Shown here piece after piece: positions 1 through 64,000 of a stretch of DNA of 64,000 nucleotides. The notes under the pieces are model-generated. The model ran no database searches and was not told the DNA's origin. It was given only the letters and a program-made list of their open reading frames with translations. Source of the stretch: Botryllus schlosseri (taxonomy: Eukaryota); contig CM119372.1 of NCBI GenBank assembly GCA_051294905.1, positions 16,122,001 through 16,186,000 of the forward strand, in the 5' to 3' direction. The first letter of the stretch is position 1, and every line of letters begins with the position of its first letter. The translations under genes and the position numbers were made by a program.

Positions 1-1039
1 CAATAATGATTTTTGCATCGGTCTTCAATAAATCTGAGAATTCGCGTCACTATTGAAACGCAAAAATCCGAAGTTGAATAAACTTTCACGACTGTGATGA
101 TTATGGTGACGCATATTTCGATGATTTTATCAGTGTGAATATTATTCAACATGGGCCTACATCTCGCTTTATTGACAAGGGTGCCACTGGTTTAAATTGT
201 GGGCACCTGAAAAGATGTGCAATTAATCAATTATGCATCTTTTCTGGAATAACTGGATCCGCGGAACGGCTTTACATACCATGTTTATCGTATAATTGTA
301 TATTCAATCATTCTGGAAACCAGTATTTAACATTCCGACGTATTTTAAATTGATGATACATATATATATACACCAATATTTACTCTATAACCTCAAGTCA
401 ACGAAGTAGCCAATGATTACACTGAAGTAGGTGTATAGAGAATCCGAAAATACGATGCAATGTTTTTGTATACAAGTTGGTGGGTTAAGATGCTTTCCAC
501 ACAGGATTTCCAAAAAATAGCCAGTATTATAGACACTTCTGAAATGGTATGTTCCGTCGCCGGTACAGTGGTTTTACTTCAAAAAAGAGACGTTTTCCTT
601 GGCGCAGCATATTACTCAGATGTGACCATTAGGACTACATGATCCATTTCTGCCGAAACCCCTCCTAAATTGACCTTCAATATAAGATCGACAGCTGCCT
701 AAGGTTAAGTCTGGAGTCCATCACTTATTTTGATACTCTCTATGAATGCAAATGTGCAGTCTATAACAGGGTTGGTATCAAGTCACTACCGTCGAGTCCC
801 AAGTCCATTCAATCGATTTTTAGAGGAGACTCGCGTTAAGTGAAGTGAAGTCACGTCGAGTCAAGTCACGAGTCAAGTCACAAAGTCATGTCGAATTTTC
901 GAAGTTCGAGGTATGATACAAGCCATTGCATTTCAAAAAATCATTGAATGCAGAATGATCCAATCGAGTAACGAATATCGAGTTGGTTACACTTTCAACG
1001 GGGTGTTGTATGGCTCACATGCAGGCAGTATCAACAGAG

Positions 1040-2076
1040 CAGAGGTGGTCAAAGTAGTCAAGAAAGCTACTCAAGTAGAAGTAGAAGTAGCGACGAAAAA
1101 ATCTACTCAAGTACGAGTAGAAGTATTTCTTTCATAAGTAACCTAAAACTACTTGAAGTAGAAGTAGAATTGACTGACTTTAAATCTATTCAAGTAAGTA
1201 AGTAGTTGTGAAAACGATCGTAATTAGTTCACATGGACTGATAAAAGCTGCAAATAGAGCTATGCGGAAGATTTAGAGAGCTTGATTCATATTGATGCAT
1301 CCCAGGAGGTGTCAATTTTTGATAGAATAAGCAGTCGTCCACATCATGGGATGAATGTAAGGCATTAAAACGCATGCTTTTATACTTCAACATGTATGTT
1401 CTCCAGACAAAGGAACTGCAACTATAATTAGAACTCAACGTATAATACTCGTAATTGAAAGAAAAATACAAATACTACTTCTAAAAAGCGGAAAATATAT
1501 TTCATATCTTTTGTCCAGAAACTTTCAACGGTTGTCTGCTAAAACAGGTATAACGTTAAAAAAGTCCATGTCCGGATTAGGACATGTCATGGGCTGCTAG
1601 GTATGATAAGTAATTGCTGGATTGCGATTAACGGCAGTTTCAAACGTTATGGGGGAATAGTTTCTGTGATGAAATATTTGATATAGGTGACAATGCGGTG
1701 TGAACGGAACCACGCAACCCGGTATCTAAATTATATTCGGCGACACTTTCGATAAAACATATTTGTCCCTCCATATCTACTGTGCGCGAAGAGCAACGAT
1801 AATTCTGGGTATTACATGGCTTTTATGAAAACTAAATGTTGGTACTACGTGAAGACAGCCTCAAAATTCCTTAGGCCATCTTTCTTATTGGAGGATTAAA
1901 CCACTTCTACTTGACAAACTGAAAATAGCGAAAACTCAGCAAGTAGTTCACAAAATATTACGTAGTAAAAGTAGAAGTAGTGAGAAAAAAGATCTACTTG
2001 AGTAAGTACCAGAAGTAGAGGAAAACTACTTGGGTATTTCGAGAAAATAGAAGTACTTCGTTACTGACCGCCTCTG
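1040..2076. mobile_element. Non-autonomous TIR element (hAT-like MITE) with AGTAGAAGT-rich subterminal repeats
   Basis: Ends CAGAGGTGGTCA...TGACCGCCTCTG. Flanks CAACAGAG/CTACGGAG are a degenerate 8-bp TSD. A shorter copy in the opposite orientation lies at 55381-55646. Confidence 0.65.
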
Positions 2077-5000
2077 CTACGGAGCCACGCTGGCAAATGT
2101 CTGCCACGTGTGGCTAGATTGCGTAGTGATACGTTCTGCAGCTGCGGCACCAATGGGTTGCGGGTTTGAGTCCGTGTTCGACTCCAGGATTCTTACCTGA
2201 GTGTCGGATGTTTATCTAGGCTCCTCGTCGCCACGTGATCCGCGTAAGCAGTGTCTTAAAAAAGCCTAGCAGTGGGCCGTGCTACAAGTCGGTAAATACG
2301 GAAACAAAGAATAATGGTCTGGTGTAAAATGACAAATGTAGTCGAATCACCTTTCATATCCAACAACAACAGCATCAGCAAGACATGATATAATATGAAA
2401 CCTCGGAAAGTTCAAACAAATTGATATGATGCGATACATAAACCACTACTACTAGTTGTCGAGTTATATAAATGTAAAAACTAATATATCAGTCCGATTT
2501 AAATGATGAAATAGTTTCGTTAAGATCAGCACTGAGCTGGGAGACACAGCTATATGCATTGAATACTGATAGTTTACGACAACGTATGCTACAGTAACTA
2601 CGTATTGGGTCATTTAGTCAATATATTTGCGACTGAACGACGGAGACCGAGTAAATCCAGGCTGCGCAATCGTTGAACGACTCGTTGCTCCCACAGATAT
2701 TACCAGAGTGTCGAGAGCATGTAAACACGTACAGGAACAAGGACATTTTAATGTAGTTTCATGAGCGTACAAAATTACGAAGCCTAATGTTCCCATTGAA
2801 TGAGGCAATTATGCACTTTGGGCAAGCAGTATTTCGTAATTTCACTTTTAGTCTAGGCCCGCCTAGAACAGTGGTCCCCAACCTTTTTACCGTCATTCCA
2901 CACTTTTGATTTTTTTTCGTGTCGTCATTCCCCACCCTAAATCCCTCCATCCAACCTCTAATATTGCTCCCCCAAATAACGTTTGGTAACGCTGTGTTTC
3001 GTAAGAACTTTCTGTTGGTGGAAGTTAAGACGACCCAGAATCGACAGTAACGACCCGTGCGAATTAAACCAGTGCTTGCGGCAGTTGCTCATAATTTTCA
3101 TTCATAGGAACTCGATTCGAGAGTTCAATTACGAAGTTCTAACCATGTAACACCATCTTCCGCAAAATTTTACAAGTGTTAGGTCAACCACATGGTATTA
3201 AATAGCACTAAAACAGTGCGCATATTGTAGATACGTGATCGAATGCATAAATTTATAATCGGGTTGAACCTTTCTAGCAAAATGGCGAAAGGCATGTGCA
3301 ATCATTAAACAGCCGCAATCGAATGCTCAAAGAGCTGCAGTTTGCCCACACCTGGTATATATACTACATGTAATTATTTTGCAGGTTCGTCTGTTCCCCA
3401 CCAGAAACTTCCGAATTCCCCAGTATTGGGGAATTCCCCACTGGTTGGAAACCACTGATCCAGAAGTTTCCAAAATAGTTCGCGAATTGCAGCAATAATT
3501 TACCGCGCTAGTACCCATAAGCTGATATATGGATATGCATACTGGTTGCTGTTTATTGCAAGGTGTAGGCCAGTGGTCGGGAACCTTTGGTTCTTTTGGG
3601 TAAAATGTATGGCTCTTTGACAAATTTTCTTTTTTGTATCTAATTTATTAATATTGCAGCAACTTGTTAGTAAATTTTCATCAGGGTCAGATTAATTGTT
3701 CTCGTGGCTGTATATATGACTCTGAGAGGTCAACACAGTGGCGTATCGAGGGATAGGGAGACGAGCCACCTTTGCAAAATCCTCAAATTCCAGTTGCTTT
3801 CGAGCCGGCGACCAATACCACTCGCGAGTTAGATGAACCCGGTATCAAGCGCCTCGAAATTTCGGATTGCACGTACGTTGGTTGATCAAATGATCAGAGA
3901 GAATAGCAGACATCGCGACGCCGGTATGACAATGCAGTTTTCAAATACACATTGTCTTCTTGATCTACGGCGAGAAATGAGCTGCCGTGGAAGTGACATT
4001 CACAATTATAAATGCAAATTACGAACAACGTCATAGCTGTCAGTAGTCATCGTTCATGTTCTTGATCAGTAAGTAGCTTTGCAGTACCGGTGGTTAAATG
4101 TAAGCGTGTTGCGCAACGTTATGTTATCGCCGAATAATTTGAGAATTGAGAAGTCGATCAAGATTTAGATTTTCGGGATCAGCGCGACAGATACATCCGA
4201 TGCTTATACATTTGAAGCAATTTATGATGAATTGCGTCATCACAGGCGAGACTAGATATGTGGCCTCACCTATGTGACCCGTGTGAGTCTCACATGTGCC
4301 TTACCTCTCCTTTATTTTCAAACAATAAACATGGAAATTGTGTAATGCTGGGTGCAAAAATGTTCAAAATCTAGTCATTCATAAACATCGATAGAAAATA
4401 CAAATATTTATTGAAGGTTTCACAATTTTTTTTCACACATCCTGACGACAGATGATGCACTTCACCACTTGTGTTCTCTGACCCTACGTCACTGACACAT
4501 CACACCTCACATTGGGAAATGTACTGCTGTAGCGACCATGTTAGGCTCCATCTACGCATGTGATCATGTGTCCTCAAATTAAAAAGGAGCATCAAGACGA
4601 GCCTACGATCTCGTATAACTGATGGAAGTGGATTCCAGTGACGTGCGGTCAGGGGAGGCAAGTGAGTCAGTGCCTCACCTGTCACCAGGACGAGTAAAGG
4701 AAAATTGTCACACCTTCAATGAATATTGATCTTTACGATCGCTCTTCATGAATACCTAAATTCCATCCTACATCATCAATTTTCATAATTATTGGTCGAA
4801 AATTAATCGCGAAAGGAGAGGTGAGGCTCAGGTGAGGTACGAACTGGTCGTGTCTCACCTGCGACAATGCAATTCATCATGAACAGCTCAGAATTCGTGA
4901 TAACTGGTAATAATCAAATGCTATTTTCGCACCGATTCTGGAACTCCGAATATTTAATATCTTAAAGCACCGGAACCCCCTTTAAATCCCCAAGGAATGT

Positions 5001-7111
5001 GAAATTCGGCTTCATTACGGACAATGGAAGCGCATAGAAACAATAGCCAGTGAAGGCATAATCGAATCTGCCTGACTCACTATTCGCGAGCAATCGCACA
5101 ATCGCAGCTCGGTGAAACGTGCTATCGATTTCGGAAACCGACCGTGTTGTGTGGATTGTAAGTAGCGACGGCCAATATGTAATGTGGAGCAAATACCTTC
5201 CGCACTAATGCAGCTGTTATGTGTTTTCCATCCATACAGCTACCTTGAATTGTGGTATGTGATAGCTACTCACGTAGCCTGCGTTGTCGTGGTATGTGCC
5301 TCACCAGACTTGAACCTCACCGCACGTCACTGGTAGATTCACACTCTAACTGTTGTCTACATTTGTTGTTGATGATAATTAATTTCGAACAACATCATAT
5401 GGCTCACTGTAATACGATTAAAAAGATATAACTTGCAAAAGATCTATGTTACTTAAGTTTCGCATGCTCAAATAAGGCAGTAGTACCAGTAACCCCCACT
5501 ACGACTCTCATGTAGTGAGTTCGAATTAGTGCTACGGTGACGTCATCAATTTTCCATGGTGACGTAACAGTGGATTAACATGTATGGTTCTTTGGAGTTA
5601 AAATGGAAAATATAGGGCCAATATAAAAAGGTTCCGGGCCCCTGGTGTAGGCCTATATCCAACTCGCGATTCCTGATCCACCTACTCACCCGATCGTCGA
5701 GAAGAAACAGCGGTCACATCATAACAAGCGTAGTGAAAAACCAGCAGCAAAAGTAAACACCAAACGGTTGTGGTCTTCATAACGTTTCCTCGCTCTGCGA
5801 TTGCACACCTGACCGAAAAGACTTTAGCAGCTGTAATTATTTTATAAATGATGCATATGCATACGATATACGCTGTATGACACTGCTCTTATGACTCGGG
5901 TTCAAAATAGTCGATTTCAAACCAAGGAGCGACAAAACGGTGAGTTCACAACCGTGAGCATGAGCATCATATTAGCTAGACATCGAACAGCGAGTGCCAT
6001 AATAGCGAGGATCAGAAATTGCGATTCATTCAAAATAGCGAGTATGATGATGCTGTGGCACTTGCTATATTGAATGCCTCGCTATATAGCGCTCTCCATT
6101 TTGACGCTTGACTGTTGCCATTTTACCTGGATTCCGGCACTCACATACCTGCCGTGATAGCAAGCGAATATTGAAATGTGGCCAACTATCTTCGTATGCA
6201 TGAGTAATGAGCATGAGACATAGGGTACGAGGGATACTGCAACGATTCCAGCGATTTGACAATAAAAACAGCTTCCATTCACTGCTAATCTGATATTGTT
6301 GCGGAGCATATGGCGGAATGATCCGATGATGTTCTTATTAATATGCTATGATTCTATACAATTGAATTCCAACAAAATTAATATTTCTTATATTCGCAGA
6401 TGTTGGAAGATACATGAAACCAACTTACCGAAATCTTTCTGTGTATTGATATGCTGTAGAATGAGAATAGGAACCGTTTCTTCTAGTATATATTATCATT
6501 GTTTTGCTCGCGTATTTCCTTTCGTCAATCCATTTTTTCTCCAACTGTACTCAGCATGAAATCTCACTCTGCAATGTGATTATACTTTGCCCACTCAATG
6601 TCCGCTTTGAAATCGCAGTAGCTGTTATGCAAACTTATTCTGATGGAGAAGACAAATCGTTCGAATATGTATTCTGAAAACAACATTCATTTGCGCAAGG
6701 TGCGGGACGGTCGGAAAATTCAACTTCTGTTATAGATTAGTTTATGCGATTGTCTTAATATGAAGGCGCAATCTAATAATGAATTCCAGGCCCTGTCACT
6801 ATCCGTCCTAAGCGGCCACCAAATGACAATAAATCGACTATATTTATAGTTACCAATCGATATTATAGCTTCCCGAATGTCTCTGAGAGGGAACTGCACG
6901 GAATATGATATCTATCGCTACAAAATGACAATAGAATCAATCAACAATGTACCGCATGAATAATATTAGATTGACAAATGTTACCATAACTAACTTCAAT
7001 CCGAAAGAAGTATTACTTGAGAAATTAGACTTTGCTTATACTGACCGCCAAGTACAGCAATGATATAGCAATATAGTACAGCAATTCTCTAAAGAATTGG
7101 ATCATCAGCAC

Positions 7112-8097
7112 TAGGGAGGGTGTGAACGTGAGGTTCACGTTTGCGTTCTGTGTGTGAACCTCGGAAATTTTGAGGTTCGCGTTCACAACAGAACCTTGGT
7201 AGGTTCTGCACTGTGAACCTTTTTCATATATTATAATTTTCACGTCATTATAACATCTTTGGTTCAAATTTATTGCATTTCAACTGCGGGCCACTTTATA
7301 TGCATGGTGCTGGCAGCATAAACAATCAACACTAAACGAGCATGCACCTTGACAATCTCAAAAGTTTGCTCCAAATATCCAGCTTTCCGTTTGTGAATAT
7401 TTATTAGTGACTCTCTGCTGTGAGCTTGACCCGCAATCACACAACACCAAGAGCGAAATACACTACATGCAGTCAGCGAATGATGCTTATTCAACCAATC
7501 AATGAGATTGATATCGTTTTCTGATGTAAAAAATCTAGCACGCGTACGGGATCAATCTTGACGACTTCATATGTTTACTTATCATAAAAGCCAAATCCGT
7601 GCGATTGCGGTGTTGGTTACACCTGTATAACTTGTTAATGGGGTAATATCGGTAGCACGTATAGTAACCCGTTTTGCACTCTGCTCAATATCCATGTAGC
7701 AATACTCAGACGCCGAATACACTGTCCGGTCTGGTCTAGACTAGACAGTTAAGGCGTAAGCATATATTGCCTGGCAAGTCCTCGTCGAAATTGTTGGCAA
7801 AGCGACGGAAGATATTGATTTTATGGGATCATTTAATTGTCTCAGTTGATACATTTAGCGACGTTTAAAACGTCAATATGTACTTCAGCATGGTGGAATT
7901 TATGTGACCCGATTCGTCGCTAGGTATCGTGTACAAGTACATTAATATAGGATATCACTTCATCGAAATATAGGGTTGAAATTATCAATATGACGTCACG
8001 TGACGTCATGAGGTTCACGTTCGCGTTCACACAGAACCTTTCAAAAAGGTTCGCGTTCACACGAACCTGAACCTTTTAGAGGTTCACACCATCCCTA
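7112..8097. mobile_element. hAT-type MITE, family A (TAGGGATGGTGTGAAC TIR)
   Basis: TIRs TAGGGAGGGTGTGAAC / GTTCACACCATCCCTA. Exact 8-bp TSD ATCAGCAC (7104-7111, 8098-8105). Homologous copies at 8188-10440 and 48406-49392. Confidence 0.88.
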
Positions 8098-8187
8098 ATC
8101 AGCACCATGCGTGTTGAATAAAAAGACACTCTTTCCATGATCGGGCGTTGCAATTGGTTTATCGTTTCCTACTTTAGCCTATTTTAT

Positions 8188-10440
8188 AAGGGATGGTGTG
8201 AGCGTGAGGTTCACGTTCGCGTTCTGTGTGTGAACTCTATAAATTTAAAGGTTCGCGCTCAGAAACGAACCTTGGTAGGTTGTGCACTGTGAACGTTTTT
8301 CATATATTGCAAGTTTCACGTCATCACTACATCTTTGGTTGAAATTCTTTGCGTTTCAACTTCGGACCACTTTATACATGGCGCTGGCGGCATGAAAATA
8401 TCAACACTAAACGACCATGCAACCTGCCGATCTCAGTAATTTCACATGCGTTGTTACAAAAGTTTGCTCGAGATATTCAGCTTTCCGTTCATGAATATTT
8501 AGTGACTCTGTGCTGTGAGCTTCACCCACAATCACATAACATCTAGAATGAAATACTCTACATGTAGGTAGTCGACGAATGATGCTTGTAAAACCAATCA
8601 ATGAAATCGATACAAAGAATACATCGCTGTCAAATGTTAATAATGTAGCAGTCGTACGAGATCCATTTTGATTTGATATTGTATCATAAAAACCAAATTC
8701 ATGCGAGTGGGGTGTTGGCCACTGCAGTGTTTCTCAGCCTTTTTCAGTTCGCGACCTACTTTTCATCCCAATTTCATTGCGCGACCCACCAAAGGCCCTC
8801 TCACGACTAAAATTTAAACTACTGTTCGTGGCCGCCAGTTTTTATGTTTTCAGTGCGTTACAGTTATCTGGTCGCGCCTAGCATGAATATGTTCCCGAAT
8901 TCATGATTGCTTTAGGTCAATGATATTGGCAATTGCATATACTGTTATGCATTTTTGACGACAGGAATATTTGAAGACAGCAATTTAGGTGCCTATATAG
9001 TCAGTGGAAAATGAGGCCAAAGGTTTGGATCCTTTTCAGAAGAGATTTTCTCACTGTCGATAATTATGGCAGCACGTTTCGCGGAGTCGCATGTTGATCG
9101 AAACTTCATAAGTTTTGGTATGTCATAGCGGTAATGGCCGAAACCAAAAGGCCTATTTCTATTACTTATTGGTATTATTTTTATTAGGAGGATGGGCACC
9201 CCTATTAACCAAGACATCGAACGATGTCAAATCGCGACCTGCGCGAAGAAATTTGGAAAAGGGTCAATAATTCTTCAAACATATACTCCATAATTTATGT
9301 TGATTCATGAGATAATTTTGGCCCCTCTTCGAGCTCGATGCACCAATTGGGCGTTGGGGTTCTGCAGATAAGTCCTGCATGTAACAGATAACTAAAGACA
9401 GAAAGGCTTATCCAGATCCTCGCCGTCAGATCTGCTTAAACGGTGTTTTAAAAAAGTCTGAATGTGGTCCGTGACCCAAGTCGGCAGATTCGCAATCATA
9501 ATAAAGAATATCGGCCTGTTGTAAATGACCATGACCATTGTAGTAGAAAAGCACCACGAATACCACAAGCAACAACAGACGAGAAATCGTGTATCCAATC
9601 TGCCAATCGTCTATTACGTCGAACACAAAGGGGTTTTGAGGAGCTCGCGACGTGGCAAATATTTGCTGATTATAACGACAAATCGGGCTGGATTGCTGCA
9701 TTTCCCGATGAACGTTCGTAAAGACTTAGGAGGAAAGAATGAATTTCAATCACACGCATGCACATTGCACAATAACGCACAGTAGCTGTGACGAAAATCT
9801 GGCTCATGAATTATTGTGAGGAAGTCAACGTTACTGGTGGCGCTTATGGGCGCAAAACAATTTAATTTGGAGGAGGAGAATGTGCATTTACTCTTTTAAG
9901 TGTTATGAATATTTGGAAAGTTGAATACGAAAGGGTAACATTTGAAACGTCTTCGCGAGCCACCTGAAATAGCTTCGCGGCCCACCGGCTGAGAATCACC
10001 GGGATACCGTACAACTTTTTTATGGGGTAATATTGGTAGCAAGTATAGAATGCAGTTTTAGACTCTGCTCTTTATCAATGTAGCAATAGTCAGACGACGA
10101 ATACATTGTCCGGTTTGGCTGGACAGTATAGGCGTAAGCTTATAATCCCTTGCGAGTCCTCGTCGGAATTGTTGGCAAAGCGACGGAAGATATTGATTTT
10201 ACGGGATTATTATAACATTTGATTTCTCCAGTTGATGCATTTGGCGAGGTTCAAAAAGTTAGCATGTACTTAAGCATTGTGGCATAATGTGGCCTCAGTC
10301 GTCGCTAAGTATCGAATAGTATACAATAATACATTATTTCACTGAAATGCAAGGTTGGAATGAACAATATGACGTAAAGGGACGTCATAGGTTCACGTTC
10401 GCGTTCACACATAACCTTTCAGGGGTTCGCGCCATCCCCA
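8188..10440. mobile_element. hAT-type MITE family A copy, interrupted by a nested TIR element
   Basis: Colinear similarity to 7112-8097 on both sides of the insert at 8725-10001. Same GGGATGGTGTG/GGTTCACGTTCGCGTTC terminal motifs. Confidence 0.75.
8725..10001. mobile_element. Nested non-autonomous TIR element (hAT-like)
   Basis: Ends CAGTGTTTCTCAGCC / GGCTGAGAATCACCG. It splits the family-A copy. No clear TSD. Confidence 0.55.
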
Positions 10441-12580
10441 CTTATTGTGGGAATGAGCGCAGTCCATTTTGCCCGCAAATGGGAAATAATACTGCGATTG
10501 GTAGACTTTCATACCCATGCCATGATCGGTAAATCCTCATGACAGCCTCATTAGCGAAGTTGTGTCTTTGTTTTCTCAGGAACATGATACAGATGTCTTA
10601 AAAATGATTGATTAAAGGTGTATAGGATACATTGATTCTGGCTAGAATGCTAGAACCTTCGTTTTGTGAATCTACTGTGGCTACGTGATATTGCTCCTCG
10701 CTTCTCAGCCGTGTCTGAGATACGATTAACAATATGCTGTCTGGTATGTGAATCGTAAAAACAAGTTTGCGTCGAAAGGAATCTTTATGAAGATGCGTAA
10801 TAATATAAGCTTGTACTTGGTCGCAACCGCATTTGTGCAATACATGCAACCATTCTCAGTAACCGTGTTATTTGCTGAAAAATCAAAATTACCTTGCCTC
10901 TCCAAATCTAGAGTGCTCACCGACATTGTGGCGAAAATGAACAGGAATTCTTTGGAACAAACATCTCAAGCGAATATCGGACTGGCATTGCATCACACTT
11001 GGTCGTTTTTTCGCAAACGACCATTGCGAAACGAAAACACCCGAGTACGTGCAAGTAGATCGACTTCCTCGTAACAACGTGAATTCACAATACTTAAACA
11101 AACCAGGTGTCGCCTATCTAAAAGTCAGTCACCTGAACGATATTTGACACTGGTATGTACAATTTCTCCAAATTTCAAACCTATTTATTTTTGGTAATTA
11201 TGCATGAAAAGTGGTGACAGATTGTAGGGGGTCGCATCGTTTGTTATTTCACGAAATTATTCGGATCACAATTGGTCTGCAAGAATGACTTTTTTTACAA
11301 GACGATGCGTATTTGACGGATGGAACCTTAAACTTGTACGCAAACTTGTGAGACTACTGATGATTTAGTTCGGAAAGAAAGCTAATCTTCTGGAGTTACG
11401 TTAACAACGCTGATCGACAAAACGTGACTTTTTAAACGAGATGTTTACCATGCGGTTAAACAGATGGATTTTTCAAGCTGATTTCGAATCAGCCTTCCGT
11501 ATTCTTTTAGCTTCTAACACATCAAATTTTTAAGATTTCGCCAAATTTGTATTTTTCGATTTTTTTTTAATTGAAAAAAATAAAAATTCCGTGACACTTG
11601 AAAATGTTTGACGTATGACTTTCTTTTGTATACATGACATATCGACGGTATAAGGTCGGTCCAGCACGAAGCGAGAAGAGCTTATTTTCATGAAAAACCA
11701 TTAAAATATTATAAAAAATCGGCCAAAATAGCAATACCCTGGCTATGCCATCGATCTGCCTATACATTATTTTGATGAAGCTCATTGTAACGCCGCGGTA
11801 TAGCATCCAGAGGCCACCGCTGGCATTCCCTCGTTCCAAAAACCGTGGCACCGAATTTCCATCGCCCGAATTGTTTGGTGATATCGTTCGATTTGTTCGT
11901 TACTAACTGCACAATTTGCAAGCATTGCATTGAATTGCTTTCAAAGGGAGCATTTATCGTATGAGGTCCTGTTGAAAGTTGCATCAGAATCTACGAAAGG
12001 CCCGGTTACATTTTGTAACACGTAGTATAGAGCTAGGCATGCTGCTATTACCCGATACGTATGTATACCCTGGAGACAGATAGGCGTACCAAGGCATTGG
12101 TAAGTCATAAAGCGAATGATGAGCAGCATTTTCTACCAGCGCCAATGAAAGATGACAATCTCCTGAATCGCTTCGGTCATAATTCACTCAGCAATGTCGA
12201 ATTCAGTAAAGCAGAAGAATGTCATAACCTGAAGCAGTCAAGTATACGATATACGTCCTCAGAATCGTACATCAAGTCCAAATATACTTCGCAGAGGTTT
12301 GCACTTTTCTTGTATCTTTTTATATTCCTGCAACTGCGAGAATATTGGAAATGCCGAACCAGGGTTATTTAGATATACCTACCTCTGCCGAACATAGAGG
12401 CGTCCATGCGCCATTGTTATTTACTATTTTGGAGAGCATCACGACAATAATATTTGTACGAACTATATTATTTGAAACAATAAAACAAACAATAAGATTA
12501 TGGCTAAAATCTGGACAAAACTGTAATCGAACCTTTCAGTATATGATATAGATATATCATCCAAAGTAGAAGGTATAAGC

Positions 12581-15499
12581 CAAGGGTCGGCAACCTACGG
12601 CCCGCCAAGCGAAATAGTCCGGCCCGCGACGAAATAACTAGTTACCACGAGAATACGGCTGGCCGTTTCGTAAGGAGTTCCAATCTGCACTGCAGCACTG
12701 CTTGGAATGAATGAGGCATTGCTCCGATATAGAGTATCCTACGTCGTATTAGTCTAGTGTTACGCCATAAAACTGGTGTGAAGGCGGTCGACTATAGCCT
12801 ATCTCGTACGAAAAGTAGGAGATGGAGAATGTCCAGGCCGTGTTATTTTTGGCATTTCAGGAGCCCGATGCCAAAACTGCCAAAAATAAAAATTTGAAAA
12901 TGCCAAAAATAAGCAATTTTTGGCATATGCCAAAAATAACACGGCCTGCCAAATAGTGTATTTCGTTCATGGTGTTGCGTTAACAGGACCGCGTTACAAG
13001 CAAGAAGAGCGTTTGTGAAAGGCAGGTTTCTTAATCTGGGTCCAGCCCACCCATTAGGGGTGAAAGCATGGTGTCCTAAATGGTGTGGGCACAGCGAGAT
13101 TGAACGGCTGACTGCATTTGGTTTACGTCATACTTTCCATTTGTCCAAAGGCAATTTTACGACCATTTTTGACCGGCTTGTCGAGCGCTAAATTTGATAA
13201 AATGGGTATCAATGAGAAGCTGCCGCAGTACTGATTATTAAAATATAAATTATATTCTGCTCATGGAACTGGAACTCCTAAAATCAACCACGATTTTTGC
13301 ATTGTGATCGAGTTGAACATTGTGACGCAGCAAACTGTCTGGCTATTTCTGAGCTGCATAGTCTCGTTTTGCCAGACAGTCTTTTGCGTCGATGTTCTTA
13401 AACAAGCTAACCTTCCCAGGACTCTTCCATGCGAGTTGGTAATATTAAAGCCACCTGAAGTGAAAAAATGTCCTCCGAAAATATATCGGTAGACTGAAGG
13501 AGAAATGATAGTCGGGCCACTAAATAGAATACGTTGAGAGACAACACAGGAAACTCCTGGAAAAGGATCAGGAAGAAAATTATTTCTGCGATGAGATCGA
13601 TGGCACTGGCGAAGTGATCTCTTTTCATGATGCATGGAAGCCGGTTCGGCCCTCCAAAGATTTTGAAGCTCTGAAAACCTTTTGTGGATGACTGGCAACA
13701 TTCTTTCCCTCAGCGGCTACCGTTGAAGCCGATATTTCCCAGATTCGCTGGGCGAGAAATGAATTTGGGAGAAACTTAGCTGACCCGAGTTTGGAAGCAC
13801 CGCTACAGTGCAAACGATTTAAGTCTATTCAACATCTGTGACAATCAGCTGTTGAGCGTGTTTGTTAGGCTTTTCTTTCTTTTTTGCTTATTGACACCGA
13901 TTCCGATGGATACTGCACATTTTGTGGTTTCGTTTGATATAATTAACCAATGAAATCGTTAGGTTTTTTCTTCTCTTATTGTTTGTTGGCACTGATTACG
14001 TGGATGCTGCACATTTTGTGGTGTCTTTTGACAAATTAGCCCAAATAAAGCGTTTTCGTGACTAATTCGAGCATGAAACTATCTATTTAGAGGGCGATGC
14101 CAAAACTGCCCAAAATAAAAATCGAAAAATGCCAAAAATAAGTTATTTTTGGCAGTTTTGGCATATGCCAAAAATAACACGGCCTGAGAATGTCTGTGGA
14201 GTAGACTAGACCAGTGCTTATCAAGCAGTTGTATCGCGCAACCGAGAGTATACCATACTTTTTAAGCGTTTGTCACCCAGATGGGGTGCGACAATAAAGG
14301 TGCCGTTCCTCTGCTCAGACGCAATGACAAAATCTCAAACTTTCCCTGTTTCATTATAGATAACTAGCATCCGTAGATAAGTCGTCTGTAGTTTAATTCA
14401 CCAGAAGACATTTTACGCCAAGACAACAAACCTGAATAGTGTTTTGGACACAATGGTGAAAGCTTATTTTGTCTCACGAACTGAATCACCGACAGTTAGC
14501 CTACCCCAGATATTACTAGAAGCAGAGCATCAATATGGCGATGCCTTGTATATTTGCCATGTTCGCGCATTAAGTCGAGAAGCTATGCTTGCACGAGTGT
14601 ATGAACTGAGAAATGAAATAGCAACTTTCTTTGAAAATACAAACATCGCCGACTCATAATCTTGTCATCGCAAATGGGTATCTAATCTTGCTTTCATAGT
14701 ACATTTAACGTCACATCTACACAAATTGAATTTGCAACGTCAGGGGGAAACAACTAAATACATATGATGTTGAGACGCATTCGAAACAAAACTGCGACTC
14801 TGGGAAAGTCAACAGTACAAAGAAAATTATGCTCACTTTGCTATACTGGAGCAGAGTAAACCTAGTACCAGCACCATACATTTGTAACTGTGATATACGA
14901 TATTTAATTACTGAATTTCCACCCTTTTCCGACATTCGTTCTGTACAAAATAAATTCTGACTACTCAGTACTCCGTTTAACGTGGACGCCATAACCATTG
15001 CCGGAAAATTTCAAATGGACCCATTTGAAATGCGATGCAGTTGAATTGAATGACAAATTTCATACAAACAGCATATCGCTGAATGACTTTGACAAAGAGT
15101 ACGTTCTTGAAATGGGTCTTCATCCCAGCTTGACCAACAATGCAAAAGAAATGGCATCGATTTTTGTTCTCAACAATGAAATTCACGAACAGCAAGCTAA
15201 GATCACGTCTTCCAACGCCCATTTAGAATATGGTCTGATTCTTGCTTCATATGAGTTGTTACCAGAAGTTGAAAACCTTTCACAAAGCAAGCTGCGCCAA
15301 GTGTCACATTTATCCTGCTTTGTTGAAGTGTAAATACATGTGTTTTGCTCTTTTTGTGATTTGTATGATTGAGATTGCAGCATTGTGGGGTAATATACCG
15401 ACGTGAGCGATAAATATAGTATCAAGAAACATTCCGGCCCGCCAAAATGTTGTGCACTCGAAATTTGACCCGTGACTAGCAAAAGGCTGCCGACCCCTG
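12581..15499 (+). mobile_element. Decayed hAT (Buster/SPIN, GTF2IRD2-like) transposon
   Basis: Ends CAAGGGTCGGCAACC / GGCTGCCGACCCCTG. 8-bp TSD GTATAAGC/GTATGAGC. Transposase remnants at ~14400-15200 (YGDALYICHVRALSREAMLARVYELRNEI...KWVSNLAFIVHLTSHLHKLNLQ) contain stops and frameshifts. Confidence 0.8.
12834..14186 (+). mobile_element. Nested hAT-like element with a transposase C-terminal remnant
   Basis: TIRs CAGGCCGTGTTATTTTTGGCA / TGCCAAAAATAACACGGCCTG. Exact 8-bp TSD AGAATGTC. Remnant FEALKTFCG*LATFFPSAATVEADISQIRWARNEFGRNLADPSLE at ~13660-13800. The same TIR recurs at ~12928-12948 and ~41548-41568. Confidence 0.8.
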
Positions 15500-16282
15500 G
15501 TATGAGCAGTCGCTCACATAACCAATTTCTATATTACAATAGCCAATTACCCTTATAAAGCCTTCGTTCGTAGAATTATGAACAGCCAATAAAATATACG
15601 CCAGGGGTCGGCAAACCCCGGCACGCGTGCTATTTGTGGCACGCGAGATGATTTTTCATGGCACGGCAAATGATTTGACGCGAACTATTATAACCATGTT
15701 TTTGCAAAACATGAAACAGAAGTTTTCAAAATGTACAAAGCTCGTAGGCGATCCAAAATTACTTCGTAAATCAACAAAAAAATATAGTCTTTTAGGGCAA
15801 ATTTTACTTATCTTGAAATTATTTTTCGCGCTTCGCGCGATTAATTGGTCCCAATGTCTTGATTTTAATTTGGGGACCCCCAATATATATGTATACAGAA
15901 AATGTTTTTAAAATATATGCATAATGTACAGAAATGTGTCGACCGTATTAGCAGTTATGAAAGAACGTCCACCGAATATCGTATGAAACCATTTGGATGC
16001 TTTAGTCTAGGAGTGTTCTCTGTGCATCCTACGGGAGCGCATCTTACGAACCGGCATTCCGGCGCTGGGCATTTTCACGGTATAGAAGACACGACCCGGA
16101 CATAAAGTTTCGGATGACATGCGACCGTGCGACTTCTGTGTGGTATATGCGTTGCCAAAAGGATTGGCGGCGATAAAACCTTGAAACAAAATAACCGCCG
16201 CATGCTGACTTAAACGTTCGACATTGATATGTCCACTGTCTAGGAGTAGTTAAGTAGATCGGTCGCATGACGCAATGGGGTT

Positions 16283-16500
16283 CTTATGGGCGGGGTGGTG
16301 AGGTGCCTGAAAACCGGGGGTGGTGAGGTGACCCTTATCTCTTATGGCGGGGGTGGTGAGGTGCCATTGTGTCTTATGGCGGGGGTGGTGAGGTGACCCT
16401 TATCTCTTATGGCGGGGGTGGCGATTCGTAATGGGTTCTTATGGGTGCGGCCGTGATGATGGTACCCTTTCCGGTATAGGCTGCGGCGGTGAGGTGCCGT
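16283..16500 (+). repeat. Subterminal G-rich repeats (CTTATGGCGGGGGTGGTGAGGTG, ~25-33 bp spacing)
   Basis: Four perfect GGTGGTGAGGTG cores, then degenerate copies. Mirrored at 29560-29770. Confidence 0.9.
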
Positions 16501-17086
16501 GAAAACTCGGGGTCGTGACTCGCCTTTTTTGCTATAGGCGGTGGCGGCGATTCGCCTGTCGTGTATTCTTACGGGTTCTGTGGTGATTCACCGTGTGTTC
16601 TTATGGGTGCGGTCGTGATTCGCACTTTCGAGTATCTCTCGCGCGGTGTTGAATATGTACGAGTCAGCAACAATAACCGCACAAACGGAAACGTGGCTTG
16701 CAAGAGGATTAAGCAGTGCGACCTATATTTCGAATGACCTGCGCACTGAATTATTTCTCGTCCAGCCGCTACTATCGATTATTACACTAGACCGATTAGT
16801 GTGAAATAGTTTGATCGTAAATTATAATATATGATGTAGTTTAGACGTGTCAAATGACCGATCGTGTTCTCTTTCCTCGCAATTGATTGCTACCTGAATA
16901 ATACTTTCGGATTATTCGCTGTTTCGCGCCTACAGAATAGTCTGCTGTTCACAGTCACAACTTCATCGCGATAGCACAATTTTCACACCTCGATCAGTAG
17001 AACAACACTGCACTAACCCAGTTGTCGAATCACATAGGTCATACATATTACGTGAAATATTGTATTGTGGTATACAAATATGCAAA

Positions 17087-17722
17087 CTATTCTTTCAATT
17101 CAACAAGTCTAGTTAACGAATCGATTTTCAAGCTGCCGACACAGTTTTTAACACGAGTGAGTTGATATTTCTTCCCGGGTACGAGCGAGGCTTTGTTCCA
17201 TTGGTCCAAAACCACCTCACCAGTATCATCCTTCAATGTAAAACTGTATAATTTCAACTCCTTTCCGGCACCAGAATTGACCGTCTTCTCCTCTCGAGAA
17301 ACACAAGTAGCGGCGATCGAGACGTATTCATCTTTATTTCCGTATACCGATTCACAGGTCAATAATGGGTATTCTTCAGTCGTATGTCTCGATTTTCCAT
17401 GTAGAGTTACTGACGAAGCCCGTCCCAGTAATACAGCAGGTTTTCCAGTAAACTTGTCAATTTGAACCCAACCGGATTTGACCATGAGTTTTTTTCGTTT
17501 GGTGAATGCTTTCTCAATGTTCCCGAACAAATCACGATTGAAACACGTGAAAGATATCTCTTCGTTATTGCCGTCGATGAATATACCTTTGAGATATTGG
17601 CTAACGCCACCTCTTTTGGGTGATGAGACGAATTTGACGCCGACGTGAAAATTTGAAGTTGCTCCGACTTGCATAGTGTTGACACTGTTCGATGTCATAT
17701 CGTTTGATAAAGTGGGAGTCAT
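17087..17722 (-). CDS. 211-aa putative single-stranded-DNA-binding protein, tandem RPA/SSB-like OB folds (left-arm copy)
   Basis: Intact ORF. C-terminal half YVSIAATCVSREEKTVNSGAGKELKLYSFTLKDDTGEVVLDQWN...LVPGKKYQLTRVK fits the RPA-type OB pattern (LxDxTGx+x+xxW). N-terminal half YLKGIFIDGNNEEISFTCFN looks like a second OB fold. Fold assigned by eye. Confidence 0.72.
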   Translation of the reverse strand: MTPTLSNDMTSNSVNTMQVGATSNFHVGVKFVSSPKRGGVSQYLKGIFIDGNNEEISFTCFNRDLFGNIEKAFTKRKKLMVKSGWVQIDKFTGKPAVLLGRASSVTLHGKSRHTTEEYPLLTCESVYGNKDEYVSIAATCVSREEKTVNSGAGKELKLYSFTLKDDTGEVVLDQWNKASLVPGKKYQLTRVKNCVGSLKIDSLTRLVELKE

Positions 17723-19592
17723 CAGTGTAACTCACTACACAAATCAAGTTGAATCGTATTTGAATGTATTGATTCGACCCAACTCAAATCCTATTAACGC
17801 GATCTGTTGAATCGAACGTAACCTGAATATTACTGACGCCAACATTCACCATCATCGGATCATTCACACATTCCACGCCGCTGTTTTAACACTTATAGAA
17901 TCAATACCAACTATCTCTGACCCGATATTATTCAATCATTTTGGTAATTTGCCAACTTTAAATCCATTCGCGGGATGTACTAAAGGTAAATCCAAATAAT
18001 CCAGAATGAAATATTTGGACTTTGACATTGTGTGAATTGAAATAGGATTGACAAACATGACTACCAACTTTGATCCAGCCACATTTCAAACTCAAAAGAA
18101 TTATTCACAACATTAACAATTGTTAAAAATCTAGTTTCACTTACTTGATTATATCATTACAACTCACAAATTTGAATTAATTCATCCTGGTTGTATTCGT
18201 ATGCTCTATCTTTTTATTCAATTGTAAAGGTTGTTACTATTCTGAAGACAAAGTATTTACTAATCGGCGCATATACGATTTGACTTGGACATATTATATT
18301 TTGAGTATACGAGATTTGAATGTCTGAACAATAACTGAGAATTAATTTATCACAAATAAATCCGTAAAAGATATTGGGGTGTCAGCAACTCTGTACGGTC
18401 GTAGTTACAACCACATTAACTAATCTACCCAGGCAACTCGTCATGATCATTCCTGAAATCAACACAAACACGACCACTGACTTGAGTTAACCGCGAAACA
18501 CCATCAAGTTTTAAATCCGCTTGCAGCTGACGGATTATTCGAATACATCGATGAGGAATATTATTGAACTCGTCGGTATTGTTACTTCAACAAATTACAC
18601 CGACTGCGAAAGTTAATATCGAATGGTAAGACTTGATCACATATTTGTTGATCACAGACATGACGAAAAAAACATTACCGAGATTTTATAAACTAGTCAT
18701 ATTACTCTACACATCTATCAATATCAAAATGCGAGTCATCCAATTTTTCTACTAAAGTAACATTGCACATTCGAATTCGGTATAGTCATACAAATTGTAT
18801 TAAATCCAACATCAAAACAAAAGGAATTTTTTTTAGTTTATTGAAATCAAATCATTCGTCTTCGACTTGTGCTTTTCTAGATTACCCGCGACAATTCGTT
18901 TCGAGTGAGTTGTAACCAAAGTCAAGATATCTCTGTGTCCACAGATATGGAAGATGAATATAGCTAACACAATCACGAATCGACGTTTCAGAGTATTTCA
19001 CGGGTGTAATAAACTTGTTAGTGTCACCTATCTAAAAGTACGCACGCGTTCGATTTCCATACCGACTGTTGCGATGTTTAGGATTCACTTACAATAACCA
19101 CGGGTGAGGATTTAACATCAATGTCGTTACTGTCGGAATTTGCGACAGAGAATTGAAACATATGCACTTTACACAGTGTGAAAATATCACTTTGAGTATC
19201 GAGTACCGTTCGAAGCTAGCGATCAATTCTTAATCATTTCAGTAACTCCCCATTGTGCGTGCTAAATGTAAAATATCGCGAGGTTATACACTCTAAGACT
19301 TTGATTATTGTAAAAGTAAATTGTGATATGTTTGTTAGATGCATTCAATTCAACTAGAAGTGTCTAGTATCCAACACTCGTAATATCAAAAAAGTACTTG
19401 CTACACTGTTATTTGCTAAACGTGTTTTGCATTGTTGTTCATTTCTAGTATTGATTGTAATTGTTTTTGAACCCTCAAATAATAATTCCCGACATGAAAC
19501 TAAGCCGCCGAAAGTCGTTACCATCACAAAGAAACAATTTGCACGATGTTTACTAAATGTATCCTATAGTTAGGTGTACTGGAATTATTTGT

Positions 19593-19595
<3 letters not shown>

Positions 19596-19625
<30 letters not shown>
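19596..19625 (+). repeat. (CA)n microsatellite within left arm
   Basis: Direct reading; mirrored as (TG)n at ~26512-26540. Confidence 0.95.
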
Positions 19626-19627
<2 letters not shown>

Positions 19628-19680
19628 TCAGAGAAATTGGAAATTTTTCCGTTGTCATTCGCTAAAGTAAATGTCATCAC

Positions 19681-20304
19681 AATACTCTGTCACTAAAAGA
19701 CGTTACTTGGACGTGCTTGAATTCTAGACATAGTTCTGATTTACCCAACACAAGACCCAAGGACAACCCTAGTTTCAGCCGAACACAGATATCCAAAATA
19801 TCACACACTTCGCTATTCCTAAAGCACAAACACATGATACAAAATAATACTTGTTGTGTTGTTGCGGCATCATCACTTAACAATATCACCCTCAATACAA
19901 ATGATGTTTATGTGTAACATGCTATTGATTTGAACCACACCCACCTGACGGAAGAGGATTTACTCAATCTTTACAAAATGGATATTGACCAACATCACAT
20001 CACCGGATTGTATCTGTTTCGCTGGATACGAGTTATGTTAGTTTAACAGTAAACAAATTTCACCCTCTTGGATTATGAACTCAATGCGTTAGCAGTCATT
20101 CAATATTTTGTTTGTGTCAACTAGTTACTTGGTATGTTACTCCACAACTCTTACAAAAGTACGAAGGATATTAACATCGCACTAAGTAATTAACTTTACT
20201 CGATATTCTCGCATTACGAAACTAAAGAATGGTTGGTTAGACTCTACAAACTGTTTCGATATCACAAGACCTTTATTGTCCGAATGGGTGTTCATGTGTC
20301 TTAA
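19681..20304 (+). pseudogene. Probable decayed ORF of unknown function within the arm (mirrored on - strand at ~25833-26456)
   Basis: One frame stays protein-like for ~208 codons with five internal TAA/TAG stops (e.g. HAIDLNHTHLTEEDLLNLYKMDIDQHHITGLYLFRWIRVML). No homology recognised. Confidence 0.35.
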
Positions 20305-21289
20305 GAACCAAATAGTTCAACACAGCACTAGTACCAACAGAAACATCAGAGTTGTTTACACAAAAGTTTGTATGCGTGCAGTATGCGAATACCATGTGTA
20401 AGTCCAGCACAATTGTGGTATCCACCCGAGTTTAGTTAACACAATTTACGACACCGAGGTCGCGTCATCTTTCGTAAAACAACAAACCAACCAAGCCTTC
20501 AGGATATGTCCATGTCATAGCAATAAATCAGCTACTCCAACAACAGAGTACATATGTTTTTAGTTACGGTGCTTACATCTTACACACAAATCAATCTACT
20601 TTGCTAACAAAAAGTGCTGGGTCATCAAGTGATTACCCTAACAACAAAACAGCTAAACGTACTATCATACAAAATGGCCGTTATAGTCACCAACGGTACA
20701 TGGTACAAGTAACAAGTCTCGAGAATCCAGTTATTGAAAAAACATGAAAGTGTTTCTCCTGCGCCAAGTCGTTATGTTGACGAAAGCGTATATTGTAATA
20801 TCATGATCGATTTGCATTCGTCGGTCACAAAATGTCACTACTCTAAATAATTATTTTTCACTCAAACACAAACGCATACTTGTCGCCAATCGTTTTCATC
20901 AAGCACGAGTTCAAGAAACCTGCTACGACATGAATTGTTATTTTTTTTTATGTTGTGTAAATAGGTAATAATTAATTTTAGTAACACTATATCAACATCA
21001 TCTAGTTGCGCGAATAGATTTACACGTGGTCTTGTGGTTTTAATCGAAGTATACAGCACGGTCTAATGTAGAGTCATCTCTACTGTACAGCAACTCGGTA
21101 ATCGAAATGCATTAAAATTTAAACAACGATCTTGTTTCGTCGCACCAAAAATATGTTTACTATCGCGATACTCTGCACAGGACGTGTAAATCCTTTTCAC
21201 ACTCGTAATAGTATACCAACAGCTACCGGCGACAACGTTTAACAATACCAACGACACTAAAAAACGATACCTACCCAAGTAAAATTACC

Positions 21290-21885
21290 ATTTTCACCTG
21301 GAGGTCGGTCGTTACCCGAGTAGAAATACCATTGTCCTTTGGAAATTTATCGTATACCCAGTGTAACAATCCCCTTTTCACTTGGAAATATATTTTTGAC
21401 CTGGATAACAAACCCCTTTTCACTTGGAAATCTATTTTTGCCCTGGATAACAAACCTTTTTCACTTGGAAATATATTTTTTCTCTTGGTAACAAACCTTT
21501 TTCACTTGGAAATATATTTTTTCTCTGGTTAACAAACCTTTTTCACTTGGAAATATATTTTTTCTCTGGTTAACAAACCTTTTTCACTTGGAAATATATT
21601 TTTTCTCTGGTTAACAAACCTTTTTCCCTGAGCAACAAACCATTTTCACTTGGTGGTCCGTCGTTTACCCGAGTAAAAATATCATTTTCTTTTGGAGATC
21701 CGGCGTTTACCCAGTGTAACAATACATTTTCACTTGGAAAAATACTTTTACCTAGAGTAACTAATCATTTTCTCCTGGGTAACAAACCCTTTTCGTCTGG
21801 AAACTATCATTTACCTGAGTACCAATACAGTTTTCACTTGGAAATCTACCTTCTCCCTGGGTAACAATATCATTTTCGTTTTGAA
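21290..21885 (+). repeat. ~41-42-bp tandem repeat array (TTTTCACTTGGAAATATATTTTTTCTCTGGTTAACAAACCT)
   Basis: Homogeneous central units with degenerate flanking units. It has one more 41-bp unit than the mirrored array in the right arm. Confidence 0.92.
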
Positions 21886-23246
21886 AACTGACAACCACAC
21901 CCGACAATTTGATATTTTTGTATATTGTTACAACGAACAGTGCCAAAATATACACCAACAACGACCCCGATACATTTGTTTAATCAAATATTCACTTGTT
22001 CTGATTCATCCCATCAAAATCATTGGGTACTCGCATGCAATAACAATGTGCTGTTGTACATCGACATGTATGTTTTCGGAATTGGCGAATAAAGCGGTTT
22101 CCGATATGTCCGTGATGTCCGGGTTCGTGCTTTGGATTTTTCAGAGTCAGAATGTCTGAATAAAACACCTCATCGACTTTGGTAACTGGTTGATACATGG
22201 ATAATGAATTTATGTTCCCCATCGCGCTAACAACACCTGGTTACTTGTGAGTTTCCTCAGATCTGTTTACTATATTGTGTCTTTACTGGTCAATACATTT
22301 CGCTCCAGTCAGCTGAAACCGGATCACTAATATGAGAAAGTGTGTGAACCGGATCCGGATATTCACTCATGAACCAACGACCAATATTCAAGTAAACATG
22401 TTACAGACCGTGTTTTGTCTCCATGAAAAATACCAATGCATACACCATCACATCAAGTACGTCGCGATTGTTCACAAGTATTCGCGTAAACCAGGTGTAC
22501 ATACAATGTGTCGGTGTACAAACATCACGGAAAACAAATTCATGTTCTCAAGTCTCATCATGCGACGACTCTGTACATTCAATGTGGGCATAGATGACTT
22601 GGGGGACAGGCAAGCAGCCATATTTGGACGTAACATGGTCTTAGTATGAACCAACCTCCACCCAACTTGTGAAAAATCAATCTCACACGAGTACAACCCT
22701 TTCACGGGTTCACACCTTGATTTTGCAAGATTGTTCGGATTCTCAGGTAGACTTGCATCGTGATCAAGACCTCGACATAATCGTGTTGCGTAACTCGCTC
22801 AATCCCTGCGCATTGTTGGTCATAACCTGCTAACTTTTTCGCCGAGACCGCAGTGTTTCACCCGACATAATGTATTTGGCGATCACCATCGTTATCAATC
22901 TTTCACGCGATGAATATGTTAGATGTCGCTACTCCCACATAACGACTACAGATAAACATCGTGAGCAGTGACTCCACATTGAAATCGTAAACATGGACTC
23001 TCTGTGTGTGTGTGTGTGAATCTCGAGTTCGATTACGATTTGATAATGTAATCCGAGGTGAATCTCTGCGGGTCGAAGACAGATTTCGTGTTAATCACGC
23101 CACAAGAGGGTGCTGTCTCGTAATTCTACAGGTCAACATAAACCGCGGTTGGAAACTTTTGGTCTAGTTGATCCAGCTGCGTATTGAAACGGTGTACCCA
23201 CACAGACCATTGAGAAAACGTTGTCGTTACCTGACTATATCCACGA

Positions 23247-23528
23247 GTGAATATGGGACTACGCGTAACGTTCCATAGATTCCTTTGGCCCCACGCCGTG
23301 GTTTTACGACACAGACAAGATGCAGCGGTGGAAATATTGAAAATGAAAAACGATACCTTGGTGGCATTTGATTTGGATTTTACACCTGATGAACCATACA
23401 CTCGATTGGTACATTGGGATGACGACTCTATCATCGAGGTCGAGGGAAAAGAAATGTACAGATTTGTTGGTGTTGTGGATATTCAGCGAAAATCAGGGTA
23501 TATGGTTATTAATGGTTCGCATATTTGA
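23247..23528 (+). CDS. 93-aa ORF of unknown function in the palindrome spacer (possibly the 5' part of a longer decayed gene)
   Basis: Protein-like composition (DTLVAFDLDFTPDEPYTRLVHWDDDSIIEVEGKEMYRFVGVVDI). The same frame continues past a few stops into the right arm to ~23777. Confidence 0.4.
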   Translation: MNMGLRVTFHRFLWPHAVVLRHRQDAAVEILKMKNDTLVAFDLDFTPDEPYTRLVHWDDDSIIEVEGKEMYRFVGVVDIQRKSGYMVINGSHI

Positions 23529-24292
23529 CTGAGAATATATCGGTACGCATAATGCCCTGTTCATTGTATCATACCATGTGTCATCTATGCCCACATTGAA
23601 TGTACAGAGTCGTCGCATGATGAGACTTGAGAACATGAATTTGTTTTCCGTGATGTTTGTACACCGACACATTGTATGTACACCTGGTTTACGCGAATAC
23701 TTGTGAACAATCGCGACGTACTTGATGTGATGGTGTATGCATTGGTATTTTTCATGGAGACAAAACACGGTCTGTAACATGTTTACTTGAATATTGGTCG
23801 TTGGTTCATGAGTGAATATCCGGATCCGGTTCACACACTTTCTCATATTAGTGATCCGGTTTCAGCTGACTGGAGCGAAATGTATTGACCAGTAAAGACA
23901 CAATATAGTAAACAGATCTGAGGAAACTCACAAGTAACCAGGTGTTGTTAGCGCGATGGGGAACATAAATTCATTATCCATGTATCAACCAGTTACCAAA
24001 GTCGATGAGGTGTTTTATTCAGACATTCTGACTCTGAAAAATCCAAAGCACGAACCCGGACATCACGGACATATCGGAAACCGCTTTATTCGCCAATTCC
24101 GAAAACATACATGTCGATGTACAACAGCACATTGTTATTGCATGCGAGTACCCAATGATTTTGATGGGGTGAATCAGAACAAGTGAATATTTGATTAAAC
24201 AAATGTATCGGGGTCGTTGTTGGTGTATATTTTGGCACTGTTCGTTGTAACAATATACAAAAATATCAAATTGTCGGGTGTGGTTGTCAGTT

Positions 24293-24850
24293 TTCAAAAC
24301 GAAAATGATATTGTTACCCAGGGAGAAGGTAGATTTCCAAGTGAAAACTGTATTGGTACTCAGGTAAATGATAGTTTCCAGACGAAAAGGGTTTGTTACC
24401 CAGGAGAAAATGATTAGTTACTCTAGGTAAAAGTATTTTTCCAAGTGAAAATGTATTGTTACACTGGGTAAACGCCGGATCTCCAAAAGAAAATGATATT
24501 TTTACTCGGGTAAACGACGGACCACCAAGTGAAAATGGTTTGTTGCTCAGGGAAAAAGGTTTGTTAACCAGAGAAAAAATATATTTCCAAGTGAAAAAGG
24601 TTTGTTAACCAGAGAAAAAATATATTTCCAAGTGAAAAAGGTTTGTTACCAAGAGAAAAAATATATTTCCAAGTGAAAAAGGTTTGTTATCCAGGGCAAA
24701 AATAGATTTCCAAGTGAAAAGGGGTTTGTTATCCAGGTCAAAAATATATTTCCAAGTGAAAAGGGGATTGTTACACTGGGTATACGATAAATTTCCAAAG
24801 GACAATGGTATTTCTACTCGGGTAACGACCGACCTCCAGGTGAAAATGGT
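24293..24850 (-). repeat. Mirror copy of the ~41-42-bp tandem array
   Basis: CCAAGTGAAAA-anchored units; one unit fewer than the left array. Confidence 0.92.
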
Positions 24851-26509
24851 AATTTTACTTGGGTAGGTATCGTTTTTTAGTGTCGTTGGTATTGTTAAAC
24901 GTTGTCGCCGGTAGCTGTTGGTATACTATTACGAGTGTGAAAAGGATTTACACGTCCTGTGCAGAGTATCGCGATAGTAAACATATTTTTGGTGCGACGA
25001 AACAAGATCGTTGTTTAAATTTTAATGCATTTCGATTACCGAGTTGCTGTACAGTAGAGATGACTCTACATTAGACCGTGCTGTATACTTCGATTAAAAC
25101 CACAAGACCACGTGTAAATCTATTCGCGCAACTAGATGATGTTGATATAGTGTTACTAAAATTAATTATTACCTATTTACACAACATAAAAAAAAATAAC
25201 AATTCATGTCGTAGCAGGTTTCTTGAACTCGTGCTTGATGAAAACGATTGGCGACAAGTATGCGTTTGTGTTTGAGTGAAAAATAATTATTTAGAGTAGT
25301 GACATTTTGTGACCGACGAATGCAAATCGATCATGATATTACAATATACGCTTTCGTCAACATAACGACTTGGCGCAGGAGAAACACTTTCATGTTTTTT
25401 CAATAACTGGATTCTCGAGACTTGTTACTTGTACCATGTACCGTTGGTGACTATAACGGCCATTTTGTATGATAGTACGTTTAGCTGTTTTGTTGTTAGG
25501 GTAATCACTTGATGACCCAGCACTTTTTGTTAGCAAAGTAGATTGATTTGTGTGTAAGATGTAAGCACCGTAACTAAAAACATATGTACTCTGTTGTTGG
25601 AGTAGCTGATTTATTGCTATGACATGGACATATCCTGAAGGCTTGGTTGGTTTGTTGTTTTACGAAAGATGACGCGACCTCGGTGTCGTAAATTGTGTTA
25701 ACTAAACTCGGGTGGATACCACAATTGTGCTGGACTTACACATGGTATTCGCATACTGCACGCATACAAACTTTTGTGTAAACAACTCTGATGTTTCTGT
25801 TGGTACTAGTGCTGTGTTGAACTATTTGGTTCTTAAGACACATGAACACCCATTCGGACAATAAAGGTCTTGTGATATCGAAACAGTTTGTAGAGTCTAA
25901 CCAACCATTCTTTAGTTTCGTAATGCGAGAATATCGAGTAAAGTTAATTACTTAGTGCGATGTTAATATCCTTCGTACTTTTGTAAGAGTTGTGGAGTAA
26001 CATACCAAGTAACTAGTTGACACAAACAAAATATTGAATGACTGCTAACGCATTGAGTTCATAATCCAAGAGGGTGAAATTTGTTTACTGTTAAACTAAC
26101 ATAACTCGTATCCAGCGAAACAGATACAATCCGGTGATGTGATGTTGGTCAATATCCATTTTGTAAAGATTGAGTAAATCCTCTTCCGTCAGGTGGGTGT
26201 GGTTCAAATCAATAGCATGTTACACATAAACATCATTTGTATTGAGGGTGATATTGTTAAGTGATGATGCCGCAACAACACAACAAGTATTATTTTGTAT
26301 CATGTGTTTGTGCTTTAGGAATAGCGAAGTGTGTGATATTTTGGATATCTGTGTTCGGCTGAAACTAGGGTTGTCCTTGGGTCTTGTGTTGGGTAAATCA
26401 GAACTATGTCTAGAATTCAAGCACGTCCAAGTAACGTCTTTTAGTGACAGAGTATTGTGATGACATTTACTTTAGCGAATGACAACGGAAAAATTTCCAA
26501 TTTCTCTGA

Positions 26510-26544
<35 letters not shown>

Positions 26545-28414
26545 ACAAATAATTCCAGTACACCTAACTATAGGATACATTTAGTAAACATCGTGCAAAT
26601 TGTTTCTTTGTGATGGTAACGACTTTCGGCGGCTTAGTTTCATGTCGGGAATTATTATTTGAGGGTTCAAAAACAATTACAATCAATACTAGAAATGAAC
26701 AACAATGCAAAACACGTTTAGCAAATAACAGTGTAGCAAGTACTTTTTTGATATTACGAGTGTTGGATACTAGACACTTCTAGTTGAATTGAATGCATCT
26801 AACAAACATATCACAATTTACTTTTACAATAATCAAAGTCTTAGAGTGTATAACCTCGCGATATTTTACATTTAGCACGCACAATGGGGAGTTACTGAAA
26901 TGATTAAGAATTGATCGCTAGCTTCGAACGGTACTCGATACTCAAAGTGATATTTTCACACTGTGTAAAGTGCATATGTTTCAATTCTCTGTCGCAAATT
27001 CCGACAGTAACGACATTGATGTTAAATCCTCACCCGTGGTTATTGTAAGTGAATCCTAAACATCGCAACAGTCGGTATGGAAATCGAACGCGTGCGTACT
27101 TTTAGATAGGTGACACTAACAAGTTTATTACACCCGTGAAATACTCTGAAACGTCGATTCGTGATTGTGTTAGCTATATTCATCTTCCATATCTGTGGAC
27201 ACAGAGATATCTTGACTTTGGTTACAACTCACTCGAAACGAATTGTCGCGGGTAATCTAGAAAAGCACAAGTCGAAGACGAATGATTTGATTTCAATAAA
27301 CTAAAAAAAATTCCTTTTGTTTTGATGTTGGATTTAATACAATTTGTATGACTATACCGAATTCGAATGTGCAATGTTACTTTAGTAGAAAAATTGGATG
27401 ACTCGCATTTTGATATTGATAGATGTGTAGAGTAATATGACTAGTTTATAAAATCTCGGTAATGTTTTTTTCGTCATGTCTGTGATCAACAAATATGTGA
27501 TCAAGTCTTACCATTCGATATTAACTTTCGCAGTCGGTGTAATTTGTTGAAGTAACAATACCGACGAGTTCAATAATATTCCTCATCGATGTATTCGAAT
27601 AATCCGTCAGCTGCAAGCGGATTTAAAACTTGATGGTGTTTCGCGGTTAACTCAAGTCAGTGGTCGTGTTTGTGTTGATTTCAGGAATGATCATGACGAG
27701 TTGCCTGGGTAGATTAGTTAATGTGGTTGTAACTACGACCGTACAGAGTTGCTGACACCCCAATATCTTTTACGGATTTATTTGTGATAAATTAATTCTC
27801 AGTTATTGTTCAGACATTCAAATCTCGTATACTCAAAATATAATATGTCCAAGTCAAATCGTATATGCGCCGATTAGTAAATACTTTGTCTTCAGAATAG
27901 TAACAACCTTTACAATTGAATAAAAAGATAGAGCATACGAATACAACCAGGATGAATTAATTCAAATTTGTGAGTTGTAATGATATAATCAAGTAAGTGA
28001 AACTAGATTTTTAACAATTGTTAATGTTGTGAATAATTCTTTTGAGTTTGAAATGTGGCTGGATCAAAGTTGGTAGTCATGTTTGTCAATCCTATTTCAA
28101 TTCACACAATGTCAAAGTCCAAATATTTCATTCTGGATTATTTGGATTTACCTTTAGTACATCCCGCGAATGGATTTAAAGTTGGCAAATTACCAAAATG
28201 ATTGAATAATATCGGGTCAGAGATAGTTGGTATTGATTCTATAAGTGTTAAAACAGCGGCGTGGAATGTGTGAATGATCCGATGATGGTGAATGTTGGCG
28301 TCAGTAATATTCAGGTTACGTTCGATTCAACAGATCGCGTTAATAGGATTTGAGTTGGGTCGAATCAATACATTCAAATACGATTCAACTTGATTTGTGT
28401 AGTGAGTTACACTG

Positions 28415-29050
28415 ATGACTCCCACTTTATCAAACGATATGACATCGAACAGTGTCAACACTATGCAAGTCGGAGCAACTTCAAATTTTCACGTCGGCGT
28501 CAAATTCGTCTCATCACCCAAAAGAGGTGGCGTTAGCCAATATCTCAAAGGTATATTCATCGACGGCAATAACGAAGAGATATCTTTCACGTGTTTCAAT
28601 CGTGATTTGTTCGGGAACATTGAGAAAGCATTCACCAAACGAAAAAAACTCATGGTCAAATCCGGTTGGGTTCAAATTGATAAATTTACTGGAAAACCCG
28701 CTGTATTACTGAGACGGGCTTCGTCAGTAACTCTACATGGAAAATCGAGACATACGACTGAAGAATACCCATTATTGACCTGTGAATCGGTATACGGAAA
28801 TAAAGATGAATACGTCTCGATCGCCGCTACTTGTGTTTCTCGAGAGGAGAAGACGGTCAATTCTGGTGCCGGAAAGGAGTTGAAATTATACAGTTTTACA
28901 TTGAAGGATGATACTGGTGAGGTGGTTTTGGACCAATGGAACAAAGCCTCGCTCGTACCCGGGAAGAAATATCAACTCACTCGTGTTAAAAACTGTGTCG
29001 GCAGCTTGAAAATCGATTCGTTAACTAGACTTGTTGAATTGAAAGAATAG
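28415..29050 (+). CDS. 211-aa putative ssDNA-binding tandem OB-fold protein (right-arm copy)
   Basis: Intact ORF. Four clustered differences from the left copy were seen, at 28681, 28684, 28699 and 28712: three synonymous and one G>R. Confidence 0.72.
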   Translation: MTPTLSNDMTSNSVNTMQVGATSNFHVGVKFVSSPKRGGVSQYLKGIFIDGNNEEISFTCFNRDLFGNIEKAFTKRKKLMVKSGWVQIDKFTGKPAVLLRRASSVTLHGKSRHTTEEYPLLTCESVYGNKDEYVSIAATCVSREEKTVNSGAGKELKLYSFTLKDDTGEVVLDQWNKASLVPGKKYQLTRVKNCVGSLKIDSLTRLVELKE

Positions 29051-29559
29051 TTTGCATATTTGTATACCACAATACAATATTTCACGTAATATGTATGACC
29101 TATGTGATTCGACAACTGGGTTAGTGCAGTGTTGTTCTACTGATCGAGGTGTGAAAATTGCGCTATCGCGATGAGGTTGTGACTGTGAACAGCAGATTAT
29201 TCTGTAGGCGCGAAACAGCGAATAAGCCGAAAGTATTATTCAGGTGGCAATCAATAGCGAGGAAAGCGGTCATTTGACACGACTAAACTACGACATCATA
29301 TATCATAATTTACGATCAAACTATTTCACACTGACCGGTCTAGTGTAATAATCGATAGTAGCACACAACTGCACGGAAACAATTCAGCGCGCAGGTCATT
29401 CGGAATATAGGTCGCACTGCTTAATCCTCACAAGCCACGTTTCCGTTTGTGCGGTTATTGTTGGTGACTATTCAACACCACGCGAGAGATGCCTGAAAGT
29501 ACGAATCATCGCTGCATCCATAAGAACGCATGGCGAGTCACCACATATCGCGTAAGAAT

Positions 29560-29770
29560 ACATGGCACCTCACCACCCCCGCCATAAGAGATAAGGGTCA
29601 CCTCACCACCCCCGGTTTTCAGGCACCTCACCACCCCGCCCATAAGAGATAAGGGTCACCTCACCACCCCCGCCATAAGACACAATGGCACCTCACCACC
29701 CCCGCCATAAGAGATAAGGGTCACCTCACCACCCCCGGTTTTCAGGCACCTCACCACCCCGCCCATAAGA
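29560..29770 (-). repeat. Right subterminal G-rich repeats
   Basis: Seven perfect CACCTCACCACC cores, versus four on the left. Confidence 0.9.
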
Positions 29771-30019
29771 ACCCCATTGCGTCATGCGACCGATCTACTT
29801 AACTACTTCTAGGCGCCGAATTGACCAGCGCCGTATAGTCCAGTGCCCGCAGCTTGAGCCGCATGTATCAAGTATCAAAAAGACCTGCCGAGGAAAATAA
29901 TGAGCCCCGTGTCGAAATGCGAATTTGGAATCGCGTTCGTCTCTTAGAAGAAGATATTATTTTGATTTCGACTGGTGGCAAGTGATTCCACTATATCTGG
30001 AGCAACGACAATCTTTACC

Positions 30020-30340
30020 TAGGGTTACCATATTTTGGGAATCTGAAGAGACTTACAATGCCGCAGTAAAATCCGGAAAATTGGTAAATTTGTAGCGACT
30101 TTGTAATTGGTTGGTTGAAAAAAAGTCAACTTTCTGGCTCAACTCCCTAAAGTCCGCCGGACCGTCACTTGAATATGGATTTCCTACATATCAGTTAAAT
30201 TTCATCATACATTTAACCAAAATTTTCAAAAAAGGAGAACAAATTCTCAAAAAAGAGGACATTTGGGCGTTCTCCGAGGACACTTTCAAAAATGTTAAAA
30301 AAGAGGACAGGTCCTCTTAAAAGAACGTATGGTAACCCTA
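30020..30340. mobile_element. MITE with TAGGGTTACCATA TIRs (hAT-like)
   Basis: TAGGGTTACCATA...TATGGTAACCCTA. Relatives at ~30867-31420, ~54161 and 55089-55758. Confidence 0.7.
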
Positions 30341-33300
30341 CTATACCGTGACCTTTGCAGACAAATCTAGCGTCACACCAACCTTAATGTGACACCTAAC
30401 CAACTTGAATGATGCAGGGGTGGGCACATCTTTCATCATCATCAGACCATGTCATCGTGACAACACGGATTGGCCTGTCACTCATTGGATATGGTACCGA
30501 ACACAATGGACTTGGAAACGACCAAATCAACCACAGAAGATCTATAATTGCGCGGCTGAAAATAAATTACGTAAATATTGCGTACATGTAAGCGATAGGT
30601 CGGGTGCGGTAGCGACCAACATTTATTCTCTTTGAGACCAATAATTCAAGATGGATTCAATCAACGGATGCCGTTTTCAGCTGCAAAAAAACAGTTGAGG
30701 GTATTCCTCGCTTCAAACGTAAAATAATAATAAATTGAATGTTGGGCACGCAAGCTGATGAAAATTTGACATTTTTGACATTTTGGCACGCTGCACACAA
30801 AAGGTTGCCGGCCCCTGATATACGCATTACGTAAGAACCGCAGGATACAATCAACGAATCTATACCTAGGGTTACCACACGTCCTTGGGAAGCGAGTAGC
30901 GCAGTGTGCAAAGCGACACCGCCACGACATCACTGGTTGTTGGTTCTAGTCTCGGCTTTACCAAGTTCTATGTATCGGAGGCTCTTCTTCGTCGCCGACC
31001 TCACTGCGATTGCAGTGAATTGAAAGCCCAGTAAGTACAGTGAGTCGATCCTGAAAGTCGGCAGTAAAGATCCGTTGAATGAAGGCGCATGGAAGAGGGA
31101 GTGCAAGAAAAGTCGTCATGAAAAAATGCATCAAACTGTTGAAAATTGCCATTGTGCCATCGTCGTGAAGCACAAAGCCTGACAAGGGTATAACCACCAC
31201 TGTCGTACCGATCAATACAATACAATACCGTACGTTCTTTTCTGCCTCTTATTTCAATAAATGGAAAATGTCCTCGGAGGACGCCTTTTCAGGAATTTGT
31301 CCTCTTTTTTAAATAAAAAGGATCAAAAGGCTACAATAAACGCGACCCCGACGTAACGAACGCCAGGATTTCGTAAAAAATCGGGTAAATCTGGAGTTGA
31401 GTCGGAGTGGTGACCTTTTTTTGTCAACACTGCATAGCATCCGTCGAAAGTTTTTCAAAATCGCCAGTTTTCTTGTCCGGTGCTGACGCTTTCAGAGTTT
31501 TCGAAAACGGTCCTCTTTTTAGGATCTCAATGTATGGTAATCCTATTATGCCAAAACCCTGGCTTTCCCTGTCCAACACATCCTTACTTCGTAACATTTG
31601 GCCCATTCGTAGAGAGAATAGTGTATCGCCTCCTAGACTTTTTTACATGGAAAACCGAAAAAAGCATTGCCAAATATACGTATCCTGTGGCAATCGGAGA
31701 GCAAGCGCTATTACATTGACATAGAATAGATAAATTGGCGGTAATAGCATATAGTAGTTTATTCGGAGGTCAAAGTTAGTAATATGCAGGGACGGTTCGT
31801 GAGCTTCTTGGTTGTAGAGGCACTGAGTTGTTGAGCACTGATAAATCTAAATTAGTAGCTGATTCAGTTGACGAGTTGCTTCTTATCGCACGAGCACTAT
31901 TAACATGCAGGATAGAAAAATTTGCTATACTTACATATCCAAAATTGAAGGTAAAAGGTGAAACATATACATGCATTCCTACATATGTAAGGGGTTTACG
32001 AAGTTGATAGCGCATTGTTTCACTGCGCTGCAATTGTCGGATTGCTAGCCAACAATGAGATTTCTTTGTGCCTCACGTGGCTATTATTTTTTGCGCTTTC
32101 ATTTTACGTAACGGAGCCAAATCTAACATTCCTGGGCGATTTTGGGGGGCAATTAATGCTCTGATATTATCTTTAATCAAATTTTTGGAATCAGTGCTTT
32201 AGTAACATTCGATATTCGGAGCTGATTTTGATGAATTGATATATCACAGGATTGGCCTGTCAGTGCCACACCGGTGCCTCATCTCTCCTGTCACGCTATG
32301 TTTTTCAACCATAGCTGTGCAAATCTCGTTGGTAATAAAATTGATGTGTGATAAATAGCATTATGATGTCACATGAAGTCATATTTGAATCCCTCGAAAG
32401 CAGGTCTTCTTAACCCGATGTCAATGGACCGATTGGGCGTAAGAAGCACCTAAGCAGGGTGTATGAGATGAATATTGAAATAACACAGTAGTTAGAGACT
32501 AAAAGTGGAATATTTTCTGGGCTGATTTATTCAAATGGACGATTTCCTCCGCGATTAGCGCGATGTGATGTCGGTGAATTTATTGTTTCTAATATGGTAA
32601 GTGGTTACCACTCCAACAAGCGATAGTATGGTATTTCAAATATCAAACATAAGCATGATTTACCGAAATGAGTAGAGCTGCCCTCGCAACCATAAGATAA
32701 TTATTATCTTTTGAGTAGCGACAATATTCCCTGAAGTTCACGAAGCGTAAACTTGTTTCAACAATGTAATTTTTACCAGCCAAGCCAATGCGCGAGAAAC
32801 TCAGGAAAAGACATAACCGTGTGGTGGGGGCAATTAAACATGGCTTGAGATGTGTAATGTCGTGACCTAAATTTTCGGAATCGTCAGATCAACCGGAAAA
32901 TATGATCACGTGCGCTGAGAGAGGATAAAAAGTATTTGAAATATATGCGAGTACACTTATAATTAACAGAATTCATATAGCCTTAAAATATTATACGCTT
33001 TGTCTATTTTAGACAACAAATGCACGGTTGGCCCTGGAAATAATTGGATAAGTCTTGCACATAGGTAAACTGCGTATTGCTGATTTCATTCGTTATGACG
33101 AGAGTGTGCTTGCTTGTGAAGTGTGTTTATAAAACCTTGTGATGTAGAATAGCCCGCATCAGAATTTTTGTCGAAAACTCTGGGGACTCGAAAAAAGCGT
33201 TTGATGGCGGCCTGACAAAGTGCTGTTCAAATAAAGGACAAGGGTAAACATTTTAATGAAAGCTCAAGGGATCGCGTAAAATGTTATGAATCACAGACCT

Positions 33301-34273
33301 AAACTGAAAACGCAAGTGCCTATTCTAGATTTTGAGATAAGCCTATAGATCCGTGCTTTCTGGCATTTCATAACGCTTTCAAATGTTAATTTATAGCATG
33401 GACCAGTAAGCGTGGAGAATTACTAATAACAAGTATAGCGAACTGTACCGCTATTATCAAAACCACATATTCGCTCACTAATGGATAATGTAATGGAACG
33501 TGACGAGCTTTCAAACGTGTGTATACGCAGTATTCACTTGTTAGACCCATATTTCTGACAGGTAAGGAACCACTTTGCTTGATGTGTCAATAAGGCATCC
33601 AGGGTTAAGCCCTCGAGGATCGAATAACGCTTTTGTACTCCATCACGGCTCTGTGGTTTTTTCTCACGTTGCAGTGAATTCAACCTTGAAATTGCATTCC
33701 AGTGACGGATTTTTATCAATACACTTAACACTGGAAATGTGTTTTGCACGTTTCATCGTACCGCTTGAAACATTTAAAACAAATGCTGCAGATATCGCGT
33801 AACGCAGTGATTCTTAACCTTTGTCTTTGCATACCGTTTTTGGACCGTCACGGACCCCGTGGACCACACAAAGTTTTACTTTTAAAAATTCAGCTCAATT
33901 ATTGTATTACCACTATCTGTCATGTGCAAATATTTATTGCAGGCTCGTGATAAACAACAACAAAACGTATTTTCTTAAAAATACCTCCACACAATTTATG
34001 TATGAATTGGGTCGACTTCTAATACTTCGAAGCGAATTGTGTATATACATTTCATGAAATACGTGATATTGTATTGATAATGCGCGCCTTCAATTTTATA
34101 TGAACGATTGCCGAAAACGCATTACCTAAAAAGATAAGTGGTGGCAAATGTTATAATAACGCGTAACGCCTGCACAACACCTTGGGATATGATCGCAACA
34201 TATACGGCACCAAAATTGAGAATTATAGTTGTTATCAACATGCAGCACCCAACCAAGTTATTTCCATCTAGCA

Positions 34274-34817
34274 CAGTGATTTTCAAACTGGGGAGCGCCC
34301 CCTTGGGGGACGTGAAAGCATCTGAGGGGGCACGAAGCCATCTGAGAGAAAAGACGTTTTGTGAACACGGAAACTCGCACTAATCAGAAGATATCCCTGA
34401 ATGAAGTGTAACTGGTGAATCGGTGTAACTCTGCCATTGCTTTATGTCAGGTACGATTGGGCTAAGCTCAAGTGCGATAATAGAAGGGATTGGGCACCAA
34501 AATCACTAAAATATCTATGTGCTGCGTGTTACTATTGCACATTATGATGTTTAACCAAATATTAAATTGGAAATTTTCTCGCACTAGGCGCGATTTAAAT
34601 CCAGCTTAGCATTGTTCCACCGTGTTTTCCGAATTCCATATTTAAGAAGTGTCGCAACTTGCAACCGCCACAATGTCTTCCATGCCTCCCAACAGTGCTT
34701 TGGAATTGTAAAGATGATGGTTGCTCTTCTTATTATTTTTTGATATGACGATAAGGGAGGCGCGACATTCTTCAGTATCATGAAGCGGGCGTGTCGAAAA
34801 AAGTTTGAAAACCACTG
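34274..34817. mobile_element. hAT-type MITE
   Basis: TIRs CAGTGATTTTCAAACT / AGTTTGAAAACCACTG. Exact 8-bp TSD ATCTAGCA. Confidence 0.82.
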
Positions 34818-34845
34818 ATCTAGCAGCTCATCACTGATCTAGCAG

Positions 34846-37800
34846 CTCATCTGTTGGTCTGAGTCACAGCTTCTTGTGATTTCGTCATAGTATGAATGAA
34901 AATCTCACGAAATTGAAAGGAGATCTGTATTATAAAGCCCGGCAAAAAGAGAGCTCGAATATCAATTTGTATGGACTGGAAACGGAAAGATCTTTCTGCG
35001 AAAAAGCGAGGAATCCAAAATAATCCACGTACACTCAATGGAAGTGCTGCAACGCCTTAAGTAGAAAATGCTAATGAACTTACTTATCATGTTGTATACG
35101 CTGAAGTAAAGAATGGCGACCCCAGAAACATCTGAGCAAAATCCCAATGACGAAGAAGATGGAAGCCTATTGTTTACCAACAACACTCAATGCAAGAAAC
35201 TTTTACCAAGTGAGCTGAAGCGAATTGGAAAAAAATCTACCATGATGGACCTAAATATCCGATCTCTCCAGAGACACCATACTGACCTTTCTACTCTATT
35301 ATCCTTAATGCAACAACCTCTCTGCATACTTGGAATCTCCAAAACACGTCTTGAAAGTAACCCACAAATCTAAATAGACTAGGGTTACCATATTTCTGTG
35401 ACCCAAATTCCGGACACTCTTGGGCCATATAATAACCAATATAAGTGACATAGAGCTGTCTCCAGCCATATTCTGCCATGATATCTCTGGCCATTTTCCT
35501 ATTTTATGAGAATTTGGTTTAAAACCTATTATATCTCGTCCATCTCATGCACTGCAAAGAGACTTGAGTAACCTGAACTACGACAGCCTCTTACAAGATG
35601 CATATGAAAAATTTGAGCAAGCGGCTACGACACCATGTGTCAACAGTAACAAATTGAACAAGAAATTCAGTAACTTTATTGAGGACATCCAGAGTTTGTT
35701 CGATTCACACGCTCCGATCAAAAGACATTCTCGACGACACCAAAAAATCAAATTGAAACCATGGCTCACACCTGGCATCCTTTGAGCAATAAAAACTAGG
35801 AATTTTTTGTATCAGAAGTTTATTAGAACAAAAAATGTACAAGATATGCTACGTCGCAAAGAATATGCCAAAAATTGTGTTCATTCAAGAAAAAAGCAAG
35901 AGAAGCATATTTCCGAAAATTATTTTCGATCTGTCATGGAAATCAAAGAGATACTTGGAAGATCATAAAAGGGTTAATCAATAACAACAAAACTTCTGCA
36001 CTCCCATATATGAAATGTGCTGTAAATGGTAGTACCATCAAAGAACAAAAGAATGTAGCAAACGAGTTCAACGACTTCGTCGCATCAATTGGTCCAAAGT
36101 TAGCTTCTACTGTTCCACCATCCGCAACGAAAAGGCAAGATTACTTGAGAAGAAATACGTCGTCAATGTTCCTGGAACCATCAACAGCGGATGAAGTGAA
36201 ACTATACATAGGCCTACTCTTAAATCTGCTAAAGCAACGGGACATGATCAAGTACCAAATAACCTCCTTAACATATTTGCAGGCCCACTGAGTGTTACAT
36301 TATCATATTACTTCAACAAATCGCTTGATCTCGGATGCTTTCCGAACTCCCTCAAAATAGGTAAAATAACCCTTTTCTACAAAGGAGGTTCAAGGTTCGC
36401 GACAAACAACTATAGGTCTGTTTCAGTTTTACCTGTTCTAGCAATTGTATTTGATAAACTTTTAGAAAGTAGGCTCCCTAGTTTTATTTCAAAATACAAA
36501 ATAATCAGCAATCACCAATATGGTTTTCGGGATCAACATTTTACTATTCATGCTATTCTTGAAATAATGACAGGATACTACGATGTACAATCAACCAACA
36601 GTTATGGTGTGGCTATCTCGCATGACCTCAAAAAGGTATTTGATACTGTCGACCATTCATTACTAATTGATAAGCTAGAATGTTATGGTGTACTGTACGT
36701 GGTAGTGCTCTCGAAATATTTCGTAATTATTTTACTGACCGACAACAATATACAGTCATCGGTCAAGAGAAATCTGACTATCGTGCTGTCTCCTGCAGTA
36801 TACCACAGGGGTCAGTTTTGAGGCTAACTTTGTTTCTATTGTATATTCATGATATAACTGCCAGTTCACAATTCGCCACTACCCTTTTTGCAGATGACAC
36901 TCACTTACTGCTATCCTCATCCAATAGTCAAAATCTGTTGATATCAACCGACAACCAACTTGAACTTATCAGCAACTGGCTCACATGTAACAAATTGTCC
37001 ATCAATGCTAGTAAGAGCCAAGTATTACCAATAGGCAAAGAAAAAAAGGAGAACAGAACTCTCCAATACTAATCCCAAATTAATAATGGCTGATCAAGCG
37101 ATGTGCTTTTGCAAATCAATGAAAGATCTAGGAATTTTTATTGACCATGACCTCAGTTGGAATACCCATACAAGTCATGTTTCGTCCAAGATCTTTCGCA
37201 ATACTGGTGTCTTGTGACGACTAAATAGAATTGTCCCTATGCCTACGCTCAGAAGTCTTTATTTCTCCATCGTTCACTGCCATTTGCAATATGGTATTAT
37301 TATGTGGCGATCTGCAACCCAAACTATTTTGAAAGCACTGCAAGTAGGGGAGATGTGGTACCGATGGATCACTGGGACCGAAAATACTTGTAAAATTCTC
37401 TATGATAATCCCATGATTACATTCCGTGAGCTTGTCTACAATTGCATGCTGGCAACATCTTTCCTCACATACAAAAAATTTCGACGTGCGCGAGCTATGG
37501 GGTCTCTGACAGATGTGTTTTGTTTTGGGGGGTGTAAACTAAATTTTGATCGACGCATACATTTTTCTCTGTAGCCTTTAGTACAAACAAACCAGCAATC
37601 ATTTTTAATGTGAAGTGTAGGGCTTGTATCAGGCTATATAATGGCACATATCATTTTATTCAATACCTCCCTTGAGCGGAATTTTTTTGCCAATTCATGT
37701 ATCAAATTCGTAGGGTGGGGACCGATGATACAGTAGCCAAATCAAGCAAAATAATCAAGCATACTAATCACGCAACAACTGACACATGCCTACGTACAGA

Positions 37801-39013
37801 AATTCTTTATGTAATAATTGCATATGATGTTTTATCGCAATAACGAGGTATTTGGAAGTCACAATGTCGATTTTCGGAAAATATGTATGTACCCTCAAAT
37901 TTATCAGGTCGAGTCTAAATCGAAACGTGATTTTATGGCAACATTTGAGGTATTATTAATTCTATTTTTCGACGGTTGCAACCACACATTCTTATTTGGC
38001 TTGCTGTAGCTTACAATATAATACACAGAAGAGAAAAGTTGTCACATCGGAGTTTTTGAGATTATGTCTCATAGGTCCCCGGCTCGTGTGCCATTGGACC
38101 CACCGGGTGGGGACCGATGACACGTTCGAGCAACAAATTTTGAACAGTCATAAATATTTTTTGAAAAGACGGATATTCATGTATGTGTGCGCGATATGTG
38201 GAGCTTGTATCAAAGTGCTGAGCCAGCAAAAGATCTGCTGTTTTCGGCTGAACATTTCGGGGATAGCGATCATTTTCCAATTTTTGATCCACCGGTCCCA
38301 CATCTCCCCTACTACGGAATAAAGCCCTTCCGGCCATTGCTGGACTGACCATCTATCATCGTTTATCTCCATATTATAAGAACCTTCGCATTCTCAAAGT
38401 TGAGAACATATATATATTTGAATTAGCATAATTCATGTATACATAAGTTTACCAAACAAGAAGTTCCAAATTCACTTATAAACTACTTTGAATACTGCAT
38501 GCATATACGCAACTACGGTACTCGATCTAAGAGCGCTTCCACCCTATTTATGTCTAATTCCGACAATGCTTTTCCTCCCTTGAAGGGTGCTGGAATTGAT
38601 GTGTGGAATAAATTCCCCCCGCGACTAAAAAGTGTGAGTTTTCCGTCATTCAAGGCGGAGTTCCTTGACTTACTTCTCAGTAAGTACTAATCACCATCGG
38701 ATGTATTCCCCATCTGCTATTGCATCAAGGCATCCACTGTGTACTTCGTTGTTATTTTTCTATTTTCGTTTTTTTACAAACCACCATAACTAGTAAGCAT
38801 GAGTGCATGTATCTATATACTTTGTTTCTAATCTCCTAGGTTCCGGCTTGACATGAAGATCGTAAGGATCATATCGCCGGCATCCGTCTATACCGTTATA
38901 GAGCCAGCTATTATTACTGTGTATGAGTATGCAAAAAAAATACTCAAAACAAAAACATTCTGCTTATTCCGGTTGACGAAGAAATGAATCTCTCTCTCTC
39001 TCTCTCTCTCTCT
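34846..39013 (+). mobile_element. Decayed CR1/L2-group non-LTR retrotransposon (ORF1 C-terminus plus APE-RT ORF2)
   Basis: ORF1 end MNENLTKLKGDLYYKAR...YQFVWTGNGKIFLRK. APE start DLNIRSL...ILGISKTRL. Further motifs KPWLTPGI, DLKKVFDTVDHSLLIDKL and IPQGSVL...LFADDT. Ends in (TC)n at ~38988-39013. Many stops and frameshifts. Confidence 0.9.
37347..38309. mobile_element. TA-target MITE (Tc1/mariner-pogo type) inserted in the LINE
   Basis: TIRs GGGGAGATGTGG / CCACATCTCCCC flanked by TA. Removing it restores the LINE frame KALQV-LRNKAL. Confidence 0.8.
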
Positions 39014-42000
39014 TATTGCGACACCCTCTGGAAGGGAAAATAGTTATCTGCACCCTGACCGGGGTGGACCGACGAATTCTCTGTTCCGACTCCAATCATC
39101 TTTCTTGAATTCTCTGATCCGACTCCGATCCGACTATGAGGTCGGATTCTTGAAATTAGCGAAATCCGATCCGATAAACTCCGATAACAATCATCTACGA
39201 GTACCTACTCTTGGTAAACTACGAAAAAGACAGTAAACCATACGGTTCCGTTCGAGGTTATATACTGAGTATGGCAACAAAAGAAAAATGTCGATAAAAA
39301 CTCGAAGGTTTGTATTGAAAACAGGTTTGTATTGGGGCTACTGGCGTGTGGTTGGTAGTTACAACAACCATGCTCGTAAATACAATCATTAACCGTGTGA
39401 TCGCATAAAAAAAGTACAAATGCTACTCCGGTCTAATGTGAATCTGGCTACGGCCAAAAAGGTTGAAAAACGGCCGGACATCACAGCCCGGTCCGGTCCA
39501 AGCCCCGCTGTACTGCGTAAGACCGAAGCAGAACCCAAACAGGCCCCTTTCTCCCATTTCCTTACGGTCCTTTATAAATACTGTTCACTGACACATGCAG
39601 TCACATACACCGTTTACGTTGCGAACTAAAAGTCCGACCACCCAATCTTGGAATGACTGGTACATTTGTCTGCGTTATTATAAATGCAGCCGAATCGGAA
39701 GATCGATGGTCACTATAGCGACCATAGCGCGCTGTGTGCACTCTTTAAGAGTGGCGAAGATGGTGTTTTGCATTATTAGCATTGATTCTCTTCATATCGC
39801 CATTGCAGTTGGAATGTTGAAAATCAGGATCGTTGGCTTTAATCACGGCGTGTCAAACATACGGCCCACGGGCGATGTATCCGGCCCGACAGACGATTTC
39901 ATCCGGCCGTCAAAGCAATTATGAGTGGATTAAAGAATACTAGTATTGTCCAGCATATATATACCAGATATTAAGATTTGATAGTATAAGAAATACTTCC
40001 ACTAAATGATCCCGCGTCATTACGAACGAACCGCTGGAATTGACAGAAGGCAACATAGTGCACACTGTGTATGGAGTTTCATGGAAAATTGGACTGAATC
40101 CAAAACGCCAATGTGAAACCGTTATACACAGGTTACATCAGGGGTCACCGGTTCGCGGGCCCCAGGTAGCCCGCGAAGATCAGATGAGTAGCCCACGAGC
40201 TTGTTCTAAAAATAGATCTAATAGCAGCACTTAGGCCTACCAGTTAGCTTTATTAATTTAGATTAATTTAGCCGTTCTTGTTTAAATCATACTAACATGT
40301 ATCTTACAAATGACAATTCATATTTAAATAAACACTTAAAATGATGATATCAAATAACCTCAATTACAATTAGTAATATACCAACATGTAATCAAATCAC
40401 AAGACAGAGGATACGGCACACCGCCTGTATGAAGTCCAGTTCAAAGTGTGACATGATTTATTTGAAAATTTGAATTGACTGTTGTTGCATAACTCCTATA
40501 CAAACATATTGCAAAGTAATTCATGGTTTCTTGAAAATGTTTGTTGCTAGCTAGTTCAATTAAGATGTTTTGATTTTACAAGACTGTCTTGAAAGTCTTC
40601 CCGAAATGTGATTCCTGCCCAGTGCTATGAATATTAAAGTGGAAATTCAGACTGCTAAACAGGTAAACGGCGGGAGTGAATGGTAGCTCGCCGCTTCAAT
40701 CAGTACCCAAGAAGTAGCTCTTGGTTGCGAAAAGTTTGGTGACCCATCGGTTACATGAAGAATGTAATAAAATATAATTACGGATGTAGCTCCATGACTA
40801 GGCATTTTCCTGTTGTCACCGCTCGTGCATTTTGTTTTCTCATGTAGGAAACACGCACGTCTCATGCTGCATTTAGGCTATATTGTGTATATATAATTCC
40901 ATTTACTTTCAACTCGTTAATGAAAATATTAGCAAATGGTGCAATTACTGATGAACTGTCCCGTTGGACAATAGGGACATGGTTTCATCAATGAACAATT
41001 GAACATGCGCACTTGCACAGTGCAAAATACCTCAGTTCGCACAAACTTGCAAACATTCAGAGCTTCATTGCTTTTCGTTTTTGTTTTCCCGTTGGATATT
41101 TTTAATATTACAATGAATATTTAAGCCACTCGTGATTTCTAACTACTATCGGTTAGCGAGTGAAGGGCTTGGATTCAAATGTTTCAGTAACGATTTTGAA
41201 TTGTTATCATAAGTGATGTTTTGATGTGTGTGAATGCAGGTAACTATGCACGCATATCGAATCGACTATTCGGATTAGATATTGCAGAAGCATGAAGTCG
41301 GTCGGTTTTGCATTTGGTGAATTGAGTCTCCAACTCCGTCGTCAATTCGGTTTTTACTCTCGCTGTTTGATGACACTAAGTCAATAGTGCACGTTTTGTG
41401 ACTTCGTTTGATATGAAAGGTTAAATTATAGAGGGTTTCGTATCGTTATTTCGAGTATACATGTACGAATTCCAGGCGATGCCTAAACTGCCAAAAATGA
41501 AATCCGAAAAAAGCGAAAAACATTCTGTTTTTGGTATTTTTGGCATATGCCAAAAATAACACGGCCTGGTAATAACTAACAAGAGATCGAACTCCAACGT
41601 CCGCATTTACATTTAAATCTGTTGTATTGCTCACAACGCATACGTAGGACTAATGACTAAAGGAAAGGGAGCTTAGAAATATGCCAACTTTTATCGCCGT
41701 TAGAGCCACTGCCGTGGCGGTTTGTAGCTGTATTCGACCGGTCAATCATCGTAATTTTGCCAATATTGCTGTTTGTGGTGTTGCTAGAATAGAACCCTTG
41801 TAATCCGTAATATAATTTAGCATACCATTTTCAGACGCTAGAATGACCGGATAATAAAGTATTCAAGTGTAAAGTAAGGGCGGGGTTTTCGAGGTGACAT
41901 TTTTGACATTTGACATTTGACTGGTCCGGTCCGCGAGCGATCTTAAAGTCTGAATCCGTCCCGCGACACAAGTTGAGTTTGCCACCCCTACGGCTTTAAT

Positions 42001-45000
42001 AATCCACCCCGCTGGTCATGTGTGTTACCTGGACTTGAAAACTGGTTCAAGCTGACCTATGAGTCAAGGATCAGTAATTATGGTGAAATAGCACGCAACG
42101 ACAACCTATATGCAGCAGCAATCGACAATGAACTCACATAAGGCCGTGCTTGGTTCATAGTCTCTTTTACTTTGGTACAATTGCGTCCATGTTACAGGAC
42201 GGAAAGATACATAATATAACGTTTTAGTCCTTGCTGCATGGCATAGTACTGTATTTGAGGAATTACTATACTGATTTCAAGCCTCTATGTTTGTTCGTTT
42301 GTTTTTGGTATTCATGGTGTTTCGACTACATTGGTCATTTTACACCGGCCGATAGTCTTTTATATTTGATACCAGGCCGATAGTCTTAGATATTTGATTC
42401 CGTATTTACCGACTTGTAGTTGGGCCCACTTCTAGGCTTTTTATAAGACACCGCTTACGCGAATAGCAGCCTATATATGTGTGTTTACCAAGTAATACAT
42501 AATACAGTATTTGTTGAATCGTTCGGTATCGAATTACCGAACGGTGTACTTCTGACGGTGTAACTATGCCAACAGTGCCATCACTGCTACTTATATATTC
42601 CACAAATCGGTATGTAGCAAAATGTAAATTTTAACAATCAGTTGAAAATCATGAAAAACCATTATTAAACCCATCCTTAGCTATTTACGGGTGATAAAGA
42701 TTTTTTTCTTTTTTTTATATTTTACCTAATTTTTTACAAATTTGTCAAATTTAACAGCTTTTTTTCTTGGTTTCCCACAAGAGTTGAACTTCAACATTTT
42801 AACACATGTTATAAGAGACCTTGGCGAACATATTGGAAAAGAAATTGTTTGGTAACAACATAGTTCATAGATTTGTGAAATATTCCACAAAATGCCCTAA
42901 CTAAATACATAATTCACGAACGTGCAGAAACAGGTATTGGCGAATGCCTTCTATCGGTTTACTGCGGATTTGTCGCGGATAGCGCGAAAAAAATTGAAGT
43001 CAATGAATGATTTGGTCAATAAAAAGAAAATTCTTTTACCTCGTTTTGATTTCAACTATAGTGCACTAAAACCCTTCTCGGCCAAATAAGTTGTTGGGTT
43101 CTGCACAAGATCGTCTAGTATAGTCCTTGGATGCCAGGTCTTTATAAGAACCATCCGGCACCCCTATTCATAATAAAGCGTATTTTTACTAAGTGAAAAT
43201 CCTTGCTGTTTTTAGGAGTTGCTGTTGCAATTGTACCCAAAACAGCTCTACAAAACATGTCCAGCGCACGCTATTTCAAATTAGGCTGAATTAACCTACT
43301 CTGCGTATCGCTGCGTATCGCATTCGTACTACTGTTTACTCGGATTGCCAGAGCGGGATTACTCGGTGCCGACTTCCGACCATTTCAACGACGGAGCATA
43401 TCCATATCGAAAGTTTTGGCCAACCATCAACTGTCGTTTTTGACCTAGGTTTTTATCAGCGGTATTAGAGTTATTTGAATTAATCCACGTCAGAAAAAGT
43501 AACAATTATTAATGATTTTCATCCGCATTCATCAGGATTTTCTTCCGCACCATTCGCACCATGTTCGTCATTCATACTGCAAAGTTTTTTTATACGCACA
43601 AGTGCGTACCATCCCAAAGGTTGAAAAGCACTGCAATACAATATACCCATCAATTCATTCTCGAGATACAATTGCAACCTGCTTCAATTGTTGACGAGGT
43701 ATATAAATGTACAAATTATATCCGTTCGATTCAAGTTATATAACTGGGTTGGTTGAGGTGAGCACTGAGCACTCAATTACGAGAGATACCTACATTGCTA
43801 TTACGTTACCACTAGTTTGCGACAACATGAGCTGATCAATTCGTTTGCGGTCAATTTATTAGGGATATAACAATGGAGGACCTATAAAACGCAAAATCAC
43901 AGGTCACATCAGCGTATCGCGAATATAATCCGAATATATACTAGATTCACTGATTTAGTCGACTTCGATTACTGGATGACTTGAAATTGACTCGTAAATT
44001 TTGCTCCGACTCACCAGTTAATCCCCATTTCTCAAACACCGATTCAAGTCAAGTCAAAGTCAAGTCAAGTCATACACTGACTTGGCGGGTAATTCAAAGT
44101 CGGATCGCTTGGAATGTAAATTACAGCGCCCTGTGGCAAAATGTAAATTGAGAACCTAATTGGAAGATGAAAGCTGGGTATCATTATCGTCATCGAGAGA
44201 TAATGTCGGCTCTGGAGAGCGTATACACAGTAGCCTACCTCTTGCTAAATGATAGTTCCTAAATCCATAGCGAGACGTAAAATCGTACGTCCATCCTCCA
44301 TTTTCCTCTATCCACTTTCGTCTTGCAGTCGTACCAGCAAACAGCAGACTCTTGTTTCGTTGGCTTTTCCTAACTTAAATCTCAGCGTCAAATACAACAG
44401 TAACAGTAGCGATTTAAGTAACAGCGGAATTGGAAACTGAATAATGAACAACAGGGCCTTTTGGTCAGTTATCAATCGTAATTTACGACCATGTAAAAGA
44501 TACCCCCACTTTCTTATAGCATGTATGACTGCGGCTGCTTCTTTTTCGACAGCAGGATAATTTAGTTCACTTTTAGCAAATGTTCGTGTTGCAAATGCTA
44601 CAGGTCTACCTCGCTGGCTGAGAATAGCAGCAATAGCGTTGTTAGACGCATCACATTCAATTTCAAATGGTTCAAATTCGTTAATATAACAAAGGGATGC
44701 TTTTCATAAAGTTTTCCTTTAGAACATTGAATGAGATTAGGGCAGGCACATTCCCCCCACTCAGTGGAAAAACCGAATTGCTAAGCATTGGTTCGATTTT
44801 ATCAGAAAAGCTTGGAATCCACATTGAATAATATGCGAACATACCCAAGATCCCTTTCATCTCTTTATCCGATTTAGGGGGTGGCAACTCAATCAACGGT
44901 TTCAGATGATCTGGGTCTGGTTTAATGGATCCGTGCGACACCAGATGGTCCAATAGACGCAATTCACTCACGGTATAGACGGATTTGTCCTCGGTCAACG

Positions 45001-46515
45001 TTAGTCGACTATCGGATGCGGCTTTGAGGAAAGCTTGAAGTCTCTCGTCTTGTTCGACGGCATCTTTACCGAATATGGCGATGTTGTCCAAGTAAGCCAG
45101 AGTCCCCTTCAAACCGTAGTCGTCGATGAACGAATCGATAAAACGTTGGAAAGCAGCCACTCCATTGGTGATGACGAAGGCAACCTGCAAAACTGATAAA
45201 GGATGCCGCAAGCTTCAAAGGCTGTAAACGGCTTGTCAGATGAAGTTACCGGGACTTGGTGATAAGCCGACTTCATATCAATAGTCGAATATACTTTACC
45301 TTTCGATACTTCGTTTAGGACGATAGTCTCCATTTTTGGAAAGGGTACGCGTCAAACGGAGTATACCTGTTTACGGTTTGCGAATAATCCATGACAAGTC
45401 TTTTCTTGTGCCTGGAATCCTTCGAAACCAATACTTGAGCACGCCAAGGACAACGAGAAGGCCCAATTATTCCCTCTTCGAGTTACCGATTAACTTCGTT
45501 CTTGATGAACGATTGATCTTCGTGACTGTAATTTATTGACGGAGTGGCGATCGGCTTGCAATTAGAAACTAGGAAATGAAATAGCTGAGAGGTTCTGCCT
45601 CAGCAGGGGACGAAGCGCACGATCGACTTTGTATTGTCAACGGTTCTTCGTTTCCGTCAAACTCGATGATGACTGATGACTTCATTGTGCTTCTTCATGA
45701 AATCATGACCAAGAATTACATCAGCGCACAAATCTTTAACCACCCCGAATGTGATACCCACGTAGTTTCGAGATAGCATTTCGAAAGAAACAGTAAAGGT
45801 GCCGGATACTTCAGCGGTCGCTGTCTTGGACGCGAGTGATATTGTGGTGGGCTGACCTCGTGGCAGGAATTCTAGTTTAATAGCTAGTAACTCGTCCATA
45901 TAATTTTCGAAGTAGCTAGAGTCTAACTAAACGCCCACAAGTAATTGGTGAATTTTATCTGAGCATGACGCACGCCAGGGACAATTAGGGACTCCGGCTA
46001 GAAGCATGCTGGCGGTCGCTCGGATGTCATATGAACGAGGGGATCGACATACCTTTACAAAATGCCCCTTTATTTCGCATTTCAGGCACTCGACGTCCTT
46101 TGCAGAACATTATCGCTTGTCTGCCACATGAGATCCACCGCAGAAAATCCATGTGCGCAGTAATCTCAGTGCTCCAGGCTATTTTTTTTTATAGCGGCGC
46201 TAGAATCTGTCCCGTGCTCCTGATCCCTTTGCCGAGCTGCTGCAATTTCCGTAGAAGTGACGGTATCAGACGAAGGAGTGGTGACATTGTACGAGCTTGC
46301 GAACAACTTGGCTCTTTCCAATGTGGCGCAGTCTGGGAGGCTTTTGCATAGTTAACTCATCGCATTCCAGTAATCTCTGTCGAATTGCCACGACCTCAGC
46401 CCAATGATGAAAGCGTCTCTTACAGTTTCCTATTTATGCTTTTGAGCATTTACCGCCATAAAGTTAAAATCTTTAGACAATGCCATTAATTTTCTGTAAA
46501 ATTCTGGCACGTTAA

Positions 46516-48245
46516 CACTAGAACGATCAAGTGGCTTTTCTGACGCATTTTCATTTTTGAAGAGCTGGCATTCAGTCAAATCTTACGCTGTTCGGCTGAA
46601 ACTTCTTGACTTTTATTTATTTTATGTAGGCCACCTTACCCATGATTTTCATCACTCATCTAGTACAAATAAAAAAGTTATACACAGAACTACCTAGAAC
46701 TACCGAGTGGCTTTTTTGACGCATTACACTTTTTCTACCTTCAGGCATCGCAGTTTCATATTCTTGAAAGTGGTTATGTATCTGATAAACGCAGAAAAGC
46801 CGTTTGTAAGAACAGAACTTTGTTAATATCGACTCGGTCTAACTGTGTAAGCAACAAAATCCCTTGTAACAGAAGGCCCTGGATCTTCCTCGTTCCAAGT
46901 CACCAAAGCTCTGTAATATTATATTTCTAAAGCTCAGCGTGTTACAGGACATGAAATTGTGAATGTACCATTAGACCAAACCGACATCTGTATTGTCCAT
47001 ACTAATATACTAGGGTTGTACAAGGGCAAAGGGCCTTTGCTCCGGTCTACGAGATGGATCTTCGGGGGGAGAGTGAGCTGAATCTAGTGAATTGAATGCA
47101 TATGAGGACTGAGGGCATGGGTGCATTATGTTTAGTCAGGCCCTCTCGAAGAACAGGTTTATGGAAGTCATGAGCTTTCCATTGACATAAGGACTAAAAA
47201 ACGGTGTGGACTCGATAAAGATAATATTGTTTTCGTTCATTACATGGTCGAAATGCCAGCAAATAATTGGGGTAAAATGTCAGATGGTGGACGCTGCTGC
47301 TACCAAGTATCTGTACAAGGGCGTCTCATATTTAGGCAAGGATAGGACAGGACACCTCTTCCATAATCTATACATTTGCCAAGCATAGTAATGTGAAGAG
47401 TCTGATGTAATCCATGTCGAAACAATGTTACGTGAATGTGGCTGTATACGCTTGGAGAAGCAAACGAAGTCCCAGTTGACACTATTGTCAAAAGTTGCTT
47501 GAAGCTACCCAGGACCAGAAGGAACACAGGCAGCTTCATGTAGCCACACTTTTCAAAGCTATCATCTTGATGATAAGCGTAACGGCGAGATGCCAGTATA
47601 GAGATCGAATTTGTACAGATATATATTGAGTTCACTGCAACCTGAGGTAACTGTTTCTTTCAAAAACAACACAAACAAGAAACCAGTGACGGTTAAATGT
47701 TATAACGAAACAAAACCAGGGGGATATTATTGGTCAGGTTGCAAGGCAGTATTCTATGAGGGTACCAACAAGTCGACGAAGGTCCGTGCATGTTTTCTTA
47801 GAATGTGAATGATCGTCTACTTTCCAAAATGCCGATACTCTAAAAATATGCAAATCGAGGATTAGTTGCAAAATTGAATTATGCAAATCTTATCTGATAA
47901 GCTTTATGATATGTCAGCAATAACCAACAATGATGATGTGGCTAAAGCGGATCTGGAACCTACTCTAAATTTTTAAAGAACGTGCTCAAATACCAAATGC
48001 GCACCAGAGCAACACTTATATGTTACACCAAAAAACGGCGATTTGTTTTATAAGTGTTGACCTAAGGTGTATGTAAAATATTGCAAGTAGCTCTGAGCGC
48101 AATAAACAATGGTTTCTGATACCGTTTGTTGAGATTTGTGCTGATTTTTAGCTCCGATAAATGCATTTAATCGAAGAAAATTCAACATGCGTCAAAAAAT
48201 CCACAAGGTAGTTCTAGGTAGTTCGAAGTTCCGGTAGTTCTAGTG
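46516..48245 (+). mobile_element. Decayed piggyBac element inserted in Gypsy gag
   Basis: TTAA|CACTAGAAC...GTTCTAGTG|TTAA. Transposase remnants GVKCQMVDAAATKYLYKGVSYLGK and ILSSLQ...KKPVTVKCYNETK. Confidence 0.88.
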
Positions 48246-48405
48246 TTAACTCTGACCTCTTGCGTTGCAGTTGCTAACAGATGTCGGGCGTAGACTACGT
48301 TTTTCTTCTTTTTGTAAAGGGACTGCAGCTCGGTGATAGCAGCATCGCAATTATCAATTTTTTTCAATAAATGAGAAGGCTTCAGGTGATAAATAACCTG
48401 CCAAT

Positions 48406-49392
48406 TAGGGATGGTGTGAACGTGAGGTTCACGTTTACGTTCTGTGTGTGAACCTCGGAAATTTAGAGGTTCACGTTCGCAAGCGAACCTTGGTAGTTTC
48501 TGCACTGTGAACCTTTTTCATATACTACAATTTTGGCTCCATTATAACATCTTTGGTTGAAATTTACTGCATTTCAACTGTGGGCCACTCTATGCATGGC
48601 GCTGGCCCCATAAAACAAGTCAACACTAAACGAGCAAGCATCCTGACAATCTCAAAACTTTTACTTGCTTGTTACAGAAGTTTGCTCGAACTATCCAGCT
48701 TTCCGTTTCTGAATATTTAGTAACTCTCTGGTGTGAGCTTGACCCCCATTAACACAACATCAAGAGTGAAATACACTACCTGTAGGTATAGTCAGCGAAT
48801 GAAGCTTGTTCAACCAATTAGTGAAATTGATATCGTTGTCTGATGTAAAATATCTAGCAGGCGTGCGTGATCAATCTTGATGTTTATTGTATCATAAAAA
48901 CCAATTGGGGTATTGGCTTCTGCTTTAATTAGTTAAGGGGTAATATCGGTGGCAAGTACAGAAACCCGTTTTCCACTCTGCTCGATATCAACGTAACAAT
49001 ACTCAGACGCCGCATACATTGTCCGGTCTGGCCTAGACACTTGAGGCGTAAGCATATATTCCCTTGCAAGTCGTCGTCGAAATTGTTGGCATATTGACGG
49101 AAGATACTGATTTTATGGGAGTATTATATCATTCGATTGCCCCACTTAATACATTTGGTGACATTTAAAACGTCAATATGTACTTCAGCATTCCGGGATT
49201 ATGTGGTTCGAGTCGTCGCTAGGTATAGTGTGTACATTAATATAGGCCATCACTTCCATGAAATGTAGGGTGGGAATTAGCAATATTACTTCACGTGACG
49301 CCATGAGGTTCACGTTCGCGTTCACACAGTACCTTTCAATAAGGCTCCTGTTCACACGAACCTGAACCTTCCAGAGGTTCGCACCATCCCTA
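48406..49392. mobile_element. hAT MITE family A copy inserted in Gypsy gag
   Basis: Same TIRs as 7112-8097. TSD CTGCCAAT/CTGACAAT. Confidence 0.88.
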
Positions 49393-49849
49393 CTGACAAT
49401 ATAGCGAGCTTGTTTGAATCAGTTGATGGAGCAGTTATAGCTTCGATTAAACTCTTCAACATTCGATCCCAATGAGAGAAGATCTTTACACTATCTGCAG
49501 AGTCTGGTAGAACGTCAAACGTTGGTACTTTAATATACTTTTCTCTGGACATTACTACAGTCTACAGGCGATATATCCACTGTGTGATACCTTCTATATC
49601 AGGGTTGGCCAAACTACGGCCCGCGGTGCGCATGCAGCCCGCGAAAACCTCAATAAACGTTGTAGTGATATTGATATGCGTAAAAAATCAAATTACTGTA
49701 GGTAGGCTACTTGATTAGACCCTTTCCTAATATATATCAACATGATAATGCTAAGTTATAAATTCTTACCACAGTATTTTTGTTATTGATGGTGCGATTT
49801 CGAGTTCACACGAAACAGAATCTTTCAGGTGATCACACCATCCCTACTA

Positions 49850-50342
49850 TTAATCATGCCACCTTTAATTGGCGATAATAACATGGATAGAGAGACCCAA
49901 GATGGAACTACCTATACATCATGGAGGCAACAGAATGCCAACGGTTGTCATACCGACCCGCTTAGATAGCGAAACCCGCTACTATACGCCGCAGCGTCTG
50001 CTACGAAAGGACGTAGGAAAGGAGAGGACGTAGTTTATTTTTGTCCTTGATGTTTTTTGCGGCATATACACCGACTCATGATACACATACACACGATCTG
50101 TGCATATGCATACCATGAGTGCATGATGTGCATATGCCGCTGGACAAGGAAGTGCAGATGTAGCCTTTACGGCCTTCCAAGTCATGCACCACCCCTCCAT
50201 GCTATCCCAGTAATGCATGAGCGCCAAGCAGTGAAGTCATGGTTACCAGTGTTACTAATCAGGTCTTTGGTCTGACCCGGCCGGGGATCGAACCCACGAG
50301 CTACCGATCAAGAAGCCGGACGCTCCACCATTACACTACTAT
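49850..50342 (-). mobile_element. tRNA-derived SINE
   Basis: The minus-strand head has an A-box-like TAGTGTAATGG (50328-50338) and a B-box GGTTCGATCC (50285-50294), with no complete cloverleaf. A related 3' segment lies near 59480-59550. The 3' boundary is approximate. Confidence 0.6.
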
Positions 50343-51889
50343 TCCTAATGATAGCTTGATAGTTTGTTGCTTCCGTGGCTTTATAAACCTAGGGTGTTTC
50401 ACGTCGCAAGTCCTACTCTGATGATAAATGTTTGAACCGTTCGCCTAGAGTCATTTTTATATTATCTCTGCTCAGCGGTCGCAAGCAATGATAAGAATAT
50501 TTGGTTCACTCACAATGTGAATACGATATACCCAATTCTGTAAATACGCATTTTGTCATTTTTTTCGGAGAGGGGTGCTCACATCGAAAGCAATAAATCT
50601 AGTTACACTAATTCCAAGCTGGATGGTTCTGTCCAAAATACTTTGTTTGGGTTAATTTACGTAAATTTACGAAAAAATTGACGATGGCAAGTAACTTCTA
50701 CAATTACCGCGCGGGCGTATAAGAACCTTCTCCCGTGCCACGAGTTGGCCGCCCCTGAGCGAGTTGAAGATTACATCGTCAATTACGACATATGAGTTAG
50801 TATATTTCACAGACACACACGTGCACGTACACACAGCAGCGAAAGAGATAGCGCGCAACTGGGATTAATCAATCTTCGACAGATGTGTCAAAATGATATA
50901 TTTTACACCCAATTCTGAGGAGGCAAAAAAGTGCGAATTCAATTCACTGACTAAAAACTAGTTATTCACCGGAGGGGAAATCCCAATGCTGGACCCCGAT
51001 ATTCCGGTTACATGGAAAATATAATAGAGCTCTCCAGCCTCGAGCGAAACAGAAATAGCGATATAATATTATGAAGCAAATTACAACGTCCGCGTTTAGT
51101 TGAATCTTCTGCATTCCTCACAACGCATACGCAGGGTTGATGTCAATATATCACTAAAACGAAGAGAGCATAGAACTATGCTAAATCGTTATAACTGTAT
51201 TCAGCCTCTCAATCATCGCTTTATTGCGAATTCCACTGTTTGCGAATAAAGGTGCAGCTGCAGTAGACCCCTACGGTCCGTATTATGATCAAATATACTA
51301 TTGTGTATATAGGTTAGTTAATGAAGTATTCAAATGAAAAATAAGAACATGGATGTTAAGGTATTTTGGGATTGAGGAATTCTGGAGCGGCCCGCAGACG
51401 ATCTGAAGTATTGAATCCGGCCCACGACGTCAGTTGAGTTTGACATCCCTTATTCACGACATCTATTTAACACAGAGAGCATATATGATACGCCGCTCGG
51501 TAGTAACCAATTTTATTGACCAAGTTCAGGCAATGCTTTTTCTAGTGTCTATATGAATACTGCAGCATTGCAGAGCTCTCTTTCATTAGCGGAGGTGAGA
51601 CCAATTGGACATATATGATAATATGACTCGTACTTGAATGCGATTTTGCACTAATAAGCATCCGAGCTGTCGAGTAATGCGCACTAATTGCAACATCGTT
51701 CCGATTTGATGGTCATGTCTCTTGTTGAATTACACCACGTGTCCTGTGGACTTTCTGGAAGTCAAGCAGCATCTACCGTAAAACATTAGATATTCCACGA
51801 GTAGATTGTTAGGATTATATCCAGGGTCTGATAATAAAAAAGGGTAATCTAGACATTTTATACCCGTCCCACTCATTCCATAACATATA

Positions 51890-53225
51890 CAATCGACCCC
51901 GCTTAATTCGTACACAATCGACTCTTCTTAATTCGGACACTTAAATTTCGCTCCTTTATGTCCGAATTTAGCAGAAAACTAACTTCTTTTCATGGTAATG
52001 CGGGAAGGCAAACAACGCATTAAAATACTGTACTGTTGCGTGATAAATGAATTGCAGCTGAGCCGTACTGCAGTAATTGGCAGTTTGGCTCTGATCGCAT
52101 AAAACACACAAATGCTGTATACTGTCTTGCTGTGCAACACACAGATATACGCAATAAAAAGTACAATAATACTTTGAATACAGTGCTAAGCCATGCAGCA
52201 AGGGCTGAAACGGTATTTTCTGTACCGTTGTGTAGTACAAGATGGACTGAATTGTACCGAAGTAAAGTAAAGGCGACTATATGACGCTGACACGGCCTAA
52301 TATGAGTTAAGTTAACTCCCGGTTAAGTACACACCCGTTTAAGTTCTCATCCCAGATAAGTACGCAAAAATTTTTTAAGAAATTCCGGGTTAAAATTTTT
52401 CAACAAATTTATTTATTTCAAACAGCAAGCACAATTCACTGGATGTCAGGAAAAGTTGAACGTCAACTTAACAATACTCATGCAAAGTCACCAGATGCAT
52501 ATTTTGCATTCTTTTTTGCTTGGCTTCCAACGTCAATTGGCTCAGTTTTCACTGACAGCATTCACAGGTGCCTTTGAGATTATCGTGAGCACCTCATGCT
52601 TGGTCTGGTAGGGCAGGACACGGCAACTGACCCTCAACTTCAAGCACTTTTCTGTAAAGTTGTTCAAAGCCATGAAAAACGATGCTGCTTTCGACAGGTG
52701 CACAATCGTTGCTTGGGCCTCATCCTCAGTGTCAAGACTTTCAGTCTGCATCGTTTACAAGACGTCATTTACGTCACCCAAAATCGCCTGTGAATACTCT
52801 TCATTCTTTTCGTCATCAACATGCATAAATCCTTTTAGCTCGTCTCGAAATATCCATCTCAGACATGTCAGACATGAAGCTAGCTTACTCATCAACGCCC
52901 CATCCAACGAAATTAGTACTTGAGCCTTGTCAAATGAGTTTCTTACTAACGCATCCGATATTAAATCTTATGCATGCTTTACATTGTGAGCAGCATCCAG
53001 CAAATGAGAAAGGTTACTATAAGTAACACTGCTGCCCCTCTGGGTAATTTTTTTTACCTTGCTCTTTCTTGTGGGCCTTCAAGTTCTCATCAAGTTCATA
53101 GAAGTCCAGAATCTTTGTACCTCTTCTTAAGCGTCTCGATGATTCTCATGTCACATGGTGGTTTCTAACTAGTACAGTCGGGTGGGAAGAATCCCACTTT
53201 GACGTTATCACATAAACTATCAATG
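51890..53225 (-). mobile_element. pogo/Tigger-type DNA transposon remnant
   Basis: Minus-strand VGFFPPDCTS*KPPCDMRIIETLKKRY matches the pogo DDE_1 motif FLPPNxTSxxQPxDxGII. Tigger-like end CAATCGAC...TTAATTCGGACAC. Boundaries approximate. Confidence 0.6.
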
Positions 53226-55088
53226 GGTGTACAATTATCGGGGCTGTGGATTCAGAGTCGGAGTTTCGCTAATTTTTCCCTAATGGAATCGGAGTCTCAA
53301 TACTCTTTTAGCACTACTTGGAGTCGGAGTGGGGTTCGTGAAAAAATACTGGCAGGAGGCGGGGTCGGAGTTTGTGAAAATGCTCCTGACCCCGACTCCG
53401 ACTCCAATTCCTTTACTATGAAAACAGGTGATTTTAAAGATCTTCTAAAATTACTTATGATAAATAAAGTAGGATTTGTATGTACCAACAATCACTGTTA
53501 TTAGTAACGATATTGATAACGTTAGACATTATTTGCAAATTGCGATTGAGTTGAATAGAGGAAGAACAATGCAAGATGCATGTTCATGACCAACGGAAAA
53601 ATTGCTGATGCAAACACAAATTAGTGCCATGATACCGTGAAAGAGTAAATAAATAGTTTGGTTTTGTAAGTGACAACATCACTTGTAAAGTTGATGCAAA
53701 TATAACCAAACGCTGATTCCCACGTGACAAAATCAAAAATATTTTTAGTAATAAGGAGCTCTGCTGCTTGGGTCGAACAAATCTTTAATAAAGAGTGCAA
53801 ATATAGTCCTAGTCCATGAATACTTGACTAAGTGCATGTCGACATATGCTTTTTGACTTCTCCATAAATTTAGTTTCTGACCAACGTTTATTAGCAGTGA
53901 AAGAGTGTGTGCTTGCCATCAGCATAGTGTGTAGTGAGAAAATTTGCACATCTCTGTAACAGTTGCTGACTCATGCACAAGAACTACATTTTCATTGTTT
54001 TTATCCACATATTAATCATACGGTTGGGATATATATCATTTTTGAATGATTCATACATATTAGAGCAGTGGTTCCCAACCTTTTTGTCTTCATTCCCCAC
54101 TTCAGACTTATTTCGAGTCCTCATTCCCCACTACCTAAAACTCTTATATACCCTTTAAAATAGGGTTACCATATTTTGATGTCCCAAGACGAGGAAATTT
54201 TTCATCAATTCTGAAAGCTCCCAGAAAACTGGTGATTTTGACAATTTTTCGATAAAAAGTATTGTGTTGACTGAAAAAAATGTCATTACATTGACTTGTC
54301 TCCGGATTTTTTACGAAACTCTGACGTTCGCTGCGTCGTAGTCGCATTTTTCGTGGCATTTAAATCAATTTCAGAGAAAAAAGAGGACAAATTCCCCAAA
54401 AATAGGACATTTAGGCGTCCTCCGAGGACACTTCCAATTTATAATTTTCGATACCTACATTCCAGAGCAGTTAACTAGTATCGGTAACCGCGCACGTGCC
54501 TCCGTAAATATGTAGACTATCCTATATAATGTTTAACAAATGCCTCTATTCCCCACCAGAAACCATTGAATTCCCCACCGGTTGGGAACCACTGATTTAC
54601 GGTGAAGTCCGGGCTAATCTACATTTCCATATCGTCTTACTATACGCATCGAAATCGCTAGTGGTCATGTAATGAATAGTTGGTAGGAGTGTTCATGGTC
54701 GCACGAAGCGCGAAAAAATTTCAGATTCACGAACGAATTTCGTCATTGATATCAGTAGTTTCTTATTATTTCTCAGCCCATGTGATCAGCTGGAGTTGAT
54801 GGAGGGAGCATTTTCGAAAATTTAGGACAAGCTATATATAATGATGCATCTTCAGGTGGGCCAATTATTGTTATTAGTCACTTTGTTGCATGCTGTTATT
54901 TCATAACCTTTGAATCAGGGTTTTCGGTATAGTGGTAAGTTATTGGAATCTCCCAAACGTACCAGAAACAAATTTCTTTCGTGAGGAGCACACGATTCCA
55001 AGTTGGTATTTCTATGCGAGGTGCATCATTTTCCTCCGCTGTTCGCATCTTTACTCATGGGCTCAGATTGCAAAGGGGGATACTATAC

Positions 55089-55758
55089 TAGGGTTACCAT
55101 TACCATACGTCCCCTTTTAAGAGTATTTGTCCTCTTTTTTGACTTTTCTGAAAGTGTCCTCAGAGGACGGCCAAATGTTCTCTTTTTTGAGATTTTTGGT
55201 TAAATGTAGGGTCAAATTCGACTGAGATAAAGTAAATTAACACTGAAGTAAAGTTCGGGCGGCTATGTCGGTAGCTGAGCCGAAAAGTTGACCTTTTTTC
55301 GCTAGTCGACCAACTGATAATGTGAAACAAAACTCTATTTCTGGAGTTGAGCCAGAAAGTTGACCTTTTTTTTAGTCAACCAGAGGTGGTCAGTAACGAA
55401 GTACTTCTACTTTTTGAAGTACTTGAAGTATATTTTGCCTATTCACACTACTTTTTAAGTAGTTATGATTTTAGACTACTTCTACTTCTACTTGACAGTT
55501 TTCAGTTTTGTAGGCAAAAATAGGCGTAGAATACCTACTTACTTACTTACTTGTGAACCACCACTCCTACTTCTACTTGGGTAGAAATTCTGGCGTTAAT
55601 CCTACTTCTACTTGAGTAGCGACCGTGACTACTTTGACCACCTCTGCAGTCAACCGACCACGAAGTGCAAAAAATCTACCATTTTTTCCAGGATTATGGC
55701 AGGTCTAAAAATTTTGAAAACGTGTACTTTTTCAGATTTCCCAAATATGGTAACCCTA
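55089..55758. mobile_element. TAGGGTTACCAT-TIR MITE with nested CAGAGGTGGTCA MITE (55381-55646)
   Basis: Outer TSD TACTATAC is exact. Inner TSD is TAGTCAAC/CAGTCAAC. Confidence 0.8.
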
Positions 55759-56054
55759 TACTATACTAAAATCGAAAAATAAAGTCGCATTTAATTGCGC
55801 GAATAGCCCGGAAACAAATTCAAGATCAATTAAATCTCTCAAAATTCGGGAGTCAATTCTTAAATTTAATTTTTTATCTCGACGGCCGCCAACACATACT
55901 AATTGAATAACGTGTCGACAGCTACACAAATTTCCTTCTACGGCCGCAGGTTGCCCAATGCCCACCCCTGTATTATAGGATTGCTCAGTAGTACATTAAG
56001 GCCCGTTGGAAGTTGTTGGAGATTACACGCCCCGAGTATGTAACCTGTTTGCGA

Positions 56055-57420
56055 TCAGTAACGCGTGCATGTAAAAACGGAGTGCTCTAGCGTTTCGGAC
56101 ATTTGGCATCGTTCACAAAGACCAACATCAGGCTGGCCAATTCGATTGAGGTGTGCATTTAGCCTCCAGTGTCCTGTTTGAAGACGAATCAGGATTGAGT
56201 TTTCACGCTGCGTCAGTTGATATAGTTGGGAGCTAGTACCGACCCAATTCACATATCTGGAACACAATTCTAATCACGTATCTCGTTTTGCTATTTTGTT
56301 CGACAAAAGTCTGATTGAAGAGTGGTGGAGTCAGGATTCATTTCCTAGCACTGGTACTGCTCAAGCCGTCTCCAAGCAACTCTGCGGAACGGATTTAGCT
56401 CAAGTGTCATGACGGCTTGAAGCAGTTAGCCTTTTTTTTTCGAAAACGAGAGAGTTGGATTGGCGAGTTATCTTCGATGCTGATTCAAACGGCTATGTAA
56501 ACGGGCTTAGTAAGCTGTGTGTTGGAATGTGGTAGCTGGCACTGCATCCTTGCTCCGTTATAGAACCGTTAGTAAATATAGATGAGTGATGACTGCAGCG
56601 GCTCGACTTATACTCCTCGCACTCTATTCTGGTCGCTTCAAGGTGTTCGATGTTTAAGGTCCCAAACTAGGAGCGGGCATCTTCTCCATTCAGCGGCCAG
56701 ATATGGGAAAATGAAGTACTTGGCAAGGCGGATTCCTGAATCGAAACATTGTTCGCGTTTTTATCCACATATAGAAGGAATTTATCGTATTCTATGTAAA
56801 CTTTAAGGTTAATGTATGGAGACAGCATTTAATGAATTTATTAACGTAATGTATCCTACTTCAGTGGCTCTTGGAGTCAATGAGACATATGTGATCGATC
56901 AAAATCGTCAACAAGTTCTTTGAACTCTGGCTGCGTGGCGGACGTACAGAAACTCTTAGTAAAGAATGCACGTGAACGTCGGTTTGAAGGCAACTCTGTC
57001 TTATTAATGTTGATGGTCGAAAATGTATGTAGATCCGATGGCCACATTATCACGTAATACCGGAAACTGGATGCGGACCATTCAAATACCCATCGCGGAC
57101 CTGATCCGGCTCTCGGGTCGTATGTTGCCCGCCCCTGTCCTAGACTCAAGCTAGAAGCAAGACTTAGGTCTACCGAAATTTCTATAGGAATCCACTGCGG
57201 TATAGAAGCAGGTTCATTTTGGGTGATCTTGATGTTTCTAAGCGGGTCTATATTAGACATCATGTTAAATGTCATAAATTTTCCGAATCTAGAAAAAATC
57301 GTGCCAAATCGTGAACAATCATCAAATTTTAATATCGGGTTGTTGAGAGCGAGGCGCTAATATAATAGTAAATATCATCATTTTAGACTCTCATTGGTAG
57401 GTTACCGTAAATGCTATTTT
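56055..57420 (-). mobile_element. 3' fragment of an RNase-H-bearing non-LTR retrotransposon (I/Nimb/Ingi-like), decayed
   Basis: C-terminal motif ILIRLQTGHWRLNAHLNRIG...CERCQMSETLEHSVFTC. Degenerate RNase H start IFTNGS near 56560-56580. Interrupted by other repeats. Confidence 0.65.
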
Positions 57421-60400
57421 TTCCATTTAAGGGCTATTAAGGCAGAGGTTCCTAAACTTTTTATACCGTGACCCAAATCAGAGTTTTAGTTGAAACTCGC
57501 GACCCAAGCTTCACAATTCAAAATGGATGCATTCTTAATGTCAGCATGCTTCGTTTCTACGGGCATGTATGACAGAGGTCGCTCAGACAACCCATCAAGT
57601 GCTCGCAACGCAGTTCTATGAAACATGCCCTGTGACGCACATGATTTCAAATTGGAGTGCATTTTCTCTTTGTGGGTCACATATGTACTTACTGCGGGGC
57701 TTAGATTGCAAGGACGGAAATATTGGGTACCGACCTTTTTGACGGCCGATATATCCCTTTCGAAGGTTTGGGCCAATCAGCGATCATTTGGGAACCACAC
57801 TTTGCCCGGCCGTTTGTTGCGCAAAACGTCATGTTTTCATATTTCCCAGCCCGGAAAGGGACGGACGCGAAATATCTGTGTCTAATAGTCCTTCACCATC
57901 TCGTTGCACGCCCCCAGACTAAAGCATAACAACGGTCTCCGACGGTGATGGACTGCAGGCCTACTAAGAGTAGGCTATACGTTATTTCAAAATTGCGATT
58001 ACAGCTAGATTCATTTCTGAAAATGAGACGTGTTCAAAATAAATCGGGTGCGGTAGTTAGGCCTCACCAATTCTCTCTCTCTACCCTGTCCAAATAATAC
58101 CCGCGCCAAATAGAGCTTTCCAGAAAAATCAATGTCAGACAAATTGTATCCTAACATCAAAAAAATTTGTATAATACAAGGTTCGGCACATTTCCTTGAT
58201 CAAGCCATATCATCGTAACCACTTTTCTTCGTCTCTTATTTGGCTATGTCCTAACTATCCACAGTGGAACGCAGGTGGTGCGAATTTTTTTTATTTTGTT
58301 GCAAGATATGCAACAAATATTACATGGATAATAAAAAATCGCTCTAGCGCGGTCGCGAGTCGCGGCCCAAATTTATGCCCGGGTCGCGACTGCGACACAT
58401 ACCTTCAAGAACCCCGTTCTAAAGTGTGGATTACAAGGGTAGAATTTTGAGTCACCACGTCACCAGAGCGAACAGTAAATATATATGTAATATTTATTGG
58501 ATTTTTTCGACAAACTTTCTTCAGGGGGATGGGTTTACACATCCAAAGTCACTATAACCAAAATGACAAGCGGGACTCGCAAAAATGTGGCTTGATCATG
58601 TAAATATGCCGACATCTGTGTTACACAAATTTGTCCGAATTCATGACAAGATTTGTCCGGCTGGTTCTTTGGAAATCACAGTCGACACCGTTGGGATACT
58701 TCAGTGTAGAGGTGTTCAACTAACGCATGCAGGTCTATGAATCACGTTCATTTCGAGGCTAATCCCTTCTGCGTCGAGACACATGAAGGCGTAAAGCAGG
58801 GGTCTCAAACTCAAATGTGCTTGCGGGCCAATTTCCTAGTTTTTGATGCAGAATCAAGTAGAAGTACACAATGCCTTTCCAGTGGGTCATATTTCGACGG
58901 GACCTTGCAGGCTGACATTCCACACACATCGTGAAATTGCGATTTACTATAGTAGCCATCAACGAATGACGTGAGGAATCACATTATTTACCTGTGCAGA
59001 AAATTGTTGTACTTGGTGGGGAGTACGCACAATTTTCCGAAATTATGATACATAGACTCCATGCAAAAGGAGAAATGCGTCATGTCATCATAAAAGGTGT
59101 CCCGTTATAATTTTGTAACTTATGACGGACATTTGACATGTGACAATCCACAATTATTTATAGGTGGAGCCTTTTTGTAGTTAACAAAGATTGATTTGAT
59201 ATCACAGCATTTGAGGAAGGCAGCCTAATCCAGAATCCTAGTATACTCCTGGTTATAGTAGGGTATCAACCATGTCATTGCCCAAATCAAATTAAAATAG
59301 TGGTAAATTTACCTTTGGTTATTTGAGCAGATAAATACCAACGTAAATATAACAATGAATGTGCCGTAGTTGTAGAAATATCCAGTCGCTGAGCAATACT
59401 TTGGTGTTACAGCGGTGGAGCGTAGGCCTATATCACTTTGTCACAATAAATTAACGATAATGAAATGGATAAAGGTACGAAAGATGACCCAAGATGTAAC
59501 TAACTTTACATCAAGAGACAACAAAATGCCAATGGTTGCTAAAATGACTTGCGAAAAATAGCAAAATACGCCACGCAGGCTACGACCTTTTGATTTATTA
59601 TATAGTAGCAACGCGAATAGTATGTTGCGTCCGTGGTTGCAACCAAGTCAATGCGTCGCGAGTCGCAAGTCCGTCTATGACTTTAACGTCATTTAAATTT
59701 TATCACCGAGTCAGTCCGAGTCCGAATCATTTTACAAAAGGTCGCGTTCAAGTCCAAGTTACAATTTTCAGTCACGAATCATCTATGGGTCCTGTTTTAA
59801 CATTATTAATTGGCAATGTGCCGTAAAAGCAGATCCATAACGAATCGCAGTGTTTGAAAATGATGTGATCGTGAAGTTTTATGAGTTATCTCAGGTTTTT
59901 GAAGCAAATTTGGTGTACATTCCAAGTTTTCGCTTTCAAATAATGATAAAAAAGAAATAGATCCTTTAAATATAGTCGAATATTTGATAATCTGAAGTTC
60001 CGACGTGGGCCGCACAAAATGCTCTAGCCGGCCGCGTATTTGATACCCCTGGCGTAAAGCTTTGGCCAACATACTGCTGGAAAAGTGCGATGTGAAAAAG
60101 TTGACGGTGACTAAACCTTGGCCAAAAACGACCATCGTTGATTGGCCAAAACTTTCTATATTGATGTGCTCGGTCGTTGAAATGGTCGTCACTCGTCACC
60201 GAATAGTCTTGTCCTCGCAATCTGAGTACGAAGCGTCCTGCAACGCCCAAAGAAAAATAATTCTCCTAATTTGATATCGCGTGCGTCGAACATGCTTCGT
60301 TGATCTGTGTTGCGTACAATTAATGTCTGCCCGTTCTCCATGTCATACATGCCCGGAAAATCGTATGATACTAATGTTAAAAATGCATATTTTTTAGCTG

Positions 60401-60974
60401 AGAAGCTTTGGTCGGGATATGCCGCTAAAACCTTTGTATCTGTCGGACAGCATTTGCGACTCGCGGAAAATACGGTGTATTTTGTATAGGAGGGTTGTAT
60501 AGTTAATTTTATGACCTGGTCATCTTGTGCACAACCCAACAATTTATTTAAAAGGATTTTAGTGCACTAGAGTTGAAATAAAAAGCAGAAAATAAAATTG
60601 AACTTTTAAAGAGACACTTGATGGCCTAAACCGGTAGCTTACTTGTTGAACATCCGAGCAAAATATTGATAAGTGTCTTCATTTTCTTTTTGTACAAAAA
60701 TTTTCGGTTGATTTGTGCGAATGAATTTTTTTTCGTCAAAAAGTGCGAATGGTGCTGAAAAGAGTTGAAAAGCCCTAAAATACAGCATTTCAAAATGCTT
60801 TACTTGGCCTTCTTCCGATATCTCAAATCAGATCGCGGGTTGCAAAATATCACCGCACGGGTCGCATGTTGGTGACCCCTGGATTATAACATACTTTTTT
60901 CTATTCATAAACATAGCATATAGCCGTAGTTCGACTGTTTAGTGTGGCTTAAAAAGTTGAAGACTCCTGTGAAT

Positions 60975-61250
60975 ATGAGTACACAAGTATACGTCTCCGT
61001 CGAATACTGTGGCAGTTGAGGTTACGAAGTATTCTTCGTTGAGCTCCAGGCCGCCATAAAGAAGGAATTTCCGAACATTCAACTCATTGGGAAAGTCGGT
61101 CGCCTTGGCTCATACGAAGTGTCCATTAATGGAAAATTATTCTACTCAAAATTGCAAACGGACGCATTTCCAGAAGACAAGGATGTTATCGATGCCATCA
61201 GGCATGTTTGCAATCGAGGGGTGGTCATTCCTATTGATGGATGCCAGTAA
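60975..61250 (+). CDS. MIEN1: Rdx-family selenoprotein, MIEN1/SelW2-like (91 aa, Sec encoded by TGA at 61017-61019)
   Basis: MSTQVYVSVEYCGSUGYEVFFVELQAAIKKEFPNIQLIGKVGRLGSYEVSINGKLFYSKLQTDAFPEDKDVIDAIRHVCNRGVVIPIDGCQ*. It has the CxxU motif and the GxFE(I/V)x(I/V)NG..SKL...FP signature of the Rdx (SelW/T/H/V, MIEN1) family. The frame is open on both sides of the TGA and a SECIS lies downstream. The subfamily label is by recognition. Confidence 0.9.
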
Positions 61251-62093
61251 ACGTCGCCACCTCATACATGCATATCCAATTCACTCGTTGCTTCACTGTC
61301 ACTTAGTTTTCAGCTCTTGTAATGTGTTTGTATCACCAATAACCCGAATAGCCCATATTGTGATATAATTGTCTAGTTGTAGGTGACATATTGAGATATA
61401 TTACTTTGTAGGTCAATTGAACCTCAGGTATAGGAGGTACTGTCGTCGGTGATCCGGGAAATGTATTCTGTTTCATCACTAGCGTCGCATTTGACACGAG
61501 ATGTGTCTTAGAAATTTAATATGCATTGTATAGCAGGCGTGTGCAACCATATTTACGTTTTGATGTTTCCCCTTCACTTCATATTAAGCTCAAGAATACC
61601 AGACATAGCCAAATTATAAACCCGATTCTCAGTCAACATTGGCACTTCTACGTGGATAGCACAATTGTTCTCCCACATCTTGGCCCGCCGGCGCCGGTTG
61701 ACCACCCCTGTTTTATGTTTTGCTGTTAGTTTCCGTTTACCGACAGTGTTCAAAGCTACTTAAAAATTTTATCTGGCAGTGACTGGTCCGGATTTAAATA
61801 ATCATGTTATGTTTTAACTTTACTCATTACGGTTTGCAAATACGAGAATTATTGCCTTTCAATACGGACTTATCCTATTTAAAATGGTCGGCTCGTAGCA
61901 ATAAAATAATGAGAAGCCTACATATGTGCATCACTTTGTTTAAGGCGTGTTTTTTTCAGTAAACAGTAATAGGGTTATCTTGCGCACTATTTGTGGTCAT
62001 TCAGAGTTATTTTTCACTGCATAGACATCTGCCATTTATTTGAGATTATGGACAATTGTCAGGTATGTCCGTTGCGATCGTTATTTCAAGTTC

Positions 62094-62166
62094 AATTGGG
62101 TATTACATGACGTCATCGTTGTAAATCGCTACTCCAACGATATCTGAATCTATAACATACTCAGTT
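62094..62166 (+). promoter_or_regulatory. Eukaryotic SECIS element
   Basis: Helix I AATTGGGTAT/ATACTCAGTT. Core ATGA (62107-62110) with TGA (62145-62147). Helix II GTCATCGTTG/CAACGATATC. Apical AAA (62123-62125) lies 12 nt after ATGA. ATTAAA poly(A)-signal variant at 62183-62188. Confidence 0.8.
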
Positions 62167-62269
62167 TAATCCTACTTTGAACATTAAAATAGCAATTGCT
62201 GAAAATCGTGCATATATTTTATTGTCATCGTGTACACAGAGATAAAGACGTGAAAGAGAAACATGAAAT

Positions 62270-62357
62270 GGCAGGGCAGGGCAGGGCAGGGCAGGGCAGG
62301 GCAGGGCAGGGCAGGGCAGGGCAGGGCAGGGCAGGGCAGGGCAGGGCAGGGCAGGGC
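62270..62357 (+). repeat. (GGGCA)n pentanucleotide microsatellite
   Basis: Direct reading, ~17 perfect units. Confidence 0.97.
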
Positions 62358-64000
62358 CTCGCATTCGCAATCGTATATCAAGCTTATCAACGATGAAATC
62401 AGAAGATTGAGGAATAGAAGAAATTCGATGCATATTTATGCGCGCCTTTGCTATGTTGATACGCTGCATTGCAAATTGAAAAATTCATCTCTTTATCGGT
62501 CAGGGCTCGAAGAACTCAATACAAAAGATTTGTCACTTTGGTTTCGTTTGACACAAAACGGGATTTAGAACACACGTGTTTGAAACGAGCGTACATCATC
62601 AAGCTCAAGACGGATATTCCTCTCATCAAAGATAATCTTTCTCATATTTAGAAAAGGGTCTTATCATTCTTGAGATTTGGAGACAACCATCTACTTATCT
62701 TCGTTGAGCCTAACAGGATATATCATCATATAATCATTGGGTTATATTTTTCATCTGAACAAGTCACACACAATGTACAATGCTATATGACACAATGCGA
62801 TGTCGCGAACAGATAGGAGAATGTTGAACGACACGCATCAGTAGCGATCCTTTTCTCTAACATCCACCTCGGCCTGCAGTGCCCGATGTCACAGTTCTTT
62901 TCGATGTTGATCGTTTTGAAGCCGCGGCCCTTTCTACTAGTTCTTTCCATTCCTTCTGAGTGCTTTCTTTCGTCGGGTATTTTTTCTGGGCTTTTTGTCG
63001 CCGTAAGAACGGCAACGGCCCGGTGGAGAAGGAGCCCAGATAAACCTCCGACGGGAATCGAACCGGATTCGTCAGATTCGTGGGCGCCTGTCGTTAAAAC
63101 TACGCTATCTCCCCCGCTGTCAATGCATTTAATTGCAATTTAACGAGAAGAGGTTTGATTAATGTTATACTGCTTCACATATGAATAATGTACTTCATAA
63201 ACGATTTGCTTTCCCTTCGCCTAACAACCTTTAGAGAATATAGCAAAGGAAAGCCGCCTATGGAAATTACCAGGTCGTCTAAATAATGCAATTTCATTGA
63301 TTGGTGTACTCTATTCCCGATTCCAACCATACAGCAGCATTTTTTAAAGAACTGAATATTTGTCTTGATATTCAAATAGGATTTCTTCACTGAGAATGGA
63401 AACGTGTTGCATCATCACTTCAATAATAACATTATTTGCTGAAACATTCCCGTCTGACGGTCGTCGAGTGCCGAGGTCTCTCGCGAAAAAGTAATTATCG
63501 GTATCCGTCGTTTGCTTCGGCCGGCATCGATCAGGTCCTTACGTTGTGTATGTGGTGTGACGTTACCGTCTTTTGGGATATTTGACAGGCAGAATGCAGA
63601 GTGTATCCCTCACTGCCCCAAAGGGTAGGTGATGGAGGGTGCATCCTCTAATCTCAAACGTAAAATGGAATATCCGATATGTTCAGATAGCGATGAGGGG
63701 ACTGTTGGATCTTGCGGGAATACCAAAATCCCAGCCACGGAATTTACGGCAGTAGGCAATCCCCACGCTATAGGATGACTTCTCAGCCATCGTCTAGTAA
63801 GGACTTTGATGGCTCTTCGGAACAGAGCATTATTCCGAGTGCTTCATTAGCATTTCTACATGAACATCCTTTGTCTAATCGTACGTAGCAATAACAATTA
63901 CGATAAGAGGAATTTGTGTCGCCATACACCGATTTGGTTTTGATATGAAATATATTTTACAGGGCGACGGTGCATCGAAAACGGAAGAACAGCGTACAGG

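Follow-up and report, generated by a model that had tools for sequence, protein, structure and literature searches.

The locus analyzed here raises the question of why a mobile element that encodes no enzymes should carry, in each of its two arms, an intact gene for a protein resembling those that bind single-stranded DNA (SSBs). It lies in a 64,000-nt stretch of the Botryllus schlosseri genome (GCA_051294905.1, contig CM119372.1, forward strand, 16,122,001–16,186,000; hereafter the window), and the genome searched comprises 495 Mb in 219 contigs. A preliminary description had pictured a minimal parasite, made of ends plus an SSB that it selectively keeps. We regard a different reading as fairly probable: the ORF is a left-end gene of Polintons, its predicted product is an RPA70-like tandem OB-fold protein that likely coats the displaced strand, and the copy in the palindrome is likely a passenger gained by recombination.

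The element is a palindromic, non-autonomous, Polinton-dependent element of 13,563 bp (16245–29807) with AGTAGT...ACTACT ends, flanked by the 6-bp target-site duplication TCTAGG (16239–16244 and 29808–29813, both forward strand). A left inverted arm of ~6.35 kb (16245–22598) and a right one of ~6.23 kb (23580–29807), 96–99% identical across ~6.3 kb, enclose a unique central loop of ~981 bp (22599–23579). The outermost segment of the left arm (16245–17724), comprising the terminal repeat and the OB gene, is held in common with the left end of autonomous Polintons, here called helpers, and its mirror copy occupies 28413–29807; similarity to the helper ends just above the first ATG of the OB ORF, at what we term the type A junction. 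A GC-rich minisatellite of ~33-bp units that varies between elements is located subterminally (16282–16620, mirrored at ~29469–29770), and the arm interior contains a 41-bp tandem array that is not helper-derived (21369–21879, mirrored at 24299–24795). The first ~350 bp of the window element (16245–16620) and of the termini of other loci (L001–L030) form a patchwork of minisatellite variants, strongly different between elements and matching at both ends of one element. Searching the window element with 17 helper proteins (tblastn) gave 0 matches: it lacks its own polymerase, integrase and capsid genes and is thus not an autonomous Polinton, and its arm interior holds no remnants of Polinton proteins. 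We rejected decay of a helper as the origin of the arm interior, which shows neither DNA nor protein similarity to the helper. Elsewhere in the window, open frames at 36195–36818 (plus) and 44684–45214 (minus) resemble, by eye, fragments of retroelement reverse transcriptases, and dispersed repeats are also seen at 7110–10290 and 48404–49860.

As the preliminary description had reported, the OB ORF is present at 17087–17722 on the minus strand and at 28415–29050 on the plus strand, open in both copies, with 211 codons counted from the first ATG. The stops are separated from the element termini by 845 and 760 nt, in line with the ~0.8 kb reported, and every motif quoted in that description is found in the ORF. 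The two copies differ at 4 of 636 bases, with a single residue change (G100/R100). The gene, encoding 203–211 aa, is intronless and ends at a conserved stop, closely followed by a poly(A) site. The protein is likely 203 aa long and initiated at Met9 (17698 in the left copy, 28439 in the right), because a second Polinton family starts there and a TATA box is situated 45–47 nt above. The view that this is the only long intact gene of the element holds for ATG-started ORFs of more than 120 codons, of which it is the sole one, but not for the central loop, where an intact 91-codon ORF under selection is found (see below).

A tandem-OB fold, closest to RPA70 domains A-B, is well supported by the predicted structures, in agreement with the fold originally proposed from motifs. 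In the models built from two sequences (AlphaFold, pLDDT 54.5) and from six (model 2, 203-aa form, mean pLDDT 67), the first Foldseek match is RPA70 (A-B, E 8.7e-6, and 4gop_C, E 3.2e-8 over 227 columns, respectively); model 2 has 89 PDB matches at E ≤ 1e-3, with Teb1, HIN domains, POT1, BRCA2 and LEF-3 following RPA70. The C-terminal half (pLDDT 68–91) is predicted to form an OB barrel that aligns with Teb1 OB-B at Z 12.3 (VIA-align, rmsd 1.9, 83 aligned residues). A second barrel in the N-terminal half, of low local confidence (pLDDT 50–61), is indicated by matches to tandem-OB proteins over the whole length, such as the alignment of residues 3–203 of model 2 with RPA70 1jmc (Z 11.3, rmsd 7.6, 188 aligned). 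This half is also strongly basic, with a pI of 10.5. At the sequence level, the Pfam OB family PF01336 matches below its curated cut-off of 27 (12.8 bits, E 0.12), the Atlas neighbors are OB/RPA clusters (0.93–0.95), and a PDB profile search yielded seven weak matches, the top five being archaeal RPA-type domains (E 0.08–0.36); a single-sequence PDB search returned just unrelated enoyl-CoA hydratases. In a viral structure library an EhV86 protein ranked on top, together with many models of baculovirus LEF-3. Since HIN domains, which bind dsDNA, score nearly as high as RPA (E 4.8e-7, Z 11.4), with BRCA2 and POT1 similarly close, binding of ssDNA is a property that we infer from the model. Eukaryotic RPA70 is a four-OB subunit of about 600 aa and part of a heterotrimer, and a protein of 203–211 aa does not qualify as its orthologue.

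Homologues beyond the B. schlosseri assembly are few: three word-based searches, covering lengths near that of the query, and one full HMMER search identified only P0001, 98% identical and located on an ENA contig, and P0003. The latter is the sole distant homologue (22–25% identity, E 2.9e-4) and resides on a 12,767-bp Logan contig of Polinton-like size. A further candidate, P0002, was rejected as a repetitive chance match. Scans of metagenome and viral contigs revealed no relatives.

Within the genome, a first look gave 348 candidates for the OB gene, and the 150 that were scored are 93–100% identical. Copies that are not paired have upstream sequence different from that of the palindrome, and all eight unpaired loci fetched are Polintons of 15.3–16.5 kb in which the OB gene comes first and faces outward. 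It is followed by a 297-aa ORF, pPolB (PF03175, E 1e-7), a 190-aa ORF, an A32-like ATPase (PF04665, E 0.004, below cut-off), an integrase (rve PF00665, E 2.9e-16, plus a chromodomain), two ORFs, a gene for a DJR-capsid-like protein (Atlas 0.98 to clusters with PF21738 on 14–30% of members) and a protease-like ORF assigned by motif and position only. With a protein-primed PolB and an integrase, in addition to the ATPase, DJR capsid and protease, these helpers have the gene set of autonomous Polintons, and they end in ~0.7-kb terminal inverted repeats with (AGT)2 ends. In some of them (L037:2590–2680 and neighboring helper loci) an internal stretch ~640–860 nt above the OB gene resembles part of the terminal repeat. 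Among 97 capsid matches scored, 82 are 96–100% identical and 11, at 79–80%, represent a second Polinton family, in which the OB gene occupies the same place in 4/4 elements fetched, one of them frameshifted. Between the families the OB gene is 54–56% identical, with saturated synonymous sites and a dN of 0.36, and the TATA box is found 47 nt above Met9 in 20/20 helper copies; in family 2 it precedes the equivalent codon by 45 nt (3/3 copies). These data show that, in the B. schlosseri genome, two families of full-length Polintons carry the OB ORF as a conserved gene at their left end. Every copy fetched sits in a Polinton or Polinton-ended element, and the homologues are found within Polintons and not among host genes.

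Palindromes like that of the window form a family, the members of which have helper-type ends, a 6-bp duplication, hundreds of dispersed arms and no enzymes, as befits non-autonomous elements. The duplication is exact in 24 of 28 elements tested, that is in 16/19 palindromes and 8/9 helpers, the ninth helper having one mismatch. Arms within one palindrome are 99.2–99.98% identical in nine of ten pairs; between elements the interiors differ by up to 25%. Many, and probably most, palindromes are devoid of the OB gene: among 30 consecutive arms with the upstream 21-mer, 12 have the type A junction, one has a truncated gene and 17 lack the gene, a fraction computed on the first 30 consecutive arms only, as 7 of the 40 arms fetched had been preselected as gene-bearing. 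Genome-wide there are 427 occurrences of an exact motif of gene-less arms and 81 of the type A junction (8 control matches). The 5′ and 3′ motifs of the OB gene occur 163 and 248 times, respectively, in all carriers including helpers, and this difference is not readable as truncation alone, since one allele removes the 5′ motif. As gene-less palindromes are numerous, the OB gene is not needed for the spread of the family.

Capture of the OB gene by palindromes is recurrent. Relative to the first ATG, helper-like sequence starts at −98, −79, −70, −5, 0 (type A, as in the window) or +9, and other breakpoints are located inside the gene, from about +105 to +533. The TATA box is absent from the palindromes of type A (0/38), type B (0/18) and type D (0/2) and is kept in type C (3/3). 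The 100 listed matches to the 3′ motif comprise 34 of helper type, many of them assigned by their position beside a capsid match rather than from fetched DNA, 55 that are the arms of 31 whole-gene palindromes, and 11 from 8 truncated or broken cases, four of which are clearly in palindromes. Types B, C and D were detected by protein score, which favors intact copies, and seven loci without the gene (L173–L179) were dropped as chance 13-mer matches. On the palindrome side, four of the junctions cluster in a stretch of about 11 nt, which could point to a recombination hotspot rather than selection.

Some individual loci illustrate the rearrangements in the family. Type C junctions join near a stretch of the palindrome similar to the internal terminal-repeat-like stretch of the helper. 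One palindrome (L117:1992–5459) contains, in one arm only, part of the helper polB together with the next ORF and the beginning of the ATPase gene. Another element (L213/L214) combines an OB-bearing with a gene-less arm; it lacks a target duplication, and its two ends are flanked by the same 8 bases in inverted orientation. At L039/L040, L049/L050 and L072/L073, helpers and palindromes are inserted in other family members with no clear enrichment, and a preference of the family for inserting into itself was rejected (3/88 flanks versus 5/199 control pieces).

Alleles of the OB gene in helpers and palindromes were shown to form one freely recombining pool. On the gene tree, type A requires 19 label changes and 0% of 200 bootstrap trees have one; four-gamete failures amount to 66–81% at all distances, linkage to junction type is restricted to nt 28 (r2 0.43, against ≤0.11 at the other 39 sites), and allele frequencies are similar across helper and palindrome classes, 36 of the 52 variants shared within type A being found in helpers as well. 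Compared pairwise, the 20 helpers have a pN/pS of 0.21, the 38 type A elements one of 0.24 and the 18 type B elements one of 0.21. Given the common pool, the low dN/dS of the palindrome copies is inherited from it, and we rejected the pairwise values of 0.21–0.24 as proof of selection in the palindromes.

Private alleles are more informative in this respect. Those of helpers comprise 12 nonsynonymous (N) and 18 synonymous (S) changes (omega 0.28, p 0.0005), those of type A 29 N and 14 S (omega 0.86), and type B is intermediate with 11 N and 10 S (omega 0.46, p 0.06); the transition correction in these estimates was derived from 54 variants. Restricting the analysis to private alleles present in both arms of 30 type A pairs gives 19 N and 8 S (omega 0.98; Fisher p 0.033 versus helpers). 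The frame is kept in 19/20 helpers and 34/38 type A copies; the breaks are located in an A-run in the first domain, with one element showing the same break in each arm and the frame also broken in two other partner arms. These counts, which are small, point to purifying selection on the OB gene in helpers and to drift in the type A subtype. Overall, the dN/dS of the gene is low (about 0.2), but the ratio stems from the helper–palindrome pool and the changes private to type A look neutral.

The OB gene family is transcribed and polyadenylated, in RNA reads that are not assigned to the window copy. In two single-cell runs the sense depth reaches 49–101 in the final 270 nt of the ORF and is mostly <10 elsewhere, nine reads with an A-tail near 29084 mark polyadenylation of family transcripts, and 130/158 and 91/98 sense reads, respectively, differ from the window copy at 28933. 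The RNA runs were chosen by species label and derive from other individuals, so that SNPs cannot assign reads to helper or palindrome; none of the sequencing runs that hold the window stretch is on record as RNA. Mapping of a bulk run on a helper locus shows coverage that spans the ORF and extends up to about 120 nt above the first ATG; four reads join the ORF to upstream sequence of a type D palindrome, and no type A junction reads are among the rows listed. A second pile-up of sense RNA in the arm (27984–28255), 160–430 nt above the OB gene and made up mainly of reads from diverged relatives, may be a sign that palindromes are transcribed outward.

The 91-codon gene in the central loop (23253–23528, plus strand) shows purifying selection. 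It is open in 6/6 full-length copies compared, with a dN/dS of 0.24–0.37 between deep lineages at a dS of about 0.8 (computed for 14 of 15 pairs), and is present also in palindromes without the OB gene. A first look at the genome gave 1,196 candidates, of which 150 were scored. The gene matches no Pfam family and was not found in the helper loci fetched. Compared with the OB gene, it is the more plausible candidate for a gene that selection maintains in the satellite.

Polintons replicate by protein-primed strand displacement. On the reading we favor, the OB protein likely coats the single strand displaced by the Polinton polymerase, and palindromes would borrow the helper polymerase and integrase via the common ends, a trans-mobilization that we infer from these ends and the alleles. 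Template switching would swap the outer 1–1.5 kb of the palindrome with the left end of the helper. The displaced strand of a palindrome could then fold back over 6 kb and one arm be copied onto the other, so that the arms stay alike and whatever was captured ends up in each of them, with the outward orientation it has in the helper. Both the duplication and the outward direction of the gene would thus follow from palindrome symmetry and from its orientation in the helper. Little SSB would be required by a strand folded back over 6 kb, in keeping with gene-less members coping without the gene.

The parasite proposed originally, an element of ends plus SSB selectively keeping the latter, is unlikely in view of the 17/30 gene-less arms, the absence of the TATA box in 38/38 and the neutral private changes of type A. 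A weaker form of this model, which we consider improbable as well, is that palindromes capturing the whole frame express the OB gene under their own promoter and spread more successfully, by protecting or chaperoning their strand or by competing with the helper. The best evidence for it is the excess of whole-gene over truncated captures: among the 100 matches listed, 31 elements belong to the six junctions that leave the frame intact from Met9, compared with 4–8 whose breakpoints lie inside the gene. It is also consistent with the RNA reads across the type D junction, the sense RNA 160–430 nt above the ORF and the omega of type B. Yet gene-less members are numerous, type A drifts, frameshifted copies exist (one with the same break in both arms), the four clustered junctions suggest a hotspot rather than selection, and a diffusible SSB comes from the helper whenever the polymerase does.

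The function assigned to the protein in our preferred reading can be questioned too. It might instead be a tandem-OB binder of duplex DNA or of ends, an annealer of termini or a shield from host DNA sensing, and not a replication SSB; the OB pairs of HIN, POT1/TEBP and BRCA2 are within about 1–2 Z units of RPA, the N-terminal half is strongly basic, terminal exchange in the family is very frequent, and no SSB is among the eight conserved genes of a vertebrate Maverick survey in the sections of that report available to us (PMC8097293). We give this a low probability, as RPA70 and Teb1 come first in both models, the matches at the sequence level are all of RPA type, and processive synthesis in other protein-primed replicons involves an SSB, according to the available part of 10.1101/2021.03.25.437074. 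That the element has picked up a normal gene of the host, or a frame open by chance, as the near lack of database homologues might suggest, is very improbable: the gene is intronless, all copies fetched are in Polinton or Polinton-ended elements, and the position conserved in two families, the saturated synonymous sites and the conserved promoter argue against it.

Comparison with known systems places the OB protein near RPA70 A-B (1jmc, 1fgu, 4gop) and Tetrahymena Teb1 A-B (3u58), with which it shares two tandem OB barrels in about 200 residues; it differs in being only 13–17% identical, a stand-alone protein of 203 aa and encoded by a mobile element. RPA has an N-terminal domain, a zinc-bearing C domain and trimer partners, and the OB protein is without these. 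Baculovirus LEF-3 (7yny), among its top viral fold matches, is larger (about 330–450 aa) and derives from circular genomes. HIN-200 proteins (IFI16, p202, p204; Z 11.0–11.4) have tandem OB folds of near-identical length (about 190 aa), but are host immune sensors, mostly binding dsDNA, with 11–16% identity, and the OB protein lacks their pyrin domain. In the accessible part of 10.1101/2021.03.25.437074, protein-primed polymerases are described as displacing a strand and using an SSB for processivity, and no OB-fold SSB is reported for protein-primed genomes except the divergent OB-like group of Bam35 and phi29. The SSBs of that group serve the same kind of replication; the OB protein differs in its RPA-type tandem OB fold.

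The helper resembles described Polintons/Mavericks (PMC8097293) and adintoviruses (PMC8502044) in its pPolB, integrase, ATPase, capsid-like and protease-like genes, its (AGT)2//(ACT)2 ends, 6-bp duplications, 15–17-kb size and accessory genes flanking the core; the available sections of both sources name no SSB or OB-fold gene. Terminal repeats reported for Polintons span 46–1,447 bp, whereas the window element lacks all core genes and consists for about 93% of an inverted repeat. A jumping-back end motif of Polintons is mentioned in PMC8097293. As far as the accessible text of 10.1101/2025.02.07.637071 goes, the palindromes are similar to polB-less mobile Polintons and to Polintons with gene-containing 2-kb terminal repeats in their helper dependence and repeat-duplicated genes. 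Those elements keep most core genes, in contrast to the palindromes, which have arms of 5.6–6.8 kb, an interior unrelated to the helper and outer ends repeatedly exchanged with it. Our searches of the openly accessible literature brought up no OB-fold or RPA-like Polinton protein and no near-wholly palindromic Polinton satellite; gene tables in supplements, subscription papers or Repbase may list such a protein. Snap-back defective viral genomes show a comparable helper dependence, with genes duplicated inside inverted repeats.

The OB protein is a small, expressed, selected and assayable candidate for protecting the strand displaced by the Polinton polymerase. A non-autonomous element can owe a low dN/dS to its helper, which calls for caution in similar cases. 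It is doubtful that palindromic satellites repeatedly capture the gene of an RPA-type tandem-OB SSB, of a kind that our searches did not show for any protein-primed replicon, whole and behind a promoter of their own, out-replicating truncated captures; if true, satellite and helper would be exchanging a replication gene in both directions by terminal recombination. The one recombining pool of end sequences that the helper Polinton and its palindromic satellite have in common points to co-replication with template switching.

Follow-up and report, generated by a model that had tools for sequence, protein, structure and literature searches.

The selenocysteine (Sec)-bearing proteins SelW2/SELENOW2 form the sister group of Rdx12/MIEN1 (PMC3316567; PMC13134290) and occur in invertebrates, cyclostomes, fish and amphibians (PMC13134290; PMC3316567). 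A 2026 paper assigns every invertebrate member of the SELENOW2/MIEN1 group to the SELENOW2 branch (PMC13134290), and one to three SelW genes have been counted in each of six invertebrates (PMC3473315). The ascidian Ciona intestinalis has two, SelW1 and SelW2, the former carrying its whole reading frame and a SECIS in one exon (PMC2874816). Both the existence of invertebrate SELENOW2 and the routine misannotation of UGA-containing genes are already in print (PMC13134290, PMC2874816, PMC3473315). For MIEN1, the redox potential of the CxxC motif has been measured at -225 mV (PMC3527542), and attachment to the membrane depends on prenylation of the terminal CVIL (PMC6738349).

Here, we analysed a 64-kb stretch of the genome of the ascidian Botryllus schlosseri (the window), whose plus-strand segment 60975-61250 encodes a 91-aa protein labelled P0001. 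The explanation that accounts best for the data, and which we consider very probable, is a functional single-exon SELENOW2-type (Rdx) selenoprotein gene, in which Sec would be incorporated by means of a hairpin in the 3' region and whose product would be soluble, the membrane anchor having probably been lost once.

An Rdx reading frame with an in-frame UGA

The coding sequence (60975-61250, +) opens with an ATG at 60975-60977, carries a TGC (Cys12) at 61008-61010 and a TGA as codon 15 at 61017-61019, and closes with a TAA at 61248-61250; these positions, the open frame and the GCQ end all agree with a preliminary description made from the letters alone. Reading the TGA as Sec, as the translation and alignments suggest, gives 91 residues with a Cys-Gly-Ser-Sec redox motif (C-G-S-U, 61008-61019, +) and the GCQ-stop end. 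The frame is shut upstream by an in-frame TAG at 60927, and an A stands at position -3 of the ATG. The gene, which the same description had noted as missing from its ORF track, is absent from the list of ATG-start ORFs of at least 100 aa, and the 76-aa piece that follows the TGA is its only trace in the stop-to-stop ORF list. Were Sec not inserted, the message would yield just a 14-residue peptide.

P0001 belongs to the Rdx family (SelW/SelT/SelH/MIEN1), scoring 61.3 bits against the Pfam Rdx profile PF10262 (cut-off 22.6, E 1e-16) and 66.3 bits against TIGR02174 (curated threshold 34.2). Its search among solved structures gave three matches in total at E <=1, with MIEN1/C17orf37 (PDB 2ljk) best at E 2.8e-20 and mouse SelW (2npb) at 2.9e-6. 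In the alignment, the TGA is matched to the second Cys of the MIEN1 CxxC and to the corresponding residue of mouse SelW; UGA15 hence occupies the Cys/Sec column of the Rdx homologues, with similarity on both sides. The Rdx motif initially read in this frame was found with its CxxU and the segment following it, but this segment reads GSYEVSING, a Tyr standing in place of the Phe of GxFE, as it also does in the three closest relatives.

An AlphaFold model of P0001 (mean pLDDT 88.7) predicts strands at residues 6-11, 36-41, 47-51 and 54-58 and helices at residues 18-31 and 68-81, corresponding to a minimal thioredoxin-like fold with the CxxC/U motif after strand 1. When this model was submitted to Foldseek, the top matches were all Rdx proteins, MIEN1 (2ljk) coming first with a TM of 0.79 and SelW-related structures next, the identity to SelW being 28% at this stage. 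Judged by sequence, P0001 is nearer MIEN1/SELENOW2 than SELENOW, a placement that is based on scores because the trees presented below include no named SELENOW row; the named matches among its relatives are MIEN1. Strict orthology with SELENOW2 is putative, since the deep forks of these trees allow other placements, and no neighbouring host gene for synteny was found among the frames scanned in the 64-kb window.

By established selenoprotein chemistry, Cys12 and Sec15, located where helix 1 begins, would form a redox pair comparable to the CxxC of MIEN1 and cycle between a selenenyl-sulfide and the reduced form; P0001 would thereby work on cysteines of proteins as a small thiol oxidoreductase. 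A role directed at protein thiols, resembling that of SELENOW, is the best guess.

Transcription and the SECIS candidate

Four of 24 listed sequencing runs were mapped on 58660-62260, namely X20 (a bulk run, about 6% of its reads being used), X1 (whose status as RNA is a guess), X18 (single-cell) and X24. The depth of X20 is 1.6-15 in all bins of 60838-62168 and below 1 in all bins of 58902-60716, with a depth of 2 in the repeat-like bin that precedes the gene, and X1 provides a gap-free contig of 1307 nt (60810-62116) which stops inside the SECIS hairpin. X18 leaves the coding region uncovered and has a depth of 0-0.2 at 61564-61926, ahead of a pile about 10 deep at 61927-62168 whose second mates lie on the plus strand; with 3'-end chemistry, such a pile is read as a sense transcript ending near the ATTAAA at 62183. 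Coding cover is almost nil in X24. The gene is transcribed through the SECIS region (X20, X18, X1), and RNA reads span about 60840-62170 without a joint, at low depth and with no single read linking the coding sequence to the hairpin. The continuity of coding sequence and hairpin (62094-62166) on one transcript, which the preliminary description had proposed to check, is seen as unbroken short-read cover and a 3' pile at the hairpin, but not in any one molecule spanning both. None of the joints or indels listed for the four runs, where a joint needs three reads, falls inside the gene, and the jointless cover over 60975-61250 bears out a coding region free of introns.

The 5' region (60840-60974, +), delimited by sequence and RNA cover, includes the in-frame TAG at 60927 as well as a T-rich run with three AG at about 60895-60930, a putative acceptor that could be used for trans-splicing. 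The 3' UTR of about 0.95 kb (61251-62210, +) has X20 depth in every bin and is traversed by the gap-free X1 contig, its end being estimated from the ATTAAA and from read depth. The ATTAAA itself (62183-62188, +), just past the SECIS, is the probable polyadenylation signal according to the sequence and the X18 pile. An AATAAA located upstream of the SECIS (61900-61905, +) would, if used, give a SECIS-less message; sequence and X18 depth were both considered, and this end is not evidently used, since X18 depth ahead of it is 0-0.2.

The SECIS candidate (62094-62166, +), delineated by an Rfam SECIS_1 match below cut-off, a pattern scan and the register of its motifs, starts 844 nt past the stop codon. 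It combines a helix I with 10/10 positions paired (62094-62103/62157-62166), a core in which A-UGAC (62107-62111) faces UGAA (62145-62148) with tandem G.A/A.G, a helix II with 8/11 positions paired (62112-62122/62134-62144) and an AAA (62123-62125) at the loop base. The hairpin anticipated at these positions is thus present, with the RUGAN core, the AAA and the NGAN correctly spaced. The distance from the UGA to the core, 1088 nt, falls within the range of 207-5207 nt given for mammals (PMC3316567). Following established selenoprotein biology, the hairpin would act as a SECIS and recruit the Sec machinery, UGA15 then being read as Sec.

A different possibility is a functional gene in which some other element recodes UGA15, or in which UGA15 is decoded as a different residue, the hairpin at 62094 being incidental. 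The Rfam score lends itself to this reading: in a 121-nt search SECIS_1 was the best of five matches and was covered over all 64 model positions, but at 16.8 bits against a cut-off of 35 (E 0.55), and a 5-kb scan gave no SECIS match. A pattern scan set up after the candidate had been seen found five other matches in 128 kb, i.e. comparable patterns arise here at a rate of roughly one in 21 kb of strand, and a first scan, which required a closing pair at most 3 nt from the core, missed the hairpin while reporting 17 other weak matches in 128 kb. Free folding of the candidate is likewise unexceptional (z -1.43; 21/200 shuffles as good), and UGA read as a residue other than Sec has been reported for insect SPS1 (PMC4561486). 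Against this, the hairpin lies in the 3'-terminal part of the transcript on the right strand, with all motifs in register, and is the only match of the pattern scan in the 1010-nt 3' region, shuffling of which produced any match in 19/2000 cases and an equally stable one in 1/2000. Moreover, the three differences listed for X24 avoid paired and motif positions, one of them turning a U.U into a G.U (chance about 0.08). We regard this alternative as very unlikely. The X24 reads are peculiar in that twelve of them lie over the SECIS alone (62091-62150) with the same three differences and almost no cover elsewhere in the gene; they may come from a divergent allele, a related species, or a second gene or copy with this SECIS.

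The preferred reading, that of a functional SELENOW2/MIEN1-group gene with a recoded UGA as the preliminary description had it, is sustained by the profiles, the alignment of the UGA, transcription through the SECIS and the relatives, Sec insertion being presumed from established selenoprotein biology.

Relatives, constraint and the C-terminal tail

A search of representative proteins returned 245 relatives at E 0.001, the best 150 of which were used. Three of them, P0002-P0004, were left out of all counts, giving 147 aligned relatives; these long proteins (4119, 2192 and 820 aa) contain 17, 10 and 9 stretches matching parts of the Rdx query, either tandem Rdx-like repeats or an artefact. Opposite C12/U15, these 147 relatives show C..W in 49 cases and C..C in 41, the motif being not aligned in 38 and different in 19; a W facing U15 would reflect a TGA read through by gene callers. 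A Cys stands fourth from the end in 60 of these 147. For P0001 itself, a word search of a large protein collection gave a single candidate and none at E 1e-10.

Tails were classified on a wider set of about 265 collected relatives, in which vertebrate MIEN1 is over-represented. Among the 139 that look full-length, 90 end with a CaaX box (27 of them Sec-type), 21 are short, seven hydrophobic and 21 of other kinds. Of 60 Sec-type relatives whose tails were classed, 27 carry CaaX, which is thus widespread among Sec-type proteins rather than restricted to mammalian MIEN1; several separate groups lack it. P0001 has none, as first described: its tail (61221-61250, +), shortened by comparison with those of its relatives, ends Cys-Gln-stop with the Cys second from the end, and extends 25 residues past the FP motif versus 30-36 in CaaX-bearing relatives. 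P0001 would accordingly appear soluble, not membrane-tied like prenylated MIEN1, because it has no CaaX, signal peptide or membrane helix and its Cys is second from the end, given that MIEN1 relies on its prenylated CVIL.

Three unnamed Logan proteins are the closest relatives. P0270 and P0271 (87 aa; 56 and 54% identical to P0001) are devoid of CaaX and end at residue 87, P0001 being four residues longer, and P0162 (97 aa; 55% identical) carries a CaaX. For all three, the stops and the W-for-TGA are presumed from the protein sequences. A 40-row tree, built from hand-picked rows with the tail and the Sec column left out, groups P0001, P0270 and P0271 with support of 96/87 and places the CaaX-bearing P0162 as their sister at 95/89, other CaaX-less groups being found elsewhere; a quick tree of 102 rows has the same shape. 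The loss of the anchor is thus probably old and shared, since P0270 and P0271 have no CaaX and an almost identical end and the next relative, P0162, keeps its own. In AU tests, three alternative positions of P0001 gave p 0.32 (next to P0162), 0.067 (next to vertebrate MIEN1) and 0.053 (next to the other short forms); because no alternative is rejected, a single shared loss is favoured and two losses are possible. On this basis, the anchor was probably lost once, in the ancestor common to P0001, P0270 and P0271. The earlier suggestion of a lineage-specific non-prenylated form holds in so far as P0270 and P0271 make a conserved CaaX-less lineage with P0001, at a lesser certainty.

A spliced last exon that has escaped notice could also supply the CaaX, in which case the gene would be a functional selenoprotein gene whose main product is prenylated. 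The abundance of CaaX ends among full-length-looking relatives (90/139, including 27 Sec-type), a weak GT at 61247, a pyrimidine-rich AG at 61312-61313 and the three reads required for a joint call at a local depth of 3-10 all leave some room for such an exon. On the other hand, no joint is listed in the gene for the four runs and the contig runs gap-free across the stop; the G at 61313 is an A in 4/4 X20 reads and in X1; the 371 donor/acceptor pairs up to 62260 yield 23 Cxxx endings, none of which resembles a family tail; and P0270 and P0271 stop at nearly the same place. We give a hidden CaaX exon hardly any credit and retain a single-exon gene without an anchor. At about 61330-61376, the 3' UTR encodes a tail-like peptide in the same frame, past two stops; it was considered as a relic of a lost CaaX and discarded, since 26/300 shuffles score as high.

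The tails of more distant relatives vary as well. P0019, P0042, P0183, P0215 and P0269 are Sec-type proteins in which a hydrophobic, membrane-helix-like tail replaces CaaX, and as P0019 and the P0042 group are not joined in the trees, there may have been more than one swap of the anchor. Tailless Sec-type proteins of 80-83 aa (P0208, P0209, P0213, P0216, P0220-P0222 and P0224) form a well-supported group of their own and represent another loss of CaaX. As a tentative proposal, to which we grant somewhat less than an even chance, SELENOW2 may have split in the sea-squirt lineage into an anchored CaaX copy (P0162 type) and a soluble copy that kept Sec (P0001, P0270 and P0271), as one case of a wider, undescribed and repeated dropping of the prenyl anchor, or its swap to a C-terminal membrane helix, in the SELENOW2/MIEN1 family. 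If so, such copies would form natural pairs in which to test how membrane location affects the Rdx redox motif.

The protein is under constraint. With a conservation of at least 70% over 36 outgroup rows as the limit, P0001 keeps 19 of 21 conserved columns, and the changes on its own branch fall in 1/19 conserved versus 11/28 variable columns (p 0.015). Differences to P0270, P0271 and P0162 similarly affect 2-3 of the 21 conserved columns versus 28-32 of 56 elsewhere, and of four listed coding SNPs three are synonymous and one gives Ile38Thr. Since own-branch changes avoid conserved columns, the gene is unlikely to be a decaying pseudogene, which speaks against the neutral divergence that had been raised as a concern.

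These data bear on a transcribed processed pseudogene, in which a retrocopy of a CaaX parent would have lost the end of its tail and be drifting, the UGA and the hairpin being no more than a legacy of that parent. Introns are absent here at sites where relatives have them: SelW genes are described as having their first splice site in common (PMC3828610), and vertebrate isoform models break after EYC and after FPYEKD, at points unbroken in P0001. The window is also gene-poor and retroelement-rich, read depth is low and the SECIS score is weak. However, the frame has stayed intact with the nearest relatives about 45% diverged, the substitutions respect the family-conserved columns (19/21), the short tail is common to P0270 and P0271, and neither a poly(A) remnant (at most 11 A in the 20 nt past the ATTAAA) nor a convincing target-site duplication (one 8-nt flank match only) was found. 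A processed pseudogene is accordingly very unlikely, and a functional gene remains the preferred reading. The retro-derived origin advanced earlier likewise finds no backing in these two marks at the locus, and no second Rdx copy exists within the 64-kb window. Old retrogenes lose their poly(A) and target-duplication marks. An old retroposition of the P0001 gene is plausible and would be ordinary, an intronless retro-derived SPS2 being described in two ascidian families (PMC4561486) and 96 retrogenes being listed for Ciona (PMC5470649).

The surrounding window and comparison with known systems

A Pfam scan of 251 of the 276 frames of at least 62 aa in the window (18 in one palindrome arm and seven others were left out) returned, beyond the Rdx piece, reverse-transcriptase/RNase H fragments and one IreB match below cut-off. 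Broken LINE-like and LTR-type reverse-transcriptase/RNase H remnants lie at 35827-37571 (+) and 44311-45926 (-). A near-perfect palindrome of 13.6 kb occupies 16240-29812, with arms (16871-21588 and 24549-29266) that are 100% complementary, and may be an assembly artefact. Each arm contains a 211-aa ORF of OB-fold, RPA-like type (17087-17722, minus; 28415-29050, plus; Atlas scores 0.93-0.95), for which Pfam gave no match. For another protein of the window than P0001, the Atlas cluster is dominated by Chordata, a weak sign in keeping with a sea squirt. Nearer the gene, a short repeat at 58797-58848 collects reads from other copies, loose ends being present there in each of the four runs; a further repeat, indicated by loose ends at 60783, immediately precedes the 5' end (about 60783-60870). 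A (GGCAG)n microsatellite at 62270-62357, preceded by a purine-rich run, lies about 80 nt past the ATTAAA.

This work corrects an annotation gap, the P0001 gene being invisible to standard ORF calling, and leaves unchanged how selenoproteins are thought to work. Judged by the titles and abstracts listed, our literature search retrieved no paper on CaaX loss in the SELENOW2/MIEN1 family; the loss of the anchor would be modestly new if the same animal also has a CaaX paralogue. Because the role of MIEN1 in cell migration reportedly needs prenylation, an anchor-less selenoprotein offers a ready comparison of redox activity and membrane targeting.

Among known systems, SELENOW2 shares with P0001 the Rdx fold, a CxxU with a UGA-coded Sec, a SECIS in the 3' UTR (here a candidate) and a closer proximity to MIEN1 than to SELENOW; unlike SELENOW2 relatives, 27 of 60 of which in the Sec-type class have a CaaX, P0001 has none, its tail is 5-11 residues shorter and its coding sequence consists of one exon. 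Amniote MIEN1 (C17orf37/Rdx12) has CxxC in place of the CxxU of P0001, and also an N-terminal extension of 20 residues and a geranylgeranylated C-terminal CVIL, P0001 being devoid of both the extension and a CaaX. SELENOW (SelW1, 2npb) resembles P0001 in its size of about 90 residues and its CxxU, and is not known to have a CaaX. It is probably the nearest match in how P0001 works, as a soluble redox protein, although the sequence match is much weaker (E 2.9e-6; 28%) and, in the alignment with mouse SelW, the segment with FP that characterises the SELENOW2/MIEN1 group is missing from SELENOW. Ciona SelW1 and SelW2, compared by description only, are likewise ascidian SelW-family selenoprotein genes, but for Ciona SelW1 two SECIS are described, with an intron lying further down (PMC2874816). 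The P0001 gene is thus ordinary for the SELENOW2/MIEN1 group save for its anchor-less tail, which is common to two close relatives.
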